From positions 13,807 to 77,806 of the forward strand of contig CAZGCA010000010.1 of assembly GCA_964524145.1 (NCBI GenBank): DNA of 64,000 nucleotides. The letters are read 5' to 3'. Each line of letters starts with the position of its first letter. Position 1 is the stretch's first letter. This document shows, in pieces, positions 1 through 64,000 of this stretch. The translations under genes and the position numbers were made by a program. Source of the DNA: an uncultured bacterium (GTDB lineage: Bacteria; Hydrogenedentota; CAZGCA01). The notes beneath the pieces are model-generated. The model was not told the origin of the DNA and did no database searches. It was given only the letters and a program-made list of their open reading frames with translations.

Positions 1-753
1 TACCCCATCGCTCGTGTCCCGTCTCGACCTTTGCGGCGTGCAGCAGGATGCCCCGGACGTTTCTGCTCCTGCGGAACTCGTTTGCTTCATCATCCTTTGT
101 GATGTAGTTGGGTATGTTCCCGCAGACTGACGCCTTCAGAGGCTCTTCGGTCTTGTTGTGCAGGACGTATCGCAGGATAGCTACCGGTATGCCGCTCGTA
201 TCGGCGTCGCACGGAACCATAGGGTTAAACGCCTTGATGGTAACGTCGACCGGCACATCAGGGTCGGAAAGGAAAACCTGGCCCAGCGGGTAGGCGGCGG
301 CGAAAGAGCATTCACGAAACCGCGGCAGCCCGTGGTTTACGGCGGTGCTGCCGAATGCCCCTTCGTATTGCGACGCGTCAATGGCCCCCTCAATAGCTCG
401 TGTGACCGCTTGTCCGTTCTGCCCTTCCACATAGAGGGCGAAAAAAGGCGAAACTCGTTCTCCCAACGTCGGCACGAACCCTTTGGCCGGGCGGTTCATG
501 ATCTCCCAGTCCTGCAGGTTGCCCCGTCCCCCCAGCGAAACCGTGCCCGTCCCGATGCCGCCCAAGGGAAGGGCAATACGGACGATGTGGTTCTGGTCAT
601 AGCGTTTCAGGATCGGCCAGTCCGTCCGGTCAATCTCTTCGACCGGTTTCAGTTCAAGGGATGCTGGGCGTTCCGATAGCGCTGAAGCCCTGCGTAGACA
701 GAGGCTGCATCCCACGAGAAGCACTACCACTGCAATTGAAAATGGTGTTTTCA
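1..753 (-). CDS. Lipoprotein with a GH116-like (glucosylceramidase N-terminal) domain; the 3' end runs off the window
   Basis: Reverse-strand translation from the ATG at 753 gives MKTPFSIAVVVLLVGCS (lipobox LVGC) ... PLGGIGTGTVSLGGRGNLQDWEI ..., which matches the LGGIGTG motif of the GH116/GBA2 N-terminal domain. The reading frame stays open to position 1. It is absent from the ORF track because it is partial. Confidence 0.45.
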
Positions 754-986
754 TGTCTTTTTCCTCCTCCGTTCGCACGAATCCAGCCGAACACGTTTCT
801 GAAACTCCATAGTACCCGAAAAGAAGAGTCTGTGCAACGATTGACGCAGAGCTGTTGAGTTGTCTGAAACGATTGTCCCAGCGCGGATTCCTCGCTGAAA
901 CGTCGCTCCCTTGGAAGCGTTCGGCATTGGCATGAGCGGGCACGTGCGGCAACGACGATTGTGGCACGAGGCGGAAAGGGCACCCT

Positions 987-1114
987 CACCCCAGCCCTCT
1001 CCCGGCGGGAGAGGGAGAATAGTCTCCCTGCAGTAATATGCGTGAAACGGCGGTCGCGACGCTGCCCAGACAACGCTCACCGATACTCCCTCGCCCTCTG
1101 GGAGAGGGCTGGGG
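987..1114. repeat. Intergenic GC-rich inverted repeat (REP-like hairpin element)
   Basis: ccctcaccccagccctctccc at 987-1007 is the exact reverse complement of gggagagggctggggtgaggg at 1094-1114. There is an internal mini-palindrome cctctcccggcgggagagg. The small ORFs across it are artifacts. Confidence 0.5.
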
Positions 1115-1321
1115 TGAGGGAACGCTTGTTCTCCGTCTTTTTCCGAAAGAGGTTTCGCCTGCAATGAGGAGTGAGAAAACGAAGTGTCCATAACGCAATG
1201 ATTGCTGTTGCTCTGTACAGTACTGCTATGACGTAATGCGGGCGTTGTCCATTGTTGGTCCGGTGAGAAATGCGGGCTGGTCTCGGTTTTCGAGCGGCAG
1301 GCAGGAACGCTGCGGAAATGC

Positions 1322-1930
1322 TCAGTCCGTACTCTCGGGGGCGGAAGGATTCTGTTCAGGCGTGGAATCTTCTGCTCGGGAGGATCCTGCCGCGTCGCGG
1401 CTCTCTGTGCGGGACAGAATTGCGCGCGCGGGCGACTCCACCAGTTCCACTATCTTCTGTGCTCGTGCCGTGAAGGATGCCTCGACCGACGAGAACGCGC
1501 GCACTGCAAGCGTAGTGAACGACGAAACGACGATGATAATGCCGGCAGCGACCGCAGCGGTCAGAACGTACGGGACCAGCACGCGACGGATGCGGCGCAG
1601 CCGTTCCCGGAACTCCTCTGAACGTCTTGCACGTCCCGCCAGACTGCCCACGGCGTGTTCCACACGTTGGCACAGCGCCTCGTTCGGTTCCACGGCAGGG
1701 AAGGCTTCCAGCATTCCCACTATCGACCGCAGCTCAACGACTTCCGACGCGCACGCAGCGCATTGCTTGAGATGGTGCTGGACCTCCAGCGCATCCCGAC
1801 CTTTGAGATTCAGGCACACGTGGTCCACAAACAGCTCGCCCAGTCGCTCGCAATCGCTGACGGCTGCTTGATCGTCTTCCCGGGGGTCAGAGTGAAACCC
1901 TGACGCCTCTTTCTTTTTGCCAGTCATCAT
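1322..1930 (-). CDS. Anti-sigma factor (ZAS-type zinc-binding, one transmembrane segment)
   Basis: It has the HLKQCAAC (H-x3-C-x2-C) zinc-binding anti-sigma motif and a hydrophobic stretch LVPYVLTAAVAAGIIIVV. It overlaps the upstream ECF sigma gene by 4 nt. Confidence 0.55.
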   Translation of the reverse strand: MMTGKKKEASGFHSDPREDDQAAVSDCERLGELFVDHVCLNLKGRDALEVQHHLKQCAACASEVVELRSIVGMLEAFPAVEPNEALCQRVEHAVGSLAGRARRSEEFRERLRRIRRVLVPYVLTAAVAAGIIIVVSSFTTLAVRAFSSVEASFTARAQKIVELVESPARAILSRTESRDAAGSSRAEDSTPEQNPSAPESTD

Positions 1931-2643
1931 TGCTCACTTCGCCCGGGGTAGTCCCGGAATGTTTCGTGCGGCAAGATTCGCCTCAGTTCGCGAAGGCCGT
2001 AGAAGACGCGCGAACGCGCCGTACCTTCAGGACACCCGACAATCTCGCCTATCTCTCTGTACCGCAACTTGTTGTAAAAAAAGAGGACAATCACCTCTCT
2101 GTGCTTGTCATCAAGCTTCGCGATAGCCTGGCTCAGCAACCGGTTCCTTTCTTCGTTCGCTGCGGCTATACCCGGTTGGCCCCAGTCGTCCCGCCGACGC
2201 TCGCCCTGCTGCCGTACGGTTTGCACAGCTCTTGCACGCACCCCGCGTCGACGCAACTCGTCTATGCACGCGTTCCGCGCAATCTGGTAAAGCCATGTGC
2301 TGAAAGCACTTCCGGGCTTGTAGCGTGCCGCATTCTTGAACAACCGCAGAAACACCTCCTGGAATATGTCCTCTGCACACGAGTAGTCGCCAACGTAATG
2401 CAGAATAAAGCTGAAAATCCGTCTCCGATACCGGTAGAACAGCTCTTGGAACGCATCCTCGTCCCCCTTGGCGCATCTTCGCACCAGGATCTCGTCCGAA
2501 CGACCGGACGCTGCCGTCTGGCGTCTCGTATGCTTCTCAGATAGTGGATACGGACGAGTGGCGTCTTCGTTCAATAATTGTGCGGCACCTATCGGGCGAA
2601 GTCGGCTGATGTCTTGTCGAGGAACCGCCCGTACGCCCGACAT
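1927..2643 (-). CDS. ECF-family RNA polymerase sigma factor (the true start is probably internal to this ORF)
   Basis: Region-2-like sequence ILVRRCAKGDEDAFQELFYRYRRRIFSF...WLYQIARNACIDELRR and a region-4 helix-turn-helix YREIGEIVGCPEGTARSRVFYGLRELR. It is co-oriented and overlapping with the anti-sigma gene. Confidence 0.75.
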   Translation of the reverse strand: MSGVRAVPRQDISRLRPIGAAQLLNEDATRPYPLSEKHTRRQTAASGRSDEILVRRCAKGDEDAFQELFYRYRRRIFSFILHYVGDYSCAEDIFQEVFLRLFKNAARYKPGSAFSTWLYQIARNACIDELRRRGVRARAVQTVRQQGERRRDDWGQPGIAAANEERNRLLSQAIAKLDDKHREVIVLFFYNKLRYREIGEIVGCPEGTARSRVFYGLRELRRILPHETFRDYPGRSEQ

Positions 2644-2674
2644 ACGCTACCTGCCTCGTGTCGTTTTCACGTCT

Positions 2675-3547
2675 TCAGGAGTCCCTGCCGAAACCGTGGA
2701 TCTTGTCGGACGACCCGTACGTACGCATCTTCTTGACGATTGTCTCCATTTCGGCTTCCATGGCCGACCCGTATATCTCGGTGGGCACTCGGCGCGAGGG
2801 CCGTCGCGAGAGCATGTCGCGCAACCCCTCGAAAAACGCGCGTCGTATCTCCGCTCCCACGTCGATCTTGGCCGCGCCCAGACCGATGGCCTCCCAAATG
2901 TCTTCGTCGAAGATGCCCGGAAAGCTCCGAAACGCGATAGGCAAATCCTTCTCGCTCGAGACGCGTTCCATGAGCTTGAGCTCGAGCTTGGGTTCAGTCT
3001 CCAAATGGGTTTCGTCCTGGAGGAACACCATGTTCAGGGAGCATATCCCGGTCTGTTCGGCGAAAGCGACAGCCTCCGGCGGTGTCACGTTGACCCGCGA
3101 GCCGCGCCCCGAGCTGCCCGGCCCGCTGTCCGCGACAAGACGCAACGTGGCCTCGACGGTGGCGCCGTTCTCTGCTGCAAGATGCATCACATCCGACGTG
3201 AGGGATAGGGTGTCCCGGAGCTTGTGCGTCGAGATATCCACGGAAACACCGTTTGCGCCGCACTCCAAGGCGATGCGTGCATCCTCGACCGATTTCGCGC
3301 CGCCCAATATCAAGGCCGCGGGCGCGGCGGACTGCTCGACGGTGTGGCGGCACGCGAGAAAGACGTCCTCGGGCTCGACGAGAGCGAGGTCTTCGGACCG
3401 CACGCTGACGATAAGAGGCGAGTTTTCGGCCTCCGCGGCAGCCAGCGCCGCTCGGGCGGAGAAGATGTCCCACACCTCGAAACATCCCACGGCGTACCGT
3501 CGCCTGCGGGCGTCTGCCAGTATCTCGTCAAACGCTATGAGCGGCAT
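2675..3547 (-). CDS. Class II aldolase family protein (FBA/tagatose-bisphosphate aldolase fold), divergent
   Basis: The N-terminus MPLIAFDEILADARRRRYAVGCFEVWDI...SPLIVSV parallels class II aldolases (compare KbaY [27 protein letters not shown]). The canonical HLDH metal-binding motif appears to be replaced by ILGGA. Confidence 0.5.
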   Translation of the reverse strand: MPLIAFDEILADARRRRYAVGCFEVWDIFSARAALAAAEAENSPLIVSVRSEDLALVEPEDVFLACRHTVEQSAAPAALILGGAKSVEDARIALECGANGVSVDISTHKLRDTLSLTSDVMHLAAENGATVEATLRLVADSGPGSSGRGSRVNVTPPEAVAFAEQTGICSLNMVFLQDETHLETEPKLELKLMERVSSEKDLPIAFRSFPGIFDEDIWEAIGLGAAKIDVGAEIRRAFFEGLRDMLSRRPSRRVPTEIYGSAMEAEMETIVKKMRTYGSSDKIHGFGRDS

Positions 3548-3752
3548 CTGGATATCCTAGCCCATTCTCTGGACACCGGCGTGCGTCTTGACCTTTGATC
3601 CGGTGCCTCCACCTAACAGTGTGCACGATTCGCAAAGGATTTATCAAGCCGGGTGTCAAAGAGAAAACGAAGAAACGTGTCGGCAGGTGCTGCCCGAAAA
3701 GAAGCAAAGCGTTCGTTTTAATGTAGAGTCTTCGGACGCATCGCGGCTGATC

Positions 3753-5174
3753 TCAGTCTGTATCCCCTCGCCAGACAATATCGCCGGACCAGAAATCGTG
3801 TCTGCCGCCGTCGTCGATGAGGTTTTGCCCGACGCTGTACAGGAGAAACCCGTCGTCTGAAGGCTGGTAGTGGTAGGCGTTGCCGGTGAACGGATCGACG
3901 GGCGGCGACTCGCCGAGTTCGGGGGCGACGGCGTCGAGGCGTTCCGGATACGTTCCGGTGCTTGCCTTGTATTGCTCGACCAGGAGACCCATCTGCACCA
4001 GGTCGAGCATGGCTTCGTGCTGGGCTTGCGTGTGAAAGGAGGTTGTCGTGAATAGTAGTCGCGACAAAACCCTGGTCCGTGGCAGGCTTCGGACGCCCTT
4101 TTCTATCCGGCCGAGTTCGGGCGCGGCTCCATAGTAAGGAAGTTCTGCTACAGAGATGAGTTGAGTCATGATGTCAATGTACGTTGCCTCGTCCATGTCA
4201 ACCCACGGCCGTCGCAACGGACTGGAGTAGAACCGTACGCACATCCATTCCACAGGATTCGTGCTGCTGACCCTTTCAAACCAGGCGAGCCTTTCCAAGT
4301 CACCAGCCCGAAGGTCAGAGAACGTACGAAGCTCCAGATGCAACGCTCCCGCCAGGGATTCGGCGAACGCGTGCCGGTGGTCCGCCTGGGCGATATGCGA
4401 CAAGAGCTTGTCAGTAAGTTCAACCGATAGATCCCCGCCGTCGAACGAGTCTCGAAGAGCATAGATCATACCCCTATATATCTCTGTATGCATGGCTTGC
4501 GATGCGCGGACAGGTTCCAGCGTCAAAGCATCCGCGAGCTTCATTCCGGCGACAATGTCCTCGATCGCCTCGGAATGCTTGCCTTTTCCCGCTTTCATGA
4601 TGGCATCGACACCGAGCAGCCTGGCGCACCAGGATAGCGGCGAAAGATGCGGGAGTTCGAGTCCGAAGTAACCTTTTGAAAGGTCAAGAGGATAGACCGG
4701 TCCTCCGCGGTCTGCCATCAGCCTGATTTCGTCTATGAGGTCTTGATTCGCGAGCACGAACTCCGCCAGTTCGGGCATCCCAGCGACGAACCACCCTTCC
4801 GGAAGATCGTTCCGAATACCTGGACCCACTCCGAGAGGTCTGAGTCTCTCCTTTAGACTGGTAAAGAGGTCGTCGTACCGATTGATGGCACCTATGGCGT
4901 TTCTTGGGAACCCGTCGAATCCGGTAACATCCTCATGCCCGGACTCGCGTGCCGATTCGGCAACCTGTTCTCCGCGAATCTGATCGAGAAGCGCTTCGTA
5001 AGCGTCCATTGCCGCCGGTCTTCTTACCTGGGCCTGTTTCGCGGTCCGGCTTCGTTCCGCCACATTCACAAACGATACGTAGACTGCAATAACGAACCCT
5101 GCCAGAGCGGCGAATACGATCAGCAGCTTCGCGACGGACCGCTGCATCGCATGGCTCGGTTCCGCTTGTTTCAC
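3753..5174 (-). CDS. Membrane-anchored protein with a GspG-like (T2SS pseudopilin C-terminal) domain, paralog 1 of 4
   Basis: N-terminal signal anchor (AMQRSVAKLLIVFAALAGFVIAVYVSF). The C-terminus PVDPFTGNAYHYQPSDDGFLLYSVGQNLIDDGGRHDFWSGDIVW resembles the GspG C-terminus (DPWGNPY..Y...G.YDL.SLGADG..GG...DI.NW). It shares a conserved middle region with the next three genes. Confidence 0.6.
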   Translation of the reverse strand: MKQAEPSHAMQRSVAKLLIVFAALAGFVIAVYVSFVNVAERSRTAKQAQVRRPAAMDAYEALLDQIRGEQVAESARESGHEDVTGFDGFPRNAIGAINRYDDLFTSLKERLRPLGVGPGIRNDLPEGWFVAGMPELAEFVLANQDLIDEIRLMADRGGPVYPLDLSKGYFGLELPHLSPLSWCARLLGVDAIMKAGKGKHSEAIEDIVAGMKLADALTLEPVRASQAMHTEIYRGMIYALRDSFDGGDLSVELTDKLLSHIAQADHRHAFAESLAGALHLELRTFSDLRAGDLERLAWFERVSSTNPVEWMCVRFYSSPLRRPWVDMDEATYIDIMTQLISVAELPYYGAAPELGRIEKGVRSLPRTRVLSRLLFTTTSFHTQAQHEAMLDLVQMGLLVEQYKASTGTYPERLDAVAPELGESPPVDPFTGNAYHYQPSDDGFLLYSVGQNLIDDGGRHDFWSGDIVWRGDTD

Positions 5175-7042
5175 TATTCGCCTCGCCAGACGATATCGCC
5201 GGACCCGAAACTGTGTCTGCCGCCGTCATCAGTAAGATTGCTGCCGACGCTGTACAGGAGAAAACCGTCGTCTGACGGCTGGTACTGGTACGCCTTGCCG
5301 GTGAACGGATCGACGGGCAACGACCCTCCGAGCTCCGGGACGATGGCGTCCAGATCTTCCGGATACGTTCCGGTGCTTGCTTTGTATTGCTCGACCAGGA
5401 TGCCCATCTGCATCAGGTCGAGCGTTGCCTCGTGTCGGGCCTGAGCTTCGCACGTGCCGGACAGTCCGGAGACGATATGCATCTTTGCCAAAATCCGCGT
5501 GTTGGGCAGGTTTCTGGTTTCTGTCTCGAGCCGCATGAGCTGCGGTGCGGCTTCGTAGTAGGGCAGCTCGGCCGCGGAACTTGCCCGGCTCATAATGTCG
5601 ATGTACGCCGCTCCGTCCATGTTCAGCCACGGCCTCCCCAGCGTGCTCTTGTACGTGGTAAGAAAGAGCCGCTCCACGGTGTCTGAAGAGTCGATGAGCT
5701 CACTGAACAGGTCGAGCATCTCCGGGTCGCGAGTCCGCAGGTCCGAGAAGGACTGGAGCGCCATGTACAACTCTCCCGCGAGCGACTCGCCCAACGCGTG
5801 CCGGTTATACGCCTGGGCAGCGTGGGCCATCAGCCGCTGCGTCTGTTCACGGGTAAGGTCGCCGGCGTCGAACAACGATTGGAACGTGCTGGTCATGGTG
5901 GCGTATGTGTCTGTGCGTAAGCGCTGCGATGCCAGGAGAGGTTCATTCGCCAACGCGTCCCCGAGCTTCATCCCGGCGATGATGTCGTCAAACGCCTCGG
6001 ATTTGTTCCCTTGCGACGCCATGACGACGGCATCCAGCCGAAGCAGCGCGGCGCACCTGTGCAACGGCGAAATATGGTGCGGTTCCAGGTCTAACCCTTC
6101 CGAGAAATCGAGCACACAAACCGGGCCGCCGCGGTCTGCCATCTCTCTGATCTCGCCCAACAGATCGCGGTTCGCAGCCAGAACCTCCGCGATGCTCGAC
6201 AGTTCGTCGTCCGGCCACTTGTAACCGGGCCGCCGCGAAAGAGCGCTGTATAGATCCAGCCCTGGTTGCCGCGCGCGAGCGTTCAGCATCATACTCCTCA
6301 GCCTCGACGCCCTATCATCAGTTGGCTGCCGCAACCCCTCGCCCGGCCCCACAAACCCCTGTTCTCCTACCACCACGCGTTGTGGCCTCGAGGCAACCAG
6401 CCCTGGTTGCCGCGCGCGAGCGTTCAGCATCATACTCCTCAGCCTCGACGCCCTATCATCAGTTGGCTGCCGCAACCCCTCGCCCGGCCCCACAAACCCC
6501 TGTTCTCCTACCACCACGCGTTGTGGCCTCGAGGCAACCAGCCCTGGTTGCCGCGTGCGAGCGGCCTCCATCATTCTCCTCAACTGCGACGCTCTATCAT
6601 CAGTTGGCTGCCGCAACGTCAGGCCTGAAAAACCCCCAAACCCCTGTCCTCCTACCACCACGCCTTGCGGCATCGAGGCGGCCAGCACCGTTTCCAGGTG
6701 TTCGAACAGACGCTGGTATCCCACTATGATCTCCATGGCGTCTTCTGGAAACACGGCCAACTGCGAAACATCCTGCTGCCCGGGCCGCAACGCCCGCGTG
6801 GTGATATCCGAACCTTCGTCAAAGAAGAAGCTCCAGTCGCCGGAAAGTTCTGCAACAAGTGTCTGGTATGCGTCTATCGCTGCCGGTCTCCTGACCTGGG
6901 CGAGATTTGCGGCAAGCCTCTGTTCCGCCAGGTACGTGAACGAGACACCGGCCGTTATAACACATCCCAGCACAGCGACGACTATGACGAGCAGCCGCGT
7001 GGCCGACCGCTGCATCGCGTGGCTCCGTTTCTCGTCTCTCAC
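5174..7042 (-). CDS. GspG-like C-terminal domain protein, paralog 2, expanded by an internal 47-aa tandem repeat
   Basis: Same N- and C-terminal architecture as 3753..5174. It is 622 aa because of the repeats (see the repeat feature at 6260..6640). Its stop coincides with the start of paralog 1. Confidence 0.6.
   Translation of the reverse strand: MRDEKRSHAMQRSATRLLVIVVAVLGCVITAGVSFTYLAEQRLAANLAQVRRPAAIDAYQTLVAELSGDWSFFFDEGSDITTRALRPGQQDVSQLAVFPEDAMEIIVGYQRLFEHLETVLAASMPQGVVVGGQGFGGFSGLTLRQPTDDRASQLRRMMEAARTRQPGLVASRPQRVVVGEQGFVGPGEGLRQPTDDRASRLRSMMLNARARQPGLVASRPQRVVVGEQGFVGPGEGLRQPTDDRASRLRSMMLNARARQPGLDLYSALSRRPGYKWPDDELSSIAEVLAANRDLLGEIREMADRGGPVCVLDFSEGLDLEPHHISPLHRCAALLRLDAVVMASQGNKSEAFDDIIAGMKLGDALANEPLLASQRLRTDTYATMTSTFQSLFDAGDLTREQTQRLMAHAAQAYNRHALGESLAGELYMALQSFSDLRTRDPEMLDLFSELIDSSDTVERLFLTTYKSTLGRPWLNMDGAAYIDIMSRASSAAELPYYEAAPQLMRLETETRNLPNTRILAKMHIVSGLSGTCEAQARHEATLDLMQMGILVEQYKASTGTYPEDLDAIVPELGGSLPVDPFTGKAYQYQPSDDGFLLYSVGSNLTDDGGRHSFGSGDIVWRGE
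6260..6640. repeat. In-frame 141-bp tandem repeat (2 perfect copies plus 1 degenerate) inside paralog 2
   Basis: The sequence ccctggttgccgcgcgcgagcgttcagcatcatactcctcagcctcgacgccc... starts at 6260 and again at 6401; a diverged copy starts at 6542. On the minus strand it encodes the repeat RPQRVVVGEQGFVGPGEGLRQPTDDRASRLRSMMLNARARQPGLVAS. The plus-strand ORFs 6266..6628 and 6322..6729 are repeat artifacts. Confidence 0.85.
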
Positions 7043-8484
7043 TCTTCACCTCGCCATACGATATCGCCGGACCTGAACTCATGTGTGCCGCCGTCGTCGA
7101 TCAGGTTCTGCCCGATGCTGTACAGAAGGAAGCCGTCGTCTGAAGGTTGGTACAGGTACGGATTGCCGGTAAACGGGTCGACGGGCAGCGAACCGCCGAA
7201 TTCCGGGGCAATGGCATCCAGGCTTTCCGGATACGATCCGGTGCGCGCATGGTGTTGTTCCACGAGAATGCCCATTTGCATCAGGTCGAGTATGGCTTCG
7301 TGCCGTGCCTGCGACTCGTACGCGCGCATCAAGCCAGGTATCAGCCTGTCCGAGAGAACCCGCGTGGGCGCCAAGCTCGAAAAATCCATCTCTATCTGAT
7401 TCATCTCGGGTGCAGCCTCGTAATACGGTTGCTCGGCAGCCGAACAGAGTCGGCCTATGAGGTCGGCGTACGCTGCCTCGTCCATGTTCAGCCAGGGCCT
7501 TCCCAACGGACTCCTGTAGAAGTCTCGGATCAATTCATCGATCGTGTCTGGAGCTCCAGCTCCAAGGTAGAACGCCAAATCAAACGCATCCCGTTTGGCG
7601 GGGTTAGGTTCACGGAGACCGGAGAAGATCTGGAGGCCCATATGCAGTTCTCCGGCCAACGAATCGGCGAAGGCACGCCGGTCGCGCCCCCGGGCGATCT
7701 GCATCATGAGCCGGCGGGTCTGTTCCGGTGAAAGGTCCGCGCCCTCGAGCGAAACCTGCAGCCCACTGCTTAGGATGCCGTTCATCGCTATCCGCACGAA
7801 CTGGCTGATAAGCACAGGTTCCTGCTTCAACGCCTCGCCCAGTTTCATCCCGGCAATAACGTCCTCGAACGCCTCGGTCTTGTTCCCTTCCATCGCCTTG
7901 ATGATTGCGTCGGCACGAAGCAGTCTGGCGCACTCACGCATTGGAGCGAGATGCGGCAGGTCCATCGCCAACCCTTTCGAGAAATCGAGCGGATAGACGG
8001 GGCCGCCGCGCTCGGAAAGCTGCCGGATTTCGCGTACCACATCCTGGTTTTCGGCCAGCAATTCGGCAACCTGTTGCCGCGTTTCGTCACTCCAGTCATG
8101 CCACCGTTGTGGAACATCCTGCCAGGGAACGTCGCTGGCTCGTAGCGGCTTCAACGTCGTAAAGAGAAGCTGATCGTACCCTTCCATGATCTCCATCGCG
8201 TCTTCCGGAAACCCCTCGAATGGCGAGGTTCTTTGTTGCCCGGCATCGTCTGCGCTCTCCTCGGTGAAAACGCTCCAGTCGCCGGAAAGCTCAGCGTAGA
8301 GCCTCTCGTACGCGTCTATCGTTGCGGGCTTCCGAACGTTCGCAAGCTTCGAAGCGAGGTTCTTTTCCGTGACAAGCACAAATGAGACGCAGGCCGCGAT
8401 AACGAATCCTGCCACGGCGGCAAGTATGAGTACCGGCCGTCCAACGGACCGCTGCGTTCCACGTGTTGCTCTGTCGTCTTTCAC
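7039..8484 (-). CDS. GspG-like C-terminal domain protein, paralog 3
   Basis: Conserved blocks ADRGGPVYPLDFSKG...LAGELHMGLQIFSGLR and a C-terminus PVDPFTGNPYLYQPSDDGFLLYSIGQNLIDDGG. There is a 4-nt overlap with the flanking paralogs. Confidence 0.6.
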   Translation of the reverse strand: MKDDRATRGTQRSVGRPVLILAAVAGFVIAACVSFVLVTEKNLASKLANVRKPATIDAYERLYAELSGDWSVFTEESADDAGQQRTSPFEGFPEDAMEIMEGYDQLLFTTLKPLRASDVPWQDVPQRWHDWSDETRQQVAELLAENQDVVREIRQLSERGGPVYPLDFSKGLAMDLPHLAPMRECARLLRADAIIKAMEGNKTEAFEDVIAGMKLGEALKQEPVLISQFVRIAMNGILSSGLQVSLEGADLSPEQTRRLMMQIARGRDRRAFADSLAGELHMGLQIFSGLREPNPAKRDAFDLAFYLGAGAPDTIDELIRDFYRSPLGRPWLNMDEAAYADLIGRLCSAAEQPYYEAAPEMNQIEMDFSSLAPTRVLSDRLIPGLMRAYESQARHEAILDLMQMGILVEQHHARTGSYPESLDAIAPEFGGSLPVDPFTGNPYLYQPSDDGFLLYSIGQNLIDDGGTHEFRSGDIVWRGEE

Positions 8485-9818
8485 TGCTCACCCCGCCAGA
8501 CTATATCGCCCGACCTGGAGTCGTGTCTGCCGCCGTCGTCGATCAGGTTCTGCCCGATACTGTACAGAAGAAAACCGTCATCTGAGGATTGGTACAGGTA
8601 CGGCTCGCCGGTAAACGGGTCGACCGGCAGCGACGTGCCGAGGTCCCGCGCAATGACATCGAGGCTTTCCGGATACGAGCTCGTTCGCGCGTGATGTTGT
8701 TCGATCAGGATACCCAACTGTATCAGGTCAAGCATGGCTTCGTGCCGCGCCTGCGCTTGGCAGCTCTGGGCAAACGCAGGCGCCAGAATACCTTTTGCCA
8801 TCCCGGTGCGCGGCAAGAGCCAGGGACCTCCTCCTCCCTCGATCCGGTTGAGTTCCGGCGCTGCCTCGTAGTACGGCAGTCCGGCTGCAGAGATCACCCG
8901 GCTCATCACTTCGATGTGCCCTCCCTTGTCCGCGTTCAGCCACGGTCTTAACGGAACACCAAGGATCCTGCCTGCAGTCCCTCCCGATATCTCGACGTCC
9001 GGGAATTGATCGAGCCCGAGATACAATTCACCGGCGAGCGATTCGGCGAACGCGTTGCGGCGGTCGGCATGATCAATTTGGCCCATGAGCTGACTGGTGA
9101 GTTCAGGGGACAGGTCGCCCCCGTCGAGAGAGTTCTGCACGGCGTCGCACATGGTCCCGTAGAGTGCGAAGCGCACGAGCTGCGAGATGAGCATAGGTTC
9201 CTGCGCCAGCGCGTCGCCGAGCTTCATTCCGGCGATGATGTCTTCGACAGCCTCAGAGTGGTTGCCTTCGCTCGCTTTAGTGACGGCATCAGCGCGCAGC
9301 AACCTGCAGCACGATCGCAATGTATCAAGATGCTGGAGGTCGACTGCAAAACCTTGCGACAAATCGAGCGCGGATAATGGCCCGCCGCGGTTCGCCATCC
9401 GCTGGATCTCGCCAACGAGATCCTGGTGATTGCCGAGGAACTCCGCCACGCGGCGCCGCTGTTCGTCGCTCCAGTCGTCCGGAGGGTCCTGGTAAGAAGA
9501 GTCGTAATCCGCCAACCCCTCAATCCGCTCGATCCGTTTGAACAGACGATCATATCCGGCGACGATCTCTGCCGCGTCTTCCGGGAACCCTTTGAATTCC
9601 GAGTCGTCCTGCGGCCCGAACTGCGGGACCGTCCCTGCTACACCGGAAAGCTCCGCTGTGAGTTGCTGGTACGCGTCTATCACGGCAGGTTTCTTGACTT
9701 TGGCAAGCTTAGCGGCAAGGTTTCGTTCCGTAAGAGCCAGAGACAGCACGTAGAGGGTCGCCAGGCAGCCGAAGACAACCAGAGCGATTACCCACCGGAG
9801 AGATGACTTCTTCTGCAT
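8481..9818 (-). CDS. GspG-like C-terminal domain protein, paralog 4, the first gene of the operon
   Basis: Same family: the N-terminus MQKKSSLRWVIALVVFGCLATLYVL is a signal anchor, and the C-terminus is PVDPFTGEPYLYQSSDDGFLLYSIGQNLIDDGGRHDSRSGDIVWRGEQ. Confidence 0.6.
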   Translation of the reverse strand: MQKKSSLRWVIALVVFGCLATLYVLSLALTERNLAAKLAKVKKPAVIDAYQQLTAELSGVAGTVPQFGPQDDSEFKGFPEDAAEIVAGYDRLFKRIERIEGLADYDSSYQDPPDDWSDEQRRRVAEFLGNHQDLVGEIQRMANRGGPLSALDLSQGFAVDLQHLDTLRSCCRLLRADAVTKASEGNHSEAVEDIIAGMKLGDALAQEPMLISQLVRFALYGTMCDAVQNSLDGGDLSPELTSQLMGQIDHADRRNAFAESLAGELYLGLDQFPDVEISGGTAGRILGVPLRPWLNADKGGHIEVMSRVISAAGLPYYEAAPELNRIEGGGGPWLLPRTGMAKGILAPAFAQSCQAQARHEAMLDLIQLGILIEQHHARTSSYPESLDVIARDLGTSLPVDPFTGEPYLYQSSDDGFLLYSIGQNLIDDGGRHDSRSGDIVWRGEQ

Positions 9819-10015
9819 CGTGCGCCTCCAACACTCCGTTCGGGAAGGACGTCCAGGACGCTTCTGTCACTAGGATTATACGCCCCCCAACGCTGAACGT
9901 TCAAAGGAATGACGCAGGTGTCGCGCAACGAAATGACACCGTCCGGGTGGCACAGGCTTCCAGCCTGTGTCTGAAGTCTGGGCTTGTCCATCCAATCGGC
10001 CAGACCAGACTCCCT

Positions 10016-10119
10016 GAAGCGGAGCAATTTGCATGGCCACCTCCCGTTCGTATGGTTCTTGGGCAAGATGCCCAAGCCACGGGGAAGATGCTCCCCGAAG
10101 GGGAGCAATTTGAATAGCC
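10016..10119. promoter_or_regulatory. Divergent intergenic region with two 23-bp direct repeats flanking an 8-bp perfect palindrome
   Basis: gaagcggagcaatttgcatggcc (10016-10038) and gaaggggagcaatttgaatagcc (10097-10119) are direct repeats. cttgggca-aga-tgcccaag (10057-10075) lies between them. The region sits between the paralog operon (minus) and the DUF2851 gene (plus). Confidence 0.3.
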
Positions 10120-10294
10120 GCAGGTGTAACCTGTGGAAACGATGCGAACAAGAGTATCAACCCTGAAAGGGTTGAACGTGGAAACCGCAAAGCGCGGATC
10201 GAAACGTCCGATCACACGGTTGATCGTCGTGCCGTGCCGTGGTAGCATGTGGTGGAAGAAACCGGTTTGGCAGAACGCTTATTGGGGAGGTGGG

Positions 10295-11851
10295 ATGGCG
10301 AGGGAGACGCCCGCACGGTTCTCGGACGCGTACCCGCACACGGTACGCCGCACGTTCCTTGTGAGGGAAGCCCCGACCGCTCGCGAGACGGGTCAGAGAC
10401 GGAATCTTCCCGAGAAGATCGTAAGCTGCCTCTGGTACGAGGGAAGGTTCAGCGGCCACGAGCTTGTCTGCGACGACGGGACGAAAGCCGAGGTGGTGTC
10501 GCCGGGCTGGTGGAACCTCGAGGGAGGACCGGATTTCCACGATGCCCAGATACGGTTCGTCACGCCGGGCGGCTCGCGACTGGTGACGGGCGACGTCGAG
10601 ATACATCTCACGGCAGGCGACTGGCGCGCTCACGGCCATCATACCGACCCGCGCTACGACAACGTGGCACTGATCGCGACGCTCTACGAGCCGCGACGCG
10701 TTCCGGCAGCGAAGAACAGCAAAGGCGACCGGCTGCGGCAGGTCTTTCTCGAAAAACAGTTTCTCGACCTGGTCAGGCGCGAGGCACGGCGTATCGATCC
10801 CGACGACTACCCGTATTCGCGGCCCGACAACGTCGGCCACTGCTGCTTGACGCTCGCGCAGTCCGGCACGGAACGTATCAAGCAGGTGCTCGATCTCGCG
10901 GGCGACTGGCGTATGGTGGCGAAATCCGAATCGTTTGCCGAGATGATAGCCGGCGACGGTCTCGACCAGACCTATTACGCGGGGATAATGCGGGCGCTCG
11001 GGTACAAAAGCTTCAAACGGGAGTTCGGTGAGCTTGCGTCGCGGGCGCCGTACGCGCTCCTTCGCGAACTTGGCCGTTCCGCCGGTGTCGCCGCCGATCC
11101 GGTGCTGACCATCCAATCCATTCTGTTCGGTGTGGCGGGTCTGACACCGAAACGCCTGAAAACGGAAAAGGACGATCTCCAGCTCGCCAGGCATGTTAGG
11201 GATATCCGGTCGAGCTGGCGTCAGCTGAAGAAGTACTTCTCCGACGCGGACAGTATGGACAGGGCTGCATGGTCCGGACGAGCCGTGAGGCCCGCAAACA
11301 CGCCCGCGAGACGTATTGCGGGCGCTGCGCACCTCCTTGCCCGGTTCGGTGACGTCGGCATCTCGCAGAAGATTATCGAGACCGTTCGCTCTTCCACCAA
11401 CAAACGCGGAGGCACGAAGGCGTTGCAGGACCTGTTCACGGTAGACGCGCCGGGCGATTACTGGACGTCGCACAGCAAGTGGGGCGGCGCGAGGCTCGGT
11501 CGTCCGCTGAAGCTCATCGGAAAGAGCCGCGCGCTCGCGATCATCGTCAACGCGGTAGTTCCTGCGACCCTTGCTCACGCCCGCCGGTCGAAGGACAGGG
11601 AACTCGAAACGAAGCTCTTTGAACTATACTCGGGGCTGCCGCGACTGCCTGCGAATTCCGTGACCCGGCTCATGACGCACAGGATATTCGGCATGCAGAC
11701 GAAATCGTCAGAAGATCCCGCCGCCTGCGATACAAGGAAGGTACTCTGCAACGCGCGTCGCGAACAGGGTCTCATCCAGCTGTTTAACGATTGGTGCTCG
11801 CAAAACCCCACCTGCGCGAACTGCGCCGTTCTGCCGTTGCTCTCAAACTGA
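10295..11851 (+). CDS. DUF2851-family protein
   Basis: CLWYEGRF...LVCDDGTKAEVVSPGWWNLEGGPDFHDAQIRF...GDVEIHLTAGDWRAHGHHTDPRYDNVALIATL follows the DUF2851 pattern (DG..V.V.PG..N...GPDF.A.I....GDVEIH...SDW..H.H..D..YDNV). The likely start is ATG 10295, preceded by GGGGAGGTGGG. The antisense ORF 10157..11578 is spurious. Confidence 0.6.
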   Translation: MARETPARFSDAYPHTVRRTFLVREAPTARETGQRRNLPEKIVSCLWYEGRFSGHELVCDDGTKAEVVSPGWWNLEGGPDFHDAQIRFVTPGGSRLVTGDVEIHLTAGDWRAHGHHTDPRYDNVALIATLYEPRRVPAAKNSKGDRLRQVFLEKQFLDLVRREARRIDPDDYPYSRPDNVGHCCLTLAQSGTERIKQVLDLAGDWRMVAKSESFAEMIAGDGLDQTYYAGIMRALGYKSFKREFGELASRAPYALLRELGRSAGVAADPVLTIQSILFGVAGLTPKRLKTEKDDLQLARHVRDIRSSWRQLKKYFSDADSMDRAAWSGRAVRPANTPARRIAGAAHLLARFGDVGISQKIIETVRSSTNKRGGTKALQDLFTVDAPGDYWTSHSKWGGARLGRPLKLIGKSRALAIIVNAVVPATLAHARRSKDRELETKLFELYSGLPRLPANSVTRLMTHRIFGMQTKSSEDPAACDTRKVLCNARREQGLIQLFNDWCSQNPTCANCAVLPLLSN

Positions 11852-11898
11852 ACTGCACCGATGGTTCCGGTAGAGCTGTGGTGAGAAATGCGGCTGAG

Positions 11899-13290
11899 TC
11901 AGTCGGAGCTGCTGTCCTGGAGCACCGGGTAGAACCACACGATACAGAGAGCCACCAGTCCGAACAGCGAACCGATGGGGCCGACGAGAAGGATTCCCAT
12001 AGGCGACTCGATCGAGTTGCCCCATATGTCCATCGGGATCGTGGCCACGTACACCGCCAGGGCCTGGCCACTCTTCCACGAGACGCCGCTGAGACCGCAA
12101 TAGATGCCTTCCCGGCGTTCGCCGGTGAGCCGTTCGTCCAGATCGATGATCTCTCCTATCAGAGGCATGTACAGCATGAACAGAGCGCCCTGGCCGACAC
12201 CGACCAGGCTGAACGCGGCCACACTCAGAAAGGTCTTGACCGTCGTCGAGCAGGGAAGCATTGAAATCACGTACAGCCCCGGCATCAGGATCGTGATAAG
12301 CGCCATGGCCATGAACAACAACCATTTGTTCGGTATCCGTTTCGAGAGCACGGGCATCAACGGGAGTGCCAGCAAGGCCGCGCCGACGAACGGGCCCATT
12401 AACAGCGACACCGTTGTTTCGTCGCCGCCAAGACTGACTTCAACCCAGTAAGGCAGCGTTTTCTGGACCGCCAGGAACCCGATATTGAAACATAGCGTGG
12501 CCGCGATCCACATGAGAAACACCCGGTTCTTGAGAGCCGCCAGCAGTTGGCCAAGCGGGGGCATCCTGGCCTCGTCCTGAACGGGCCGATGGCGTTCGCG
12601 CAACACCCATGCCGGCACCTGGAGCAGAAGCAGTGCGGACACGCACAGAATGATGGCCGTCCGCTGATACCCCAGGTTGGAATAGGTCGGCGGATCAACG
12701 TGGCGGGCCGGATCAAGTGCGTCGATCATGATTCCGGGCAGAACCGCCGTGCACGTTATCCCTATCATCATGCCCGCGGCAAGGTACGTCCCGAGCTTGA
12801 CCCGGTCTTCGCGTGACCGGGCGATCTCGGGTCCCAACGAGTTCAACGGCACCGAGTATATGGTCAGAAACAGCCAGTGCAGGCATATCACCGTCGCGCC
12901 ATAGAGAAAGTTCTGCCCGGATTCCCCTTGAACCGGGGGATACCAGAATGCGATGCCCGTGCCCGTCATCAGGATCGAGCCCCAGAAGATGAAGGGACGC
13001 CGGCGCCCGGCGATGGGCACGAGGCGGTACCAGCTCGGCCTAGTGCTGGTCCGGTCCGACCAGATCCCCACGAGCGGGTCGGTGATAGCGTCAAACACCA
13101 TCCCGATGAAGAAGATGGTGCCCACCGTAGACACCGCGACATAGATCGTGCGGCCGGCGTTCTGCGAAGGCGAGTAGAAGTATGCACCCCACTGGTGGAT
13201 GACCTCTCCTGACACCGCCATGCCGACCGCGGCTATGGCGAAGGTGAGCCCCTCAACCCACGAGAACTCCTTCTCAGATCGGTGCACCAT
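11899..13290 (-). CDS. MFS/GPH-family (glycoside-pentoside-hexuronide:cation symporter-like) sugar transporter
   Basis: About 12 hydrophobic segments. It carries the GPH signature FDAITDPLVGIWSDRT...GRRRPFIFWG. Confidence 0.7.
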   Translation of the reverse strand: MVHRSEKEFSWVEGLTFAIAAVGMAVSGEVIHQWGAYFYSPSQNAGRTIYVAVSTVGTIFFIGMVFDAITDPLVGIWSDRTSTRPSWYRLVPIAGRRRPFIFWGSILMTGTGIAFWYPPVQGESGQNFLYGATVICLHWLFLTIYSVPLNSLGPEIARSREDRVKLGTYLAAGMMIGITCTAVLPGIMIDALDPARHVDPPTYSNLGYQRTAIILCVSALLLLQVPAWVLRERHRPVQDEARMPPLGQLLAALKNRVFLMWIAATLCFNIGFLAVQKTLPYWVEVSLGGDETTVSLLMGPFVGAALLALPLMPVLSKRIPNKWLLFMAMALITILMPGLYVISMLPCSTTVKTFLSVAAFSLVGVGQGALFMLYMPLIGEIIDLDERLTGERREGIYCGLSGVSWKSGQALAVYVATIPMDIWGNSIESPMGILLVGPIGSLFGLVALCIVWFYPVLQDSSSD

Positions 13291-13419
13291 ACTCCTTCTG
13301 GACGAGCGTCGGACGCAGGGGCAACGTTAATAGAACCCTTCCCTCTTCTTGGTCGGGGGCTAATGGTATCATGGCGGCGCGGCAGCGTCAAATCGAGCCG
13401 CAAAGACCGGCTACCACGC

Positions 13420-13490
13420 ACTGGACGATGTTAGAACTCTGGCAGCGCCTCTCAGGTCCGCTGCTTAGTTGAAGCTCGATTGTCTTGTTC
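13420..13490. mobile_element. Short remnant of the IS transposase 3' coding end (copy F)
   Basis: gcactggacgatgttagaactctggcagcgcctctcagg...gcttagttgaagctcg is homologous to 17445-17500 and to the coding end of the 45905..46204 transposase fragment (ctggaagcgagaagagaactcgaggctgag). Confidence 0.4.
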
Positions 13491-13492
13491 GG

Positions 13493-14941
13493 TCAGACTT
13501 CTTCTACAACCTTCATTCCAGTCAGGTGGGCCAGGTGGCGGATCGTTCGTGTGTGGTCGCCGTAGTAGGCCACCCGATGCAAAGAGGCATAATAGTCCTT
13601 GGCGCTCGCGCCCAGCGCCCCACCGCCCCAGTTGTCCAGCAGCTTCCCTGCGTCATCTACCTCGGCGACGATTTCCGTCCGGCAACCCCGCTCTTTGCCT
13701 TTAGGAACCTCGGGGACTTCGATGATCTTCCCTGTAAACACCAACAGGGTGTCGAGGTGGACCAGCTTGGTGAAGGTGACTTTCTGTCCGATGCGATAAC
13801 GGACTTCGGTCACTGCACCACCACGGACCTCCGCATGCCGGCGAAGCAGGTAGGGCGACCTGGGACTCTCAGGACCTTCCATTCGCAACGGTGCCGAGCA
13901 GTGGGAGAGGTGAAACGCGTTCTTGGACGTATCCACACCCGCCGCATTGCCCAGGAAACCGGCCCGGTTCAGCGCGTGCTGGAAGATCAGCATTGTCAAG
14001 AGGCAGTCCATGTCCCCGTCGCAGGCGGCGGGGATCCCCCGGTCGTTAAGGCGCGAGAAGCCCAGGCATGGGAAACCGCGGTCGAGCCATCCCATGCACG
14101 TCCCGACGCATAATCCGTCAGCACGGTTCTCGGCGATCAACCGGTCCAGGGTCAGGCTTGCCCTGGCAGCCTTGACCACGTCTTCCCGGGCCGGTTCGAC
14201 GACACTCTCTGCCTCGTCGAGCCATGTTTTCGCCTCGGTTTCCGCGGCGGCAGCGTCCACCTTCGCCATGACCTGGTCATAACGCGCTTCGGCGATCTGC
14301 ACGAGTTCTACCCCCAGCCGATCTTTCACCTTATCCGGCGCGTAGGATTCGGGCGTGCCCTTGAACGGCGGAGAAACGAGTACTCGGCTTCGCCGCAACA
14401 GCGGAACCACCCTCAGCAGTGCCGCTGCCCGCTCCAGTTCGTTGTAGTCGGTGCTGTTAAAGAGCGTGATCCGGTGTCCCTCCTCGCGCCACGGTTTCAC
14501 GAGGCACCAGTCGTGCCCGCCAACGACAGGGAGGTGAAACAAGGCTACCGGTCGGTGCTGGTCGAAGATCGCCGGCATCACTCTTCTCGGGCCGAAGATG
14601 TCCGCGCTGATTGCCAGCACGGGAGCGTCGGGACCGGCTTTGTTAAGCAACTGAACAGTCTGCCCGGCATTATTCGCTTGGCCGACAACGAACTCGACGT
14701 TGCCAAGGTTCTTCTCTGCTGCGGTCAGGCGCTCGCGTACGGCCGCGATCTCCGCTTCTGACGGGGTCCAACTGCGTTCCCCCGGCTTGCCGGCAATAAT
14801 GGCGCAAATTCGGACCTTTGAATCAGTAGCGGACGCGGAACGCGACGCGTTGGCCCCGGCCGCCAAATGGCCCGTAGCCAGCGCTATCCCGCTCGCCACG
14901 CTTGCCTCTAGAAAATGCCGACGAGTGCAATGCGTACACAT
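13493..14941 (-). CDS. TAT-signal secreted protein of unknown function; weak resemblance to a sugar isomerase (FucI/AraA-like) catalytic region
   Basis: Twin-arginine motif TRRHFLEASVASGIALATG. The C-terminal block ACDGDMDCLLTMLIFQHALNRAGFLGNAAGVD...HLSHCSAPLRMEG is only loosely similar to sugar isomerases. Confidence 0.45.
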   Translation of the reverse strand: MCTHCTRRHFLEASVASGIALATGHLAAGANASRSASATDSKVRICAIIAGKPGERSWTPSEAEIAAVRERLTAAEKNLGNVEFVVGQANNAGQTVQLLNKAGPDAPVLAISADIFGPRRVMPAIFDQHRPVALFHLPVVGGHDWCLVKPWREEGHRITLFNSTDYNELERAAALLRVVPLLRRSRVLVSPPFKGTPESYAPDKVKDRLGVELVQIAEARYDQVMAKVDAAAAETEAKTWLDEAESVVEPAREDVVKAARASLTLDRLIAENRADGLCVGTCMGWLDRGFPCLGFSRLNDRGIPAACDGDMDCLLTMLIFQHALNRAGFLGNAAGVDTSKNAFHLSHCSAPLRMEGPESPRSPYLLRRHAEVRGGAVTEVRYRIGQKVTFTKLVHLDTLLVFTGKIIEVPEVPKGKERGCRTEIVAEVDDAGKLLDNWGGGALGASAKDYYASLHRVAYYGDHTRTIRHLAHLTGMKVVEEV

Positions 14942-15084
14942 AAATCATCCCTCCTTCTCTGTCACCGAACGGCGCGGACCAAGCGCGGTTATTTGTCGGC
15001 GCCGCCATCCGACTCTTCCCATTTGCACCTGTGCTTTGTAGAAGCGCACTATAGCGGGGCCGGGATTCCAACCCGCGACCTCTG

Positions 15085-15200
15085 GTTGGTAGAGATTCGG
15101 CTTCGTTCCCAGGTTAGCGGCCTTCCTTCAAACTAACGTTTGAGCCTTCAGTTTCGTTCGTGCTTCAAGTATCGCCTCCCTTCTTCCGTAGTATACATCA
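15085..15200. mobile_element. IS transposase 3'-end remnant (copy C), terminus truncated
   Basis: ggtagagattcggcttcgttcccaggttagcggccttccttcaaactaacg...agtatcgcctcccttcttccgtagtatacatc aligns with 25395-25525 and, in reverse complement, with 17480-17560. Confidence 0.5.
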
Positions 15201-15601
15201 GTATACATCGTCATGGATGACGTTGGAAAGTGCTTCGGAGTGGAACCAGAGTAGCAGCCTGTTGCATACCCCCCGCCTCTTGTGTCTAATCATACTCGGC
15301 ATACAACCGGATGTGGTGGGTGCAGTGAGAGTTGCGACAGCTAACTCCCCGTAGTGCGAACTCAGCGAAACATTGCCCGGGGATGGCTCGTGGTCCCGGT
15401 CTATCGAAACTTCTGTGACCGCAACGTGACATACACGGTGACACCTCCGAATGAGCAGCAAATGCAATAGAAACGGAACCACTCAGCAGGGAGGGAACCT
15501 CGGATCAAATGTGCGCAACTTGACACACACTACCCAACGGGTGCTACACTTTTACACCGCCACCGCCAAACCTAAACGTACGTACCTGAAAGGAAACGCA
15601 C

Positions 15602-16906
15602 TTGACAAACTCAAGGAACAAAACAGTCCTCTTTGTGTGTACGGGGAACGCGGGACGGAGCCAGATTGCCGAGGCCCTTTTCACTCCGTTGACAGCGAGC
15701 GATGTATACGTTATCAGTGCGGGCGTGGATCCGTGGCGGGACTTACACCCCGTTGCCGGATGTCTCCTCCAGGAAAGAGGCATAGAAACGAGCGGGCTTC
15801 ACCCAAAGCACGTGAAAGACTTCGTGGACACACCGGTCGATTGGGTAGTTACTATTGGTGACCGTGCGAGGAGTGAAACGCCGAGGGTGGGTGCGAATCC
15901 GACCCGCATTCATTGGGACATTTCCGATCCAGCGGATGCCGATGGGACTGGACGCGAGGATGCCGTATTCCGCGATACCCTCAAGGACATCGAGGACCGA
16001 CTGCCCTGTCTTCTCTCTCAGGTTGGGGATAGTCCGTCTGCGGTGGAATTGCATTTCGAGCCAGGAATATCCACCTGTGTTGTTCGGCCGAATCGGTTTC
16101 AGCCATCTAAGCATTTGGCCGCGATTGCCGCGGCCGGATTTAAATGTATTGAGCTGAACTGCTTTTGCGGTAGTGATGATTTCCCTTGGGACATGGCTTC
16201 CCAGGTGGACGAGTTGCGCCAGAGCTTGGTCGATACGGGGGTCCGCCTATACTCCGTTCATGCCGCAGGCGGAATCGGCGGGATGCGTGGAGGGCGATCC
16301 GAACGGCTATCCGTGGACTTGTGTAAAGCGTATGCTGACTTGGCGGCGGAGCTGGGGGCTCCCATAGTGACTATGCACGCGGGGTTGCCTCCTGATGGGG
16401 AAAAGGTTGCCGAGACAAGACAACTGCGCCGGTCCCTCGATGAACTTTGTCGTCATGTTCTGGGCATGCCCTGTAGGTATGCTTGGGAAAACATTCCCTG
16501 GCGACTGTCTGTAGCGGAACATTCTGAATGGATCCGTGAACTTGACCCAGGCGCATTCAGCTTTGTGCTCGATTGTGGGCACTCACACATTGATGGCACG
16601 ACCGAAGCGTATCTCGAAACCTGCCAGGGGCTCCTCTCCAACCTGCACCTTAATGACAACAATGGAAAGCATGACGAACACGAGATTCCCGGCGTCGGCA
16701 GTCTTCGGTGGAAGGAGTTCATGACACTGTTGGAAAGCAGTGGATACATTGGTCCGCTTATGCTGGAAATCGAGGCCCGAGAGCGCCAGGATTGTCTGCA
16801 TGCTGTACTCGCTGAAGCACACGCGTCGGTTGATTGGCTCAAGAGCCTTCAGCAACCGGGTTCGCCCCTAGCGGAGGCAGGATTCGAACCGCCGAAATTG
16901 GGATGA
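15602..16906 (+). CDS. Fusion protein: low-molecular-weight phosphotyrosine phosphatase/ArsC-like domain plus a xylose-isomerase-like TIM-barrel domain (sugar phosphate isomerase/epimerase)
   Basis: N-terminal VLFVCTGNAGRSQIAEALF (CX5R(S) P-loop of LMWPc/ArsC). The C-terminal roughly 280 aa carries an AP-endonuclease-2/xylose-isomerase-like TIM pattern (ELNCF..., VTMHAG, WENIP, LDCGHSHIDG, LHLNDNNGKHDEHEIPGVGSL). Confidence 0.6.
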   Translation: MTNSRNKTVLFVCTGNAGRSQIAEALFTPLTASDVYVISAGVDPWRDLHPVAGCLLQERGIETSGLHPKHVKDFVDTPVDWVVTIGDRARSETPRVGANPTRIHWDISDPADADGTGREDAVFRDTLKDIEDRLPCLLSQVGDSPSAVELHFEPGISTCVVRPNRFQPSKHLAAIAAAGFKCIELNCFCGSDDFPWDMASQVDELRQSLVDTGVRLYSVHAAGGIGGMRGGRSERLSVDLCKAYADLAAELGAPIVTMHAGLPPDGEKVAETRQLRRSLDELCRHVLGMPCRYAWENIPWRLSVAEHSEWIRELDPGAFSFVLDCGHSHIDGTTEAYLETCQGLLSNLHLNDNNGKHDEHEIPGVGSLRWKEFMTLLESSGYIGPLMLEIEARERQDCLHAVLAEAHASVDWLKSLQQPGSPLAEAGFEPPKLG

Positions 16907-16979
16907 ATGGCTCCCCGGATAGCGCATGCTGCGGCATCTCGGCTTCGCCTTGACAGCTTAAATCGCACCGCCGCGACAG

Positions 16980-17440
16980 GATGGTTAATCCCGCTGGGGC
17001 CGGGACTCTGTGTTGAGCGTCAGCTGGCCGAGCTCAAACAGAATGTGGAAAACTGGCTTGACTTGATCGGAAGCGGCACGGCGAGAAAGACCGGGTCAGC
17101 TGAGAGTCTGCTCGAGAAGATCGGACACGCCGAAAAGCAGGGTAAGCAAATCGAGCATGAGCTTATTGTGCTGGAGCTCGAACAGGGCGAACTTGAGAAG
17201 CAGGTCCTTAACGCGGAAGTCATGCAGGACTCGCTTATCCGGTTCCGAGACCTCTTTGATTTGGCTACCGATGAGGAAAAAGAGTACCTGTTCCAGTTGA
17301 TGATCGGGCGGATTATCTGGACTCCTGAGGGAATAAAGAAGGGCCTGTACGATCGACCGACCGATACAGGGCGCTTGTCCAAGCCTCATGATGTTAACCA
17401 GAACAGCGATTCTTCGCTGAGAACCGCAATATGCCTCCCC
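16980..17440 (+). pseudogene. C-terminal fragment of a large serine recombinase (coiled-coil and terminal helix), degenerate
   Basis: ORF 16907..17491 encodes a coiled-coil segment (LAELKQNVENWL...ELIVLELEQGELEKQV) followed by LFDLATDEEKEYLFQLMIGRIIWTPEG, the characteristic extreme C-terminus of large serine recombinases. There is no catalytic N-terminal domain. It abuts an IS remnant. Confidence 0.4.
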
Positions 17441-17444
17441 GCAC

Positions 17445-17586
17445 TGGACGATGTTAGAACTCTTGAGGTAGCACTCAGGAAGGTGGCTTAGTTCAAACGC
17501 TGGCTCGAAGGAAGGCTGCTCACCTGGGAACGAAGCCGAATCTCTACCCTAATTCGACCCGGCCACTGTCCCAAATGTTCTGAAGA
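17445..17586 (+). mobile_element. IS transposase 3'-end remnant with terminal repeat (copy D)
   Basis: ...cgaaggaaggctgctcacctgggaacgaagccgaatctctaccctaattcgacccggccactgtcccaaatgttctgaaga. The terminus gtcccaaatgttctgaaga is shared with the copies at 46189-46207 and, in reverse complement, 25366-25384. Confidence 0.55.
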
Positions 17587-17760
17587 CGCACACTGACAGC
17601 CTTTCAGCCCGGCGCGCGTGAGCGTCACGATCCATTTCCCTTTTTCCGCAAGTGTTGCTTAGCCCCAGGTCGGAGTTTTGTAACCGGGAAGAAGCCGTTC
17701 GCGATGCGCTTTCGGACTATTATCTGCTCTGCTATTGCTCGTAATCGAAATATGATCTTT

Positions 17761-19017
17761 CTAGTCTACCGGGAACATGAGCTTGCTTGAGACCACCGTC
17801 TTGCGCTCATCCATCACAGTCAAGAACCAGATCTGGGCGTTTTCCGGGGGGCGCTTCGAGGTGATAACGTCCTGCTCAATGGTCGCCGGTTGCTTTAACC
17901 ACTTGCGGGTTCGGGGATTCCCCGGAAGCGCGTCCAACGTGTAGTGAAGCTCCGCTGCAACCAATTTCGTCTTTGTGTCGACCTTTGCCGATACGAGCGT
18001 TTCTGTGATTTCCGGCGAGGAGATCCTGGCCAGCGGCATTCCATTTTCGAGGTGATGTCTGATAAAGACCTCGACTGCCTTTGGACGGTCAAAGATGTGT
18101 CCATGCGGCATGTCCGGCACGAACCGAATGTTCTTTTCCGACCGAACCAGATCATAGGTCCTGGCATAACTGTCTGGCGGATATGCGAAGTCCTTTCCAC
18201 CGTTTGCAAACAATATCGGCATCGTTGCGGAACCAACATATTGGGAAGGATCCCAGAGCTGAATCCATTTGGCCCTGCTTTCAGCCGACATCTTCTCGAA
18301 CTCATTGAGCCACGTGCTGTTTTCATGCAGAAACCCACAGCCGTATACCGGAACCGCAGCTTTGAAACGACTGTCGAGCCCCGCCACAATGCAAGTAAGG
18401 TACCCGCCCCAACTGATGCCGGTGATGGCTGTCCGCTCGTCATCGACTTCAGGAAACGAGAGTATGAGCGAATGGGCGCGCATCACATTGGCGACGGCAT
18501 GATAGGTCCATTGCTCAGTGGGCGACTGGTCGATAGTTTCAAACTTCATGTCATGGCCCTGGCCCGGCCCGCCATCCGGCAACCGCACATCCTTCTTCGG
18601 GCCGCAACCGGCCAGGTCCATCGCGATGGCCGCGTACCCCCGCTTTGCCCAGAGCCGGACCCAGTTGGGAAATGCGGTTCCGCCACCGCCATGAACAAGA
18701 ACGACTGCCGGAAGCTGCTTGTCTCGGGTTGGATCACCCGAAACCGTCCCCGGAGTTGCATAGTATGAGAACACACGGGTTGTAATTCCCTTGTATGGTT
18801 CGCTCTTATAGTACAATGATCGGACTTCCTTCCCCTCGGCCCACTCAAACTCGGGGGGCTTGCTCAGCTCTTCGAGATCCCACGGTGTTGTTCCGGGCAA
18901 CGAATTTGCTCGGCGGATGGGTTTGGTGTCGGCAGTGACGACGCACTGCGCACTCACGGCCAAGATCGCGCCGAAGACCAGCCAGAAACGGCTACGTAAT
19001 ATCTTTTTCATCTCCAT
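17761..19017 (-). CDS. Secreted alpha/beta hydrolase (acetyl xylan esterase / dienelactone hydrolase-like)
   Basis: The signal peptide MEMKKILRSRFWLVFGAILAVSAQ starts at the internal ATG 19017, which has an upstream AGGAAGG. VVLVHGGGGTAFPNW and a GISWGG nucleophile elbow are present. Confidence 0.65.
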   Translation of the reverse strand: MEMKKILRSRFWLVFGAILAVSAQCVVTADTKPIRRANSLPGTTPWDLEELSKPPEFEWAEGKEVRSLYYKSEPYKGITTRVFSYYATPGTVSGDPTRDKQLPAVVLVHGGGGTAFPNWVRLWAKRGYAAIAMDLAGCGPKKDVRLPDGGPGQGHDMKFETIDQSPTEQWTYHAVANVMRAHSLILSFPEVDDERTAITGISWGGYLTCIVAGLDSRFKAAVPVYGCGFLHENSTWLNEFEKMSAESRAKWIQLWDPSQYVGSATMPILFANGGKDFAYPPDSYARTYDLVRSEKNIRFVPDMPHGHIFDRPKAVEVFIRHHLENGMPLARISSPEITETLVSAKVDTKTKLVAAELHYTLDALPGNPRTRKWLKQPATIEQDVITSKRPPENAQIWFLTVMDERKTVVSSKLMFPVD

Positions 19018-19152
19018 TCTCCACCTTCCTATCCATAACGCTTGCCATGACGGGCAGGCAATGGCCGTGCGATGCGCGGCTATGGCTTGTCGTGGTCGAT
19101 GGCTTTGATCGGCCTCCTCGGGATGGACGGCTTCGCACAAGCGCGGGGCTCA

Positions 19153-19860
19153 CTAGGAACCCTCGGATTCCTTGTGCTTGATGGGCAGCAGCTTGATATT
19201 CTTGAACCAGCACTCGCTACCGTGGTCTTGGAAGCCGATATAACCGCTCCGGGGATGGTCCTTGTAGTTCTGATCCGTGAATTTGTGCCTGGTGCCGTCG
19301 GGGCGCATGTTCGGCTCGGCGAATTCATCCAGGTCCATGTGTATCACGTGCTCGCCGTTGAAGACCACGTCGATGATGTTCCGGTCGCAGGTAATAACGA
19401 TATGGTTCCATTTGCCCGCGGGTTTCATGGCGTTCTTCGTCGGCTTCACCAGGTCATAAATGGCGCCCGTATCGTGATAGCCTGCGCCGGTGGTGTCGTC
19501 GATGGCCACTTCGATCCCGTTATAACCCACGTCCTTCCCACGCTGGCGTTTCAAGGAGAAGGTGCGCAGGAAGATCCCCGTGTTGCAGCCGGGCTCGATC
19601 GCGAAATCCAGCGACAACACGAAGTCCGACCACATTTCCTTGTGAATCATCATGTACCCGCCGCATTTACGTGGGTTGATACAGCCGTCCTCAACAGGAC
19701 GCCGGCTCGCGCGCCGGCTGCTGGTCATCCATCCGTCCAGGGTCTTCCCGTCGAACAGAAGGAGCCACCCATCTTCCTTTTCCTGTGCGGTTAGTTCGTT
19801 GTCCGCAGCCAACGCAGCGCCACACAGGGACAGCATCATGATTGCGATTATCGTTTTCAT
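19153..19860 (-). CDS. DUF1080 (3-keto-disaccharide hydrolase / LamG-like) secreted protein
   Basis: The signal peptide MKTIIAIMMLSLCGAALA is at the internal start. EDGWLLLFDGKTLDGWM...GIFLRT...GYNGIEVAIDD...TGAIYDL...GKWNHIVITC...NGEHV...GYIGFQDHGSECWFKNIKL is the classic DUF1080 pattern. Confidence 0.75.
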   Translation of the reverse strand: MKTIIAIMMLSLCGAALAADNELTAQEKEDGWLLLFDGKTLDGWMTSSRRASRRPVEDGCINPRKCGGYMMIHKEMWSDFVLSLDFAIEPGCNTGIFLRTFSLKRQRGKDVGYNGIEVAIDDTTGAGYHDTGAIYDLVKPTKNAMKPAGKWNHIVITCDRNIIDVVFNGEHVIHMDLDEFAEPNMRPDGTRHKFTDQNYKDHPRSGYIGFQDHGSECWFKNIKLLPIKHKESEGS

Positions 19861-20109
19861 GTCCGCTCCTCGATGAACGCGACGAGACCGCCGCGTATTG
19901 GGCCAAAGGCCAGGCGTCTCTCCTCTTGACGGGTCCTCAGAAGGGCAGAGACCCATACTCTATTCTCTGATTCACTCTAGACGGGAAGTTCCTATTCCTT
20001 ACTGACAATGGCACCCGGGTCACTCGCGTTAGTGACCACGCCATTCTAACATTTTCTGGAGCCCAAGTGCATTCGAGATGTTCTTCGCGACGCGTCCCAC
20101 TAAAGACCG

Positions 20110-20395
20110 ACTATACGTATTCGGAACATCTGGGAAAGATTGGAGCCGGTGGTAGAGTAGATATTCGGCCTCTGGCAACCGCCCAGGTTGAGAGCTTCGC
20201 GTCGTGCTAGCGTCCGGGCCCTGAGTTCCATTCCTGTTGTACCCCCCAGCGTGCCCGAATAGTCGATTTCTTCCTTGACACCCCATCTCAATGCAGGTAT
20301 GCGACCTATAGAGTAGATCTTCCGGTCAGAATATCTACAGAAGTTGGATGCTCCATATCTGGCTTCCCGTACTGGACGATGTTAGAACTATGGAG
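20110..20395. mobile_element. IS transposase 3'-end remnant (copy E), internally deleted
   Basis: ttcggaacatctggga...ggtagagtagatattcggcctctggcaaccgcccaggttgagagcttcgcgtcgtgc aligns with 25375-25470. atttcttccttgacaccccatctcaatgcaggtatgcgacctatagagtagatcttccggtcagaatatctacagaag (20262-20343) is near-identical to 25748-25826. The tggacgatgttagaact block at 20374-20394 matches copy F. Confidence 0.55.
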
Positions 20396-20477
20396 GCGAG
20401 GGCAGACACGAGTCCAATCGATAACGCCGTGGCGCTTGTTGCTTGGGTATGATGATCAGATGACCAGTTCGCAACCT

Positions 20478-21413
20478 TCACTTCTGAAGAATCAACGGCT
20501 TCGACTCTAGTGTCTGCCTGATCCCCTTGGCGACATCACTGAAGCCCTGATCTTGATTTTTCCACCCGCCAGCGACAGGTTTTCCGTCGGTAGGCAATGC
20601 CTTTAACTTGGAAAACGGTGCTTTATGCCAGTCACAATCTCTCAAGATGACAGGTATCACTATCGCACGTTTCAGTTGATGCTGCTGGAGTGCGAATTTC
20701 ATCTCTACCCCAGTACAGTACTCTGACGCCATAAAGCTCCGACTTACAAGAAGTAGAATCATTCGAGCTTTCTTCAGATTCTCGTCGATCTCATTGTCGA
20801 CCTCTCCGCCAGGAAGAATCTGACGATCATACCACTCGGATATGTAACCTTGGTTCTTCAAGAGACTCAAGTGGTCGTCCAACTTTTTCAGCATCCTCTT
20901 GTCTTCGTGGGAATACGAATAGAAAAGGAGTATTGGATCCTGGTTGGCCCTGCCGTTCTCTCCGGACACGATACTAGTCACGCCATCTGGTGCGTGTACG
21001 GCACCGGGCTGCGCTGGCTGGATGGGCACCCCGCTGTTCCCAAGACGCTCAATGAACAAGTTCCGCTCACCGTAAGTGCTGTAGTGGGAATAAATGGCGC
21101 TGAGCTGATCGTGGCTTATGGGCTCGCTGAGCCCCGCCAAGAATCTCACTGACTTCCCGATGATCTCATCGAAATCGTTGCCCATCAATTGAACAGAAAC
21201 GCAAAGGAGAACCTTGTGAAAACCGACAGGGTCCACATCCCATGTCGGCAATTCTTCAAGCAAACGGTCGATGAAATGGGATGGGTCCAAATGAGGAACG
21301 TTGAAATTCTTTTGGCTATGATACCAATCCAATGCTAGGAATCCCCACAGATCCCCGTCGAGATAGCTCTTGATGTACGACAGCCAATCCTTCATTTTAT
21401 TCTTATCCCACAC
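20478..21413 (-). CDS. TIR-domain protein (unknown roughly 150-aa N-terminal domain, C-terminal TIR_2-like domain with the catalytic Glu motif)
   Basis: The C-terminal ILLFYSYSHEDKRMLKKLDDHLSLLKNQGYISEWYDRQILPGGEVDNEIDENLKKARMILLLVSRSFMASEYCTGVEMKFALQQHQLKRAIVIPVILRDCDWH follows the bacterial TIR pattern (FISYSHED...W.DR.I.PG......I...A...ILLVS..F..S.YC..E). It is the last gene of the 4-gene operon. It is AT-rich relative to its surroundings. Confidence 0.7.
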   Translation of the reverse strand: MWDKNKMKDWLSYIKSYLDGDLWGFLALDWYHSQKNFNVPHLDPSHFIDRLLEELPTWDVDPVGFHKVLLCVSVQLMGNDFDEIIGKSVRFLAGLSEPISHDQLSAIYSHYSTYGERNLFIERLGNSGVPIQPAQPGAVHAPDGVTSIVSGENGRANQDPILLFYSYSHEDKRMLKKLDDHLSLLKNQGYISEWYDRQILPGGEVDNEIDENLKKARMILLLVSRSFMASEYCTGVEMKFALQQHQLKRAIVIPVILRDCDWHKAPFSKLKALPTDGKPVAGGWKNQDQGFSDVAKGIRQTLESKPLILQK

Positions 21414-23169
21414 AAGGGCACTCGTGAGCGCGCCGAGGCGGAGATGCCCATGAATAGAGTGCTACGTAGTGAGAATCATGGAGAAACTCACCAATCGAGA
21501 AGCCATTAGCGGTTCTGTCCAAAAAGACGGCGAAGGACAGAATGTTGGCATCGTAGAACTCACAGATTGCACGCAAAGCGGATAGTGTTTTGAAGTGATG
21601 TGCTGCTTGATCAACAATCAGTACCGAAGCCGCCGTTAGTGCCTCAGATCCATAGGTGTCGTTGATGAAATCGACCACCTCCGAACCAACGTGCTGTCCA
21701 GCTACCATAGCAAGGAGATCGCGTGGTATACCAATCACGCTGTCCGGTCGCAGACCTAGAACGTCGCTGATAGCCAAACCGAGTCTTTTGGCCTCAGGCT
21801 CGTCGGGAATCACGATCTTACGAATCCACCGCGGGATTATGCCCCGCGTCGTAAGCGCATTGCGAATCCGGAGCGCAAGGTCGAAGCTATGCCTCCCAAA
21901 AATCGGCTCTGTCATAACCCGAAAGTGATAGTGATTGGGAGTCCGGTCTGACGGCCAGTGCCCCACACTATAGAAATCATCGTGCTGCGCCACCAATTCC
22001 CAAAACGTCACAGGGTCGAAGCTCTCGACCTGACGAGCGAAAGCATCGAAATACTGACCCTTAATGGGTGGTATGCCCTGGTCGCAGTACTTGCAGGAAG
22101 CGTCGACCGTATTGATAGCTGAAAAAGGCACATCAAAGTAAAAGAGGGTGCTAGCTTCCACGAAATGGGGCGTATTCCGAAAACGACCGATGCCAGCGAC
22201 CACTATATTTCTGCAACCGCTTGAATGCAATTTCCGAACGGTGTCATTGAGGGGATACATGGGCCCAATGAAATCGCATAAAACAGCAGTGCTGTTGGCC
22301 GGTGTTCTTGTGGCGTCATCTTCGGATGCCAAGAGACGTTCGCTGCTACCCTCGACGAGTTCTATCGCCAGTTCACGAATCCCGCCCATTGGGATGCCAA
22401 AGGGCCATACAGCGAAACTGGAATCGTGCATCCTAACACTAAGATCTTGCCGAAGCTGATTAACGAATGTCGCATTCTCTGCAAGCTTGCGGACAGAAGC
22501 CACGATAGGCAGGTGGAAGATGCGACCGCTGCAGTCCAATTCAAAATGGCCAAACAAGCATCCCATCATCGACTCGATCTCGGGTGCAGAGAGAGTAGGT
22601 CCTGGTTCACTTGCTCTTTCTGGCCTATCGTATTCAGCTTCCAGCGGCGGCAGACCAACGATACTTGTGAGAGATCCATGACACAGCAGTTCCGGCGAAT
22701 GTTCGGGATTGTCAGAAAGCAAAATAAGGGTGATCTTTTTCTTGTTACATAAAGGCATAAGTTTCTGTCGCAGAAAAACGGATTCCAGAAAGGCAAAAGG
22801 GTTTGCCACGGCGACGGTTATGTACCGAGGCGCAACAGCTTTCTCCCTACCGAGTGTAACGAAGAGCGAGTTACAGAAGTCGTCGTATAAATCAACGTCT
22901 GCATTTGGGTCCAGAAACTCGAGAAGCAGTGCGTGACAGGGAACCTTCCGCTTCCTGCAAAGTATCGCGGCCAATCCATCCAGCAAGGGACCAAGATCTG
23001 ACGAAAGCACGATTTCTCTTGGCTGCCTGAACTGCATTCGCGTTGCTGAGGACCCATCGATCAACGACAAGAAAGATCGATAACTATCTGTTGGAATTAC
23101 CGTGTAGACAACCGAATCTGGGCGATAGACTTTTGCTGCGTAGACAGGAAGCCTGTCTGCACTAGGCAT
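21403..23169 (-). CDS. Large protein with a C-terminal phosphoribosyltransferase (PRTase)-like domain and a terminal Cys/His cluster
   Basis: The C-terminal VLIVDQAAHHFKTLSALRAICEFYDANILSFAVFLDR resembles the PRPP-binding loop of type I PRTases (hydrophobic4-D-x6-T-L; compare AGAKVVAIAVLIDR in PyrE/Apt). CKYCDQG and HECPC motifs are present. Its start overlaps the GHKL gene stop by 8 nt and its stop overlaps the TIR gene start by 11 nt. Confidence 0.5.
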   Translation of the reverse strand: MPSADRLPVYAAKVYRPDSVVYTVIPTDSYRSFLSLIDGSSATRMQFRQPREIVLSSDLGPLLDGLAAILCRKRKVPCHALLLEFLDPNADVDLYDDFCNSLFVTLGREKAVAPRYITVAVANPFAFLESVFLRQKLMPLCNKKKITLILLSDNPEHSPELLCHGSLTSIVGLPPLEAEYDRPERASEPGPTLSAPEIESMMGCLFGHFELDCSGRIFHLPIVASVRKLAENATFVNQLRQDLSVRMHDSSFAVWPFGIPMGGIRELAIELVEGSSERLLASEDDATRTPANSTAVLCDFIGPMYPLNDTVRKLHSSGCRNIVVAGIGRFRNTPHFVEASTLFYFDVPFSAINTVDASCKYCDQGIPPIKGQYFDAFARQVESFDPVTFWELVAQHDDFYSVGHWPSDRTPNHYHFRVMTEPIFGRHSFDLALRIRNALTTRGIIPRWIRKIVIPDEPEAKRLGLAISDVLGLRPDSVIGIPRDLLAMVAGQHVGSEVVDFINDTYGSEALTAASVLIVDQAAHHFKTLSALRAICEFYDANILSFAVFLDRTANGFSIGEFLHDSHYVALYSWASPPRRAHECPCVG

Positions 23170-24250
23170 TCGATACGTTCTCCAGCGGCGTTTGGATCCT
23201 GAGTAACGTTCCCGGACTCTCTAACAGTGCGTCGTTCGCATCCGTCTTCCGGGACGTGAAGTCAACGCAGGCTTTCCCGGCACGAATACGGAGCTCACCC
23301 TTCTGTTTCAGTACGTGGGACTTCAGGTAGTATAGTCCGACGCCTGCGCGTTCAGACTCGGAACTGACGCCTTTCTCGGTGGAAATCCTGATTAGCTTTG
23401 AGTCCAGTATCATTTCCGGCTCAGTGAAATACTTGATAAGGTCAGCGTCACTATACTTTAGCAGCTTCTTTCGGGCGCCCGATTCCTGAAACGCGGCTCT
23501 CAAGACGCGAGGTATACCTGCGCCATTGTCAGATATGGCCAGTGTCAGGTTCTTAGCATCCAGACGCATCGAGAGATTAACGAAAGACCCCTTCGCATGG
23601 AGCAATGAGTTCCGTATGCCCTCGCGTAAAACGCGCTGCATAAAGGTGCGTGTGACCTGGTTATCCCATCCGCACATCTGGCTAAGAGCACCAACAATGA
23701 CTTGGCCCTCAAGTTTGTCGAATTGTCGCTGCTGCTTTTCGACTTGCTCGGGGTCCTTTTCTTCGGCCGAAAAGGTAGATATCTCGAGTATCCTGAGGGT
23801 GTGAAGGACAGTCTCATCGCCAAACTGATCTGTTCCCTTTGCGTGACGGTATTGGGACACTCGGTCTAGGTGTGATAACTGTTTACGGCTCAGCAGATTC
23901 GCGGGTTGATCAACACACAGCGAGAGCGCATGGAAGAACTGCCAACGAAGCAGAAAATCCCAGAGTTTCTCGCCTTTGCTGTCCGTAGGCTCAGGAAAGA
24001 TGAGTTGGATGTCATTCCCTTGAATCCTCAGTTTGTGAAGAACAGCAATGAGCCAGAGCAACGTACCCAAGTCGTGCCAGTATGATCGCGACAAGTCAAA
24101 GATAATATATCTGCCGCATGCCTTGTCAAGACCGTCGATATGTTCTGCTTGAAACGCCTTGGCAATAGTCTTCTCCAATTTCAACTGCTTCAGGTAGTAT
24201 TCTGTTCGAATCTTCAGAGGCGTTCCTATTGCCTGTTCGTCAATTGGCAT
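23162..24250 (-). CDS. GHKL-superfamily ATPase (HATPase_c-like) with an N-terminal STAS-like segment
   Basis: N-box REGIRNSLLHAKG, G1 ISDNGAGIP and G2 GVGLYYLKS are present. The N-terminal YIIFDLSRSYWHDLGTLLWLIAVLHKLRIQGNDIQLIFPEP is STAS-like. There is no obvious His-kinase H-box or dimerisation domain. Confidence 0.55.
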   Translation of the reverse strand: MPIDEQAIGTPLKIRTEYYLKQLKLEKTIAKAFQAEHIDGLDKACGRYIIFDLSRSYWHDLGTLLWLIAVLHKLRIQGNDIQLIFPEPTDSKGEKLWDFLLRWQFFHALSLCVDQPANLLSRKQLSHLDRVSQYRHAKGTDQFGDETVLHTLRILEISTFSAEEKDPEQVEKQQRQFDKLEGQVIVGALSQMCGWDNQVTRTFMQRVLREGIRNSLLHAKGSFVNLSMRLDAKNLTLAISDNGAGIPRVLRAAFQESGARKKLLKYSDADLIKYFTEPEMILDSKLIRISTEKGVSSESERAGVGLYYLKSHVLKQKGELRIRAGKACVDFTSRKTDANDALLESPGTLLRIQTPLENVSNA

Positions 24251-24271
24251 GGCTTTCTCCCATGTAACCGG

Positions 24272-24973
24272 CTATAGGCGGCTTATCAGAGACTCTACTG
24301 CCTTCTGCAGGTCGTGTGCTTCATATATGGCACGTCCAACAATTGCATGCCAACGGGAACCCGCAGCTTGTGCAGCTTCGCTTATTTTGCCTCCTTGCGA
24401 AATGAAACCGGGGGCATAGAAAACGGGGTCCACCCCATGAGATGAGAGCAAATCCCTAATGTGGCTGATTACCCCTGGCTTGTTCCCCGGAACAACGTAA
24501 TCTTCAATTCCAAGAAAGGCGGAATTGGTGAACATCTTGTCAACGGCACGGTCTTCGATGTAACCACCGTCGGATGATAGGTATCTCTCGTGAGTCATAT
24601 GGCCGCCTGCTATGATTGTCAGTCCGATCTCTTGGGCTGACTGAATCCAAGCTGTCTGTGTAGCTGGACCCGACAGCGGGAACACAATCATCGCATCTAT
24701 ACCACTCTCCTTAATGGTCTTGGCGAAACCACGGCCCATATCAGGTATATCTGTGCACGCCTTTTGGTGGTCGTAAATCAGCGGCTTCTCTGTGTACCTC
24801 CGAGCAATCTCAACCAAGCTTGGGAGACCCGAAGATAGCGCCAGCGCAGCACCTATCTTGTACGCACCAATCCGAAGGATTGACTGTGTTTCTTTTATAA
24901 TGTCTTCGTAGCGCTCTTTGCTTACGTCGCATGCAGGAACAATACTGCGATCGATCTTAATTATGGTCGACAT
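24272..24973 (-). CDS. Orotidine-5'-phosphate decarboxylase (OMPDC) superfamily protein, PyrF-like fold; first gene of the operon
   Basis: IIKIDRSIVPACDV...GAYKIG, then LIYDHQKACTDIPDM (compare PyrF D-x-K-x-x-D-I-P-N-T), and the C-terminal IVGRAIYEAHDLQKAVESL (compare VIGRPVTQ...). Its 233 aa matches PyrF length. Confidence 0.55.
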   Translation of the reverse strand: MSTIIKIDRSIVPACDVSKERYEDIIKETQSILRIGAYKIGAALALSSGLPSLVEIARRYTEKPLIYDHQKACTDIPDMGRGFAKTIKESGIDAMIVFPLSGPATQTAWIQSAQEIGLTIIAGGHMTHERYLSSDGGYIEDRAVDKMFTNSAFLGIEDYVVPGNKPGVISHIRDLLSSHGVDPVFYAPGFISQGGKISEAAQAAGSRWHAIVGRAIYEAHDLQKAVESLISRL

Positions 24974-25365
24974 GATCAGCTACCTTTCTAAGGGCATGCC
25001 CACACTGGAGAGATGAAGAGGTCTGCGCACATCAGACTTTTCATTCCTCCCGTCTCCAAACAAAACAGCCGTTAAGTCTCACATTACCCGTAGGAACGGC
25101 GGCAATAGTGCCTGGAAACACCCGGGCCTATCAAACCGCCAACGCATCCACACCAATTGGGGGATACTAGTGTTGTAATTCGTCGTGAAAACCACCAGTT
25201 CTCGCCTGCTTTATCCCAGTCGTTGTGAGCGATACTGGGAACGACGGGTTACACTGTTCCTTACAGACTGACACTGTACCACCGCTCTGAATTCAATTCA
25301 ACCACTTCCCGGTTTCACCGAATACTTCGAAACACAAACGCATCACCCAAGGTCGAACGGTGTAC

Positions 25366-25830
25366 GTCTTCAGAACATTTGGGACAAATTAAAACCAGTA
25401 ATAGAGTAGAGATTCGGCCTTTGTATCCCAGTTTGGGAACCTCAGGTCGTGCTCGGGTCTGTGCCTTGAGCCTCCTCCGAGCCTCAAATATCGCTTCCCT
25501 TCTCTTGTAGTATGCATCATCAGGGGTAACGTGTCCCAAATTCAGTTCCCGAGGCTTTTGTAAGGGGCGCCTGCGCAAGATGCTGCAATGCGAGCCTTGC
25601 CTGGCTATCCATATGTTCTCTACTTAGTAGACGCGAAAACACCCTCTTTTCTTTCACCTTCGCTCCGAATTTGTGCCATCGCGTTCACTTGGCCAGATAT
25701 GTGCCGCTAAGGAATGGGTCTTCTCCCCCTCCGTTCCCATATAGTAGATTTCTTCCTTGACACCGCATCTCTTTGCAGGCATGCGACTTATAGAGTAGAT
25801 CTTCCGATTCAAATATCTACAGAAAGGCGG
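25366..25830 (-). mobile_element. IS transposase 3'-end remnant with terminal repeat (copy B); the rve integrase-core C-terminus is detectable
   Basis: ORF 25315..25578 translates to ...LGHVTPDDAYYKRREAIFEARRRLKAQTRA, homologous to ...[31 protein letters not shown] at 45905..46204. The end tcttcagaacatttgggac at 25366 is the reverse complement of the shared terminus. Confidence 0.6.
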
Positions 25831-26071
25831 TGCTGCAAAACCGGCTCCCCGGGTTCGTTTTCGCAGAGCAGTAATTCGAACAAACACGCCTCGCGGCTGA
25901 GTGTAGCCAAGATAAGACGTACTTGGCCTGCCGTCATGGGAGTTACGTTGAGAACCCACTGCGGAGGGAACATTGACCCTCGATTTACCGTCATGCTAGA
26001 ATCCGAACCGCACAGAGAAGCGTACCTAATTGGGTGATAGAAAAAGCACAGGAAGAGGAGCCAGGACACTC

Positions 26072-28837
26072 ATGACAAATTACAGCCGTTGGTGCGCAGT
26101 AGCGCTGGTTGCTGTCGGGCTTATTGTGTGGTTGACCATGCCGGTGTGTCACGCACAGCCGGGCGGAACGGAGATACCGCGCCCTGAACATCCGAGACCG
26201 GACTTTCACCGGGCCGAATGGCAGAATCTGAACGGTGTGTGGCGGTTCCGGTTCGATCCGGACGATGCCGGCGAAAAAGAGGGATGGTTCGAGAAGGATA
26301 CGGACCATTTCACCCGCACGATTGTCGTGCCGTTCCCCTGGCAGAGCGAGCTGTCCGGGGTCAACGACAAGGAGTATGGCGGTGCAGCATGGTACAGACG
26401 CGAGTTCTCGGTGCCGCGTGAGTGGGACGGGAAACGGGTCTTTGTGAAGTTCTGCGCGGTGGACTGGGAGGCGAAAGCGTGGTTGAACGATGAGTATCTC
26501 GGCAGCCACGAAGGCGGCTATTCGCCGTTCGAGTTCGATGTCACCAAACACGTTCGATTCGACCAGCCGAACGTGTTGACGGTACGAGCATTCGACGAGA
26601 CTCACCGCGAGCTCCCGTCGGGCAAACAGACGGGGTGGTACACCGAGACCGGCGGGATATGGCAGACGGTATACATCGAGGCGCACGGAGCACCGCATCT
26701 GAAGCTGGCATCTATCACGCCTGATATCGACAAGAAGACAGCCCGGTTTGACCTCGTGATAGAGTCCGCGAAACGTGTCTCGGCGTGCGACGTGACCGTC
26801 ACCGTGACCGAGCCAGGGCAGCTCAAGACGGAAAAGACCGTCCGCCTGAAAGCGGGCGAAAATCAGGCAAGCGTGGTACTCGATATCCCCGAACCGAAAC
26901 CGTGGGAGCCGGACTCGCCTACACTCTACATGACGGAGATAGCGCTGCACGTGGGCGGACAGGTGACGGACACCGTAAACACCTATTTCGGCATGCGGAA
27001 GGTCTCGACAGGCAAGTGGGGCGATAACGAGTTCACCTATGTCTACCTCAACAACCGGCCCATCTACCTGCTCGGCGCGTTACACCAGTCCTTCACCCCG
27101 GAGGGCGTGCATACCTACCCGTCCGACGACTACATCCGGCGGGATATGGAGAAGGCGAGACGTCTCGGGCTGAACTTCCTCCGGATCCATATCAAGGTGG
27201 ACGAACCGCGCGTGCTGTACTGGGCTGACCGGTTGGGCGTGATGCTGATGTGCGACATGCCGAATTTCGCAAAGCATACCCCGCGCGCTCGGCAGGCGTG
27301 GGAGCAGATGTTGCGCGACGTCGTCGCGCGCGATTACAACCATCCGTCGATGATCTCGTGGTGCGATTTCAACGAGACGTGGGGACTGAGGACCGCTCGC
27401 AGGTACACCGAGGCGAACCAGCAGTGGGTTCGCGAGATGTACCTGCTCACAAAACAGCTCGACCCGACCCGGCTGGTCGAGGACAACTCGGCGAATCGAC
27501 GCGACCACGTCGCGACCGATATCAATAGCTGGCACTTTTATATCGACGACTATGAGATGACGAGAAGGCATATCGACGATGTCGTCGCGAAAACCTATCC
27601 GGGCTCGACATTCAACTTCGCGAAGGGCGAGAAACAGGGCGACGAGCCGCTTATCAACAGCGAGTACGGCGGCGTCAGCGCCGGTGGCGGCGACCGCGAC
27701 ATCTCGTGGTGTTTCAAGTATCAGACGAACCTGCTGCGGTCTCATCCGAAGGTCTGCGGCTACGTCTACACGGAACTGACCGATATCGAGTGGGAACATA
27801 ATGGGTTCATGAACTACGACCGCAGCGATAAGGAGTACGGGTACGACGAGATGTTCCCCGGATTCGAGCTCAGCTACCTGAACAACCTCGATTTTGTCGT
27901 GATTGACGCGCCGCCCTATTCCGAGACGCAACCGCAGGGCACCTGGCGGACACGCCTGTTCCTGAGCCATTTTTCCGAACGGAATCCGCAACAGCTGACG
28001 CTCAAATGGCAGCTTACGGGCGTGGATTCGCTCGGCACACAGCACAACTACCTGGACGGTGAGCAAGCGGCGACGTGGAAGCCGTATGAGGTGGTCGAGC
28101 TGCCGGAGTTCGAGACCCAACTGCCCGGTGAGCCGGCGCTCTGCACGTTGGGGTTCCGCCTCGAGGACGGGTCCGGCGAGGCGATAGCTGCGAACTACGT
28201 CAACATCAACGTGATGGGCAACGCGCCGAGCGTCGAGCTACTGGGTGATCAGACGTGCGCCGTGCGGTTCCGGCCGAACGAGGTCACGGATTCTAACTGG
28301 AACACGATGGATGTCAGCTCGGAGCATGCCGCCGGAAAAGTGTTCGGCACGGGCGCCGGCTATTTCGAATACGAGGTCAAGGTGCCTGAAACTACCGACA
28401 TTGCGGCCATCACAGAAATCACGCTGCTCGCCGAGCTCGGCGCAAAGGCGACTACCGAGAAACATGACTGGCCAAAACGGGTCACACCGGCAGATTATCC
28501 GCAGACCGACGCGAAGAAATGGCCGACCGACGTGACCGTGCAGTTCCAGGGCGTTGAAGTCGCGCAAATCGCCTTGCCGGACGATCCGGCGGACGCTCGC
28601 GGCGTGCTCTCCCACGCGGCAGCCTACCACCACGGATCGTACGGGTACCTGCAGAAGATTGCGGTCAAGGGCGAGACGTTGGACAAGATCAAGGGGTCTC
28701 TTGCCGCCGGCCGCGTGATGAAAATCAGGTTGTCCGTCGAACCAACCGCTCAACACAAAGGCGGACTTGCCGTCTACGGCGCTACCATGGGCCGTTATCC
28801 GATGAATCCCACCGTGCTGATACGGACGGCGGGCTAG
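26072..28837 (+). CDS. Glycoside hydrolase family 2 (beta-galactosidase/beta-mannosidase/glucuronidase-like), secreted
   Basis: The signal peptide MTNYSRWCAVALVAVGLIVWLTMPVCHAQ begins at ATG 26072 (GGAGG at 26056-26060). It has a GH2 sugar-binding N-domain (WQNLNGVWRFRFDP...GGAAWYRREF), NHPSMISWCDFNETWG, and a TIM barrel. The antisense ORFs 25991..26950 and 27080..28120 are spurious. Confidence 0.8.
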   Translation: MTNYSRWCAVALVAVGLIVWLTMPVCHAQPGGTEIPRPEHPRPDFHRAEWQNLNGVWRFRFDPDDAGEKEGWFEKDTDHFTRTIVVPFPWQSELSGVNDKEYGGAAWYRREFSVPREWDGKRVFVKFCAVDWEAKAWLNDEYLGSHEGGYSPFEFDVTKHVRFDQPNVLTVRAFDETHRELPSGKQTGWYTETGGIWQTVYIEAHGAPHLKLASITPDIDKKTARFDLVIESAKRVSACDVTVTVTEPGQLKTEKTVRLKAGENQASVVLDIPEPKPWEPDSPTLYMTEIALHVGGQVTDTVNTYFGMRKVSTGKWGDNEFTYVYLNNRPIYLLGALHQSFTPEGVHTYPSDDYIRRDMEKARRLGLNFLRIHIKVDEPRVLYWADRLGVMLMCDMPNFAKHTPRARQAWEQMLRDVVARDYNHPSMISWCDFNETWGLRTARRYTEANQQWVREMYLLTKQLDPTRLVEDNSANRRDHVATDINSWHFYIDDYEMTRRHIDDVVAKTYPGSTFNFAKGEKQGDEPLINSEYGGVSAGGGDRDISWCFKYQTNLLRSHPKVCGYVYTELTDIEWEHNGFMNYDRSDKEYGYDEMFPGFELSYLNNLDFVVIDAPPYSETQPQGTWRTRLFLSHFSERNPQQLTLKWQLTGVDSLGTQHNYLDGEQAATWKPYEVVELPEFETQLPGEPALCTLGFRLEDGSGEAIAANYVNINVMGNAPSVELLGDQTCAVRFRPNEVTDSNWNTMDVSSEHAAGKVFGTGAGYFEYEVKVPETTDIAAITEITLLAELGAKATTEKHDWPKRVTPADYPQTDAKKWPTDVTVQFQGVEVAQIALPDDPADARGVLSHAAAYHHGSYGYLQKIAVKGETLDKIKGSLAAGRVMKIRLSVEPTAQHKGGLAVYGATMGRYPMNPTVLIRTAG

Positions 28838-29029
28838 GAGGCGATTGACAGTTTGCGGCGGTACTGGATACAATTCAAGTTGTCGGGAAACAGCACGGCG
28901 GGTAGCCGTTGAGCATTGTGCGTGGCTCATCTGCACGGCAGGGAAAGGAGGCGATGATACGGAAGACCAAAACACCCCGTCGTTTGTTCTGTCTGCAAAC
29001 TGGCTCGAAAGAAGCAAGGAGGCTGCACG

Positions 29030-29941
29030 ATGAAAAGGAACTCCGGATTTACGCTGATTGAGCTGCTCGTGGTTATCGCCATCATCGGCATACTGGCCGC
29101 GATTCTGCTGCCGGCGCTGGCGCGGGCACGCGAAGCGGCGCGGCGTGCCACCTGCGCAAACAACCTTAAACAACAGGGGTTGGTGTTCAAGATGTACGCC
29201 AACGAGTGGAACGGCCGCTTCCCGCCGGTAGCGATCGACCAGTGTGTGAAAGTCGAAGGGAACGGTATCGTGTACACAGGTGAACCGGCGGCCGTTGTCG
29301 CACCCAACGGGCCGTCAATCTATCCCGAGTACCTGACGGACGCCAAGGTTCTCGTATGCCCGTCGGACAGGGAGGGTATGGAGTATTTCGAGGGCGGCTG
29401 GTGGTCGGATGATAACGGCAATATCCAGCCGTGCCTGTTCCACACGATGAGCTACGTGTATCTCGGCTGGATTCTTATGGGACACGAGTTTATATGGGGC
29501 GGTGTTAACGGCAAGGACCCGAATGATCCGACGTTCGTTTTTGAAGATGTAAGACTCGGCGGGTTGTTCGATTTCGCTATGGCTATAGGCCGATTCCCGG
29601 ATACTAACCCTGATAACCCCTCTTGGCCGACGTCAACGGACGTTGATTTGACATTCCCGGCAGGTTACGGAAACGTCCCTCCGAACGGGAGAACCATCTA
29701 CCGTCTGAGAGAAGGCATTGAGCGCTTCATGATCACCGACATCAACAATCCTGCAGCAAGTGCGAAAGCGCAGAGCGAGGTGGCGGTGACGTGGGATATG
29801 GTGAGCGCAGACGCGGACAATTTTAACCACATCCCGGGTGGCTCCAACGTGCTTTTTATGGACGGGCACGTCGAGTTCATAAAGTACCCCGGGAAGCATC
29901 CGGTTACGAAGGCAATGGCATTCGCGTCTTCTTGGTTCTAG
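29030..29941 (+). CDS. DUF1559 protein (prepilin-type N-terminal methylation motif plus H-X9-DG C-terminal motif), Planctomycetota-type
   Basis: [48 protein letters not shown] at the N-terminus and [16 protein letters not shown] at the C-terminus. AAGGAGG precedes the ATG. Confidence 0.85.
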
Positions 29942-29998
29942 GACGAGGAGCCGGCAGAAGAGCCGCCCAGTCAGGTGAAAGGTAGAGGAAGGAGGAGC

Positions 29999-30436
29999 AT
30001 GAGTTCAAGAAGAGTCACCGTATGCGGCGTGGCGTTCGTCGGGCTGATTGTCGCGCTGGTGAGCGGGTGCGCGACAACGGCGCAACAACCTGCGCTGTCA
30101 GATGCGAAAGTTGTCCCGGCGAAAGCGTCGCCCGGCGATAAGACGCTCGTCCAGGTGAAACTGGTAGATCCGCAGGGGCTCGTCTCGGTAGTCGTCGCCA
30201 GCGTGAGGGAGTTTCCTCAAATATCCTTCGATCTCAAGGACAATGGCGAAAACGGAGACGCGGTAGCGGGCGACGGCATCTGGTCACACGCCATGGAAGT
30301 TCCCGCGGCAGCGCCAGCCGGCGAGTACACCTGGGATTTCGAGGCGTATGATGCCGACATTAGCCCGGTGGAAGTTACCGGCGAAGACGGCGAGACGGTA
30401 CCTCTGACGGCCGAAGCAACCGCCGAAGTCTTGTGA
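29999..30436 (+). CDS. Small lipoprotein of unknown function
   Basis: MSSRRVTVCGVAFVGLIVALVSGCAT (lipobox). The start ATG 29999 is directly preceded by AGGAGG. The product is acidic and Gly/Asp-rich. Confidence 0.5.
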   Translation: MSSRRVTVCGVAFVGLIVALVSGCATTAQQPALSDAKVVPAKASPGDKTLVQVKLVDPQGLVSVVVASVREFPQISFDLKDNGENGDAVAGDGIWSHAMEVPAAAPAGEYTWDFEAYDADISPVEVTGEDGETVPLTAEATAEVL

Positions 30437-30501
30437 AGCCCTGTGAGGGTCGGACCGCTTAAGGCGGGTTCTCCCGGGCGTCAGAAGAAGTGAACATCCG
30501 G

Positions 30502-30540
30502 CCGGTCGCCGATCTGAAAAGTCTGCGACCGGCTTTCTGT
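30502..30540. terminator. Bidirectional rho-independent terminator-like hairpin between convergent genes
   Basis: Stem ccggtcgc (30502-30509) and gcgaccgg (30525-30532) with a 15-nt loop, followed by ctttctgt. Confidence 0.45.
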
Positions 30541-30612
30541 AAGGCCAAGCGGGGGGGATCTATGTTGAGCGCATCGTCCGTGGTAGAGAGCTCAACACGC
30601 CGATTTCAAGCG

Positions 30613-32919
30613 TCAGTACCCGATGTCCTTTGACCACTCTGCCCGGTACAGCCAGGCCGTGTTCCTATAGAGGCCCTGAGTATAGTCAGCCCGTTTGGTA
30701 ACGTCCGCGTCGAAGCCGCCGGTGTAGAAAACGCGGCCCTCGTGTTCCGGGAACGGCGATTTCATGAAATACCTTGCACCACGCAGACTGCACCCGCTGG
30801 TACACGCCTGGTGTGCAGCCTCGTAGTCATAGATCAGGCTCAACTCGTATTTCCGGGTCTCCACGTCGCGTGTCAGCAGAAACGTGCCGTTCCAGGGCGC
30901 TCTTGTCAACTCATACTTGTGCGGGAAACAATGGGCCCAGGTGCCGCTCAAATGTTGCAGCCGCCCGGTTCTGAGATCTTTGTGAGGCTCGAAGTAGTTG
31001 TAGCCCGAGAAGAAGTGGGAACCTCTTCGGGATACCGGTCCGTATGTCTCATCCATGAACTTACTGCCGTTGAGCTCCTCCACGAATGTGAGGGGGTCGG
31101 TACGATTGTCGATCCGGAGGACAACGCCGTTCAAAATGAGCGTGGCCAGGAACTCCTGGCCGGATCCGTCAGCTGCTGGTACGGCGGTAAAGGCGCGTGG
31201 AGCGTTGGCCAGGTTCTCGCTCGGCAGGCTGAGCACTTCCGACCACGTGCTCGTCTCGTCGTCTCGCCGGAACACCTTGCCGGCCATTCCAATAAGGTTC
31301 TGCCCGTTGATGTTGAGTTCAGTGATTGGGCGCCCGACGGGGTTGTCGGTGTCGTCGATGTCGAACTCAGGTGTCGTGTCCCAACGGATGTATCCGGCCG
31401 CCTTCCGATCATAAACTCCTCGGTAAATCTTGCCGGGCGCTGTGCCCGCAAAGGCTTCATGCACGCCTGTCACGGAATTGACAGCGGTCCAATAGTTGCG
31501 CACGAAGGGGGCTTGCGTATACTTGCCCGCTCCAGCGCCGCCCGGCGGAACTACCGAGTCTTCATCCAGCAGGAACTTCCCCCACTCGCCCGTGGAGGGG
31601 TCCTTCCAGTACGTGTTGACAAATCCTCTGTAAATATCCGTCACTCCGGCATACAGGATCTTGAACGGCTCGGGCAGCGGGCTCCCTTCCTTGTCCGTCG
31701 TGAGCTCGAGCACCGCCATCTCATCCACCCGCATAGTGCCCGTTCCGAAATAGTGGTCCACCTTCCAGGGTGCCTCAGCGCTCTCCTTCACCACAATCAA
31801 CGCGCCGTAATAGCCGTTGTGGTCTCCCGGCGGGAGGCTGTTGATCTCATCAGTAACAGGCAGCGGCATCTTCAATAACGCCCGGTCGTTCCAGTTTCCG
31901 AGCCCGGCATATAACTTACCCTGGAAGGTTGCGAGATGGTCCATTTCCGTCGCTTGGATAACTTTGCCGTTCTCATCGGGTTCGCCCATCCGGATTTCCT
32001 CGGTGTAGACCCAAGCGCCCTGGACGGCCCGAAGGAAGTCGAGCTGCACCTGTGTGACCGGCTCGTTGAATACGCCGACATCAGACACGATGGTCTCGTC
32101 GGTTTCGTCAGTCGCCCAAGAGCGCGCCACCCATTTGGATTCCCTGAGCTTCGTTTTCAGAATCAAGGCTTGAGCTTTGGCATCTGCATTCTCCGGCACG
32201 AACTGGATCAAGAAAGGAAGCCTCGACCGGTTACTTGACTTGTCCCCCTCTTTCCCGTTCCACTCGTTCAGATATGTAATCGGCGAGGCGCTTTCCCGGC
32301 TCGATGAGCTATTGCCGATCGCTTGTTTAATCTGACGCTGCAACTCTTTGTTGACGGTGCTGCTTACGACGGCTTGAACGTCGAAGGCCAGCCCGTTATA
32401 CACGCTCAGGCTCGTGACAGGCTTCATGCCTTTCACGCGCTCTCGCTCGAAGTAGACTGGATTGAGCGTGGCAAGCGCAGCGAGGTGAGCACCCGCTTCG
32501 TATCCCATCATGCTTATTTGATCGGGGTCGCCACCGTAACTGCGGATGTTTTCCTGGGCCCAACGAACGGCTGCTGCCACATCTTGGGCCATGTTGTCGA
32601 ATCCGGCTTTAGGAGCAAGCCTGTAGTTGATACTGACGTAGATCCATCCCTGGTTCGTGAACCATGGGACCTGGTTCTTCGTCACTTCAGCATCGGCTTT
32701 GTCTCCGGCCTCCCATCCACCGCCGTGCACCATGATCATCACCGGCGCGAGCTGATCGCATGCCTCGGGGAGATAGATGTCCAGGGAAGTGAGCGAGGCA
32801 GGTGTATTGGGTCGATCTGCATAGCGGATATCCTTGGTTGGCTTTGCAGCCCAGGCACCGCCAACAAGTATGGTTGATGAGAGAATTGTCAAAACCAGGT
32901 GCTTAATAAGCGACCTCAT
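30613..32919 (-). CDS. Secreted two-domain protein: N-terminal esterase/lipase-like alpha/beta hydrolase domain (atypical nucleophile elbow) plus a roughly 450-aa C-terminal domain
   Basis: Signal peptide, MIMVHGGGWEAGDK (HGGG oxyanion motif), then DQISMMGYEAGAHLAAL, where the GxSxG Ser position is Glu. The antisense ORF 30742..31878 is spurious. Confidence 0.55.
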   Translation of the reverse strand: MRSLIKHLVLTILSSTILVGGAWAAKPTKDIRYADRPNTPASLTSLDIYLPEACDQLAPVMIMVHGGGWEAGDKADAEVTKNQVPWFTNQGWIYVSINYRLAPKAGFDNMAQDVAAAVRWAQENIRSYGGDPDQISMMGYEAGAHLAALATLNPVYFERERVKGMKPVTSLSVYNGLAFDVQAVVSSTVNKELQRQIKQAIGNSSSSRESASPITYLNEWNGKEGDKSSNRSRLPFLIQFVPENADAKAQALILKTKLRESKWVARSWATDETDETIVSDVGVFNEPVTQVQLDFLRAVQGAWVYTEEIRMGEPDENGKVIQATEMDHLATFQGKLYAGLGNWNDRALLKMPLPVTDEINSLPPGDHNGYYGALIVVKESAEAPWKVDHYFGTGTMRVDEMAVLELTTDKEGSPLPEPFKILYAGVTDIYRGFVNTYWKDPSTGEWGKFLLDEDSVVPPGGAGAGKYTQAPFVRNYWTAVNSVTGVHEAFAGTAPGKIYRGVYDRKAAGYIRWDTTPEFDIDDTDNPVGRPITELNINGQNLIGMAGKVFRRDDETSTWSEVLSLPSENLANAPRAFTAVPAADGSGQEFLATLILNGVVLRIDNRTDPLTFVEELNGSKFMDETYGPVSRRGSHFFSGYNYFEPHKDLRTGRLQHLSGTWAHCFPHKYELTRAPWNGTFLLTRDVETRKYELSLIYDYEAAHQACTSGCSLRGARYFMKSPFPEHEGRVFYTGGFDADVTKRADYTQGLYRNTAWLYRAEWSKDIGY

Positions 32920-32959
32920 AGTATCCCTCCTTCATTGTCAACGGCGGAGCAACAGTGAA

Positions 32960-32993
32960 GCGGTTGGCGCTCCAAGAGTGAAGCGCCAACCGC
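32960..32993. terminator. Strong 12-bp stem hairpin downstream of the oxidoreductase gene
   Basis: gcggttggcgct (32960-32971) is the reverse complement of agcgccaaccgc (32982-32993). Confidence 0.35.
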
Positions 32994-33050
32994 CTGGATT
33001 ACGCGATCTGCCAGGTAACATGCATCCGCTACCCGCGTCTCCAATTCGCT

Positions 33051-34442
33051 CTACACGGGAAGTTCCCAACCCTTACGGTATTCCTTGCTCACAATGGCAC
33101 CCGGGTTGCTCACGTTAGTGACCACGCCCTTCTTGTTGTCCCAGTGCAGTTTCTCCCCGGATTTCACGACGAGGTTGCCGAAATTCACCATCTCGGTGAA
33201 GGGTCCGGCGTAGTCGAAATTCGAGCACGCCGGCTCGCCGCCTTTGCAGGCATCAAGCCAGTTCTGATAGTGGCTCTGGCCCTTGACGCGAGGCAGCCAT
33301 GGGTCGGGTTTCTTGTAGTCGGCCATCTTCTCATCCGGCATGAGGCGTGACCGCCCTCCGTACTCGCCCGTCGTGATGATGCCCTCATCGCCGATCAAGA
33401 ACGACCCGTTCATGTTGTCGTCGCCCAGCACTTGATCTGCGGGTATGCCCTCGGGACGCTTGGGCCTGTTGTACACGCGCTCGCCGCCCTCCTGCCAATG
33501 CCCGTCATACCAGTACACATCCACCGGCGCCATCCCGGCCCGGGCGGGGAAGGAGTACTTTATCGTTGTGGTGAGCGGGAAGGTCTGCTCGTTCCTGCCG
33601 CGCTGCATGACCACCTCGACGGTGTAGTCCGGCGCCTCGACGAGCTTGAGCGACCAGAATATCGGGTCCATGATGTGGCAGGCCATGTCGCCCAGCGACC
33701 CGCCGCCGAAGTCCAGCCAGGCGCGCCAGTCATGGGGTGCATAGCCTGCGCCGTACGGGCGCATGGGCGCCGATCCGATCCAGCGATCCCAGTCCATATT
33801 TTCCGGCGTGACACTCGGTGGAAGAGGGTCCGGTCGGCCCTGGTTCTCCCAGACGGGCCGGTGGGTCCAGACGTGGGCTTCGCGCACCTCGCCGATGGCG
33901 CCGCGCCAAATCATCTCGCAGAGCTCACGCACCCCATTGCCCGAGTGGCCCTGGTTCCCCATCTGCGTGGCTACGCCCGCCTCACGCGCCGTCTCGGTCA
34001 ACAACCGTGCTTCGGCGACCGTGTGTGTCAGGGGCTTCTGCACGTACACGTGTTTGCCGAGTTTCATCGCCATATAGGCCGCCGGGGCATGGGTGTGGTC
34101 CGGTGTTGAGATCGTCACCGCGTCGATCTCCTTCATGCGCTCCAGCATATTGCGATAGTCTCTGTACTTCTTCGCGTTGGGGAAGGTCTTGAAGGACCTG
34201 GCGGCCCGGCTCCAATCCACGTCGCACAGGGCCACAACGTTCTCACGCCTGCACGAAGCAATATCGCCCCCCCCCTGGCCCCCCGCACCAATAGCCGCCA
34301 CATTCAGCTTCTCGTTGGGCGACACCTTCTTCGGCACGACCTGCGCCGTACTCAGCCTCGTGGCACACCCTGAAGCGGCGACTGCCGCCGTCGTCGCCCC
34401 GGTCAAGAACGCCCGCCGGGTCATATCTTTCTTATCGCTCAT
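33051..34442 (-). CDS. Gfo/Idh/MocA-family oxidoreductase with a TAT signal
   Basis: TRRAFLTGATTAAVAASG (twin-arginine) and a Rossmann motif NVAAIGAGGQGGGD. This is the typical Planctomycetota periplasmic oxidoreductase architecture. Confidence 0.8.
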   Translation of the reverse strand: MSDKKDMTRRAFLTGATTAAVAASGCATRLSTAQVVPKKVSPNEKLNVAAIGAGGQGGGDIASCRRENVVALCDVDWSRAARSFKTFPNAKKYRDYRNMLERMKEIDAVTISTPDHTHAPAAYMAMKLGKHVYVQKPLTHTVAEARLLTETAREAGVATQMGNQGHSGNGVRELCEMIWRGAIGEVREAHVWTHRPVWENQGRPDPLPPSVTPENMDWDRWIGSAPMRPYGAGYAPHDWRAWLDFGGGSLGDMACHIMDPIFWSLKLVEAPDYTVEVVMQRGRNEQTFPLTTTIKYSFPARAGMAPVDVYWYDGHWQEGGERVYNRPKRPEGIPADQVLGDDNMNGSFLIGDEGIITTGEYGGRSRLMPDEKMADYKKPDPWLPRVKGQSHYQNWLDACKGGEPACSNFDYAGPFTEMVNFGNLVVKSGEKLHWDNKKGVVTNVSNPGAIVSKEYRKGWELPV

Positions 34443-34611
34443 GTCACACTTCCTCCATGGTTCTCGCTGCAGTCCTACCAGTCCGACTCGTTGGTTCCTT
34501 TCCGTGGGCTCCGGCTACCGGCCACGCGCACCGCCCACGCGAAGCGCATGGCTCAAACGTTGGATTCGAAGCCGTATTCTTTCGGCATAGGCTGGTTTAC
34601 AAAAGGCCCGT

Positions 34612-34800
34612 TCAGAAACCCCTGCCAACGGCTGCATTGCCCGGCGACGCTGGAAATTCGCCTGGGTACCTGACAAATTCCACATGCCCGTCGAGGTAAA
34701 GCGCATTCACACCACCCGGAATATGAGCAAACCGGCCCTTGGCGCCGGTAATCCTGCCCCCTTCAATGTAGTCCCACATGCTGTACAACAAGGGAACTGC
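34612..34800 (-). pseudogene. C-terminal fragment of a DUF1559 (H-X9-DG) gene
   Basis: ORF 34612..34926 ends ...GGVNALYLDGHVEFVRYPGEF, matching the DUF1559 C-terminus. The prepilin-like N-terminus is absent and the upstream part of the ORF is nonsense. Confidence 0.45.
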
Positions 34801-35129
34801 CGGCAAGAAACGTGAAGTTTCGCCGTTCAACCACCTCCTTTCAGCTTGCGACAAACATATACAACGTCTAATCGGGACTATAAGACAAGAATGTTGCATT
34901 GTCAAGGGTGACGTTGGTCGGCGCAATCATGATAATGCTGAGAAGGCCGACCGAGTGCGACGCAGTAGACGGGGGCAAATCCGGTGTCGCAGTAGAGCTG
35001 TGGTGAGAAAAGCGGGTTAAACACACCCGGGACACCCTTAATCGTTCAGCAATCCAATGAAGACATACCTGTAAAGCACTATGGATAGCAAGAAACACGA
35101 CAAACAGGCTTTCACCCACCAGGTGAGCC

Positions 35130-35440
35130 AAGCCATAACGACACCGCGAAGTCCCGCAGGGACGGTTGAGAATAGCCCAGGGGTTCACTGTGGTCGAAGC
35201 TATAACGACACGCCGAAGTCCCGCAGGGACGGTTGAGAATAGCCCAGGAGTTCACTCCTGGGAATCGGTATGATGCAACGGCCTTCAGTCCCGTAGGGAC
35301 GGCTGAACCCATTTCTTGAGGTCAAAGTCTTTCAGCCGTCCCTCCGGGACTCGATATGTTGAGGGAACGCCGGTGAACCGCAGGAATAAATTCCTGGGCT
35401 ATTGTCGTTCGTCCCTGCGGGACTCTGCAAAAACGTTCCG
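35130..35440. repeat. Cluster of direct and inverted repeats built on the palindromic core gtcccgcagggac
   Basis: The unit ataacgacacNgcgaagtcccgcagggacggttgagaatagcccagg occurs at 35130-35176 and 35196-35243. Degenerate direct copies (cagtcccgtagggacggctgaa) and inverted copies (agccgtccctccgggactcg; cctgggctattgtcgttcgtccctgcgggact) follow. It is intergenic, upstream of comM. Confidence 0.7.
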
Positions 35441-35563
35441 GCGACTCCCGGCTGCTGGAGTTCTCGTCCACCCAGCCATTAGCTGAACGATTAAGGGACA
35501 CGCAGCCCTGTTGACGCGGGGGAGCGACTCTGGTAGCATGCTGTTGCTACTCACTGCGAACCC

Positions 35564-37126
35564 TTGTGGCATGGTGGAGGTGCCGAGGTGCTTGCCCGGG
35601 TCTATTCCGCGGCGGTAATGGGCGTCCACGCGTACCAGGTGGACGTCGAAGTGGACACGTCACGCGGTCTGCCTTCGTTCTCGACCGTTGGTCTGCCAGA
35701 CGCTTCCGTCAAAGAGAGCAAGGACCGGGTGCGTGCGGCGATACGGAACTCGGGCTACTTCTTTCCCGGCGGCGTGATAACCGTCAACCTTGCCCCGGCT
35801 GACGTCAAGAAGGAGGGCCCGGTCCACGACCTGCCTATCGCGGTGGCGGTCGTCATGGCCACGGGCCAGTGCGGCGCGCAATCCGTCGACGAGTACGCCA
35901 TGGTCGGCGAGCTGTCGCTCGACGGCACCGTCCGGCCGGTCAACGGGGTGCTCTGCATGGCGATGGGAGCCAAGGAGGCCGGCCGTCGAGGCGTCATCGT
36001 CGCCGAGGAGAACGCTGCGGAAGCAGGCGTCGTCGACGGTTTCGACGTGATACCCGTCAAACACCTGCGCGATGCCGTCGGGTTCATCGAGGGTTCGGTC
36101 GAGATCGAGCCCGTCCGCGTGGATATCGCCGAGGTGTTCCGGGAAAGCGCCAGGTACAGGGTCGATTTCTCCGACGTGAAAGGCCAGGCGCACGTCAAAC
36201 GCGCGCTCACCGTCGCCGCCGCCGGAGGCCATAACCTGTTGATGGTGGGCCCGCCCGGTTCCGGCAAGACGATGCTTGCGCGCCGGTTGGCCTCGATCCT
36301 GCCCGATATGACGCTCGACGAAGCGCTCGACACCACCAAGGTACACAGCATCACCGGCCTTACGAGCGGGAAGAACTGGCTGGTTGCTACGAGACCGTTC
36401 CGGTCGCCGCACCACACGACGTCCGGCGCGGCAATGGCGGGCGGCGGCGTGCCGCCGAAACCCGGCGAGGTCAGCCTGGCGCACAACGGCGTGCTCTTTC
36501 TCGACGAGTTCCCGGAGTTTAAGCGCGACGTGCTCGAGGTGTTGCGCCAGCCTGTTGAGGACGGTATCGTCTACATATCACGGGCGAGCTACGCGGTCGC
36601 GTACCCGTCGCGGTTCATGCTCGTTGCGGCGATGAACCCGTGCGTATGCGGCCATCTCGGCGACCCGTACAAGGCGTGTTCCTGCACGCCGGGCCAGATC
36701 CACCGGTACCGGTCACGGATAAGCGGGCCGCTGCTGGACAGGATAGACCTGCACGTCGAGGTGCCGGCACTGAGCTACAAGGAGATGTCCGCACGAGGCC
36801 CTTCCGGCGACGAGTCTTCGACCATCCGCGCGCGGGTGCAGGCGGCACGCGAACGGCAACGCGCACGCTACAGCGACGACGATATCGCCCAAAACGCGGA
36901 CCTGCAGCCGGGCCAGCTCAGAAAATACTGCGTGCTGTCGCCCGAGGCCGAAGAGATGATCAAGACCGCCGTCACACGGCTCGGGCTCTCGGCTCGGGCA
37001 TACGACAAGATATTCAAAGTGTCGCGAACGATAGCCGACCTCGCCGACGAACCCGACATAGGCATCGAGCACGTCTCCGAAGCCATCCAGTACCGCTCGC
37101 TCGACCGCGAATCTGCCCTGGTCTGA
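35564..37126 (+). CDS. comM: YifB/ComM-family Mg-chelatase-like AAA+ ATPase
   Basis: LARVYSAAVMGVHAYQVDVEVD...GLPDASVKESKDRV (N-terminal Lon-like domain), Walker A MVGPPGSGKTM, VLFLDEFPEF, and a C-terminal ComM domain. The antisense ORFs 35660..36484 and 35755..36486 are spurious. Confidence 0.85.
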   Translation: MWHGGGAEVLARVYSAAVMGVHAYQVDVEVDTSRGLPSFSTVGLPDASVKESKDRVRAAIRNSGYFFPGGVITVNLAPADVKKEGPVHDLPIAVAVVMATGQCGAQSVDEYAMVGELSLDGTVRPVNGVLCMAMGAKEAGRRGVIVAEENAAEAGVVDGFDVIPVKHLRDAVGFIEGSVEIEPVRVDIAEVFRESARYRVDFSDVKGQAHVKRALTVAAAGGHNLLMVGPPGSGKTMLARRLASILPDMTLDEALDTTKVHSITGLTSGKNWLVATRPFRSPHHTTSGAAMAGGGVPPKPGEVSLAHNGVLFLDEFPEFKRDVLEVLRQPVEDGIVYISRASYAVAYPSRFMLVAAMNPCVCGHLGDPYKACSCTPGQIHRYRSRISGPLLDRIDLHVEVPALSYKEMSARGPSGDESSTIRARVQAARERQRARYSDDDIAQNADLQPGQLRKYCVLSPEAEEMIKTAVTRLGLSARAYDKIFKVSRTIADLADEPDIGIEHVSEAIQYRSLDRESALV

Positions 37127-37128
37127 CG
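36968..37128. repeat. Direct repeat copy 1: the authentic 3' end of comM
   Basis: About 160 bp that reappears at roughly 93 % identity at 38466..38629 (gccg[tc]c[at]cac[ga]cggctcgg[gc]c[tc]ctcggctcg[ga]gcatacgacaagatattcaaagtgtcgcgaacgatagccgacctcgccgacgaacc...cgaatctgccctggt[ct]tgacg). Confidence 0.85.
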
Positions 37129-37204
37129 ATGAACCTCACCCTATCCTGGGTAGGAATAGGAGAATGATAGCTGCCCCTTTTCCCCAGACAACAAGATTCA
37201 GCTG

Positions 37205-37233
37205 TTGACACCTTTCCGGAAAAGGAGTAGACT
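37205..37233 (+). promoter_or_regulatory. Sigma-70-like promoter candidate upstream of the DUF433 gene
   Basis: TTGACA (37205-37210), then 17 nt, then TAGACT (37228-37233). It is flanked by the inverted repeats gcccctttcccc and ggggaaaagg. Confidence 0.4.
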
Positions 37234-37339
37234 CGCAGATCAGAAAGGGGAAAAGGTGCCGTGATGGGGACGTTCATGGACAACCCTACAGGGGCGTCAT
37301 GAATCCTCAAGACAGCGACTATGTGGAGGTGAAGGTCTC

Positions 37340-38047
37340 GTGACACACCCAAAGACGACCACCCAAACCGATAGGCCAGAATTGGATACGCCCACGTACC
37401 CGGCTGCTGAGGCCGCACGGCTCGTGGACATAAGCGCCACGCGGGTGCGCCGGTGGCTGAAAGGATATCACTACTGGTACAGGGCTGGGGTGCGCCATCA
37501 GCGCCCCGTAATTCGTCGTAGAGGAACGGCTGGCACGAACTACGCCTCTTTCTTAGACTTGGTTGACTTGTTGTTCGTCAAGCGATTCCTGGATGAAAAG
37601 ATTAGTCTTCAGAAAGTGCGAAGAGCCCTAGATGAGGCCGCGCGGATCCTCGGCACAGACCACTTCGCGCGCCAGCGCTTCTTCACAGACGGAAGCGACA
37701 TCTATCTGCAAGTGAAGGAAGAGGGAGATGCGATTCTGCAGCTTCTTGCTGGCGGACAGTGGGTAATAGCCGAGATCATAAAACAGCTTGCCCAGCAAAT
37801 CGACTTTGACGAGCCCACTGGCCTTGCCCGTCGCTGGTATCCGTTGGGCCGTGAAGGTCTAATTGTGCTGGACCCCCTCATCTCCTTCGGGCGTCCTTCG
37901 ATCATTGGGAGGGGGGTCGCAACTGCAAATGTCTACGACCTTTTCATTGCCGAGGCACTAAGGTCAGACCGAGTCTGCACTTGGATGGACCTCAGCCCCA
38001 AAGAACTAGACGCGGCAGTCCGGTTCGAACAACAGCTGGCAGCGTGA
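37340..38047 (+). CDS. DUF433-domain protein (putative antitoxin) with a long N-terminal extension
   Basis: The C-terminal SFGRPSIIGRGVATANVYDLFIAEALRSDRVCTWMDLSPKELDAAVRFEQQL fits DUF433 (RP.I.GTRI.V.DV...L..G.S.EEI...YP.LT.E.I.AAL). GTG start at 37340. At 235 aa it is far longer than typical roughly 80-aa DUF433 proteins. Confidence 0.5.
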   Translation: MTHPKTTTQTDRPELDTPTYPAAEAARLVDISATRVRRWLKGYHYWYRAGVRHQRPVIRRRGTAGTNYASFLDLVDLLFVKRFLDEKISLQKVRRALDEAARILGTDHFARQRFFTDGSDIYLQVKEEGDAILQLLAGGQWVIAEIIKQLAQQIDFDEPTGLARRWYPLGREGLIVLDPLISFGRPSIIGRGVATANVYDLFIAEALRSDRVCTWMDLSPKELDAAVRFEQQLAA

Positions 38048-38427
38048 AATTCTTCATTGACAACAATCTAAGCCAGCAGCTTGCCAACGGGATGAAGGCG
38101 TTTGGAGAGCCTGTCGAACATCTCAAGGAAAAATTTCCCGAGAACACAGACGACCTAGTTTGGCTCAAGTATGTAGGGCAGCAGAAGATATTCCTTGTGA
38201 CACGGGACGACCGCATGCGACATAACCAAATGGAGCTTCAGTCCCTTAAGAAACACAAGGTAGGCGCGTTCTTTCTCGGCGGGAAGAACCTGAACCGTTG
38301 CCGGTTGATTCAACAGTTGGTTAGAAACTGGCCCCGAATGAAGGACTACGCCAAAAAGGAAAGGCGACCGTTCGCCTTTCGTGTCCCGCCAACAGGGACG
38401 AAATTCATGCGGATTTCTCTGAGATGA
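38044..38427 (+). CDS. DUF5615-like (Mut7-C/PIN-like putative toxin) protein, partner of DUF433
   Basis: VKFFIDNNLSQQLANGMKAFGEPVEHL...DDLVWLKYVGQQKIFLVTRDDRM matches the DUF5615 pattern (MKFL.DENLP..L...L...GHDV.HV...DEEI...A...GRVLVTKDKDF). The GTG start overlaps the upstream stop (GTGA). Confidence 0.5.
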   Translation: MKFFIDNNLSQQLANGMKAFGEPVEHLKEKFPENTDDLVWLKYVGQQKIFLVTRDDRMRHNQMELQSLKKHKVGAFFLGGKNLNRCRLIQQLVRNWPRMKDYAKKERRPFAFRVPPTGTKFMRISLR

Positions 38428-38465
38428 GAACGGCCAACGTCTTGTAGCCAACTCAGGCCATCTGT

Positions 38466-38629
38466 GCCGCCCTCACCCGGCTCGGCCTCTCGGCTCGAGC
38501 ATACGACAAGATATTCAAAGTGTCGCGAACGATAGCCGACCTCGCCGACGAACCGGACATAGGGACCGAGCACGTCTCCGAAGCCATCCAGTATCGCTCT
38601 CTCGACCGCGAATCTGCCCTGGTTTGACG
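38466..38629. repeat. Direct repeat copy 2: the displaced duplicate of the comM 3' end
   Basis: See 36968..37128. The copy is out of any long ORF context. Confidence 0.85.
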
Positions 38630-38781
38630 TCCAATTGGGCGATAGTCAAGGCATCTTCGGGCAAGAAAAGCGGCCTTCGCCAATTCCTTCGGAACTCAGA
38701 AATCGCGTTCTTGTCCCCCTCTTGCTCCGCATATGTCAAGAGCCGAATCTAGGAGCAGCGAGGGCGGCGCAACGTCTTATG

Positions 38782-39048
38782 CTAGTTAAGGCTAATGACG
38801 CCGATTCTTGCGCGAACAGAACCGGCTAGGCCGTCCAAGTCCACGACTACGTGCCACCGGCCACCATGAGGGGCAGCGACCCGACACGGCGAGACCTTCG
38901 TCCATCCGCCATAAAAGCGAAAACGTCGTCCAGACCGGTAGTTCGAGTAGTTGCCTTGATCCATGAGCATCACTCGTGCCTGCCTGTCGAGCGTGACCTC
39001 GATCGCATCGTTATTGCCTAAGGTCAACGTTGAATGGATGTACTGCAT
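38782..39048 (-). CDS. DUF1883-like small protein
   Basis: MQYIHSTLTLGNNDAIEVTLDRQARVMLMDQGNYSNYRSGRRFRFYGGWTKVSP...GGRWHVVVDLDG follows the DUF1883 pattern. Confidence 0.45.
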   Translation of the reverse strand: MQYIHSTLTLGNNDAIEVTLDRQARVMLMDQGNYSNYRSGRRFRFYGGWTKVSPCRVAAPHGGRWHVVVDLDGLAGSVRARIGVISLN

Positions 39049-39346
39049 GATTCTCTCCTTTGAGTCTGGGCAGCCTGTATCTACCAGTGTCTACTGTGTA
39101 GTATCGCGGATGAGGTGCCGAGCCGAGCGCCCAGTTTACCGACCAGCACTCTCATCGTTCGTCAACCGCATTTGGGGCTTCAAGCGCTTGTGTGGCCGCA
39201 CGCGAACAGTCTTGGGACCTGGCTTACCAGGACCGTAACATCTGGGACCCGGTTTCGACCGGCGGTGCCGTCGAACTCGCAAGCTCTCGAGCCCGAGCCC
39301 ACGTGACCGTCCACATTCTCTACTCATATCATACGCCCTCCCGTGT

Positions 39347-39502
39347 CTATCTGACCGGAATGCGCCAAGCGCGTAGGCCGTAGTCTCGCGCCCACAACTT
39401 CTCGCCCGTCTTTGGGTGACGCCGCCAAGCCCTATAGACGTACTTGGCATTCTTGCCGTTAGCACGGGCATTGTGCATGTGTCTTCTTACTGACTCTTTC
39501 AT
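39347..39502 (-). CDS. Small basic protein (51 aa) with a strong Shine-Dalgarno site; unknown function
   Basis: Not in the ORF track (below 60 aa). Reverse-strand translation gives MKESVRRHMHNARANGKNAKYVYRAWRRHPKTGEKLWARDYGLRAWRIPVR. AAGGAGTGA lies 5 nt upstream of the ATG. Confidence 0.3.
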   Translation of the reverse strand: MKESVRRHMHNARANGKNAKYVYRAWRRHPKTGEKLWARDYGLRAWRIPVR

Positions 39503-39632
39503 CGCTATCACTCCTTTCTACTTGAAAGAATACGTATATGATGCTACCCTTATATGCCGATGACGGATCAGAATTTGCCGTTGGTCTCATGATCTTGGTT
39601 AATGGCAAATTACCCTACTCGACAGGCATATA

Positions 39633-40295
39633 ATGTGGGCGGACTTCTTGCAAGGTAGGGCACGTTGGTGGAATCGAAACATGGATGAGAACCTCGCTGA
39701 AAAAGTCAGGCAAGAGTTGACAAACGAGGTCTATAGCAAGTTGATCGTCTTCGCTACGAGACTGGCAAAAAGATACGTGTGGCGCGGTGGAGACTTATCT
39801 GCCTGTGAGCCCGGCGATATAGCACTGCCTCAAGGCAACAGTGTGAGAGGTATCGTGTCGAATGCTATCATAAAGGTCATGGAGGGACGAAATAAGTGGG
39901 ACCCCCAACGGGTAAAGCTGACAACGTGCTTGATGTACAACATCCGTCGTGATATTTGCCACCTATACGAGAAGAAGGCAGCCCAACATGAACGCCAAGC
40001 CGTGGCTATGCCGGATACTTTCGTCGACGGAAGCACTGAGCCTGGGCGATATCGCCCGGCCCTACCTTCTGATCCACGTGCGCTTGCTGTGGAGAACGAA
40101 CTTCTTGAAGACATCTACTGCAGTCTTGATGGTGAGGATGACCTGATCGCGGTTTTCGAAAGGATGCTCGAAGGTAAGTCGCGAAAAGAAGTCGCTACGG
40201 AATTGCATCTCACACCAGACGAAATCACCAACACACGTAAGCGCCTTAGCAAGCGGCTAGAAGCTGTTTACAGGCGACACTGCGATGAACAGTGA
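39633..40295 (+). CDS. Sigma-70 region-4-like HTH protein (ECF-sigma-like regulator) in an accessory segment
   Basis: The C-terminal LEGKSRKEVATELHLTPDEITNTRKRLSKRLEAV is a sigma region 4 / LuxR-like HTH. The N-terminal region is loosely region-2-like. Confidence 0.4.
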   Translation: MWADFLQGRARWWNRNMDENLAEKVRQELTNEVYSKLIVFATRLAKRYVWRGGDLSACEPGDIALPQGNSVRGIVSNAIIKVMEGRNKWDPQRVKLTTCLMYNIRRDICHLYEKKAAQHERQAVAMPDTFVDGSTEPGRYRPALPSDPRALAVENELLEDIYCSLDGEDDLIAVFERMLEGKSRKEVATELHLTPDEITNTRKRLSKRLEAVYRRHCDEQ

Positions 40296-40741
40296 GCCTA
40301 CGGGTTTGGAAAGGGGCCATTGATATGTGCCACAGGGAAAATCGAAGAAGTCAGTTCGAGACCTTCTTGGATTTCGTTTTTGGCGATCCCGACGAGGTCG
40401 ATTCCATGTCCTCCGAGGAGTTGCGTGACGAGATCGCGTTGTGCGGTGGAGACATGGACAAGATTGTCGAATTGGTGCAGACAGATGTGCACAATGCAAT
40501 GGGGAGAAACCGCAGAGAAGAGGCTCGGAACATTTACCAAGAGTACAGAGAAAGGATCAAAGAGTTGCCAGAAGCAATACGGGGGAAGGTTGACCGTGTC
40601 TTGCGTAGAGATCCTCGATTGGCCCCCGTGATGATGCGGAAATTTGAGGGGGTCAGTGCAGAAGATCTTGCCAGTATGGAAGAGGATCTCGCCCTGCTCG
40701 ATCACCTAGATGAGTCGGATCATGAAGACGAAGCCTCGTGA
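40292..40741 (+). CDS. Hypothetical acidic protein
   Basis: The ORF has only a 4-nt overlap with the upstream gene. It is rich in charged residues. No recognised motif. Confidence 0.3.
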   Translation: MSLRVWKGAIDMCHRENRRSQFETFLDFVFGDPDEVDSMSSEELRDEIALCGGDMDKIVELVQTDVHNAMGRNRREEARNIYQEYRERIKELPEAIRGKVDRVLRRDPRLAPVMMRKFEGVSAEDLASMEEDLALLDHLDESDHEDEAS

Positions 40742-41522
40742 GACGCTGGCAAGAGCAAAGGCTCGAGAAATCCTCAACTACTTCTGTGTAGGCGACGCCA
40801 GCGAGATAAGCGTCCGTCATTTCGCTGCCCATCGCGGCGCTGTTGTGTTGGAGTCACCCCTCGCATGCGCTGAAGCTCGGCTCGTACATAAGAATGGGGC
40901 AAGAGCAGTCATTCGCGTGAGTAATGACATCCCGCAACAGGGGCGAAAGCGCTTCGCTGTCGCCCACGAGCTGGGTCACTGGGAGCTTCACCGGAGTGAA
41001 TCACAATTTGATCTATTTACTGGCAAAGATGCCGTCTATTCCTACGGCAAGAGCACCCTTGAGATTGAGGCCAACGTTTTTGCGAGCGAGCTTCTGATGC
41101 CTGAGTCGTTGTTTAGGCCCAGGTGTGATAGGTCCGATCCTTCGATACAGGTCATTTCGAATCTTTCACAGGAATTCACGACCACTTTGACTGCGACGGC
41201 AGTGAGATACGTGGATTCGTGTAGTGAATGTTGCGCTGCCGTCTTCTCAAAGGACGGAAAAGTGACATGGTTTCGGTGCCGAAAAGAATGGGGGCTTTGG
41301 ATTCGGGCTGGCACACGAATAGGCCCAAACACATATGCAAGGGATTGTTTCGTTGGCAGCCGTGTCCCCACGACAATGGAGCGTGTCCCCCTTGAGTCTT
41401 GGTTTCCAGAGCGCGTTGATCTCGGGCGACAACCGTTGCTCGAGACATCGATGGTTTTGGGACTTTACGGAACGGTGTTGACCCTGCTTTGGATAAAGGG
41501 AGGTATTGATCCCAGGCAATGA
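40722..41522 (+). CDS. ImmA/IrrE-family metallopeptidase (DUF955-type, mobile-element regulatory protease)
   Basis: HEXXH AVAHELGHWELH and EIEANVFASELLMPESLF. Confidence 0.6.
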   Translation: MKTKPRETLARAKAREILNYFCVGDASEISVRHFAAHRGAVVLESPLACAEARLVHKNGARAVIRVSNDIPQQGRKRFAVAHELGHWELHRSESQFDLFTGKDAVYSYGKSTLEIEANVFASELLMPESLFRPRCDRSDPSIQVISNLSQEFTTTLTATAVRYVDSCSECCAAVFSKDGKVTWFRCRKEWGLWIRAGTRIGPNTYARDCFVGSRVPTTMERVPLESWFPERVDLGRQPLLETSMVLGLYGTVLTLLWIKGGIDPRQ

Positions 41523-41663
41523 TGGGCACGCGCGTGTTTGTCCCCTCTGACCGGCGGTTGCTCAAATCTGTGATCCACAGTCGTAGCCTTGCAGGCTTAG
41601 TTGGTTTGGCGATTCGACGACGAAAGCCGCGGACTGCGCTCGCTAATCTCCGGTCTGGAGTCA

Positions 41664-41820
41664 GCGGTCAGTTGCTAGTGGCCAGCTGCTGGTGGCAGAG
41701 GGCTGGCTTCGTCCGTGCTCGTAATCGTGCGCTCGGCTTGTTCTCTGTCCGCAGATTAACGCAGATAGACGCAGACTTGGCAGTAGTCAGTGGTCAGTTG
41801 GTGGTTGTCGGTAGTCAGGC
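41664..41820. repeat. About 160-bp direct repeat, copy 1, flanking the hicBA module
   Basis: gtcagttgctagtgg...cttcgtccgtgctcgtaatcgtgcgc...gtccgcagattaacgcagatagacgcagacttggcagtagtcagtggtcagttgg is repeated with small indels at 42504..42662. Confidence 0.8.
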
Positions 41821-41933
41821 CGGGGCCATGGGTTCTTGCCCTCGTGGGACGAGGATCTCAGGCCGGACTCCCGGTGTCATCGCGGGCGACGGCGGAACAG
41901 TGTTCACGGATAGCGCTCGGATGTCCGCCGTTT

Positions 41934-42179
41934 TCATGACTGCTTTCTCTTGTAAGCCTCCAAGAATTCATCTCTCGGGATACGGGCCTGACTACAGATC
42001 GTTCTCAGAGTGGAAGCCTTGATCTTCGAATGATTAGGCATTGTCAATGGGGTTGTGTTGCCGTCGGCATTCTCGCGCACCATAGAAACGTGTTCTTTTT
42101 CGCGTACCATTCGAAAGCCCAAGTTCTCCAGCGCCTTAATCACTCTCCGTTTTGGCGCATCAACAGGGAACTTCGTCAT
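41934..42179 (-). CDS. hicA: HicA-family toxin (YcfA-like mRNA interferase)
   Basis: ALENLGFRMVREKEHVSMVRENADGNTTPLTMPNHSKIKASTLRTICSQARIPRDEF fits the HicA pattern (GSHH.F......TVP.H.KDL..GTL..IL.QAG). Confidence 0.65.
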   Translation of the reverse strand: MTKFPVDAPKRRVIKALENLGFRMVREKEHVSMVRENADGNTTPLTMPNHSKIKASTLRTICSQARIPRDEFLEAYKRKQS

Positions 42180-42403
42180 CAGTCTTCTATTCCAGCTTCA
42201 GCAACAAACGCCTCGAGGATTGGCGGCTCCACATCCAGCACCGCCTCCCCAAAGCTCTCTATGTGAAAGCGTATTGCTGATTTCACATCCGAGAGGGCTT
42301 CCTCATAGGTGTCTCCCTGACCCACCACAACACCTTTGAGCCCCAAAGGATACGCTACGCATCCATCAGGATGTTTCTCGACGATGATCTTGAACTGTCT
42401 CAT
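42179..42403 (-). CDS. hicB: HicB-family antitoxin (UPF0150 fold)
   Basis: MRQFKIIVEKHPDGCVAYPLGLKGVVVGQGDTYEEALSDVKSAIRFHIE (compare YKIVIEKDEDGGYVA..PELPGC.TQGDTLEEAL.N.KEAI). Its stop abuts the hicA start. Confidence 0.65.
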   Translation of the reverse strand: MRQFKIIVEKHPDGCVAYPLGLKGVVVGQGDTYEEALSDVKSAIRFHIESFGEAVLDVEPPILEAFVAEAGIED

Positions 42404-42503
42404 TGGCCTTCCTTTCTGCCGACACATTGTCCATCCAAATAGGATGATAACGTTCCGCTGTGTGCGCTGTCAAACAGAAATGCGGTAGACGGGGCGGAAA
42501 GCA

Positions 42504-42662
42504 GCAGTCAGTTGCTCGTGGCGGAGGGTTGGGTTCGTCCGTGCTCGTGCTCGTAATCGTTATCGTGCGCCCGGGTCGGGTTCTGTCCACAGATTAACGC
42601 AGATAGACGCAGATTCGGTAGTAGTCAGTAGTCAGTTGCTAGTTGTCAGTTGCTGGTGGCGG
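42504..42662. repeat. About 160-bp direct repeat, copy 2, flanking the hicBA module
   Basis: See 41664..41820. Confidence 0.8.
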
Positions 42663-42715
42663 GGGGCGGGGTTCATTCGTGTTCGAGCCCTTGCCCCCCG
42701 TTTTCGCAGCGAACG

Positions 42716-43927
42716 TTACCGGCGGCCCAACAGGCTGCGCGGGCGGCGGGTTCTGGTTCGGCCTTTCGTGACGGACCGGTGCCCGGCAGGATGGTAGAGC
42801 GACAGCACCGGTACGGCACCTTCCCATTCGTGGCGCGGCAGGTTCTTGCCCAACGCTTTCTCAATGGCGCTCAATGCCATGTACTCGTTCGGGCACACGA
42901 ACGTTATCGCGTCACCTTTTGCGCTGGCGCGTGCGGTCCGGCCGATACGGTGAATGTAGTCGTCGGAAGTCTTGGGGATATCGAAATTGACCACGTGAGA
43001 GATGCCCTCGACGTCAAGGCCGCGTGCCGCGACATCGGTAGCCACCAGGATCTTGTAACGTCCGTCCCGAAACCCGTCGAGCGCCTGCTGACGTTGGTGT
43101 TGCGTGCGGTCTCCATGGATGGCCTGGACCTTGAACCCTTCCTTGCGCAACGATTTGGCGAGACTGGCAGTGCGCCGTTTCGTGCGCAGAAAAACCAGCG
43201 CGGACCGGACGTGCGGCTCGCGCAGAATCTTCGCGAGAAGCCTCTGCTTCCGCGTCTGATCCACCGTGTAAATCCCCTGCTGTACGGTCTCGACAGGCGC
43301 GGCGACAGCGCCCACTTCTATGCGAAGCGGGTTGCGTTGCATGTCGGCGGCCAACCGGCTGATACTGTGTGGGAACGTCGCGGAGCACATCAACGTCTGG
43401 CGGTTCTTGGGAAGCGTTTTCAGAATGCGCCTGATATCGGGCAGGAACCCCATGTCAAGCATCCGGTCCGCCTCATCCAGCACGAGTATCGACAGGTTGT
43501 TGAACCGGACGTTGCCGCGCGTGATATGGTCGAGCAACCGCCCGGGTGTGGCCACAACGATCGCGCTCCCTCGTTTCAAGGCCCGGGACTGCGGTTCGAT
43601 ACCGACCCCGCCATAGACGCACGTGGTACGAAGTCCGACCGCTCTTCCAAATGGTTCGATGACCGCGTGCACCTGCTGGGCCAGTTCGCGCGTGGGCGTG
43701 ACCACGAGCATGCTGTTGCGTCCCGACCGCTGGGCCCCGAGACGTGTCAGCGACGGCAACGCAAAGGCAAGCGTCTTGCCCGTGCCCGTTTGCGCAACGG
43801 CTGTCACGTCCCGACCCTCGAGCGCCGGCGGTATTGCCTGCGCCTGAACGGGCGTCGGTTCCGAGATCCGCTGGGTCTTCAGCACGCTGAGACACCGCGG
43901 ATCTATTTTGAATTGTTCAAAGGACAT
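42716..43927 (-). CDS. DEAD-box ATP-dependent RNA helicase
   Basis: Start at the internal ATG 43927 (MSFEQFKID). Motifs AQTGTGKT, PTRELA, VLDEADRMLDMGF, SAT and HRIGRTARA are present. The plus-strand ORFs 42650..44086 and others are antisense artifacts. Confidence 0.85.
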   Translation of the reverse strand: MSFEQFKIDPRCLSVLKTQRISEPTPVQAQAIPPALEGRDVTAVAQTGTGKTLAFALPSLTRLGAQRSGRNSMLVVTPTRELAQQVHAVIEPFGRAVGLRTTCVYGGVGIEPQSRALKRGSAIVVATPGRLLDHITRGNVRFNNLSILVLDEADRMLDMGFLPDIRRILKTLPKNRQTLMCSATFPHSISRLAADMQRNPLRIEVGAVAAPVETVQQGIYTVDQTRKQRLLAKILREPHVRSALVFLRTKRRTASLAKSLRKEGFKVQAIHGDRTQHQRQQALDGFRDGRYKILVATDVAARGLDVEGISHVVNFDIPKTSDDYIHRIGRTARASAKGDAITFVCPNEYMALSAIEKALGKNLPRHEWEGAVPVLSLYHPAGHRSVTKGRTRTRRPRSLLGRR

Positions 43928-44198
43928 CGTTATTTCCCTTTCGTTTTGCCGGTCAACACCGGTCAATGGCTGATTCTGCCTACGCAGCACCGGCAAAGTG
44001 GGAAACAACACACATGTGGGTACCCAGTCTTGAAGGTGAGGACAGTGTGGAATGCAGGACTACCTAGAGTCCGTCTGCTTACCTAACCAGCTTCTCTTTC
44101 TTTTCTTTGGTGTCATTATACCCGGTGGCCGCCCAAAAGTCAAGTGGCGTTTTGCGCCTCTTGAGATTGCCGGGGATCGTGTCCTGTCGACCGCACGA

Positions 44199-45827
44199 TC
44201 ATCTCCGCGCGAATCCGTCCGGGACTTTGGTTGCGCGGAGGATGCTCATCAGTTCATCACGAAGTCGCTTTGCGGTTCCCGCATGTCTCGGCACGCCTGC
44301 CAGGTTGGTCCACTCGTGCGGATCGGTGTCGTGGTCGTAGAGCTCTTCTTCACCATTCGCGCAGAGCGTGTATCGGTACCGGTGCGAACGAACCGAGAAA
44401 TGAGGAATCTCCTCACCATCCCGGACGGCCATCAGGGCTACCGGTGGTCCGTCCCATGTTTCGCGGTCAGGTTCCTCCAACAACGGCCGCAGCGAACAGC
44501 CATCCAGACGCGCGTCGCTGCGGCCTTCGTTCGGTTGACCGGGCAGCCCGCACAAGTCCACCAGCGTGGGGTAGAGGTCTATCAATGAAACGGGATGGTT
44601 GCAGGTCCGACCGTTTGCCGGGGAGCCCGGAACGTGAACAAGCAGCGGCACCCGCGTGGACTCGTCCCACAGATGCCACTTCTGGATGCAATCCTTCTCG
44701 CCGACATGGTATCCGTTGTCGCCGGTCAACACCACGATCGTGTTGTCCCGGTACGGGCTGGTATCCAGCGCTTGCAACACGTTGCCCACCTGGTCGTCCA
44801 CGAACGCCGTGCAGGCAAGATACGCCTGTACCCATTCTTTCCACGCTTTTTCGCCTCCGGCCTCAATCAACGCCTCGTACTTCTTGAAGCCCCACTCCCA
44901 TCGGTTGCGCAGGACGGAAGCACAATCGTCGAGATCGTTCTTCAAATACGGCGGGAGGTGAATGCGTTCCAGAGGAAACATGTCAAAGTACTTCTTGGGA
45001 GCGTAGAGCGGCGTGTGCGGACGGATGAAACCGACGCCCAGGTAGAAAGGCCGATCATGCTGCTTCTTCAACACGTCCACTGCCCAGTCGGCGGAGACTT
45101 CGTCGGGCATTCTGTCGCGATCATTGTCGTCAACGTACCTGAACGGTGTCCCATTCTCGGAATACCACCCTTTTGCTCCGGGTATGCCGTTTGCGGGGGC
45201 TGCCTGCCACTCCGGCACGTTCGAGAGGGGACCGTAGTTGAGATCACGATGCATCTTCATCGGAAGGACCTGTTCCCATACCTCAAACTGTGTCGGGTGC
45301 GGCGTGTTACGCGGTTTGCCTTTCCCTTGCCACGGCCAGGGACCGTAGTCGGGACTTATGCCGTAACCGGCATAGAAATCGCCGCCTGCTCCCTCGTGTA
45401 ACAACTTGCCCGTGCCATACGAGCTATATCCGTTGCTGCGAAAATGTTGGGGGAGCGGCACACACTCCTGAAGCAAAGGGACTGCTGCCCATCGATCAAA
45501 CCCGTAGTCATCCAATCGCTGGGGATACAACCCCGAGAACAGGCATTTGCGCGAGGGGCCGCACACCGGTACGACAACGTGTGCATTGGTGAAACTCACA
45601 CTTCTCTGCCGAAGCCGGTCGATGTTCGGGACTCTTGCCTTCGGGTGTCCCGGTGGATGCAACGCCCAATCGTTCAGGTCGTCACAGATGATCAACAACA
45701 CGTTCGGCCGCCTCACCGAGCCTTCCGCTGCGTACGTGAGCCGACCGCAGGCGAGTGCCGTCAACCCGAGTCCGGCCGATTTCAGAAATCCCCTTCGTTC
45801 CATTCTGTGAGCGCTATGATCCATCAT
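44199..45827 (-). CDS. Sulfatase (formylglycine-dependent arylsulfatase family) with a TAT signal
   Basis: RRGFLKSAGLGLTALA (TAT), VLLIICDDLNDW, and CGPSRKCLFSGLYP (the C-x-P-x-R signature). Confidence 0.8.
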   Translation of the reverse strand: MMDHSAHRMERRGFLKSAGLGLTALACGRLTYAAEGSVRRPNVLLIICDDLNDWALHPPGHPKARVPNIDRLRQRSVSFTNAHVVVPVCGPSRKCLFSGLYPQRLDDYGFDRWAAVPLLQECVPLPQHFRSNGYSSYGTGKLLHEGAGGDFYAGYGISPDYGPWPWQGKGKPRNTPHPTQFEVWEQVLPMKMHRDLNYGPLSNVPEWQAAPANGIPGAKGWYSENGTPFRYVDDNDRDRMPDEVSADWAVDVLKKQHDRPFYLGVGFIRPHTPLYAPKKYFDMFPLERIHLPPYLKNDLDDCASVLRNRWEWGFKKYEALIEAGGEKAWKEWVQAYLACTAFVDDQVGNVLQALDTSPYRDNTIVVLTGDNGYHVGEKDCIQKWHLWDESTRVPLLVHVPGSPANGRTCNHPVSLIDLYPTLVDLCGLPGQPNEGRSDARLDGCSLRPLLEEPDRETWDGPPVALMAVRDGEEIPHFSVRSHRYRYTLCANGEEELYDHDTDPHEWTNLAGVPRHAGTAKRLRDELMSILRATKVPDGFARR

Positions 45828-45904
45828 GCAATCCCCATTGCCGACTTGGAAGCTCCGCCACGGGCACCGGCTGTTCTCTCTCCTGCCAAATGATAGTAAT
45901 TCAG

Positions 45905-46207
45905 GGGCCGCAATTCAAGCAATCCAGGGCCGGACTGGAATGGCACCTAGCATACAAGGCCCCGTGGGAGCTGGCCGAAGAGATCGGTGCGTTTGTGGTC
46001 TACTACAATAGCCGGCGGTACCACGAAGCCCTGGGCAACGTCACGCCCGATGATGTATACTTTGGAAGAAGGGACGCGATACTGGAAGCGAGAAGAGAAC
46101 TCGAGGCTGAGACGCCGGCACGACGCAAAACTCTCAACCAGGGCGGTTGGAAGAGGTCAAATCTCTACCCTGGTATGGGCTCCAATGTGCCCCAAATGTT
46201 CTGAAGA
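45905..46207 (+). pseudogene. 3' fragment of a DDE (rve integrase-core) IS transposase gene with the element terminus (copy A)
   Basis: ORF 45755..46204 ends ...AYKAPWELAEEIGAFVVYYNSRRYHEALGNVTPDDVYFGRRDAILEARRELEAETPARRKTLNQ, the characteristic C-terminus of IS3/IS481-type DDE transposases. It is followed by the terminus gccccaaatgttctgaaga. No catalytic core lies upstream. Confidence 0.55.
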
Positions 46208-46461
46208 ATTACATTTTTCGAGAAGCAGATCCTGCGCGCCCGGCAAGTCGAACCGGCCATCATTTTCATATCGGGTTGGCACGACTGGCACTACGGAAAT
46301 CAAATCGAGCCAGCGGTGGAATACGGATACCAATACGTCGATCTCGCCGCACGGCTGTTGGGGCGCTCGGAAGAAACCCGCTCCTACAGGGAATCGGACT
46401 GAGCGACGGGCACTTTGAAGCATGGTGCGTCATCGGGAACGACGGAGAAAGGGCAAGCTGA

Positions 46462-48561
46462 ATGCGCCTGGAGAATGACCAATACCGCGTGACAATCAAC
46501 CCCGAGAACGGGTCGATCGTGTCGTTCTTCGACAAGAAGGGCGTTGGCGAGGTGATCGCCGAGCCGCGCCTTGCGGGCAGTTTTCGCCTGCTTCTCCCGC
46601 GTCCGGGCCATCACAGCAACTATGTGCTGGGGAAGGAACAACGCGTCACGTCCATCAAGAAGACCGGGGACCAAGCGACTATCCGATGGGACGGCCCCCT
46701 CGTGAATGCGCGTGGAACCTACGACCTGGCCGCGGCCATGACGATCACATTTGAAGAGGGGGGCGTGACGTTTCGGTTCGAGGCCGAGAACCGCAGCGAA
46801 CTTGAACTGGCCGAGGCGTGGTATCCCATGCTGGGCGGACTTATGGGACTTGGTCCCGAAGAGATTCGCCGGGACACGCATATGGCGGCGGGATTCGACC
46901 CGCTTCTCGACATGCCGCTTTTCCGCCATTTCGGAGCGCCTAATGAACTGGGCACGCCGCTGCCGGAATGGCTCCTTACGTATCCCACGCCGATGTCCAT
47001 GGCCTGGTGCGATCTCTACAACCGCCACCTGGACCGGGGGCTCTACTTTGCCAGCCACGATCCGGTGGCGCGGTACAAGGGGATCCGCTTTGCGCTGCAC
47101 CCGGGCTTGGGCCGGGGGCGGCACGGGGACGATTGGCCGCGCCCGGGCGAAGTGCCAGAGGATACGCCCGTTGGGGTGGTTGCGAACTGGTTCCATTTCC
47201 CGTACACACCGCCTAGGGGGCGGTTCGAGGGCCCGCCCGTCGTGGTGCGGCATCACCACGGCGACTGGCACGAGGCGGCCCGATTCTATCGCGAGTGGTT
47301 CACCATGCAGTTTCCCGTGGTCGATCCGCGCGGGAGCTGGATGCGCCGCGACATGACCGCCTTTCAGAACACGATGTTCTTGCTCCCGGAGGACACCGTC
47401 AATCTGACGTTCAAAGATATTACGCGCTGGGCAAGAGACGCCCTGGACCACGGGGTGCCGCACGTGCTCATCAGCGGCTGGAACGTCGGCGGACACGACC
47501 GGGGCTACCCAGAGTACGAACCGGACCCGCGCCTGGGGACCTGGGAAGAACTTGAGGAGGCGGTACACGCCTGCCACGAAATGGGTGTGCGTGTCTTCTT
47601 CTTCGTCAATATCCATGTGGTCGACATGACCACGGACCAGTATCGCCGCAAACTCCACCGCTACACGGTGCGCAACGATGACGGCGTGCCGTATCAGGCG
47701 GTGGGTTGGGGCATGGGCACGCTCGGAGCGCGGCTCGGCCTAACGCATGCGATGCTGGGGCAGGTGAGTGCGGGATTACCGGAAGTGCGTGAGCTCTTCG
47801 TGCGGCAGGTGCGTAAGCTGGCGGAGATTGGCGCCGACGGCATACACATTGACAAGTGCCATCCCCTTCCCCTGGACTTCAACCCGCGCCGGGACGGCGG
47901 CCCGGATTCGTCCCCCTGGGAAGGCACGCTGCGCTGTATTGAGGAAACGCTTGAGACCTGCCGCGCCATCAACCCCGAATTCGCCCTCTCCGTCGAGAGC
48001 AACTGGGACCGTATGCTGTCCTACACAGACGTCGCCTGGTGGGCCGCGCTTGGCCACCGTTCCTCGCTGAGAGACACCTTTCCCCAATGGACGCTCACGG
48101 GGTCCGTGAACCAGCCGTTCAGTTACAACGTGGTCAACCTGCTGGTTTGGCACGGTTACGCCATGCTCGTCGGTCCCGGGCACTACACGATCTCGATGAA
48201 CGACACGCTTTGGCGGCCGCTCTCGGCCTACATCAAGGAAGTCCAGCGCATTCGTCAGGATCTCAAAGACGTGCTCTTCCTTGGGGAACTCCTCTGGACC
48301 GATCCCGTGGTCGTTGGTGGGCCCTTCGCGGCACATGTAGGTGCGCGGCGGAGCACGTTTCGCAACAACGAGACGGGCAAACGGGCATGCGTGCTCGTTA
48401 ACCTGAGCGATGAACCGCTTGAAGCGGAATCGGTGGCGCTGGCAGACAATGCGGACGGTGTCGTAACGGTGTGTCAGCCTTGTGAGCCGGACCAAACGGC
48501 CCGGCTTCCCATGACAATCACCATTCCGCCGGAACGGCTCATCGTCTTCGCCGAGACGTGA
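46462..48561 (+). CDS. Hypothetical protein, possibly a glycoside-hydrolase-like TIM-barrel enzyme
   Basis: A long ORF with the codon bias of its neighbours. The segment GVPHVLISGWNVGGHDRGYPEYEPDPRLGTWEELEEAVHACHEMGVRVFFFVNIH looks like a GH-type catalytic barrel. The antisense ORF 46384..47658 is spurious. Confidence 0.4.
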   Translation: MRLENDQYRVTINPENGSIVSFFDKKGVGEVIAEPRLAGSFRLLLPRPGHHSNYVLGKEQRVTSIKKTGDQATIRWDGPLVNARGTYDLAAAMTITFEEGGVTFRFEAENRSELELAEAWYPMLGGLMGLGPEEIRRDTHMAAGFDPLLDMPLFRHFGAPNELGTPLPEWLLTYPTPMSMAWCDLYNRHLDRGLYFASHDPVARYKGIRFALHPGLGRGRHGDDWPRPGEVPEDTPVGVVANWFHFPYTPPRGRFEGPPVVVRHHHGDWHEAARFYREWFTMQFPVVDPRGSWMRRDMTAFQNTMFLLPEDTVNLTFKDITRWARDALDHGVPHVLISGWNVGGHDRGYPEYEPDPRLGTWEELEEAVHACHEMGVRVFFFVNIHVVDMTTDQYRRKLHRYTVRNDDGVPYQAVGWGMGTLGARLGLTHAMLGQVSAGLPEVRELFVRQVRKLAEIGADGIHIDKCHPLPLDFNPRRDGGPDSSPWEGTLRCIEETLETCRAINPEFALSVESNWDRMLSYTDVAWWAALGHRSSLRDTFPQWTLTGSVNQPFSYNVVNLLVWHGYAMLVGPGHYTISMNDTLWRPLSAYIKEVQRIRQDLKDVLFLGELLWTDPVVVGGPFAAHVGARRSTFRNNETGKRACVLVNLSDEPLEAESVALADNADGVVTVCQPCEPDQTARLPMTITIPPERLIVFAET

Positions 48562-48908
48562 GCCGACGCGTTGGCCTTCCATCTCGACATCTACTCCTGG
48601 AAATGCGCCTGGCGCTCATCGGACGGCGCCCGCGCAAAGGGTGGAACGCAATCGAACTCCCGCTGAGGTCAACTTCGCAGCGCCCCGGCAGGGGGTTGGT
48701 TGAACCATCAGGACGAACCTGCTACGATGAAGCTGCCCAATACGAAAGGCGGGCAGAAACGCGACCCCGGTCGGGACATCGGTCCGTTTATTTCTGTTAA
48801 TGATAAGGGTGAAACCACCTTATCGCGGCGCGGTTCCTGTCCAACAGATGGGGGAGGTTCACAGGAGGATGTGCGATTCACAAGCGTCCCGCACTTGTCG
48901 CAGTACTG

Positions 48909-51470
48909 ATGGCTCTGGTCTCTGTCACGGCATACGCTGAGAACGTTTGGATTTCGTCAGACGCATACGGGGATTTGCAGGTTGTGGTTTCCGACAGAGC
49001 GTCGGAGTCGGAGAAGTTCGCGGCTACAGAGTTCCAGAAGTATTGGAGGGAAACGACCGGGCACGATATCGGTATATCCAACCGGGCGGAGCCCGGCAAA
49101 ACACACGTTTCGATTGGCCGCGAAGGAGCGGAACTTGTCGAACAAGACGATCTCGACGGGTTGGGTGACGACGGATATCTGATCCGCACTGTTCAGCCCG
49201 AGTCCATGCCTGCGATTGACGCCCTTCAGGAAGACGCCGGGCGAACCGTTTCTGCCGATAGCTACAGCCTCGTGATTGTAGGTGGGCAAAAGCGTGGCAC
49301 ACTGTACGGTGTCCACGAGTTTTTCAAGAACTACCTGGGTGTCCGGTGGCTTACCCCGGAGTTCACCCATGTCCCGCAGGCCCCGTCATCTCTGCCGAGG
49401 ATCGATTTTCGCTATGTTCCTCCCTTCATGTACCGTGATATCTCGTATCGAGCCTTCATGCAGGACGCTCATTACGCGGTGTTCCACAAGGTCAACGGAC
49501 ACTCCGTGTCTGCCATCCCTGAGCGAATGGGTGGCAACATAAGATTTGTTGGCGCCGGCGGAGGTCATACCTTCTTCGATTGTGTATCCCCCAAGGAATA
49601 CGGTGAAACGCACCCGGAGTACTTCTCTGAGATCAACGGCGAACGTGTGGCGGAACAGATCGGCTCACAACTGTGCCTGTCAAACCCGGACGTCTTGCGG
49701 CTCACAATCGACGGGGTGCGGCAGTACCTGCGCAACAGCCCCCCAGAGTTTCGTCTGGTAAGCGTAGCACAAATGGACTTCTGGGGCTGGTGCACGTGCG
49801 AGAAGTGCAAAGCGATAGATGACCGTGAGGGAAGCCCGGCTGGTTCGATAATCACATTCGTGAACAAGGTTGCCGCGGCCATCGAAGAGGAATTCCCCGA
49901 AGCGTATATCCATACGTTTGCATACCTCTATTCGCGCAAGCCACCCAAGCACGTCAAGCCGCGCGACAACGTGATCGTTCAGCTGTGCTCGATCGAATGC
50001 GATTTCAGCCGTCCGTTGTCCGACGCCAAGAGCCCGTTGAATCGCGCGTTCCAGAAGGACATAAAGGTCTGGAACAAGATCACCAAGAACCTTTTCATTT
50101 ACGATTACACACAGAACTGGTGGTGTTTCCAACAACCGCACCCCAATTTCCATGTCTTTCAGCCGAACGCCAAGTTCTTTGCCGAGAACGGTGCGATCGG
50201 CGTTTACGAGCAATCCAGTCCATTCTCGCCGCACAGCGACTATGAGTACCTGAAAGGCTATATCGTGTCCGAAAGCCTTTGGGATCCTGATGTCGATTGG
50301 CGCGAACTCTACGACGAGTTCGTTGACCTGTACTACGGCAAGGCGGCCCCGTTCATCCGGGAATATCACCAGCTCATTACCGACAAGGTTCATAAGGAGA
50401 ACTACGTGCTCGAGATCTTCTCGCGCATGGAGTGGATGGACTACGAGACCGTTGTCAAAGCCCAGGAACTGTTCGCAGAAGCGTTTAATGCGGTCAGAGG
50501 TGATGAAACGGCGACGACACGCCTCGATTCCGCGTACCTGCCCGTCCAGTATGCCGCGCTGTTTTGTCCGCCACGGGTGAGACAGACATCCGATGCCTAT
50601 ATTCTGACGCGCCCACCTTCTCAGGCCTTCGACGAATACTGGGACATGATCAGAGGCTATGGCGTTACATTCCTTGCAGACCAACTCATCTTCGACCTGA
50701 AGGATCGAGCAGAAGGCGAGACTCCTCCTCGTTATGAGAGACTCGATATCGAAAAGATCGAGAATGAGAACTACGAGGTCTGGATTGTTCCTGCGAAGAA
50801 GGGTTCTATCGTACGGTTCAAGGCAAAATCCACAAGCCAAGACCTTCTGGCCGGCTACAAGGATATCGCAGGCGCTTCGGGTATGTGGCAAGACTGGTCT
50901 ATTGCCGATCCTGATGCAGAGGAACCAGTAGGCGAAACCTGCATTGCTGAGAAGTTCGAAGTGATCAGCAGAACGAGCAGCTCTGTGACGATCCAATGCA
51001 GAACCGAAAACGAGTTGCTCGTAACACGCCGGATGTCCCTGAAACCGGGGTCAGACGTATTTGAGGTTACACTGGAGATCAAAAACGCCGGTGACGAACC
51101 CGTCGTGCCGCGCATCAAGATACATCCCGAATTCTGGACACACGGTGAGGCAATGCCTCGCATCTGGATCGAGCGCGACGGAGCCTGGGAGAAGGTCAAG
51201 ATGGCAATGCTGCCTGATGGAGGCGCCGGTGGAGGCAGCATTGAACCCGATGGTGTTACGGCTTGGGCCTACAGAATTCCAAAGCGACCTCTCACTCTGA
51301 TCAACGCGATCGAGTCCGACGAGGTCGATAGTCTATTCTACTTCTACCACCGGACCAATCAGCACGTAAACCTGGAACTGATTCCCGTACAGACTCCCCT
51401 GGCGCCTGGCGAGACAAGGATGCTCCACAGCACTTACGCCGTCACCCAAAAGCGACCGGGAAAGTCCTGA
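48909..51470 (+). CDS. Large secreted protein, DUF4838-like (putative glycoside hydrolase-like); the true start is probably upstream of 48909
   Basis: A signal-peptide-like sequence KRPALVAVLMALVSVTAYA-ENVW lies in frame immediately upstream of ATG 48909, with no in-frame ATG. The Cys cluster WGWCTCEKCKAIDD and the general architecture resemble DUF4838. The antisense ORF 49680..50996 is spurious. Confidence 0.45.
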   Translation: MALVSVTAYAENVWISSDAYGDLQVVVSDRASESEKFAATEFQKYWRETTGHDIGISNRAEPGKTHVSIGREGAELVEQDDLDGLGDDGYLIRTVQPESMPAIDALQEDAGRTVSADSYSLVIVGGQKRGTLYGVHEFFKNYLGVRWLTPEFTHVPQAPSSLPRIDFRYVPPFMYRDISYRAFMQDAHYAVFHKVNGHSVSAIPERMGGNIRFVGAGGGHTFFDCVSPKEYGETHPEYFSEINGERVAEQIGSQLCLSNPDVLRLTIDGVRQYLRNSPPEFRLVSVAQMDFWGWCTCEKCKAIDDREGSPAGSIITFVNKVAAAIEEEFPEAYIHTFAYLYSRKPPKHVKPRDNVIVQLCSIECDFSRPLSDAKSPLNRAFQKDIKVWNKITKNLFIYDYTQNWWCFQQPHPNFHVFQPNAKFFAENGAIGVYEQSSPFSPHSDYEYLKGYIVSESLWDPDVDWRELYDEFVDLYYGKAAPFIREYHQLITDKVHKENYVLEIFSRMEWMDYETVVKAQELFAEAFNAVRGDETATTRLDSAYLPVQYAALFCPPRVRQTSDAYILTRPPSQAFDEYWDMIRGYGVTFLADQLIFDLKDRAEGETPPRYERLDIEKIENENYEVWIVPAKKGSIVRFKAKSTSQDLLAGYKDIAGASGMWQDWSIADPDAEEPVGETCIAEKFEVISRTSSSVTIQCRTENELLVTRRMSLKPGSDVFEVTLEIKNAGDEPVVPRIKIHPEFWTHGEAMPRIWIERDGAWEKVKMAMLPDGGAGGGSIEPDGVTAWAYRIPKRPLTLINAIESDEVDSLFYFYHRTNQHVNLELIPVQTPLAPGETRMLHSTYAVTQKRPGKS

Positions 51471-51541
51471 ATGGTGCGTTCGGAGCGATTCATCGTCCTT
51501 GTCGAGACGTGACCCGACGTGTCCCTCTGCCGTCCCGGAAT

Positions 51542-52612
51542 CTAGTCCTGGAAATTCACCTCGCGCTCGGCGGGCGGCGCCAATGCCGGGAGGTTTTCAT
51601 TGACGCCCCGTTGGTACCAGAACGCACAGCTTGCGTAGTCATTGGCCTTGTCGTTGCCGTGGCCGTGCTCGAGCGTCACGCGGATTGACTTGCGGAACCG
51701 CAGGGGGTCGGCCAGGTAGAAGCGGTACATGGCGTTCGTGCCCCACCACCGATAGCCGGCACGGTTCTCGACGCAATGGAACCCGGTATACGGCCCCGTG
51801 TATTCCACGTCCGGGCCCGCGCCACCGCCGAAAATCTCCTCCGTTCCCGTGCCGTGAATCGAGGGCGGGAATTCTTCGCCGTCAATGAAGACCATGTCGT
51901 CGCCCTCGCCATACCAATCACGTTCGTGGTTGACGACCGTCAGGAAATATCCCGCGAACTGCCCGTCGCCTGCGACGTCGAGGATGACATAGTTGTCGTC
52001 GCCGCTGAGGTTCTTGATCTCGTCCTGTCCTTCGGGCAGCGCGACGGCCTCCGTACAGCGTTCCCGGTTCCACCGGGCGTGGAGCCTGCCGGCGTTGTCG
52101 GGGACGGCCGCGGGCGCGTCGTACAACTCGTAGTCAATGTGGTACCAACAGCCGGAGCCCAACTCATCGCTCTGGTTCTCGAGTTCGATGCGGGCGCCGC
52201 TGGTGAACGGCATAGGCAAGTAGCAGTTGAATCCCCACGACGAAACGACCTGACGGTCACAGCCTGGATTGATGGTGAAAGCCAGCGATTGTATTGGCCT
52301 CACCCGCCCATTGCAGACGCCAAAGAAATCCCCGAACGGCACTTCGATACTCGGCCTCTCCGACCCGTCCCAGAAGGCCCGCAGCACCACGTTCCGGAAC
52401 AGGTTCATGCGCAGGTTTTCCTGCGGCATGATGTAGGTCCAATAGAAATGCTTGATGCAACCGGCCCCCTTCTCCTCCATCAACACCTTCGTCTCGCCGG
52501 GACCGAACTCGATCCAATCCCGGTTCCCTCCCGTACGGTCCCAGCTCGATGCGCGCTTACTCCGATAGTCGTGTAACAGACACGCTTGCGACAGAATCCC
52601 GTTCGATACCAT
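51542..52612 (-). CDS. DUF2961 / GH172-like protein
   Basis: SWDRTGGNRDWIEFGPGETKVLMEEKGAGCIKHFYWT matches the DUF2961 N-terminal pattern (S.D.TGGN.D). The internal start MVSNGIL is at 52612. Confidence 0.55.
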   Translation of the reverse strand: MVSNGILSQACLLHDYRSKRASSWDRTGGNRDWIEFGPGETKVLMEEKGAGCIKHFYWTYIMPQENLRMNLFRNVVLRAFWDGSERPSIEVPFGDFFGVCNGRVRPIQSLAFTINPGCDRQVVSSWGFNCYLPMPFTSGARIELENQSDELGSGCWYHIDYELYDAPAAVPDNAGRLHARWNRERCTEAVALPEGQDEIKNLSGDDNYVILDVAGDGQFAGYFLTVVNHERDWYGEGDDMVFIDGEEFPPSIHGTGTEEIFGGGAGPDVEYTGPYTGFHCVENRAGYRWWGTNAMYRFYLADPLRFRKSIRVTLEHGHGNDKANDYASCAFWYQRGVNENLPALAPPAEREVNFQD

Positions 52613-52689
52613 GGGTGATTCTCCTTTCCTGCCAGGGTCTCCGGCCCAGAACTCACGACCCGCCAAGCATATCATGTACGGCTCCGAGA

Positions 52690-53312
52690 TTCACCTGTAC
52701 GTCTTCAGACTGTTTGCTGTTGAAGTGAACGGGACTCTCCAGGTCATCGTCAACGCGAGCAAACGAGTTCGAAGCTACGACGCCGAGACGGGCGACCTGA
52801 TCTGGGAGTGCGGGGGACAGACGATCAATGCCATTCCGTCGCCGGTCAGCGGTTTCGGAAACGTATTCTGCACCAGCGGTTATCGGGGCAGCGCATTGCA
52901 GGCCATCGAATTGGGCCGCACGGGCGACCTGACGCGCACCGATGCCATTAGCTGGGAGGTGAAAGAGGCCACCCCCTATACACCTTCCCCGCGGCTCTAC
53001 GGCGACAAGATCTATGTCTGTGCGGTCAACAAGGCCGTCATTTCGTGCTACCAGGCCGAGACGGGCAAGGCCAACTTCGTGAAACAGCGGCTCGAAGGGA
53101 TGAAGGAGATCTATGCATCACCCGTCGGGGCAGCCGACCGCGTGTATTTCGTCGGCCGGGACGGTAAGGCTACAGTCATCAAACGGTCAGAGAAAGTCGA
53201 AGTGCTGGCCACGAACACCCTCGACGATGAGATTGACGCCTCCCCCGCCGTCGCGGGCAATGAACTGTTTCTGAAAGGCAGAACCTACCTCTATTGCATC
53301 GCCGGTTCGTAA
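52690..53312 (+). pseudogene. 5'-truncated PQQ-like beta-propeller (BamB-like) gene: 3' blades only
   Basis: ORF 52611..53312 encodes propeller blades (VNASKRVRSYDAETGDLIWE...IYVCAVNKAVISCYQAETGK...VYFVGRDGKATVI...NELFLKG) without a signal peptide or N-terminal blades. Its 5' end runs into the convergent DUF2961 gene. Confidence 0.45.
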
Positions 53313-53335
53313 AGGAGATCGGCCTTTTACTTCTG
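53064..53335. repeat. Direct repeat copy 1: the 3' end of the PQQ-propeller gene
   Basis: About 270 bp repeated at roughly 90 % identity at 54846..55120. ORF 54862..55095 re-encodes MKQRLEGMKEIFASPVGAAGRVYFVGRDG...LFLKGKTYLYCIA. Confidence 0.85.
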
Positions 53336-53503
53336 GAATAGACGTGGTCGCCGGCTGGACCCACCCGTGGATCAACGGTGGCCCATGCTCATTGACCGCC
53401 ATGCGTCGTTTAAGCCAGCGTTGTCATCTGTTGATGCCTGTGCCGCTGCACGTAGAGACGAATTAAGTGTGATGTCCCCTGAATCACTGTTGCAGCTGGC
53501 CAA

Positions 53504-54682
53504 TCAAATGAGCCTGTTGCTAATCAGAAAGCTCCTACCTTTCTGGTGAATGCCGTACAAAGGCGGGCGCCCCCTGCCGTGGCTAGTATGGATATAGTCT
53601 TGCTCCTGAAGCGATCTTAAGTGGTAGCGAGTTACTAGCACAGAGAATCCCGTTGAGTGCGATATCTCGGAATCCTCCATCCGCTCTCGACCGGACTCTT
53701 CTGCCGCTGCAAGTAGCTTAAGAATCTTGACCTTTTCTTCCTCCAACCCACCTACCTGAGTCGTCTGCTCTGGAGGCGGTTCTTTGTAGGCAACTTGACC
53801 GATAATATCTCTTAACGATGCGAAGACTCCGTCGCCTGTTTCCCAAAACTCCCCATACGACTTACCGCCATCTACATAAAGCTGATGATCTTTTAGCCTT
53901 TTCAGGTTGGAGATCTGAGTCTCTATACCCTGCAGCACGGGTTGATCTGCAACGCCTTCCAGATTTGCGCCGAAATCGATGAGGTCTGATGTAAGCCGTT
54001 TTAATATGTACTTGGCGTCGTCAATACTAACAGGTTTGCTATCACGTTCGGTCGTCCAATCCACTTCAGCTCGTGTGACAAGAGCCTGCAGCTGTTGCTT
54101 CACGGAATCAACTGAACGAAGATCCTCATCGATACCTATAGTAACAAACGAGGGCTCGCCATGGAGTTGTCGGACTACCCTTGTTAGATGTCTAAGGAGC
54201 TTTTCCCTCAGACCAGAAACTGAATCATATTTATCAGGAAGACCCGCAGCCTGGCATTTCTCTTTAAAATCGGTAAGGAGCTTATATTGCTCGCGATCGA
54301 CACTGTCAAGCGCTACGGGAACTGATGAAAAATACAACAATACTGGTTTCCCTGCTTTCTCCATTTCCTGGATTTCTTCAACGGTACCCGACTCTGCGAC
54401 GCCGGTGTGAGTCCCTATTCTTGTCCAGAACGCGCCCACCAGCATGTCACAAGCGCCGACGAGTTGTTTGTTTATAATGGCCTGTGGCCTGTCTCCCAAT
54501 TCCGGAGTGGAATGAGTCTCCCACATAACCGGCATAAGCACTACGCCGTAGTCTTCTGAGTGAGTAGCATTCCACGCGCTGACAACTTCGGGTATCGCTT
54601 TCCGCTCAGCGATCACATCGCTGGGAGAAGCAATTAGGATTCTGTAAACTGTCGCTTCATATGCCATTTCTTGTTTTCCCAA
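53504..54682 (-). CDS. Protein with an N-terminal DUF4062-like (TIR/SLOG-like Rossmannoid) domain; cargo of the repeat-flanked insertion
   Basis: YRILIASPSDVIAERKAIPEVVSAWNATHSEDYGVVLMPVMWETHSTPELGDRPQAIINKQLVGACDMLVGAFWTRIGTHTGVAESGTVEEIQEMEKAGKPVLLYFSS matches the DUF4062 pattern (VFISSTF.DL.EER..V.E.I...G..PV.ME.F.A......I..CD..I.I.G.RYG). This segment is lower in GC than its flanks. Confidence 0.5.
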   Translation of the reverse strand: MGKQEMAYEATVYRILIASPSDVIAERKAIPEVVSAWNATHSEDYGVVLMPVMWETHSTPELGDRPQAIINKQLVGACDMLVGAFWTRIGTHTGVAESGTVEEIQEMEKAGKPVLLYFSSVPVALDSVDREQYKLLTDFKEKCQAAGLPDKYDSVSGLREKLLRHLTRVVRQLHGEPSFVTIGIDEDLRSVDSVKQQLQALVTRAEVDWTTERDSKPVSIDDAKYILKRLTSDLIDFGANLEGVADQPVLQGIETQISNLKRLKDHQLYVDGGKSYGEFWETGDGVFASLRDIIGQVAYKEPPPEQTTQVGGLEEEKVKILKLLAAAEESGRERMEDSEISHSTGFSVLVTRYHLRSLQEQDYIHTSHGRGRPPLYGIHQKGRSFLISNRLI

Positions 54683-54845
54683 TGTGATCGAACATGCGCC
54701 TCTTCACTGGGTCACCCCCCACAGAGGTCTCCCTTTACAGTTGTCGGTTCTCAACCCGTCATCATGGTATCCCGAAAGGCCCCGTCTGTCAAGGCGAAAG
54801 ACGTTAACCAGGCGGTTGGTGCTTCACTCTTATTCCGCCGTTTAC

Positions 54846-55120
54846 AGGCAAGGCCAACTTCGTGAAGCAACGGCTCGAAGGGATGAAGGAGATCTTCGCA
54901 TCACCCGTCGGGGCAGCCGGCCGCGTGTATTTCGTCGGCCGGGACGGTACGACTGCGGTCATCAAACGGTCGGAGACGTTCGAACTGCTGGCCACCAACA
55001 CCCTCGACGATGAAATCGACGCCTCCCCCGCCATCGTGGGCGATGAACTGTTTCTGAAAGGCAAGACCTACCTCTATTGCATCGCCGACGTCTAAAGGAG
55101 CAATGCCGTTTACTTTTCGA
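54846..55120. repeat. Direct repeat copy 2: the displaced duplicate of the PQQ-propeller gene 3' end
   Basis: See 53064..53335. Confidence 0.85.
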
Positions 55121-55938
55121 CCATAGGTGGTCCCTTTACCGTGATTCTCCCAGGTGCCTGTCTCCTGTTTTTCTCATCGCACCTTCAGATCAAGGGAAAT
55201 AGGTGTGGTGTCCCTGCGAAGGGAGATGCCTACCAGGTCAAAAAGTGTTCACCTGCCAGCGATTATTGGAGTGACAAGCAGAACAGGGTCAGGGAGTGGG
55301 AGAGCCATGTGCCCGAGTTGTGCCTGAGACGCGACAACTCGGATGGTCTTTCGCATGTGAAGGACAGCGCAGCACAGAACCCTCCGCAACCCTCTAGACG
55401 TTTCCTACCTCTCCGGCAGGCGCAGCCCTAAGGCTGACGCTTCGAACGGCACGGCGAAGCCGAACGCTACCACTTTGTTTAGAATATGGATTCTCACAAA
55501 TATAAATCAATCCCACGATATGAAAGAAGTTTTGTGCACCCTCTCAGCTCCCTTAGGTTTCCCCCTTCCCGGACTCTACCCCCTTCCCGTGAGGCCTGAA
55601 ACAGCGCGCCCAATCTTGATGGGGTCAAGCTTGTGAATCGTGCGCTGATCCTGCAGGCTCGTTCCTTGTCCCAGGCGAAACTCGCCCGCTCCCTTTAGTG
55701 ACCTAGACAATTTGAGATTGGCCCATCTCCGAGCATGCGGTCGTCGTGCGGTCGTCGTGCGTGAGTTTGTCCACGGCGCTTTTGCATGCTCCCCTCTCGT
55801 TGCCGGCCTGCCGTGAAAACCGTTAGACGGCCACGGGCCTCGGCAGCTTCCGCTTGCGCGCACCTGACCACACTGCCCAGCGTGGCCCGTACCCCTGAAT
55901 CTTGTATCAGGATAAGAAGACGGAGAGCACCGGTTAAT

Positions 55939-56223
55939 AGAGGTCAACTGCTGCAGCCGCTACGGACTCAAGGCCGTCAAAAGTCCAGGGTGACGCCGGG
56001 AATTCGCTTGACGTAACTGGTAAGGGAGGCGTATCATTTGGTCAGAGGGATGCAAAGAGGACAATGGTCTATGCTCGTACGCGCAGTCGAGGTGTGCGCA
56101 GCCCTTTAGACGGGTTATGAGGGGATGAGTTACGCGTGTTGCACGGCAAAATCGCCAAATAGAGGTGTTACACGGAAACCATGTAACACGTAGTTAGCTC
56201 AAGATGGAAAGGAGGTAAGGCGA
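55939..56223. repeat. Duplicated roughly 300-bp upstream regulatory region, copy 1, with an operator-like palindrome
   Basis: ctgcagccgctacggactcaaggccgtcaaaagtccagggtgacgccgggaattcgcttgacgtaactggtaagggaggcgta...ggtgttacacggaaaccatgtaacacgtagttag is homologous to 57684..58022. The palindrome gtgttaca-N9-tgtaacac sits at 56165-56190. Confidence 0.75.
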
Positions 56224-56553
56224 ATGACGAAGCAAGCGAAGATACTGATTGGAGTTGGGCTCTTGGTGCTGACGCTAGTTCTTGGTTTCTTCGCGTACCG
56301 CGCACAAGCGAAGTACAATCAGGCTATCGGGCGCACCGTAAGCGTAGCATCAGGTCAGACGGGGCCGATCACTGACAACACGCTGGTCCAGGTCCAGCTT
56401 TTTGGTCCACAGCGGAGGGAAGAAGACGCAGCAAAGAACAACCGCAATATGCTGGTAGTTGTCACTGTGCTTGCAGGAGTAGGAGCTGTTCTGTTCATCA
56501 TCCTAGGCATCGCCAGTAAGGGCGCAGTTCCACAGCCGGGAAAGGAGGGCTAA
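56224..56553 (+). CDS. Small membrane protein (two transmembrane segments), unknown function
   Basis: MTKQAKILIGVGLLVLTLVLGFFAY...LVVVTVLAGVGAVLFIILGIA. GGAAAGGAGG precedes the ATG. Confidence 0.4.
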   Translation: MTKQAKILIGVGLLVLTLVLGFFAYRAQAKYNQAIGRTVSVASGQTGPITDNTLVQVQLFGPQRREEDAAKNNRNMLVVVTVLAGVGAVLFIILGIASKGAVPQPGKEG

Positions 56554-56641
56554 CTCCCCGTAGAGCACGGCTGTCAAGGCCGCATGCCAAGCGCAGCCCT
56601 TGGCAGCGGCTTAGCCGGCTCGTTAGGGTAGGAAGCTTACA

Positions 56642-57613
56642 ATGCCAGTCTGCAAACGCTGCAACGAAAAAGTGGGCCTTCTTGCGTCCCTCAAAGCGCA
56701 CTGTGGATTATGTGAGGCGCGCCGTCAGAAAGCGAGCGAACTAGCGAACACCTATGAAGAGCGAGGGGCAACAGCATGCATCGATGAATTGGTGGATGTC
56801 GCCCGCAATTTAATTAGAGTCGCGCCCTGGCACTCGGCTTCCGGTGATGATATGGAACCAGTTGTTAACAGTCTTATCTGCGTCGGGCGTTTGGACGAAG
56901 CGCGTGAGCTTGTCCGGCGAGAGATGAAGATTGAGAGGTGCGAACGTGCGTTCCTAGCCTATGATGCCGTCGAGCGTCCGGAGGTCCTCACAGAAAAGCT
57001 CCTGCATGATTTTCCTCCAGACGAGGACTTTGACCCGTTCCGTTTGTTCCGTTTGGCCAGGGCTTTCGTAGTACTCGCATACTTCGAAATAGCATCCGAC
57101 AACGTGCTCGATCGTAAGGGACTCGTGCGTTGGTCTCAGGAGAGAGCTGCCGAGCTTGGGTATGCGCCGTACGCTGAAGACATTAGCAACCGGGTGAAGA
57201 ATCTATGGACGCAGTACCCCGCGTTATTGTGCGACGCTTGTCAACGGTTCGGCCATCTCCATAATGCAGAGGAGATGTTGGCCCGGGCATTGGAAGACGC
57301 CGGCCCTTTGCCAGATCACCAAGCGAACTGCTGCCGCTGCCTGACTCTCATTGGCATGGGGCGACTAAGCGAAGCACAGGATATTCTCGCAAGACACGAA
57401 CTTTCGTATCACACAGCGCGCGTAACTGCACTTCTGGCCAACGCATATCTGCAAAAGCAAGACACAGTCGGCGCTTTTTGGACCGCGCTGGGGATAGGTA
57501 ATGAGTTCTTCTCGAGCGGTATCTTGCGCTTTGCGCCGCACTTGGTGCGTGAGGCCAGCAAGGTGGCTTCGTTCTTTGCTTTGAACACGCTACTGCGTGA
57601 TTGGTGGGTATGA
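56642..57613 (+). CDS. Hypothetical protein with an N-terminal zinc-ribbon-like CxxC...CxxC
   Basis: MPVCKRCNEKVGLLASLKAHCGLCE. The rest is helical and uncharacterised. Confidence 0.4.
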   Translation: MPVCKRCNEKVGLLASLKAHCGLCEARRQKASELANTYEERGATACIDELVDVARNLIRVAPWHSASGDDMEPVVNSLICVGRLDEARELVRREMKIERCERAFLAYDAVERPEVLTEKLLHDFPPDEDFDPFRLFRLARAFVVLAYFEIASDNVLDRKGLVRWSQERAAELGYAPYAEDISNRVKNLWTQYPALLCDACQRFGHLHNAEEMLARALEDAGPLPDHQANCCRCLTLIGMGRLSEAQDILARHELSYHTARVTALLANAYLQKQDTVGAFWTALGIGNEFFSSGILRFAPHLVREASKVASFFALNTLLRDWWV

Positions 57614-57683
57614 AAACCAATCGGGGTACGCCCTGACAAGCGCATGCACGCACCTGTCCACGCTGCCAAGCATGGAAGCGAAC

Positions 57684-58022
57684 TGCTGTAGCCGCTGCGA
57701 ACGCAAGGCCGTCAAAAGTCCAGGGTGATGCCGGGAATCCGCTTGACGTAACTGGTACGAGAGGCGTACCATTCGGTCAGAGGGATGCAAGGAGCACAGT
57801 GGTGCATGCTCGTGCGCTCAATGGCGGTGGTCGAAGTGTGCGGAGCTCCGTTGACGCGTCATGAGGGGATCGGTTACGCGTGTTACGTAGAAACTATGTA
57901 AGACGCGTGGTAAATGGTGAGGGAGCTGTAATCCCCTCTCTTGAAATGGGTTTTGCAGGTCGCGTTTGTACGTGTTACCCGGAAACCATGTAACACGTAG
58001 TTAGGCCTAAAAATCCGTAAAG
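57684..58022. repeat. Duplicated upstream regulatory region, copy 2
   Basis: See 55939..56223. The palindrome cgtgttacccggaaaccatgtaacacg is at 57971-57997. A second partial palindrome ttacgcgtgttacgtagaaactatgtaagacgcgtggtaa lies upstream. Confidence 0.75.
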
Positions 58023-58484
58023 ATGGAGACCGGTGGCGACATGGAATTTTCAAAATTGCTCCGGGGTCTAAAACGCAAGATCTCCTGCCCTTTTTGCGGT
58101 GGCAAGAGGTCAGTCTACGTTGCCGGGAAGTGCCCGCGTTGTGGGTTCAACTTGCTGTGTCCGATTTGCGCTCGCCCCTTCGAGTTCGATTGGGGAATGA
58201 CACGCGTTGCCAACATGTTCGTTCGAGGGAAGACACTTCAGTGCCGTGACTGCGATCTCTACATCGGGATCGACTCGTACAGAGGTACGGCTGATGTCGA
58301 TTCCTTGTGCTTTTGCCCAAAATGTCGGGACTCACTCCTTCGGTGGCAGGATCTCCGCAAGTCGCGTGATCCGTTCTCACGGCAGCAGCCGTTTTCTGCG
58401 GTGCCAAAAACGGAACTGATTCACGGTACGCTCGTGTGCGAGAAATGTGATTTCACATGGTCCAAGGACATGCCGAAAGACTAA
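58023..58484 (+). CDS. Multi-zinc-ribbon small protein
   Basis: Repeated CPxCG/CxxC pairs: CPFCGGK...CPRCGF...CPICAR...CRDCD...CFCPKCRD...CEKCDF. Confidence 0.4.
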   Translation: METGGDMEFSKLLRGLKRKISCPFCGGKRSVYVAGKCPRCGFNLLCPICARPFEFDWGMTRVANMFVRGKTLQCRDCDLYIGIDSYRGTADVDSLCFCPKCRDSLLRWQDLRKSRDPFSRQQPFSAVPKTELIHGTLVCEKCDFTWSKDMPKD

Positions 58485-59427
58485 CGGAACAAGAGCAGGA
58501 ATCAGCGAACAAGCCAGTCGAGCTGACCGCCAGAATTGCCAATGCTCTGTAAACCAGGGGACGTATGTAAAAACGCAAAAAACTCATCGTACTCCCAAAA
58601 GTTTGTCTTTTAAACGACTACTGTTGCTGAATAGAGGGTGTGCCTAACAAATCGCTGAAGCTGACGGCGGTTCCCGCCGCAGCTTAGCTCAGTCGTTATG
58701 CCCGATCCGTAATAGCACAAGAAGCATCCTCCTTCTCCAATACCCTAAAAAACTGACTTGCCAAACCCCTTCCATGGCAGGTAGCTATCAACCCGATCGG
58801 CCAAACCCACGAAAGTGCCGTGAATGTCTCTGTGGGATTGAGAATGACAGAGGAATCTGGTGTGCGAAATTCAAGAAGATTCCGAATCCAAGGGAGATCA
58901 AGCGCTGTCGCCACTTTTGCCCCAAGGTGATACTTAATGATGTCCAAATCGATAGCTAGACGCCCACACACGTCTTCACACTGAAGTCGGACACGCGAGG
59001 CTGTCCGGCTTTGTCTTAACACCAAAAGGAGGTATTCCATGAGAGGAACTATTGACCAGATTTGGGAGAACGAGAGCCGTAACGGCCAGAAATACCTTGC
59101 GGTACAGATAGATGGAGAGCGATATAGCGCATGGGACACAGAGTACTTCGAACTAATTCAAGAGGCGCAATTAGGGGGACACCACAGTCATTGCACTGCG
59201 TTTTCGGTGTTCTGTCCCCCGAGTTCGAACCGCGTAGCTCCGGCCTGACTTCGCTTCATACAGTTTCCGCCGGCTTTCTTGGTCGGAGCCCCCACGTCCC
59301 CCTAACGACACGGCAGACTATATTCCTTTAGCGTACGCCTTGCCAAGAGGAACTGTTTGGTGTCCTTCGTTCTTGGAATAAACGTGGTTTCACCCTGCTT
59401 GGGCTCACCGGACCGGGAAACCGCGGT

Positions 59428-62400
59428 TCATTCATGCCTCAATGCAGGCAGGGTGTCTTTCTCCAACGCTGCAAGTATCGAAACGGCCATGCATGCACCG
59501 CTGCACAACAGAACCAGAAACAGCAGTGCGAGCTGAAACGGAATGGAGACGTCCGAGCCGGCGGACAGTATGGCGGGCGCCATGGACACCGCGGCGGCTA
59601 TCACGCCGACTCCGATGCCGGCCAGGAGCAGAAGACCGTGTTCGGTAAACAGCATTCGTAGAACCGTGCGGCGTTGGTAGCCGAGAGCGTGCAGCACGGC
59701 GATCTCGCGTCGCCGCTCGAGAACGTTGCGCAATACGACGATGCCCATGCCCGCGCCGCCGAGCGTCAGGCCCAGTCCGCCGAGCACCAGAAACATGGCG
59801 AGATACGTGCTTTGGACAACGTAGAATTCGCGCAGGCGTTCCACCGCAGGCACCACGTCCAGTCCGTGACGCTCGTACACCTGTTTGAGTGTGTTTGCAG
59901 CGTCTTCGGCTCCCTCGGTAGCCGTATCGATGAGGAATATCCGGAAACCGCTTTCGGAAGGGTACAACCGCGCGAACGCTTCATCGGAGACCAGTATCGT
60001 TCCCTGGAAGACCGACAGCCGCATCGGTAGCTGTCCCACCAGCTTCACGGTCACCTCGTTCCCGGACTCGTCGCGATAGAGAAGAGTATCTCCGTCGTCG
60101 ACGCCCGTCTTCTTGCGCAATCCCCACATGGCGGTGTCCGCGTCGCCGACGAGCGCAGGCACGAGATCGCCCTCAAGCTCGAGGTCGAGCAGGGTCCACA
60201 GGTCCTCATCTCGATCGTGATGCATGAAGGCGCGAAGTTCTGAGAACGTGTCCGGGTTAACCCCGAGCACACGCGGGGTCCGGGCGTAATTGAGGTTGAG
60301 GCAGCTTGCATCATCGCCGTCGCGGACGCGAACGGGTACAACCTTGACGTCTTCATCGCCGAGTGCCGCGGCCGGATCATCTTGCAAGGGGACGGTCGCC
60401 TCGGCGTAGAGTTCGAATCCCCCGGTTCCCGACCATCGCTCGCCCGAATGGGCGGCGAGATCCTCTCTCATGGAGGATACGGAGAACACCAGGAAACACC
60501 CGCATGCAAGCAGGCCGGCCACGCTCAGGCTGCGGCCGCGCCGGCGCGCGACGTTCTGTATCGAGACACTTGTCACCGTGGGCTGTTTCGCGGACCGTTT
60601 GGACGCCTGGGCGATCAGAACAAAACGCCAGAAACCCAGTCCCGAGAGCAAGAGAAGGGATCCTACGCCGAAGAAAGGCAGCACAATGTTGCCGGGTTTC
60701 GTGGCGATGACAGCAATGGCGACAATGATTGCCGACACAAATCCGCATACCGGCAAAGCGAGCGAACGCAGGTACGGGACGCGGCGTTGCCCGGCCACAC
60801 GTTCTTCGAGCGTGAAGTCGGCAGAGAGCAGTTCCCGAGCAGTGTGGCGGGTTTGACGCCATGAAGCAACCGCCATCGTGACGATCGCGCAACAGCATCC
60901 TGCCGCCCCGCCCATAAGCGCCGTGCCGGGTTCCGCGTGGTAGCTGATCGCGGCATTCGCTATCGCGCCCTGCCAGAACCGGCCGAGACCGAAGATGAGC
61001 GCGCGTGTGTAGGCGGTTCCGGCCAGAACGCCGACGGCGGAGGCCAAGACCGCGACCGCGCCCGCTTCGGCCAATACGATCAGGCGGATCTGGCCGGGTC
61101 GGAATCCCAGGGCAAGCAACGTACCGAACTCTGCGGCGCGTTGCTGCAGGGTGAAGACGAACAGCAGACCGGTCAGAATCAGCGCCGCAATGATGAGGAA
61201 GAAGCTCATCCCGAGAAAGAGTCCGCCAAAATCCATGGCTTGCGACACGGCCTCGAGGGCCTGCTCGCGGACCGGCTGAAACGCTATACCCATCTTCCCG
61301 GGATCAATCTCGCGGGTGAGCACGTGCCGGATATCAGCAACACGGTCAGCGGCCGCGTCAAACCGCACCGCGGTCAGGCGACCGAACCGGTTGCCCCACA
61401 TCGACTGGCCCGCGTCGAGGCCGACGAACAGTTTCGGTGTTTGTCCGAACTGTTGCCAGTACGACTCGTTGTCCGGGTCTCTGAGGAGCGCTTCCTCCAT
61501 AGGCATGCCGATTTCCCAATCGCGGCACCTGTTGACGTTGCTCAAGCCGGGTAACACGGGCATGAGGTCGCGTTCGACGCGCAGGCGATCCATCTCGACG
61601 ACGCCTCGCACGGTGAACGTCCGCGCGGCCTCAACGAACTTGTTGTTGGCAAGGAGTTGGTAGTACGTCACACGGAGCCGGTCTCCCTCGCGGGCATCCA
61701 AGTGTTCGGCCAGCCACCGGTTGATGACGGTTTCGTCGTCACCCAACTCCCCGTATGCGCCTCCGGCCAGCGCAAACGAATAGGGTGTGGTCTTATCGCT
61801 TTTGGAGACGGTGTTCACAAGGTAGGCCAACGCACCACGAGCCCCGGGTATCGCGAGCGCGGCCCGGGCAGCTTCATCGTCCAGGAACACGCGATCAGAT
61901 TCGAGTTGGACGACGCCGGAGGAGTGCTCGCGCAGCCGCAGGCCGAGATGCTCCAGTTCCCAGCTTTTTCGAACCGCTTCCCCGAGCGCTTCCGGGGTCA
62001 CGTCCCCACGCGACACGAGTGTGTTGACGCGTCCTTCCATAGAAACCTGTTCCTGGAGCCAGCGCAGGCTGACAAACGCATTGTAAGGCGCGATCTGGCC
62101 GGCGGTCAGAGCGTATCGCCCCAGCCCGGTATCCGGTACGATCTGTTTCACGGTGCAGAGCGCACGGACAACGGGTTCATTCTCGCGCGAAGAGAGCGGG
62201 GCATCCCGCACCATGAGGTCGGGCCGGATGATGCGCAACGACATCTCGTCGCCCGGAGCGAGGCCAAGCGCCGCGGCAAGTTTCTCGTTGACCGCCACCT
62301 CATAGTCGGCAAGCTCGAGCGCGATATCGGGGCTGAAGTCCCAGAACCGGGAGTTGACGCCGAGCACCTGCACCTGGTTGATCTGTGTTGTCGAGCCACC

Positions 62401-62706
62401 GGGGAGCCGGGCAATAGCCATGCCGCGCAGGTGCAACAAAGGGGTTACTGGCGCACGGACGCGGCTTTGAATCGCATCGGGCAATTCTTGTGCAACAAAA
62501 CGGTTCTGGAGATCAACGGCGTGCCCAATGTCGCCCAGACGTGCGAGCGCCGTCTGATGTAATGAGTACTCTACCGAGTCGCCGACCAGCAACGCGCCGG
62601 TAAGTATGGCCGAGGCCAGCACGACGCCGCACGATACGCCCGTGTAGATGCGCCAATAGTGGCGCAGACTGCTGCGTATCAACCGTCCTCTCGACACAGT
62701 CTTCAT
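59428..62706 (-). CDS. ABC transporter permease with duplicated FtsX (DUF214) domains (MacB/LolE-like, large periplasmic loops)
   Basis: Two blocks of four transmembrane segments, each preceded by a long extracytoplasmic domain. There is a 4-nt overlap with the upstream ATPase gene. Confidence 0.75.
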   Translation of the reverse strand: MKTVSRGRLIRSSLRHYWRIYTGVSCGVVLASAILTGALLVGDSVEYSLHQTALARLGDIGHAVDLQNRFVAQELPDAIQSRVRAPVTPLLHLRGMAIARLPGGSTTQINQVQVLGVNSRFWDFSPDIALELADYEVAVNEKLAAALGLAPGDEMSLRIIRPDLMVRDAPLSSRENEPVVRALCTVKQIVPDTGLGRYALTAGQIAPYNAFVSLRWLQEQVSMEGRVNTLVSRGDVTPEALGEAVRKSWELEHLGLRLREHSSGVVQLESDRVFLDDEAARAALAIPGARGALAYLVNTVSKSDKTTPYSFALAGGAYGELGDDETVINRWLAEHLDAREGDRLRVTYYQLLANNKFVEAARTFTVRGVVEMDRLRVERDLMPVLPGLSNVNRCRDWEIGMPMEEALLRDPDNESYWQQFGQTPKLFVGLDAGQSMWGNRFGRLTAVRFDAAADRVADIRHVLTREIDPGKMGIAFQPVREQALEAVSQAMDFGGLFLGMSFFLIIAALILTGLLFVFTLQQRAAEFGTLLALGFRPGQIRLIVLAEAGAVAVLASAVGVLAGTAYTRALIFGLGRFWQGAIANAAISYHAEPGTALMGGAAGCCCAIVTMAVASWRQTRHTARELLSADFTLEERVAGQRRVPYLRSLALPVCGFVSAIIVAIAVIATKPGNIVLPFFGVGSLLLLSGLGFWRFVLIAQASKRSAKQPTVTSVSIQNVARRRGRSLSVAGLLACGCFLVFSVSSMREDLAAHSGERWSGTGGFELYAEATVPLQDDPAAALGDEDVKVVPVRVRDGDDASCLNLNYARTPRVLGVNPDTFSELRAFMHHDRDEDLWTLLDLELEGDLVPALVGDADTAMWGLRKKTGVDDGDTLLYRDESGNEVTVKLVGQLPMRLSVFQGTILVSDEAFARLYPSESGFRIFLIDTATEGAEDAANTLKQVYERHGLDVVPAVERLREFYVVQSTYLAMFLVLGGLGLTLGGAGMGIVVLRNVLERRREIAVLHALGYQRRTVLRMLFTEHGLLLLAGIGVGVIAAAVSMAPAILSAGSDVSIPFQLALLFLVLLCSGACMAVSILAALEKDTLPALRHE

Positions 62707-63425
62707 CGGCTCGGCAACAAGAGACCGTCGTGGAGTTCCAACACGCGGTTCATCCGCTGCGCAACATGGAGAGAATGCGTCACGACGAGGAGCGCCATGC
62801 CCTCTTCGCGGTTCAGTTCCAGGAGGAGCGCGGTCAGGTTGTCGGCGCCTTCCTCGTTGAGCGACCCCGTCGGTTCATCGGCCAACAGCAAGCTCGGTTC
62901 GTTTATGAGGGCGCGAACCACGGCAACGCGCTGCCGTTCGCCGCCCGAAAGCTGGCCCGGACGGTAGTCCGCCCGGTCGGCAAGACCCACCCGTTCGAGA
63001 AGGCTCCGGGCGCGTTCTCCCGCCTCCCGCGTCGCCGGGTTGACCAGTGTTGGGACCAGCACGTTTTCGAAGACGGTACACTGCGGCAGCAGGTGGTGAA
63101 GCTGGAACACAAACCCAATCTCACGGTTGCGAAACTGTGCGGCATCGGTGGGCGTAAGCTCGAGCACGTCGCGCCCTTTAAATGTCACCGAACCCGACGT
63201 CGGTCGGTCCAGTGCACCGATGATGTTGAGCAGCGTGCTTTTCCCGCAACCGGACGGTCCGACAACCGCGACGGCCTCTCCCGGGTCGAGCCGCAGATCG
63301 ACACCTTTGAGAACCTTGGCGGGCATTGGGAACGCGTCGTATTGCTTGCTGACCCGGCTCAGTTCGAGTAATGGGCTTGTCTCTTCCACAGTAGCTGTTT
63401 CCCCGCTATTCCGCTGGCTCGCCAA
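62703..63425 (-). CDS. ABC transporter ATP-binding protein (LolD/MacB-type)
   Basis: Walker A GPSGCGKST, signature LSGGERQRVAVVRAL, and Walker B LLLADEPTGSLN. Confidence 0.85.
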   Translation of the reverse strand: MASQRNSGETATVEETSPLLELSRVSKQYDAFPMPAKVLKGVDLRLDPGEAVAVVGPSGCGKSTLLNIIGALDRPTSGSVTFKGRDVLELTPTDAAQFRNREIGFVFQLHHLLPQCTVFENVLVPTLVNPATREAGERARSLLERVGLADRADYRPGQLSGGERQRVAVVRALINEPSLLLADEPTGSLNEEGADNLTALLLELNREEGMALLVVTHSLHVAQRMNRVLELHDGLLLPSR

Positions 63426-64000
63426 ACGCCGTTACGGTTCCATCCTCACTCGCCACGATGATCTTTCGGCCGACCACGGCAGGCCCCGTGATCGTGTCGC
63501 TCACCTCGTACGACCACACCGGGACGCCGTCATCGAGCCGCACCATATGGAGAACTCCGTCCGCGGCGATAACCACCTTGTCCCCTGCAATCACGGGCGA
63601 CGAAGGCGTGCCCTCTGTATCGAACGTCCAACGCCGGACGCCTGTCTCGCGGTCGAGCGCGTAGACGTATCCGTCGTTCGAAGCAAACACGACATGGTCG
63701 CGGCTGACCGCGGGAGTCGTGAACACCTCGCCCTCACAATCGTCGTTTACCCATAGCGTATCCCCTGTCCGGAGGTTCGCGTGCAGCACGCGACCGCTTC
63801 GAGACCCCGTGACAACCGTATCGCCGTCAACGGCAACCCCTCCGGCAACTTCAGAGTCAGTGCCGACTTCGACGTCGCGTTCCAATCGACCGTCGGCGGT
63901 CGAGAAGACGTGAAGAGCGGCGACACAACTGCCGAACACCACGAACCCGTCACCCACCGCGGGCGAACCGTCGCAGCGGCTGACGCCTTCCGTCTTCCAG
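63406..64000 (-). CDS. PQQ-like beta-propeller repeat protein (BamB-like); the 5' end is outside the window
   Basis: Propeller blades (GRVLHANLRTGDTLW, GYVYALDRETGVRRW, VLHMVRLDDGVPVW). The frame is open to the window edge. It overlaps the ATPase gene start by 20 nt. Confidence 0.55.
   Translation of the reverse strand, partial: WKTEGVSRCDGSPAVGDGFVVFGSCVAALHVFSTADGRLERDVEVGTDSEVAGGVAVDGDTVVTGSRSGRVLHANLRTGDTLWVNDDCEGEVFTTPAVSRDHVVFASNDGYVYALDRETGVRRWTFDTEGTPSSPVIAGDKVVIAADGVLHMVRLDDGVPVWSYEVSDTITGPAVVGRKIIVASEDGTVTAFGEPAE

Follow-up and report, generated by a model that had tools for sequence, protein, structure and literature searches.

IS3-family right-end relics at both edges of a low-GC TIR gene cluster in an uncultured bacterium

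Insertion sequences (IS) of the IS3 family carry orfA and orfB, specify a DDE transposase and move by a copy-out-paste-in route. MITE-like non-autonomous derivatives of IS elements are short, lack a transposase and are made of IS ends, and mobilisation units flanked by MITEs exist. Where two copies of one IS surround a cargo the unit is a composite transposon. In Tn6330 (ISApl1-mcr-1-ISApl1) the IS arms are identical, its target-site duplications and ancestral dinucleotides are traceable, and the sequence lost amounts to almost exactly the length of one IS (PMC5821093). In a window of 64 kb (the whole stretch of DNA that we analysed, 64,000 nucleotides of one contig), two stretches of related sequence, here called E and B, bracket a cluster of four minus-strand genes with a low GC content of ~0.50 (20478..24973), which we characterized using Pfam, PADLOC, a GC profile and a fold search. 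The cluster encodes an OMP-decarboxylase-like protein (24272-24973), a HATPase_c protein (23162-24250), a 588-aa protein for which the fold search indicated a PRTase-like fold (21403-23169) and a TIR protein (20478-21413). An earlier note on this DNA had proposed that an IS-flanked composite element delivered this TIR operon.

The outer part of each flank is a stub of an IS3-family right end lying on the minus strand. In E the stub (20112..20228) comprises the terminal inverted repeat and approximately the last 35 codons of orfB, and is supported by alignment of the termini and by blastn, which matched it to a better-preserved remnant elsewhere in the window (C46, 76%), to B (72%) and, at 86% over 106 nt, to two metagenome loci (L042 and L056). 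In B the stub (25361..25538) runs from approximately residue 283 of orfB to the stop codon and into the terminal repeat. It matches the intact metagenome element L032 at 72% over 191 nt (blastn) and intact OrfB at 25426-25542 (tblastn), and an OrfB profile derived from five elements of metagenomes matches it at 'LGHVTPDDAYYKRREAIFEARRRLKAQT' with an E-value of 4.5e-7. The stubs encode the conserved OrfB C-terminus of the IS3 family, and the terminal inverted repeat, which ends 5'-TG...CA-3', finishes ...CCCAAATGTTCTGAAGACGTACA. Judged by these similarities, the outer parts of E and B are genuine IS3-family right ends. Intact relatives found in metagenomes are 1.5 kb long and have an orfA (HTH) overlapping orfB and imperfect terminal repeats; the OrfB of one of these (L025) scores 178.5 bits on the NCBIfam IS3 model against a cut-off of 160. 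The closest intact relative, L032, is 1166 bp long with a single ORF, and falls below the NCBIfam cut-offs for both IS3 and IS481.

The terminus quoted in the earlier note, gtcccaaatgttctgaaga, is indeed part of a real IS end, found in 38 metagenome loci, but it stops short. Since 34 of 39 matches to it extend six more bases to ...TACA or CACA/TATA before the sequences diverge, the true termini lie at 20112 in E (TATACGTATTCGGAACATCTGGG on the plus strand) and at 25361 in B (TGTACGTCTTCAGAACATTTGGGAC). The ending ...GTTCTGAAGACGTACA is common to B, C46 and a third right end in the window (C17), and E has it with changes. With IS3-family elements the two flanks thus share the OrfB C-terminus and a terminal repeat finishing ...TACA; unlike such elements they retain only the last 100-290 nt, with no orfA, catalytic core or left end. 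Searching all 64 kb with OrfA and OrfB by tblastn recovered only the last 30-70 residues of OrfB, so the stubs are relics and not an IS, and the earlier statement that only 3' regions persist and that no intact copy is present in the window is upheld. Neither orfA nor the catalytic core was found anywhere in the window, and no source of transposase was found in the window or in the contigs of the population.

A search of E against the window aligned E and B in two blocks, an outer one (20114-20225 versus 25363-25470; 72% over 112 nt, E-value ~5e-12) and an inner one (20243-20369 versus 25725-25851; 80.3% over 127 nt, E-value ~2e-28), whose order and strand are the same in both flanks. The near-identity that had been noted over about 80 bp of the inner block (20262-20343 versus 25748-25826) is real, at ~88-90% over the central 80 nt when counted by eye, and the shared sequence is not low-complexity, so the similarity cannot be dismissed as short low-complexity stretches. 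Mismatches within the block are spread 9/8/8 across codon positions, and the longest runs identical between E and B are ~18 nt. In alignment E resembles B with ~240 nt deleted; the spacer between the two arms of B (25539..25717), the counterpart of which is absent from E, gave zero matches in any search run.

The inner block proved to be oriented differently from the stubs. In E the inner arm (20236..20396, plus strand) consists of the block (20236/20243-20369) contiguous with a repeat that we call R (20357-20396); the block matches B at 80% and a metagenome locus, L063, at 83.5%, and R matches 17429-17468 of the window at 85% and L037, another metagenome locus, at 95% over 22 nt. In B the inner arm (25718..25880, plus strand) begins with the block (25718/25725-25851), which gives way to a degenerate stretch resembling R, and is 80% identical to E and 82.6% to L063. 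R itself belongs to the IS right-end region, as a unit containing it (L037 3003-3150 versus window 17592-17445) is conserved at 83.8% over 148 nt (E-value 2e-40); the R of E is cut off ~130 nt before its expected terminus. Because block and R are contiguous, in E as in L063, the block belongs to a plus-oriented fragment that is inverted with respect to the terminal stub. E and B are therefore each an inverted pair of right-end fragments. The earlier description of both flanks as minus-oriented remnants of the transposase C-terminus holds for the terminal stubs (OrfB profile, tblastn) but does not demonstrably extend to the ~80-bp block, which has no detectable transposase match and lies, like R, on the plus strand.

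An IS origin of the block is suggested solely by its linkage to R. The block has no match among the intact IS references by blastn, tblastx, Smith-Waterman alignment with shuffles, OrfA and OrfB profiles, or Pfam. Reading it by eye as the 'GKIERYHRS' region of a minus-strand orfB found support in no search and is not colinear, as its distance from the LG.VTPDD motif is 90 codons in B but 45 in intact OrfB. Assignment to the N-terminal region of orfB was likewise rejected, there being a Smith-Waterman match in B only and no support from the OrfB profile, and similarities of block or R to a left terminal repeat or to orfA were non-significant. R is also not the 3' end of a serine integrase, given its place in the IS right-end unit and given that the phrog_95 match stops at residue 150 of a 194-aa ORF. 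A serine-integrase fragment does lie 3 kb away. We found no Rfam match and no sigma-70-like or terminator-like site in the block, and neither block nor R occurs in viral contigs.

Further relics of the same kind are present in the window. The best preserved, C46 (45950..46213, plus strand), runs from approximately residue 256 of orfB to the stop codon and through the terminal repeat (OrfB profile, E-value 1.2e-24), and is conserved at this position in three further contigs from the population (L001-L003). A remnant at 15088..15253 on the minus strand retains C-terminal codons of orfB without the last ~45 nt and the terminus (tblastn; OrfB profile, E-value 1.7e-10); for this remnant, C46 and B, tblastn concurs with the profile. 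C17 (17445..17592, plus strand) is the window's copy of the 148-nt right-end unit containing R and is complete to its terminus, ...TTCTGAAGACGCACA at 17592; it has an inverted match to 15088-15143. Finally, an internal fragment of this R-type right end (13403..13473, plus strand), comprising R and ~30 nt with no terminus, is 77-85% identical to 17429-17496 and to L037 3104-3150. Four remnants had been listed beyond E and B, and of these the ones at 15085 and 45905 stand as right-end remnants and that at 17445 as an R-type right end, while that at 13420 is merely a 70-nt internal piece. Two other candidates were set aside: an additional end at 52696-52710 is a chance match within unrelated sequence, and a tRNA-like 3' fragment beside the remnant at 15 kb was a by-eye reading for which Rfam returned nothing. 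Five of the six relics fall within 13.4-25.9 kb (~13 kb), and IS debris occurs in every sizeable intergenic spacer between 13.3 and 26 kb.

The layout of E and B, a minus-strand terminal arm followed by a plus-strand inner arm, matches that of two elements on metagenome contigs, L037, in which two inverted right ends lie 795 bp apart with no transposase, and L023, a 1043-bp analogue. These resemble MITE-like derivatives in being short, transposase-less and built from IS ends. E and B differ from MITE-like elements and MITE-flanked mobilisation units in having no demonstrable second terminus or target-site duplications, and their block is known in only three copies. A candidate second terminus in E, the 11-nt TTCTGAAGAAT at 20481-20491, has the right orientation but is a weak match (reached in 1 of 500 shuffles against one reference and in 24-26 of 500 against others), and none was found in B. 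Of this IS group, in this window as in other metagenomes, only right-end fragments persist, in some cases paired in inverted orientation. Another contig (L057) has two solo right ends separated by 6.6 kb, and carries lipoprotein genes and no island.

On the left, the start of the foreign TIR cluster is set by the IS terminus at 20112, which abuts a truncated native gene. Beside that terminus lie the last ~32 codons of a paralogue of a Gfo/Idh/MocA-type oxidoreductase (19980..20075, minus strand), recognised by tblastn with the paralogue at 33051-34442 (residues 431-463, E-value 1e-3) and by a DNA repeat (19964-20047 / 33038-33133). The rest of this gene, its 5' part, is missing from the whole window, also beyond B, so the arrangement is not that of a simple insertion. 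On the right, the sequence shared with a relative at 89% nucleotide identity starts only at 25964, and clpB takes the upstream position in the relative; this places the change somewhere within 25852-25964. Nothing resembling an inverted repeat beyond chance was found in 25852-26040; a 9-mer, AAGACGTAC, at 25913 is non-significant once the number of comparisons is allowed for. Target-site duplications had been suggested as a check at 20110 and 25830; no direct repeat of at least 4 bp was found at the candidate outer boundaries, and 3-bp matches were at chance level. For the individual relics only one end is recognisable per copy. Looking up the exact protein encoded by the neighbouring DUF1080 gene recovered 10 contigs; each is identical to the window from end to end, and the island is present in all eight of those that reach beyond 20478. 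The population occurs in JGI samples 3300008516/7, 3300028837 and 3300005782 and in ENA ERZ25073496. Orthologues of the GH2 gene at 86%, 73% and 70% identity lie in three unrelated, non-syntenic contexts, and the genome collection contained no match for the 588-aa protein or the block pattern. As no empty site was found, GC content, the broken gene and the breakpoint of one relative are all that define the ends of the island.

We favour, with confidence that is evenly balanced, the explanation that E and B represent a single kind of bipartite IS3-family debris, in two old and diverged copies, at the edges of an element-scarred region; this would be ordinary debris of mobile elements in a much-scarred part of the genome. 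Because both share the same bipartite inverted architecture, they are probably copies of an already rearranged non-autonomous derivative and not two decayed intact ISs. Each consists of a minus-strand right-end stub, its terminus facing left, and an inverted plus-strand fragment of block and R, the layout of the small elements bounded by two inverted right ends on other contigs, from which E and B may descend and which would be movable only in trans, by a transposase encoded elsewhere. Their position at the edges of the cluster would follow from the accessory nature of the 13.3-26 kb region, where debris in every sizeable spacer makes a copy on either side an expected outcome. The left junction may have been made by an event anchored at the IS end of E that removed ~1.3 kb of the native oxidoreductase gene, be it an insertion and a later deletion or a deletion adjacent to the IS end, and the operon would have arrived by some other route. 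That two directly oriented units of this odd kind lie exactly around a foreign operon counts against this explanation, and would also fit a composite unit or Campbell-type integration. The block's want of any IS similarity of its own, the failure to find a convincing second terminus, target-site duplications or an empty site, weigh against it as well.

A decayed composite transposon is unlikely. On this account two directly oriented copies of the IS, or of a non-autonomous derivative, moved the operon as one unit into the oxidoreductase gene, and subsequent deletions cost both arms their inner and left parts and the unit its right outer end. The relics on the two sides do belong to one family and point the same way, the operon between them is low in GC and rarely seen, a broken native gene adjoins the terminus of E, and composites with directly repeated IS copies that later lost ISs, immobilising the cargo, are documented, as for Tn6330 (PMC5821093). 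Unlike the arms of Tn6330, those of E and B are 75-80% identical rearranged fragments, neither of them an IS; no duplications were found around them and no intact version is known. Nor are they each other's closest relatives: over the terminal 120 nt E, B, C46 and C17 are all 73-77% identical in pairs (E-B 75%, E-C17 77%), the stub of E is closest to L042 and L056, and each block is nearer to L063 (~83%) than to the other, such that E and B have diverged from one another no less than from copies elsewhere. The rearranged architecture is older than the split between E and B, and hence the arms were not intact ISs. A left outer end is present at 20112 but no inverted end lies to the right of B, there is neither a unit-wide duplication nor a restored gene, the 5' half of the broken gene being missing beyond B, and the unit was found at no other site. 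The lack of a transposase source, the concentration of five of six relics within 13 kb, and relatives of the operon in other contigs, none of which carries such flanks (0 of 4 inspected), also argue against delivery of the operon by an IS-flanked composite element as the earlier note had envisaged.

The direct orientation of the same bipartite unit on both sides, and the resemblance of E to B with a deletion, are also what recombination would leave, whether Campbell-type exchange between circular operon DNA carrying one relic and a resident copy, other homologous or illegitimate recombination, or duplication of a segment. The GC content of the B stub is island-like (0.48 against 0.53-0.56 for the other stubs), a difference within noise at 120 nt. 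We consider this account quite unlikely, as identical runs of ~18 nt at most would not suffice for RecA-dependent exchange unless E and B diverged greatly afterwards, the 20-28% divergence of E and B equals that to copies elsewhere, and we found such a relic with no circular or plasmid-borne relative of the operon. Similarly improbable is that block and R form a dispersed intergenic repeat of independent origin, similar to REP or MITE sequences, next to which the IS preferred to insert, E and B being two such targets. The block's lack of homology to IS references would fit, as would its third copy, which adjoins a truncated acyl-CoA synthetase gene with no IS stub, and a GTAGAT...ATCTAC hairpin that keeps its stems unchanged in all three copies but varies in its loops. 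However, R, to which the block is joined in E and L063, is integral to the right-end unit in two independent copies, the folding stability of the block is no greater than that of shuffles, and only three copies of the block are known. We regard as highly improbable, finally, that E and B are still recognisable as members of a double-right-end non-autonomous family whose pairs can carry whole gene cassettes, and that the dense right-end stubs in every spacer between 13 and 26 kb mark a hotspot of IS-end-driven cassette shuffling by which a new defence operon was captured; were this so, defence islands in this bacterial lineage would have a vehicle in the form of MITE pairs.

The repeatedly element-hit stretch around the TIR cluster supports horizontal acquisition, and the paired IS scraps caution against taking such flanks as proof of a composite transposon. 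The operon is a more interesting object than the ordinary IS relics around it. It comprises a rare, conserved three-gene core and an exchangeable fourth gene.

Repeat finding and blastn identified two same-strand matches between E and B, the insertion sequence (IS) remnants to the left and right of the low-GC, four-gene TIR cluster (20478-24973, minus strand). The first pairs 20114-20225 with 25363-25470 (72% identity over 112 nt) and the second, hereafter the block, pairs 20243-20369 with 25725-25851 (80.3% over 127 nt), their order being collinear across the flanks of the cluster. E-values from a search of E against the window (~5e-12 and 2e-28, respectively), together with composition, exclude chance and low complexity as sources of the similarity, so the likeness and shared orientation of E and B described in the earlier note hold. 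The matches are separated by 15-18 nt in E versus about 186-255 nt in B, such that E resembles B lacking ~240 nt internally.

The best-preserved copy in the window lies at 45950-46213 (plus strand) and its translation ends in ...QMF*. A protein search with this translation returned 248 relatives, and the 120 listed either carry rve_3 or are unannotated short fragments. Scanning metagenomes for the 19-nt terminus located 38 loci; 34 of 39 terminus matches extend to ...GAAGAC(G/T)TACA or a close variant, beyond which the flanks diverge, placing the IS end at ...TACA, with the TGA stop codon of orfB inside the terminal repeat. Several of these loci are intact 1.5-kb elements in which orfA (HTH; RKKYSAEEKIRI...) overlaps orfB and the left repeat is imperfect, and one orfB (contig L025) passes the NCBIfam IS3 cut-off (178.5 bits against 160). 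Using OrfA and OrfB in tblastn, along with an OrfB profile, we found window matches only to the last 30-70 residues of OrfB (15087-15253 and 25426-25542, minus strand; 45950-46144, plus strand), and neither orfA nor a catalytic core anywhere in the window, confirming that only 3' ends, and no intact copy, persist there. Comparison by blastn with an intact element (L032) confined IS-derived sequence to 25361-25538 in B, and comparison with loci L042/L056 and copies of the 45950-46213 type confined it to 20112-20228 in E; the true termini are 25361 and 20112, both on minus-strand stubs. An undescribed IS3-family member left these stubs, which lack the core features and so do not themselves qualify as an IS. 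In other metagenomes (L020-L057), intact copies of related IS3-family elements are far fewer than their solo right-end fragments of 55-100 nt.

The transposase C-terminal remnant said to be shared by E and B is present in the terminal stubs, which match the OrfB C-terminus, but could not be demonstrated in the block described as nearly identical, which matched no intact IS reference by blastn, tblastx, Smith-Waterman with shuffles on both strands, OrfA/OrfB profiles or Pfam. Its 25 mismatches between E and B split 9/8/8 over the three codon positions. A minus-strand ORF over B had a single match (P0248, E 5e-7) among 1.84 billion representative proteins, and the contig of P0248, L063, holds a third block copy next to a truncated acyl-CoA-synthetase gene; at 83.5% identity to E and 82.6% to B, this copy is nearer to each than they are to one another. 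In E and L063 the block continues directly into a short repeat, R (GGACGATGTTAGAACT), which recurs at 13.4 and 17.4 kb, in every case on the plus strand. Positions 3003-3150 of contig L037 match window positions 17592-17445 (83.8% over 148 nt, E 2e-40), which joins R, ~30 nt of sequence and the final 100 nt into one unit, and the distance from R to the terminus is that of the canonical P-D-D-V codons (GACGATGT in both). R belongs to the right end of the IS. In E, the block together with R would accordingly be a plus-oriented internal right-end fragment, inverted relative to the adjacent minus-strand stub; B is arranged likewise, its R being degenerate. It is solely through linkage to R that the block would appear to be IS-derived. 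L037 also contains a 795-bp element without transposase, framed by a pair of right ends in inverted orientation whose arms share 79.6% identity over 98 nt, and L023 a 1043-bp analogue from another IS subfamily; in both pairs the termini face outward.

GC content drops from 0.57-0.60 to ~0.50 between ~19.9-20.4 kb and ~26.0 kb, and the E and B relics help delimit this TIR island. Directly left of the E terminus, a Gfo/Idh/MocA oxidoreductase paralogue survives as its last ~32 codons (19980-20075, minus strand; tblastn E 1e-3), a relic backed by a DNA repeat (19964-20047/33038-33133). It is cut off at the IS terminus; an intact paralogue occupies 33051-34442 (minus strand). The missing 5' 1.3 kb is absent from the whole window, including the region right of B. 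In a relative with 89% nucleotide identity, shared sequence begins only at 25964, and the gene upstream of GH2 is clpB instead. Right-end debris occurs in every sizeable spacer of 13.3-26 kb (13.4, 15.1, 17.5, 20.1-20.4 and 25.4-25.9 kb), and the other 51 kb hold one copy, at 46 kb.

The earlier note proposed that an IS-flanked composite element delivered the TIR operon. In favor of a decayed composite unit are the directly oriented, same-family relics on both flanks of a foreign-looking cluster and an IS end exactly at a broken native gene. However, the terminal 120 nt of E and B are 75% identical, other pairs being 73-77% and E being 86% identical to L042/L056, and their blocks are 80% identical as against 83% to L063. 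Moreover, nothing end-like above chance lies right of B, the far side does not complete the interrupted oxidoreductase gene, and the target-site duplication check found no direct repeat of at least 4 bp at any candidate boundary pair. The inverted bipartite structure common to E and B must be older than their split, and the arms were therefore never two intact ISs. No IS or block adjoins the operon in any of four inspected contigs with relatives of its 588-aa protein (43-48% identity), and assemblies of the samples containing this organism yielded no intact copy with this terminus. The nearest documented case, Tn6330, whose directly repeated ISApl1 copies were later lost, has identical arms, traceable duplications and intact forms (PMC5821093), none of which is seen at E and B. 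With diverged arms, no right outer end and a gene left unrestored, composite delivery is not borne out, and we regard it as unlikely. An empty site was not found: all ten contigs with an identical neighboring gene are themselves identical to the window, and the island is present in all eight that extend far enough.

E and B are ordinary IS debris, correctly spotted earlier and over-interpreted; that this debris had no role in delivering the cluster we put at roughly even odds. Several copies of a non-autonomous, double-right-end IS3-family derivative, or two nested right-end fragments, may have accumulated in an accessory region, where IS ends would have anchored insertions with deletion, or adjacent deletions, that cut the oxidoreductase gene and wore down the elements. 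The position of the cluster between two copies could then reflect coincidence of density, or a rearrangement by them now beyond reconstruction. Recombination between relic copies is improbable, somewhat more so than composite delivery, and we give the same low weight to the reading that block and R form a repeat of independent origin that the IS targeted, which the block's lack of IS matches favors and the 148-nt unit that includes R speaks against.

Other features accompany the debris. A large serine integrase is represented by a C-terminal fragment (16907-17491, plus strand; phrog_95, E 1.8e-7, residues 36-150) that begins right after the stop of a phosphatase/xylose-isomerase-like fusion gene, and the ORF of this fragment extends into the IS right-end unit. 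Just past a 3'-truncated remnant, 15043-15087 (minus strand) resembles by eye a tRNA T-arm and acceptor 3' strand (GGTCGCGGGTTGGAATCCCGGCCCCGCTA), with no match from ARAGORN or Rfam, and could be an old attachment-site fragment. A short metagenome contig from the same population (L012, covering 18808-20125) stops 13 nt inside the E terminus, compatible with an assembly break at repeated sequence.

The operon has a conserved and rare three-gene core, found in the window and in L058-L062, encoding an OMP-decarboxylase-like protein (233 aa), a HATPase_c protein (~355 aa) and a ~590-aa protein for whose family a search space of 5.8 billion sequences gave only 7 protein clusters. Modeled with AlphaFold (pLDDT 77), the 588-aa protein best matches phosphoribosyltransferases, at a borderline E of 1e-3 or weaker and a probability of 1.0. 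The fourth gene is exchangeable: TIR in the window, a 716-aa deaminase plus AdoHcyase_NAD in L058/L059 and a 470-aa PNP_UDP_1 phosphorylase in L060. Neighbors of the operon's relatives include Mrr, HsdR-N, AAA and helicase genes, and PADLOC (2023) recognized the TIR protein alone (ThsB-like, 5.8e-51). The four genes look like an undescribed defense system with exchangeable effectors.

The window holds further repeats. Four paralogous tandem gene copies occupy 3763-9731 (period ~1.4-1.9 kb, 65-85% identity), one of which contains three 141-nt tandem repeats (6256-6678). Two inverted Acido-Lenti-1 RNA motifs (RF01687; 51.9 and 37.5 bits), 120 nt apart at 35123-35424, adjoin two 67-nt tandem repeats. 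Direct repeat pairs at 36966-37128/38467-38629 (94% identity), 53061-53349/54844-55132 (87%) and 55946-56140/57681-57884 (82%), spaced 1.5-1.8 kb apart, are probably paralogous genes.

What the first reader, a model, noticed from the sequence alone, without database searches (positions are those of the whole stretch)
20478..24973. Four-gene operon: OMPDC-fold protein, GHKL-STAS ATPase, PRTase-like protein, TIR-domain protein, in a low-GC island
The four minus-strand genes are tightly packed. The first two are 22 nt apart, and the others overlap by 8 nt and 11 nt, which implies translational coupling. In transcription order they encode a PyrF-like orotidine-phosphate-decarboxylase-fold protein, a GHKL ATPase with a STAS-like N-terminus, a 588-aa protein ending in a PRPP-binding-loop-like PRTase domain plus a Cys/His cluster, and a protein with a C-terminal TIR domain. 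The TIR domain retains the catalytic Glu context (SEYCTGVE, compare SSWC..EL), so it is likely NAD-cleaving. GC content falls to roughly 45-50 %, against roughly 62 % in the flanking core genes. The block is bracketed by two degenerate copies of the same IS transposase 3' end (20110-20395 and 25366-25830). TIR domains are established signal generators or NADase effectors in Thoeris, CBASS and related defence systems. PRTase domains occur as retron effectors. I do not recognise the combination of TIR, PRTase, OMPDC and GHKL as a described system. Working hypotheses: (i) an abortive-infection or signalling system in which the TIR domain makes an ADP-ribose-derived signal sensed by the PRTase-like domain, which has a phosphoribosyl-binding fold; or (ii) a module that makes or turns over a modified nucleotide (PRTase plus OMPDC is UMP-synthase logic) coupled to NAD depletion.
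Basis: partly seen in the sequence, partly recalled or inferred. Interest (0 to 1): 0.85.

Follow-up and report, generated by a model that had tools for sequence, protein, structure and literature searches.

The report
Undescribed four-gene candidate phage-defence cassette
This low-GC island carries a rare, horizontally moving four-gene cassette in which three conserved proteins related to UMP synthesis and to bacterial partner-switch kinases sit next to a fourth protein whose "killer" enzyme domain (here an NAD-cleaving TIR) is swapped between genomes, which is the signature of an anti-phage immune system that has apparently not been described.

Summary
Four tightly packed minus-strand genes (20478-24973) encode A, a variant OMP-decarboxylase; B, a STAS domain fused to a SpoIIAB/RsbW-type GHKL ATPase; C, a 588-aa protein ending in an orotate-PRTase-like domain with a 4-Cys cluster; and D, a TIR protein. 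The block is the lowest-GC stretch of the window (50.6% vs 58.4%) and lies between two truncated rve-transposase 3' ends.

New here: A-B-C-D order is conserved in every one of more than 30 loci with enough sequence, from at least five distant lineages. Only 4 of 185,579 species genomes carry it. All D proteins share a ~120-aa N-terminal adaptor. Their C-terminal enzyme varies: TIR, PNP nucleosidase, calcineurin-like phosphoesterase, AdoHcy-hydrolase-like with or without cytidine deaminase. Effector types are interspersed on the C tree. Neighbours are often defence or mobile-element genes (Hma, PDC-S54/S68, DndB/Mrr, DruA, HicAB, HipA, IS66).

PADLOC, Pfam and NCBIfam do not recognise A-C as a defence system, and no held paper describes the combination.

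Best reading: a new abortive-infection-type defence system. A UMP-synthase-like pair (C+A) and a STAS-GHKL switch (B) control a swappable nucleotide- or cofactor-depleting effector (D). TIR is the effector, not a Thoeris-like signal maker. Function and mechanism are inferred, not tested.

The parts
24272..24973 (-). Gene A: 233-aa variant OMP-decarboxylase-family enzyme. It keeps the phosphoribosyl-binding residues (K39, SQGG, GRAIY). The catalytic DxKxxD loop is replaced by an invariant 'YDHQKAxTDIP'.
   Evidence: Pfam OMPdecase 2.8e-10. NCBIfam PyrF models score far below cut-off, 63.6 vs 208 bits. Alignment to M. thermautotrophicus OMPDC. No indels and an invariant loop in 7 loci. Most conserved of the four proteins, 57-71% identity.
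23162..24250 (-). Gene B: 362-aa fusion of an N-terminal STAS-like domain (residues ~10-165, 23756-24223) and a C-terminal GHKL ATPase/kinase of the anti-sigma-factor type (residues ~195-357, 23180-23668). The N-box (E210, N214), G1 (D241xGxG245) and G2 (G303xG305) motifs are invariant.
21403..23169 (-). Gene C: 588-aa multidomain protein specific to this system. It has two N-terminal alpha/beta domains, a helical region with invariant 'GHW..RT.NHY', and a C-terminal OPRT-like PRTase domain (residues ~445-575; the domain plus C-terminal Cys tail spans 21406-21837). The PRPP loop is degenerate ('VLIVDQAAHHFKT') and is followed by 'LDRT'. A Cys quartet (C359, C362, C584, C586) probably binds Zn.
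20478..21395 (-). Gene D (305 aa from ATG 21395; the longest ORF extends to GTG 21413). It has an N-terminal ~120-aa, probably all-helical adaptor domain (21021-21395; invariant W4, W17, G18, D23, P38, H60), a linker, and a C-terminal TIR domain (about 20604-20924) with catalytic Glu E231.
   Evidence: TIR_2 2e-15. PADLOC ThsB PDLC00420 5.8e-51. Best solved relative is the Cat1 TIR NADase, with the Glu aligned. The adaptor is shared by all fourth-gene products at 30-75% identity. Residue numbering.
20114..20369 (.). Left flanking remnant of an rve-type (IS3/IS481-like) transposase 3' end, with a ~230-nt internal deletion relative to the right copy.
   Evidence: Direct repeats D1 and D2. blastn/tblastx to the copy at 46030-46220, whose ORF reads [20 protein letters not shown] and hits rve_3 at 1.2e-4.
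25363..25851 (.). Right flanking remnant of the same transposase 3' end, in direct orientation with the left copy. Together they bracket the ~5-kb low-GC island.
   Evidence: Pfam did not recognise the fragments themselves.

Best explanation
The island carries a previously undescribed four-gene anti-phage, abortive-infection-type system.

Shown:
- A, B and C form an invariant core and D is an adaptor-effector protein.
- D's conserved N-terminal domain is fused to interchangeable enzymes that destroy nucleotides or cofactors. Here it is a TIR NADase. Elsewhere it is a PNP-type nucleosidase, a calcineurin-like phosphoesterase, or an AdoHcy-hydrolase-like domain with or without a cytidine deaminase.

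Inferred mechanism:
- C (OPRT-like) and A (variant OMPDC) act as a UMP-synthase-like two-step module. It makes, or in the uninfected cell removes, a phosphoribosyl (orotidylate-like) nucleotide ligand.
- B, a STAS domain fused to a SpoIIAB-type GHKL ATPase, is an ATP-dependent partner switch that gates this module in response to infection.
- The ligand, or the B/C complex, engages D's adaptor domain and triggers effector activation. For TIR this is probably by oligomerisation.
- The effector depletes NAD+, stopping phage replication at the cost of the cell.

My estimates: about 0.8 that this is a defence system with a swappable effector, and about 0.3 that a small-molecule nucleotide made by A/C is the activating signal. 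The overall confidence given is for the statement as a whole, weighted towards the architectural claim.
For: - Strict A-B-C-D order with tight or overlapping junctions in every locus with enough sequence: more than 30 loci and about 23 distinct cassettes.
- All D proteins share the N-terminal domain, while the C-terminal domains fall into TIR (~11), PNP (11), Metallophos (3 distinct), AdoHcyase-like (4, one with dCMP deaminase) and one unknown.
- Effector types are interspersed on the C tree, which indicates repeated swapping.
- These effector classes are known immune effectors: PADLOC ThsB, TIR-SAVED, CBASS PN-superfamily effector and dCTPase models hit them; the Cat1 TIR NADase is the closest solved TIR; PNP ATP nucleosidases are described in 10.1101/2023.01.24.525353.
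- Neighbours are defence or mobile-element genes in many independent loci: HmaB/HmaC, PDC-S54 + PDC-S68, PDC-M02B, DndB/Mrr/HsdR-N, BsobI + MTase, DruA + IS66, HicAB, HipA, Prim-Pol/ParB/AcrVA2-like.
- The distribution is sporadic: 4 of 185,579 species genomes, in 4 phyla.
- The window copy is a low-GC island between IS remnants.
- B's ATP-binding motifs are invariant, and its folds are STAS plus SpoIIAB.
- The adaptor has no homotypic counterpart in A, B or C. In this it resembles ligand-sensor domains fused to effectors in signalling systems more than homotypic death-like adaptors.
- The conservation gradient A > B > D adaptor ~ C fits an enzyme acting on a universal metabolite plus faster-evolving sensor and coupling parts.
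Against: - There is no experimental evidence of any kind; defence is inferred from architecture and context.
- C's PRPP loop lacks the second acidic residue and the T-G phosphate-binding turn (VDQAAHHFKT). C may therefore only bind a ligand, as PurR does, and not catalyse.
- A's catalytic loop carries insertions, so its reaction is unknown.
- The D adaptor has only six invariant residues and no detectable relatives or fold assignment. Ligand binding is a guess.
- The window's own flanks are carbohydrate-degradation genes, not defence genes.
- No systematic, background-corrected defence-island enrichment was computed.
- The family is absent from IMG/VR, and only environmental MAGs carry it, so no host-phage pair is known.
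Confidence: 0.55

Rival explanations
1. Protein relay rather than small-molecule signal. B acts like an anti-sigma factor or CheA-type kinase directly on D. Either it sequesters D's helical adaptor until a partner switch releases it, or it phosphorylates the adaptor's single invariant histidine (H60). In this reading A and C serve only as metabolite sensors, for example of PRPP, OMP or (p)ppGpp levels disturbed by phage.
For: - B's GHKL domain is closest to SpoIIAB, RsbW and histidine-kinase CA domains, with intact ATP motifs.
- The fused STAS has Asp at the position I align with the SpoIIAA phospho-serine. This alignment is my own, from memory of the SpoIIAA sequence, so a different target is plausible.
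- H60 is the only residue invariant in all 29 adaptors.
- C and D are translationally coupled and evolve at similar rates.
Against: - B has no DHp or HisKA domain, and D has no receiver or recognisable HPt fold.
- The adaptor looks like 6-7 short helices, not a four-helix bundle (read from the sequence only).
- This reading does not explain why A is the most conserved component and keeps an enzyme-like active site.
Confidence: 0.2
2. Thoeris-like signalling: the TIR protein makes an ADP-ribose-derived signal that the PRTase-like domain of C senses.
For: The TIR domain scores 5.8e-51 on a PADLOC ThsB model. PRTase folds bind phosphoribosyl ligands.
Against: - The TIR position is occupied by PNP, Metallophos, AdoHcyase-like or deaminase domains in most other loci, behind the same adaptor and with the same A-B-C core.
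- No ThsA-like, SLOG or Macro effector is present.
- There would be no terminal effector left in the system.
Confidence: 0.03
3. Not immunity: a mobile nucleotide or nucleoside metabolic or biosynthetic cassette (for example for a modified nucleoside or nucleoside antibiotic, or specialised pyrimidine salvage), with D as a tailoring enzyme.
For: Every catalytic domain in the cassette belongs to nucleotide or nucleoside metabolism: OMPDC, PRTase, PNP, deaminase, AdoHcyase-like, phosphoesterase. L046 adds a true OPRT. The window's neighbours are catabolic genes.
Against: - Chemically unrelated enzymes are interchangeable at one position behind a shared non-catalytic adaptor, and are interspersed on the tree. 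That is not how pathways evolve.
- A TIR with an intact catalytic Glu and PADLOC effector matches.
- A partner-switch kinase is in the core.
- No transporter, resistance or regulator genes are conserved nearby.
- Defence, toxin-antitoxin and IS neighbourhoods recur.
Confidence: 0.08
4. Addiction or toxin-antitoxin-type module of mobile elements: D is a toxin held in check by A-C, stabilising the island rather than primarily defending against phage.
For: IS, recombinase, Prim-Pol and toxin-antitoxin neighbourhoods. Decayed copies exist. D is potentially toxic.
Against: A four-gene, ~4.5-kb architecture with two enzyme-like regulators is far more complex than known addiction modules. The two roles are not mutually exclusive, as many toxin-antitoxin systems (for example ShosTA, PMC11961720) defend against phage.
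Confidence: 0.08
5. Ordinary housekeeping pyrF/pyrE genes with accessory neighbours.
For: A hits OMPdecase and C has an OPRT-like fold.
Against: - A scores 63.6 bits against the 208-bit PyrF cut-off and has an altered catalytic loop.
- C has no Pribosyltran Pfam hit and a degenerate PRPP loop.
- It is present in only 4 of 185,579 species genomes.
- It sits in a low-GC, IS-bracketed island.
Confidence: 0.01

Closest known systems
Second-messenger defence systems with sensor-domain-fused swappable effectors (CBASS, Pycsar, type III CRISPR accessory effectors such as Cat1, Thoeris)
   Same: The effector protein is a conserved non-catalytic N-terminal domain plus an interchangeable toxic domain. 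The repertoire is the same: TIR NADase, PNP/PN-superfamily nucleosidase, phosphoesterase. The locus is operonic, defence-island-associated and sporadically distributed.
   Different: There is no CD-NTase, cyclase, Cas10 or signal-making TIR, and no SAVED, CARF, SLOG or cNMP sensor domain. The candidate signal module is an OPRT-like protein plus an OMPDC-like protein, which no known system uses. No PADLOC model hits A, B or C.
Detocs (two-component-like defence with a PNP ATP-nucleosidase effector; 10.1101/2023.01.24.525353)
   Same: A histidine-kinase-superfamily ATPase lies upstream of an effector that is most often a PNP nucleosidase. The effector carries an N-terminal regulatory domain.
   Different: B has no DHp or phospho-His domain and is closest to the anti-sigma factor SpoIIAB, fused to STAS. 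D's adaptor is not a receiver domain. Detocs has no OMPDC or PRTase components.
PRTase-containing defence systems: ShosTA (PMC11961720), PsyrTA, type III retron effectors, Ophion OpnC (10.1101/2025.09.30.679545)
   Same: A type-I PRTase fold is used in anti-phage defence and linked to nucleotide metabolism.
   Different: In those systems the PRTase is the toxin or effector and has a canonical active site. Here the PRTase-like domain is part of the conserved core, has a degenerate PRPP loop, and is accompanied by a separate effector. No PADLOC ShosT or retron model hits C. There is no DprA-like antitoxin, RT, rSAM or PHP partner.
Partner-switching modules SpoIIAB-SpoIIAA, RsbW-RsbV and SiaB-SiaC
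   Different: The two are fused in one polypeptide. The canonical phospho-Ser position appears to be Asp (my alignment). There is no sigma factor or PP2C phosphatase in the locus, and the output is presumably an immune effector.
UMP synthase / PyrE + PyrF
   Same: An OPRT-like fold and an OMPDC-family barrel are encoded together. The phosphoribosyl-binding residues of A are retained. One locus adds a genuine OPRT.
   Different: Both have non-canonical catalytic loops, are far below family cut-offs, are sporadically distributed, and are embedded in a mobile cassette with a kinase-like switch and a toxic effector.

Membership tests
Thoeris | TIR-domain ThsB protein | tested here: met
   PADLOC ThsB PDLC00420 at 5.8e-51 and Pfam TIR_2 at 2e-15 on D.
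Thoeris | Adjacent ThsA effector (SIR2, TM or Macro domain with a SLOG-type signal sensor) | tested here: not met
   No PADLOC or Pfam ThsA, SIR2 or SLOG hit on A, B or C.
Thoeris | TIR is the obligatory signal generator of the system | tested here: not met
   TIR is replaced by PNP, Metallophos, AdoHcyase-like or deaminase domains in homologous cassettes.
CBASS / Pycsar | CD-NTase or pyrimidine cyclase signal synthase | tested here: not met
   No PADLOC or Pfam hit of that kind in the cassette.
Detocs / two-component phosphorelay | Histidine kinase with a DHp (HisKA) phospho-acceptor domain | tested here: not met
   Only HATPase_c is detected. The N-terminus is STAS, and the best GHKL match is SpoIIAB.
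Detocs / two-component phosphorelay | Receiver (REC) domain on the effector | tested here: not met
   The D adaptor has no Response_reg hit and no PDB relatives.
ShosTA / retron PRTase effectors | PRTase toxin with a canonical PRPP loop plus a DprA-like antitoxin or RT-msDNA | tested here: not met
   PRTase fold present, but the PRPP loop is degenerate. No PADLOC ShosT, ShosA or retron hit. No such partner genes.
Housekeeping PyrF (OMP decarboxylase) | Score above the equivalog cut-off and a DxKxxD catalytic loop | tested here: not met
   63.6 bits against a 208-bit cut-off. The loop is DHQKAxTD, with insertions, and invariant in the family.
Housekeeping PyrE (OPRT) | Pribosyltran HMM match with a D-D...T-G-x-T PRPP loop | tested here: not met
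   No Pfam or NCBIfam hit. The loop is VDQAAHHFKT. For contrast, the genuine OPRT in L046 hits 4ohc at 3.6e-35.
Partner-switching module (anti-sigma GHKL kinase + STAS antagonist) | GHKL Ser-kinase fold and STAS fold | tested here: met
Partner-switching module (anti-sigma GHKL kinase + STAS antagonist) | Phosphorylatable Ser/Thr at the N-terminus of STAS helix 2, and a sigma-factor or other sequestered partner | tested here: inconclusive
   The conserved D60-L-G62 sits where helix 2 starts in the model. My ungapped alignment with B. subtilis SpoIIAA, from memory, puts D60 at Ser58. No sigma factor is in the locus. The partner cannot be identified with these tools.
Anti-phage defence system (generic) | Protects cells against phage | not testable with these tools
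   Only indirect evidence is available: modular effectors, defence and mobile-element neighbourhoods, sporadic distribution.

The most novel reading that the evidence does not exclude
The cassette is a new class of immune signalling pathway. A UMP-synthase-derived enzyme pair (OPRT-like C plus variant OMP-decarboxylase A), gated by a STAS-GHKL partner switch, synthesises or edits a pyrimidine-type (orotidylate-derived) mononucleotide alarm signal. A new all-helical sensor domain reads that signal and activates TIR, PNP, phosphoesterase, deaminase or AdoHcyase-like effectors. This would be a signal-generating chemistry unrelated to CD-NTases, cyclases, Cas10 or TIR.
Probability: 0.25. Interest if true: 0.92.

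Novelty: new variant of a known kind. Interest (0 to 1): 0.78.

Why it matters
If confirmed, this adds a defence system whose conserved core shares no component with any described system. It would recruit the two enzymes of UMP synthesis and a sporulation/stress-type partner-switch kinase into immunity.

It offers four things:
- A possible new route for making or sensing an immune nucleotide signal.
- A new adaptor/sensor domain that couples to at least five effector chemistries. One is an AdoHcy-hydrolase-like domain that, to my knowledge, has not been reported as an immune effector.
- A natural experiment in effector modularity.
- A caution for annotation pipelines, which would label the window's D as an orphan ThsB and A as PyrF.

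The hypothesis is directly testable with a 4.5-kb construct and point mutants.

Tried and rejected
- Internal duplication in C (a second PRTase-like domain at residues ~190-352, suggested by 'VLCDF...' resembling a PRPP loop): hhalign probability below 1%, so not claimed.
- Homotypic partner of D's adaptor inside A, B or C (death-like/EAD logic): the HMM finds only D proteins, and hhalign probability is below 1%.
- Homology search with the isolated adaptor: no scorable candidates, a wasted search. The adaptor profile against PDB gave only noise at E >= 0.2.
- Pfam on the IS-remnant ORFs gave no hits. tblastn against plasmids gave one weak hit, to a JAB-domain gene. The transposase reading was rescued through the third copy at 45755-46204.
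- Viral contigs: no relatives of C or of the adaptor, so there is no evidence the cassette is phage-borne.
- Burroughs et al. 2015 (NAR, nucleotide-centric conflict systems) could not be read. Kaur et al. 2020 mentions an OMP-decarboxylase-like domain only as a rare domain in an unrelated two-gene system.
- Sigma-70 promoter and terminator scans gave fewer hits than the shuffles, so they are uninformative for this organism.
- The organism behind the window could not be named: the sources give these proteins no names.

Full report
**1. Observation**

The four minus-strand ORFs exist as described: A 24272-24973 (233 aa), B 23162-24250 (362 aa), C 21403-23169 (588 aa) and D 20478-21413 (311 aa as the longest ORF).

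- A and B are 21 nt apart, with a GGAG before B's ATG.
- B and C overlap by 8 nt, ATGCCTAG.
- D's homologues all start MK/Q/R-x-W, and independent gene callers give 305 aa. D therefore most likely starts at ATG 21395, 7 nt after C's TAA, not at the GTG that would give an 11-nt overlap.
- The block has 50.6% GC against 58.4% for the rest of the window, and it is the lowest-GC 4.5-kb stretch of the 64 kb. GC3 is 0.51-0.60 against 0.65-0.78 in flanking genes.
- Two direct repeats bracket the block: 20243-20369 / 25725-25851 at 80% identity and 20114-20174 / 25363-25423 at 79%.
- Pfam does not recognise these fragments. A third related copy at 45755-46204 reads '...[38 protein letters not shown]' and hits rve_3. 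The 'transposase 3' end' reading therefore stands.
- Flanking genes are an AXE1-type esterase, a 3-keto-disaccharide hydrolase and a GH2 glycosidase, which are ordinary chromosomal catabolic genes.

**2. The four proteins**

*Protein A*
- A is an OMP-decarboxylase-family barrel: Pfam 2.8e-10, and best PDB relatives the M. thermautotrophicus OMPDC series at ~4e-14.
- It is not a PyrF equivalog, scoring 63.6 bits against a 208-bit cut-off.
- It keeps K39 (K42 of the archaeal enzyme), the 'SQGG' gripper loop and the 'GRAIY' phosphate arginine.
- The catalytic DxKxxD is replaced by 'YDHQKAxTDIP', with one extra residue on each side of the lysine. This loop is invariant, and the protein has no indels across loci.

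*Protein B*
- The model is confident (pLDDT 85.7, pTM 0.86).
- Three of seven N-termini give sub-threshold Pfam STAS hits.
- The Bergerat-fold motifs are invariant in 37 homologues: E210/N214, D241xGxG245 and G303xG305.
- B is therefore a fused partner-switching pair. The conserved D60-L-G62 lies at the start of STAS helix 2. In my own ungapped alignment with B. subtilis SpoIIAA, from memory, D60 takes the place of the phospho-serine. This is an inference.

*Protein C*
- C has no Pfam, PADLOC or NCBIfam hit.
- Its model (pLDDT 77) gives type-I PRTases as the only confident Foldseek hits.
- A weak profile hit aligns 'VLIVDQAAHHFKTLSAL' with the PRPP loop 'VLVVDDVADTGETLEAV'.
- Across 53 diverse members the invariant or near-invariant residues are H208/F209/H219, C359/C362/C584/C586, F389/W390, H404/T410/H413, R483, D520-Q-A-A-H524, T528 and R552.
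- By my alignment to E. coli PyrE (from memory), R483, D520 and the 'LDR552' motif correspond to R99, D124 and 'LDR156'. The second acidic residue and the T-A-G-T phosphate turn are lost.
- C therefore probably binds a phosphoribosyl ligand; whether it catalyses is open.

*Protein D*
- D has a TIR domain (TIR_2 2e-15; PADLOC ThsB PDLC00420 5.8e-51).
- Its closest solved relative is the filament-forming CRISPR-associated NADase Cat1, with the catalytic Glu aligned (E231 in 305-aa numbering).

**3. Comparative genomics, the main result**

*Family size and distribution*
- C has only 7 word-index homologues in 5.8 billion proteins.
- The exhaustive profile search finds 135 representatives at the 50% level, nearly all ~580 aa.
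- Only 4 of 185,579 species genomes carry it. They are MAGs of Hydrogenedentota, Ignavibacteriota, Bryobacteraceae and Prolixibacteraceae.
- A further 26 metagenome loci were found. None was found in IMG/VR.

*Conserved order*
- In every locus with enough sequence the order is A-B-C-D, with short gaps or 4-nt overlaps.
- B's 49 homologues sit in the same cassette wherever they were checked.
- Identity to the window proteins falls in the order A (57-71%) > B (37-65%) > D adaptor (30-53%) ~ C (27-48%).

*The variable fourth gene*
- All fourth-gene products share a ~120-aa N-terminal domain. Its invariant residues are W4, W17, G18, D23, P38 and H60.
- Their C-terminal parts are unrelated enzymes:
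  - TIR, in three sequence types, ~11 loci.
  - PNP_UDP_1, 11 loci. PADLOC's CBASS 'PN-superfamily effector' and PDC-M60C models hit them.
  - Metallophos, 3 distinct loci.
  - AdoHcyase_NAD-like, 4 loci, one with an added dCMP/cytidine deaminase that hits PADLOC's dCTPase model.
  - One unknown.

- On a neighbour-joining tree of C the effector types are interspersed. For example, PNP L014 is sister to TIR L017, TIR L010 to PNP L019, and AdoHcyase L045 to TIR L047. The effector domain has therefore been swapped repeatedly behind a constant adaptor.

*Neighbourhoods*
- L028: HmaB/HmaC directly downstream.
- L003: PDC-S54 + PDC-S68 directly downstream.
- L010: PDC-M02B about 1.3 kb downstream.
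- L001: DndB, Mrr_cat and HsdR-N.
- Elsewhere: BsobI + MTase, AAA_21/AbiEii and recombinases.
- L045: DruA and IS66.
- L047: HicAB, HNH and HipA.
- L046: ParB-HTH, Prim-Pol and AcrVA2-like.

*L046*
- L046 carries, directly upstream of A, a genuine OPRT (3.6e-35 to 4ohc, with a canonical PRPP loop). It also carries a second A-type decarboxylase with the same 'YDHQKAGSDIP' loop.

**4. Interpretation**

These features are the standard signature of a defence system:
- an invariant core plus an adaptor-linked, repeatedly swapped effector drawn from known immune effector classes;
- a sporadic cross-phylum distribution;
- island, IS and toxin-antitoxin contexts.

I put this reading at about 0.8. TIR is an effector here, not a Thoeris-type signal generator, because it is interchangeable with PNP and the other domains.

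For the upstream logic I favour the following, at about 0.3:
- The OPRT-like C and OMPDC-like A form a UMP-synthase-like module that makes or removes a phosphoribosyl-nucleotide ligand.
- B is an ATP-dependent partner switch that gates the module.
- D's adaptor is the receptor.

Supporting inferences:
- A's enzyme-like conservation.
- The extra OPRT in L046.
- The lack of any homotypic partner for the adaptor in A-C. This resembles ligand-sensor-effector fusions in CBASS, Pycsar and type III CRISPR more than death-like adaptor pairs.
- The aromatic/Asp/His make-up of the adaptor's few invariant residues.

The main rival, at about 0.2, is a protein relay in which B sequesters the adaptor or phosphorylates its invariant His60. 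A metabolic or biosynthetic cassette (~0.08) and a pure addiction module (~0.08) are less likely. Housekeeping pyrE/pyrF and the Thoeris-like reading are effectively excluded.

**5. Comparison with known systems and novelty**

- PADLOC v2 (2023), including its PDC candidate families, has no model matching A, B or C.
- Ten full-text searches of the held library found no paper that combines an OMP-decarboxylase-like gene with a defence system.
- Known PRTase-bearing systems (ShosTA, PsyrTA, type III retrons, Ophion) use the PRTase as a toxin and have different partners (PMC11961720).
- Detocs shares the kinase-superfamily ATPase and the PNP effector, but not the domain logic.
- The 2015 Aravind-lab survey could not be consulted, so prior in-silico mention cannot be fully excluded.
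- I rate the cassette a new variant of a known kind. It has modular abortive-infection logic with a core that has no described counterpart. If A and C prove to make a new immune nucleotide, it would be categorically new.

**6. Limits**

- Everything functional is inferred.
- The D adaptor's fold was not determined because the structure jobs were exhausted.
- C's N-terminal domains are unassigned.
- Defence-island association was shown by examples, not by a background-corrected statistic.

Noticed in passing
L046:6859-8260: Directly upstream of the A-B-C-D(TIR) cassette this locus carries a second A-type OMP-decarboxylase paralogue (same 'YDHQKAGSDIP' loop) and a genuine orotate PRTase (3.6e-35 to PDB 4ohc). 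The context is mobile-element-like: ParB-HTH, Prim-Pol, AAA_33, AcrVA2-like. This suggests OMP or orotate is the substrate pool of the system.
   Followed up: partly
window:45755-46204 (also short matches at 17429-17593, 15100-15200 and 13409-13442): A third truncated copy of the same rve-type transposase 3' end that brackets the island, in the opposite orientation, plus short related fragments. The window appears littered with decayed copies of one IS.
   Followed up: partly
L023, L034, L035 and L047 (coordinates): Some cassettes look decayed or frameshifted. A is split into two ORFs in L023 and L034. C is in five fragments in L035. D is split into 183-aa and 111-aa (TIR_2) ORFs in L047. These could be pseudogenisation or assembly errors.
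   Followed up: no
L010:6316-7911 and L022:4105-5421: The L010 D protein has ~240 residues after its TIR domain with no Pfam match. The L022 D protein (438 aa) has the adaptor but an effector part with no Pfam match. Both may be further effector types.
   Followed up: no
L001:11789-13939, L006:4153-5748, L007:3827-5266 and L045:11851-13593: An S-adenosylhomocysteine-hydrolase-like (AdoHcyase_NAD) Rossmann domain occupies the effector slot, once fused to a cytidine/dCMP deaminase. To my knowledge this domain has not been reported as an immune effector. Weak PADLOC 'E1-E2' hits are probably generic Rossmann similarity.
   Followed up: partly
L008:47-1997: Amidoligase_2, DUF5049 and GATase_6 genes lie immediately upstream of the cassette. 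This trio may itself be a conflict-type system.
   Followed up: no
window:20478-21395: PADLOC alone would annotate D as an orphan ThsB (5.8e-51), and Pfam/NCBIfam would name A a PyrF-like decarboxylase. Automated pipelines would therefore miss the system or mislabel it as an incomplete Thoeris.
   Followed up: yes
window:24102-24129 (minus strand): A near-consensus sigma-70-like promoter (TTGACA-16-TATTAT, 11/12) lies inside the 5' part of gene B. It was the only hit in the region, where shuffles give about 5 by chance, so it is not significant.
   Followed up: no
L039:4493-5848 and L042:1391-3025: Public gene calls for the identical C gene differ (451, 544 and 588 aa), because callers choose different start codons. 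The 588-aa form matches the homologues' N-termini.
   Followed up: partly

Follow-up and report, generated by a model that had tools for sequence, protein, structure and literature searches.

Organization of the comM locus

The window analysed here is a 64-kb stretch of DNA from an uncultured bacterium, and the comM (yifB) gene lies on its forward strand at positions 35564–37126. The longest open reading frame encodes 520 amino acids and matches the Pfam families ChlI (E = 1.1e-43), Mg_chelatase (8.6e-95) and Mg_chelatase_C (1e-31; residues 416–511). The presence of all three ComM domains indicates an intact gene, full length and functional-looking. In the database protein P0001, which is 100% identical to the window ComM, and in the gene call of another assembly of this organism (L130), the start is placed at 35588, giving 512 amino acids.

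The 3' end of comM recurs downstream. A sequence-only reading of this DNA had noticed the recurrence at about 93% identity, and base-by-base alignment substantiated it: a gap-free direct repeat of 163 nt was obtained between 36966–37128 (copy 1) and 38467–38629 (copy 2), both on the forward strand, with 153 identical positions (93.9%) and a spacing of 1501 nt (E = 1.5e-68 by blastn within the window). A third copy of the comM tail was not detected in the window by blastn, even when the word size was lowered to 7 and E-values up to 10 were admitted. The left limit of the homology is abrupt, at about codon 468 of the 520 codons of comM, and in both copies the homology stops 2 nt beyond the comM stop codon (TGAcg). 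Since the regions flanking the two copies are unrelated to each other, the repeat does not belong to any longer segmental duplication, the arrangement that the sequence-only reading had named as speaking against its own proposal.

Copy 1 comprises the functional last 53 codons of comM together with the stop codon and 2 nt, and its GC3 is 0.77, versus 0.83 for the rest of the gene. Copy 2 is a displaced comM tail and a pseudogene fragment. The ComM frame is kept in this copy, with V-to-L and I-to-T replacements, up to a TGA stop at 38625–38627; an in-frame TAG lies upstream at 38445–38447, and there is no usable start codon. The GC3 of copy 2 is 0.71, and only 1.3% of 52-codon comM windows are as low. 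The codon table of the two copies includes a block of 55 identical nucleotides, located at 36999–37053 on the forward strand (38500–38554 in copy 2), which encodes the most conserved ComM segment, of 18 residues.

Eight of the ten differences between the two copies were synonymous third-position changes (P = 0.0034), the pattern predicted by gene-restoring insertion. When seven repeat pairs from five genomes were pooled, the differences at codon positions 1, 2 and 3 numbered 27, 12 and 77, respectively (77 of 116 at the third position), and the bias was significant against both a uniform distribution (P = 4e-13) and the third-position share of about 45% expected under neutral in-place decay of one copy (P = 3e-6). 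Such a synonymous bias indicates that both tails evolved in working comM genes. As judged from this substitution pattern, one of the two comM tails is foreign, not a local duplicate.

Predicted toxin–antitoxin cargo between the repeats

The two copies bracket an inserted cargo of 1338 nt (37129–38466, forward strand), in which a promoter-like site lies in a leader ahead of two genes and a spacer of 39 nt runs from the stop codon of the second gene to repeat copy 2. The GC content of the cargo is 0.51–0.57 compared with 0.64–0.67 for comM, and its GC3 is 0.63–0.64 compared with 0.83. The promoter-like sequence TTGACA-17-TAGACT, claimed earlier to lie between the repeats, was located at 37205–37233 on the forward strand as a sigma-70-like promoter candidate that agrees with the consensus at 10 of 12 positions. 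The spacer of this candidate holds a near-palindrome, CCTTTCCGGAAAAGG, possibly an operator.

The first gene (37340–38047, forward strand) encodes an antitoxin-type protein of 235 amino acids with an N-terminal HTH_66 DNA-binding domain (Pfam, 1.8e-06) and a C-terminal DUF433 (COG2442) domain, the latter at 7.3e-04 and 19.7 bits, under the cut-off of 23.6 bits. Residues 14–202 match PDB entry 5af3, 'VapBC49', at 2e-12. The second gene (38044–38427, forward strand) encodes a toxin-type PIN-like nuclease of 127 amino acids (Pfam PIN_10, 9.8e-19; DUF5615, 3.2e-07), and this gene shares its first 4 nt (GTGA) with the end of the antitoxin gene. The DUF433 gene and the overlapping DUF5615-like PIN-type gene proposed in the sequence-only reading were both recovered in this way. 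They are the only open reading frames between the repeats, and both are intact. The pair is predicted from its domains to act as a VapBC-type type II toxin–antitoxin system.

The 235-amino-acid protein had been regarded as carrying an unusually long N-terminal extension, but it is not unusual: among its 628 homologues, more than 600 have the same length at 60–72% identity, and the wHTH–COG2442 fusion architecture had already been described (Makarova 2009). As a VapBC-type architecture, the HTH_66–DUF433/PIN_10 pair is not unusual; it is common and has been described before. The pairing and the sizes (231–235 and 126–127 amino acids) were kept in each of the three homologous pairs with surroundings examined (loci L134–L139), and these lie in unrelated contexts. 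The window pair resembles the PIN–COG2442 (DUF433) VapBC systems, such as Rv2018/Rv2019 of M. tuberculosis and vapBC10 of Synechocystis, in having an upstream antitoxin that joins an N-terminal HTH to DUF433, a toxin of the PIN-like kind that overlaps it by 4 nt, and the character of a mobile module that sits in accessory regions. It differs from them in that its toxin belongs to the PIN_10/DUF5615 subgroup and that its DUF433 score is below the curated cut-off.

Adjacent accessory segment

Behind copy 2, composition and gene content delimit a low-GC accessory segment at 38630–42650, with a GC content of 0.48–0.59 (0.64–0.67 for comM) and a GC3 of 0.54–0.65 (0.83 for comM). It carries genes for a DUF1883 protein (38782–39048, reverse strand), an ECF-like sigma factor (39633–40295, forward strand), a CapP-like ImmA/IrrE protease (40710–41522, forward strand), HicA (41934–42179, reverse strand) and a HicB-like protein (42179–42427, reverse strand), as well as a further open reading frame at 40292–40741. 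Direct repeats of about 140 nt, at 41683–41812 and 42509–42650, bracket hicBA. The sequence-only reading suggested that 38.6–42.7 kb may be the remainder of a decayed island. The foreign composition and the accessory genes agree with this suggestion; that it belongs to the same element as the cargo is only a possibility, no third copy of the comM tail being present in 38.6–42.6 kb. As a whole, the region of 37.1–42.6 kb is acquired DNA with two toxin–antitoxin pairs and a CapP-like regulator.

Other assemblies and search for a recombinase

The junction between comM and the cassette was the same in two other assemblies of the organism, L130 (99.97%) and L133 (99.55%). The second repeat copy was also present in L130, the sole assembly that reaches past the cassette; L133, a third assembly from a different sample series, contains the left junction and ends inside the cargo. 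The arrangement is no assembly accident of a single data set. L130 differed from the window by four substitutions in an aligned block of 15.6 kb and by a fifth in a 1-kb block beyond a 133-bp deletion. Against L133, 29 SNPs were counted, of which 11 are clustered in comM at 36307–36433, all at third codon positions. This patch shows 8.7% divergence over 127 nt and the sequence around it is identical; the cargo has zero SNPs over the part covered by the L133 contig. An empty site was found neither in these two assemblies nor beyond them, where the nearest ComM in the collections searched is 68% identical.

The earlier statement that no integrase lies between the repeats was borne out: a motif scan and ad hoc HMMs run against all open reading frames of at least 60 amino acids detected no tyrosine or serine recombinase there or in the whole 64-kb window. 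Recombinases were likewise absent from eight comparable comM-end cassettes of other genomes, and no integrase family was prominent among 105 open reading frames within 3.5 kb downstream of comM at other loci, as judged from the 25 most-matched of 164 families, below which single hits may have escaped notice. No integrase-bearing element at the comM tail was detected in 82 genome loci, 49 viral contigs, and phage and plasmid collections (flanks up to 10 kb), and no phage or plasmid record with an attP-like comM tail beside an integrase was found. At the cassette borders, neither an attC-like site nor transposon ends were seen.

Survey of comM ends in other genomes

A total of 82 comM loci from other genomes was surveyed, 61 of which have at least 3 kb of downstream sequence. 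Tail duplications were detected at four of the 61 (L001, L019, L056 and L065). At L056, two cassettes accompany three copies of the tail, and a comM-tail cassette of this locus carries an AbiEii-type toxin gene. Duplications of the gene head were found at L034 and L044, and are only 50–73 nt long. Altogether, six or seven of the 82 loci have comM-end duplications, all of which bracket small cargo. About 1000 neighbouring genes in the same 1.3 Mb gave only two gene-end repeats, both in one tandem paralogue array. By this survey, comM ends are a specific hot spot, in favour of a targeted process.

In E. coli, 5434 tail matches were obtained in 5426 genomes. The survey points to an accumulation of small cassettes without an integrase at the comM ends of Planctomycetota and further phyla that have received little study, but not at those of E. 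coli. An isolated comM tail fragment is carried by pMESIL01, a complete isolate plasmid of Allomeiothermus silvanus. The cargo genes of the window were absent downstream of comM from every other genome of this sparse sampling.

The left edges of the tail copies vary by case, lying at about residues 384, 451, 455, 468, 472 and 486. Among all sampled genomes, the one whose functional tail most resembles a given displaced copy is the genome that carries this copy. The crossover inferred for the analogous locus L065 maps to the ComM segment that is encoded by the 55-nt block of the window. On comparison of L065 with three relatives, copy 1 was favoured by 19 of the 24 sites that are informative on the left, and copy 2 by six of eight in the last 25 nt; for the closest relative, Fisher's test gave P = 0.02. 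Such a mosaic, in which the functional copy on the left and the displaced copy on the right look native, is expected from a single crossover within the tail. Leftward of the crossover inferred for L065, the foreign homology continues for about 100 nt, which exceeds what gene restoration requires.

Origin of the repeat

The locus is best read as what remains, in non-autonomous form, of DNA inserted into the comM tail by a single crossover, an addictive toxin–antitoxin pair being the cargo that survived. In the specific form of this reading, to which we assign a probability of roughly 45%, the locus would be a fossil Campbell-type insertion made by a site-specific recombinase whose dedicated target is the comM end, the remnant being similar to a cis-mobilisable element. 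A circular DNA would have borne a slightly diverged comM 3' end together with the toxin–antitoxin operon, and would have undergone one reciprocal crossover with the chromosomal comM tail, for which the 55-nt identical block is the likeliest place. By this event comM would have been rebuilt as an intact hybrid, with the cargo directly behind it and a useless second tail 1.5 kb downstream; a single reciprocal crossover yields exactly the arrangement observed. The integrase would either have been deleted or never have been carried in cis. The PIN-like toxin would be neutralised by the DNA-binding antitoxin, probably a repressor of the TTGACA-17-TAGACT promoter as well, and because loss of the pair harms the cell, the pair is expected to outlast the rest of a decaying element. 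Much of the gene-restoring integrative element proposed in the sequence-only reading is retained here, since the 3' end is duplicated, the DNA between the copies is foreign and of lower GC content, comM is intact and eight of ten differences are at third positions; an intact integrase-bearing element at the comM tail did not come to light, and the mechanism is one that we infer.

Points against a dedicated recombinase are the lack of a recombinase gene or fragment in the window and in the eight comparable cassettes, left edges that vary more than a single family of recombinases acting on a fixed core would produce, the leftward extent of foreign homology in L065, and a search that yielded neither an empty site nor an excised form. 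The same Campbell-type crossover could instead have been carried out by host homologous recombination, an explanation that we consider possible but rather unlikely. A circularised fragment from a sister lineage, or else a plasmid or an excised circle, with a comM tail diverged by about 6% and the adjoining toxin–antitoxin operon, would have recombined within the 55-nt block, no integrase ever having been involved; the minimal efficient processing segment of RecA fits within 55 nt of perfect identity. This would account for the absence of a recombinase from all nine cassettes and from the vicinity of comM in about 60 other loci, for the differing left edges, that of copy 2 being the circle junction, and for the foreign homology on both sides of the inferred crossover in L065; the patch at 36307–36433 indicates that diverged comM alleles are taken up by recombination in this population. 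Homologous recombination should not prefer comM, however, yet the duplications concentrate there and the thousand or so neighbouring genes, some of them highly conserved, are nearly free of them. The shortness of the head duplications also tells against RecA, a source of circular DNA with a comM end has to be assumed, and no other genome in the sparse sample has the cargo genes behind comM.

An origin in situ, by local duplication of the tail, as through unequal crossing-over or replication slippage, with the cassette entering later between the copies, or by a larger segmental duplication, would agree with the closeness of each displaced copy to its own functional tail, but is rendered highly improbable by the coding-type substitutions in both copies, whether in the window or pooled, and by the unrelated flanks, the compositionally foreign cargo and the reciprocal mosaic of L065. 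It is hardly credible that a metagenome assembler joined two strains head to tail, with comM tails about 6% diverged and different downstream genes. Although the window and all comparable cases are metagenome-assembled and strain-level variation exists at the locus, both junctions recur in L130 and the left one in L133, the junction between cargo and copy 2 holds no shared sequence able to mislead an assembler, and the tail fragment on pMESIL01 comes from an isolate. Least credence is given to arrival as an integron cassette (IntI on attC), an AbaR-type Tn7-like transposon or a large serine recombinase element. Pairs homologous to HTH_66–DUF433/PIN_10 do lie in integron-cassette-like short-repeat arrays (L134 and L137), and both large serine recombinase phages and AbaR-type islands are users of comM, but such routes do not duplicate 160 nt of their target; serine recombinase elements split comM, whereas here the gene is intact and its tail duplicated. 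IntI, transposase and serine recombinase are all absent from the window, and the comM tail and the hicBA-flanking repeat fold no better than shuffled sequences (z of −0.24 to +1.59; +0.8 to +1.6 for the comM tail).

A broader proposal, doubtful at this stage, is that comM ends in several phyla serve as landing pads which capture and stack recombinase-less cassettes of one or two genes, often toxin–antitoxin genes, bounded by diverged head or tail copies. The capture might be driven by an unrecognised recombinase elsewhere in the genome, with a division of labour like that of integrons, or by homology through single crossovers, and the window would then serve as an example.

Insertion into the comM tail explains the odd comM pseudo-tail of this genome, and the codon-position test separates gene-restoring insertion from local duplication without recourse to an empty site. 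If the pattern at comM ends holds in a systematic scan, it would represent a route of gene acquisition overlooked by island-finding software, which misses such cassettes because an integrase is required for each island.

Comparison with known systems

The Tn7-like AbaR islands use comM. In the viral contigs, large serine recombinase phages were very often found in comM, which they split at about residue 222 or 355 without duplication. Large serine recombinase prophages in comM/yifB are described under 'regulated gene integrity' in PMC7192596 and a comM island is documented in A. ferrooxidans, in agreement with the sequence-only reading that comM is a target of integrative elements. These comM-interrupting elements share the favoured target gene with the window cassette, but they split it internally, at about residue 222, 290 or 355, bring their own recombinase or transposase, and neither duplicate nor restore the gene end.

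At the fda 3' end of Streptococcus thermophilus, CIMEs and tandem accretion are associated with ICESt1 and ICESt3, and cargo-only remnants occur in tandem island arrays. Like the comM cassettes, the CIMEs are non-autonomous segments without an integrase that lie between two attachment-site repeats where a protein gene ends (3'), and both can form multi-unit arrays (compare L056). For CIMEs, however, cognate integrase-bearing elements with the same short core site are known, whereas none was found for the comM cassettes in our searches and their repeat edges differ. Tandem arrays of elements are discussed in PMC7192596.

An insertion scar of this sort, with the gene end rebuilt by foreign DNA, is a known kind of event, but the integrase is absent here and in similar cases elsewhere. 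In E. coli, the elements e14 and phage 21 insert into the 3' end of icd and bring an alternative copy of its last 165 nt or so; icd thereby receives a foreign tail, the original tail becomes a downstream pseudogene, and the two tails differ mainly at synonymous sites. Elements with their own tyrosine integrase beside the attachment site, they are 15–40 kb in size, whereas the window insert is of 1.3 kb, without a recombinase and in comM. IGEs that target icd are mentioned in PMC7192596. What the window shares with the icd insertions is that a duplicated 3' end of the target brackets foreign DNA, that the target gene stays intact, and that the two tails differ synonymously.

Duplication of the comM tail

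The comM gene (35564-37126, + strand) encodes all three ComM domains, and the start of its database twin, P0001, lies at 35588. Base-by-base alignment confirmed the duplicated gene end that the sequence-only reading had proposed: copy 1 (36966-37128) and copy 2 (38467-38629), both on the + strand, align over 163 nt without gaps at 93.9% identity (E=1.5e-68 within the window). Copy 1 consists of the final 53 codons of comM, the stop codon and 2 nt. In both copies the homology ends 2 nt past the stop on the right side, and its left edge is abrupt at about codon 468. As the flanks of the two copies are unrelated, the repeat is not part of a longer segmental duplication. A sensitive search of the whole window detected no third copy of the tail.

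The two copies differ at 10 positions, of which eight are synonymous and at the third codon position (P=0.0034 for at least eight of 10 by chance); the remaining two are V to L at the left edge and I to T. A stretch of 55 nt, encoding ARA(H/Y)DK...TIADLA, is perfectly identical. The GC3 was 0.71 for copy 2, 0.77 for copy 1 and 0.83 for the comM gene body, a weak hint that copy 2 may be the imported tail; the relatives are too distant for a mosaic test of the kind performed below for locus L065.

The cargo carries a putative toxin-antitoxin pair

Between the repeats we located, as previously noticed, a promoter-like TTGACA-17-TAGACT (37205-37233) with a palindrome at 37211-37225 as a possible operator, a gene for 235 aa (37340-38047) that matches HTH_66 and, below threshold, DUF433, and a 127-aa PIN_10/DUF5615 gene (38044-38427) that overlaps the preceding gene at GTGA, all on the + strand. 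The DUF433 protein had been regarded as unusually long, but most of its 628 homologues are 226-241 aa (60-72% identity), and the fusion of a winged HTH to COG2442/DUF433, paired with PIN genes (Rv2018/Rv2019), was described earlier (Makarova et al. 2009). Its residues 14-202 match the solved structure 5af3 ('VapBC49'), and VapBC systems studied in the literature include PIN-COG2442 pairs. A 126-127-aa PIN_10 gene follows the antitoxin-type gene in all three homologue contexts looked up. Close homologues of the pair were observed in two genomic contexts (L134, 1548-5525; L137, 4462-8687) inside arrays of 39-105-nt repeats, spaced at 0.5-2.7 kb, each unit holding one or two small genes; the arrays look like chromosomal integron cassettes. 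The number of homologues, the recurring pairing and the array contexts altogether indicate that the cargo is a widespread, putative mobile toxin-antitoxin module.

The cargo is foreign by composition, with GC of 0.51-0.57 against 0.64-0.67 for comM and GC3 of 0.63-0.64 against 0.83. It is intact, and identical in two other assemblies of the organism, L130 and L133, wherever these cover it.

The same junction in other assemblies

L130, the single further contig obtained from the exact-protein look-up, is 99.97% identical to the window and includes the comM-cassette junction and both tail copies. L133 (99.55% identity), the one contig obtained when metagenomes were scanned with a 26-mer of the comM tail, has the same comM-cassette junction but ends within the cargo, and thus covers the left junction alone. 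A look-up of P0001 itself gave no match. Among the matches listed in a scan of genome contigs with ComM, there were relatives of 50-58% identity only; beyond the two assemblies, ComM identity reaches 65-68% at most, in relatives with unrelated genes downstream. No empty site, that is, comM without the cassette, was found among L130, L133 and these relatives. Synteny with the nearest relatives was considered and rejected, the sulfatase after comM there being 24% identical to the window sulfatase and not its orthologue. In another case, 24 contigs sharing one ComM protein (P0255) were all alike, with no polymorphic context.

Of the 29 SNPs that separate L133 from the window, 26 are concentrated in two short patches, 36307-36433 within comM (11 clustered changes, all at the third position) and 31673-31823 within an esterase-like gene (15 changes). 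In L130, 133 bp (31691-31823) are missing at the latter. Both patches resemble short tracts acquired by recombination with alleles of about 9% divergence.

Similar scars at other comM loci

A survey of comM in other genomes took in 82 loci and 1.3 Mb of sequence. The comM tail was duplicated downstream in four of them: L001 with two tail blocks and 2.1 kb of cargo, L019 with a 188-nt repeat and 5.9 kb of cargo, L056 with three tail copies and two cassettes, one carrying an AbiEii-type toxin gene, and L065, where a 218-nt repeat brackets just one cargo gene. In two others (L034 and L044), the comM head was duplicated upstream around a small cargo. None of the tail- or head-duplication cassettes in these six loci carries a recombinase. 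The left edge of the tail copy varies among loci from about residue 384 to residue 486. For about 1000 other genes in the surveyed loci, gene-end repeats were observed at two only, both in a tandem paralogue array; therefore, the comM ends are a genuine hot spot. Homologous capture predicts the cargo genes of the window downstream of comM in other genomes, and none was found in a sparse sample.

E. coli, taken as a well-sampled control, was an exception, with essentially no duplication of the yifB tail: 5434 matches were obtained in 5426 genomes, and the one double hit examined was an IS1414 insertion instead of a duplication. In L009, a 127-nt mid-comM stretch (11084-11210) is repeated at 100% identity 4.8 kb downstream, at the very end of the contig (16034-16160); this is an assembly repeat or else belongs to a larger duplication that the contig truncates. 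The complete isolate plasmid pMESIL01 of Allomeiothermus silvanus (L140, 7001-7640; NC_014213.1, 335050-335690) carries an isolated ComM tail, about residues 435-511, and, 44 nt away on the opposite strand, a degenerate gene in which the start of DUF433 is fused to the end of DUF5615. A comM tail co-occurs here for a second time, now in a different phylum, with this family of toxin-antitoxin genes, which may be due to chance.

Origin of the two tails

About 45% of the differences would be expected at third positions if a tail had been duplicated in situ, with subsequent neutral decay of one copy. For seven repeat pairs from five genomes, the pooled differences were 27, 12 and 77 at codon positions 1, 2 and 3 (P=3e-6 against this expectation). 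To judge from this pattern, both tails of each pair are diverged functional alleles; the third-position bias indicates that one of them derived from another, functional comM. The mosaic structure of L065 was then analyzed with three relatives of 88-95% ComM identity. In its left part, the functional copy was native-looking at 19 of 24 informative sites, as were the last 25 nt of the displaced copy at six of eight sites, the stop codon included. Fisher's test gave P=0.02 when the closest relative was used, and weaker support with each of the others. This reciprocal pattern, left-native in copy 1 and right-native in copy 2, points to a single crossover inside the tail. The switch point falls in the same segment as the 55-nt identical block of the window, and homology is present on either side of it.

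Neighbouring segments

The segment 38.6-42.6 kb encodes DUF1883, an ECF-like sigma factor, an ImmA/IrrE protease and HicAB with flanking repeats of about 140 nt. Its GC is also low and the segment looks acquired; as its far end lacks a comM-tail copy, it is at most a candidate for the remainder of the island suggested by the sequence-only reading. The protease gene (40710-41522) gave a full-length PADLOC capP match (3.7e-55), and neither CBASS nor any other known defence operon adjoins it. Before it, within 39633-41522, lie the gene for the sigma factor, whose match is below the NCBIfam cut-off, and an ORF of 149 aa without a family match. The hicBA genes (41934-42427, - strand) are likewise a toxin-antitoxin pair in a unit bounded by repeats, the second in the window; the direct repeats (41683-41812 and 42509-42650) are non-coding and 77-83% identical, with no further copies in the window and no special ssDNA fold.

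Just upstream of comM (35123-35424), tandem and inverted repeats of about 67 nt with AGTCCCGCAGGGACGG palindromes were observed, including two units of the Acido-Lenti-1 RNA motif at or above the Rfam gathering score (35217-35262, - strand, 51.9 bits; 35379-35424, + strand, 37.5 bits). DUF1559/N-terminal-methylation (prepilin-like) proteins are encoded at 29030-29941 and 34612-34926, and the window has many sulfatases and Gfo/Idh/MocA oxidoreductases. Judged by this gene content, the source may be a member of the Planctomycetota.

Mechanism of insertion

The gene content between the repeats includes no recombinase, in agreement with the sequence-only reading, and by motif scan and ad-hoc HMMs covering all ORFs of at least 60 aa, no tyrosine or serine recombinase was detected in the whole window. 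The window holds no tRNA gene either. No comM tail beside an integrase was found in phage and plasmid collections. For 105 ORFs within 3.5 kb downstream of comM in the surveyed loci, no integrase family was among the best 25 of 164 Pfam families, single integrase matches being possible beyond these.

The observations would be best explained by one reciprocal crossover in which the chromosomal comM tail recombined with a circular molecule that bore the cargo and a diverged tail. We put the probability that a dedicated site-specific recombinase performed it at roughly 0.45, a reading favoured by the array in L056 and by how specific the scars are for comM ends. What is left would then be a non-autonomous remnant, of which the putatively addictive toxin-antitoxin pair would be the part resisting deletion. 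That RecA catalysed the same crossover with such a circular molecule seems less likely in the light of this specificity; in its favour are the absence of a recombinase from all nine cassettes, the differing left edges, the homology on both sides of the crossover in L065, and the apparent exchange of short comM patches in the population (36307-36433). Duplication in situ is unlikely, being opposed by the pooled codon-position pattern, and so is an assembly chimera, against which the same junction in L130 and L133 argues. Integron, Tn7 or serine recombinase routes are likewise unlikely, as the folding of the repeats is not attC-like and no recombinase was detected in the window. The locus is a gene-restoring insertion scar with toxin-antitoxin cargo, a known sort of scar; the sequence-only reading was largely right in kind, its mechanism is putative, and the antitoxin is not unusual. 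What deserves follow-up is that scars of this type, lacking a recombinase, recur at the ends of comM in several phyla.

comM as a target of other mobile elements

In viral contigs and phage records, comM is split at about residue 222 or 355 without duplication. Many proviruses among the IMG/VR contigs (L081-L129) end in a partial comM starting at about residues 222-225, 308-315 or 353-360, directly adjoining a serine recombinase gene of 510-630 aa; in L094, the recombinase ORF continues into the ComM C-terminus. Phages with large serine recombinases target comM very commonly. The comM-tail fragments in viral contigs were rejected as attP sites, representing comM split by such phages or contig ends, and a P. 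aeruginosa 'plasmid' match was rejected, being an internal split at residue 357 with recombinase genes beside it. In addition, the TIGER study (PMC7192596) counts yifB among the genes that are interrupted, and a comM island with an integrase was reported for A. ferrooxidans. These cases mark comM (yifB) as a favoured target, but their mechanism is different from that in the window.
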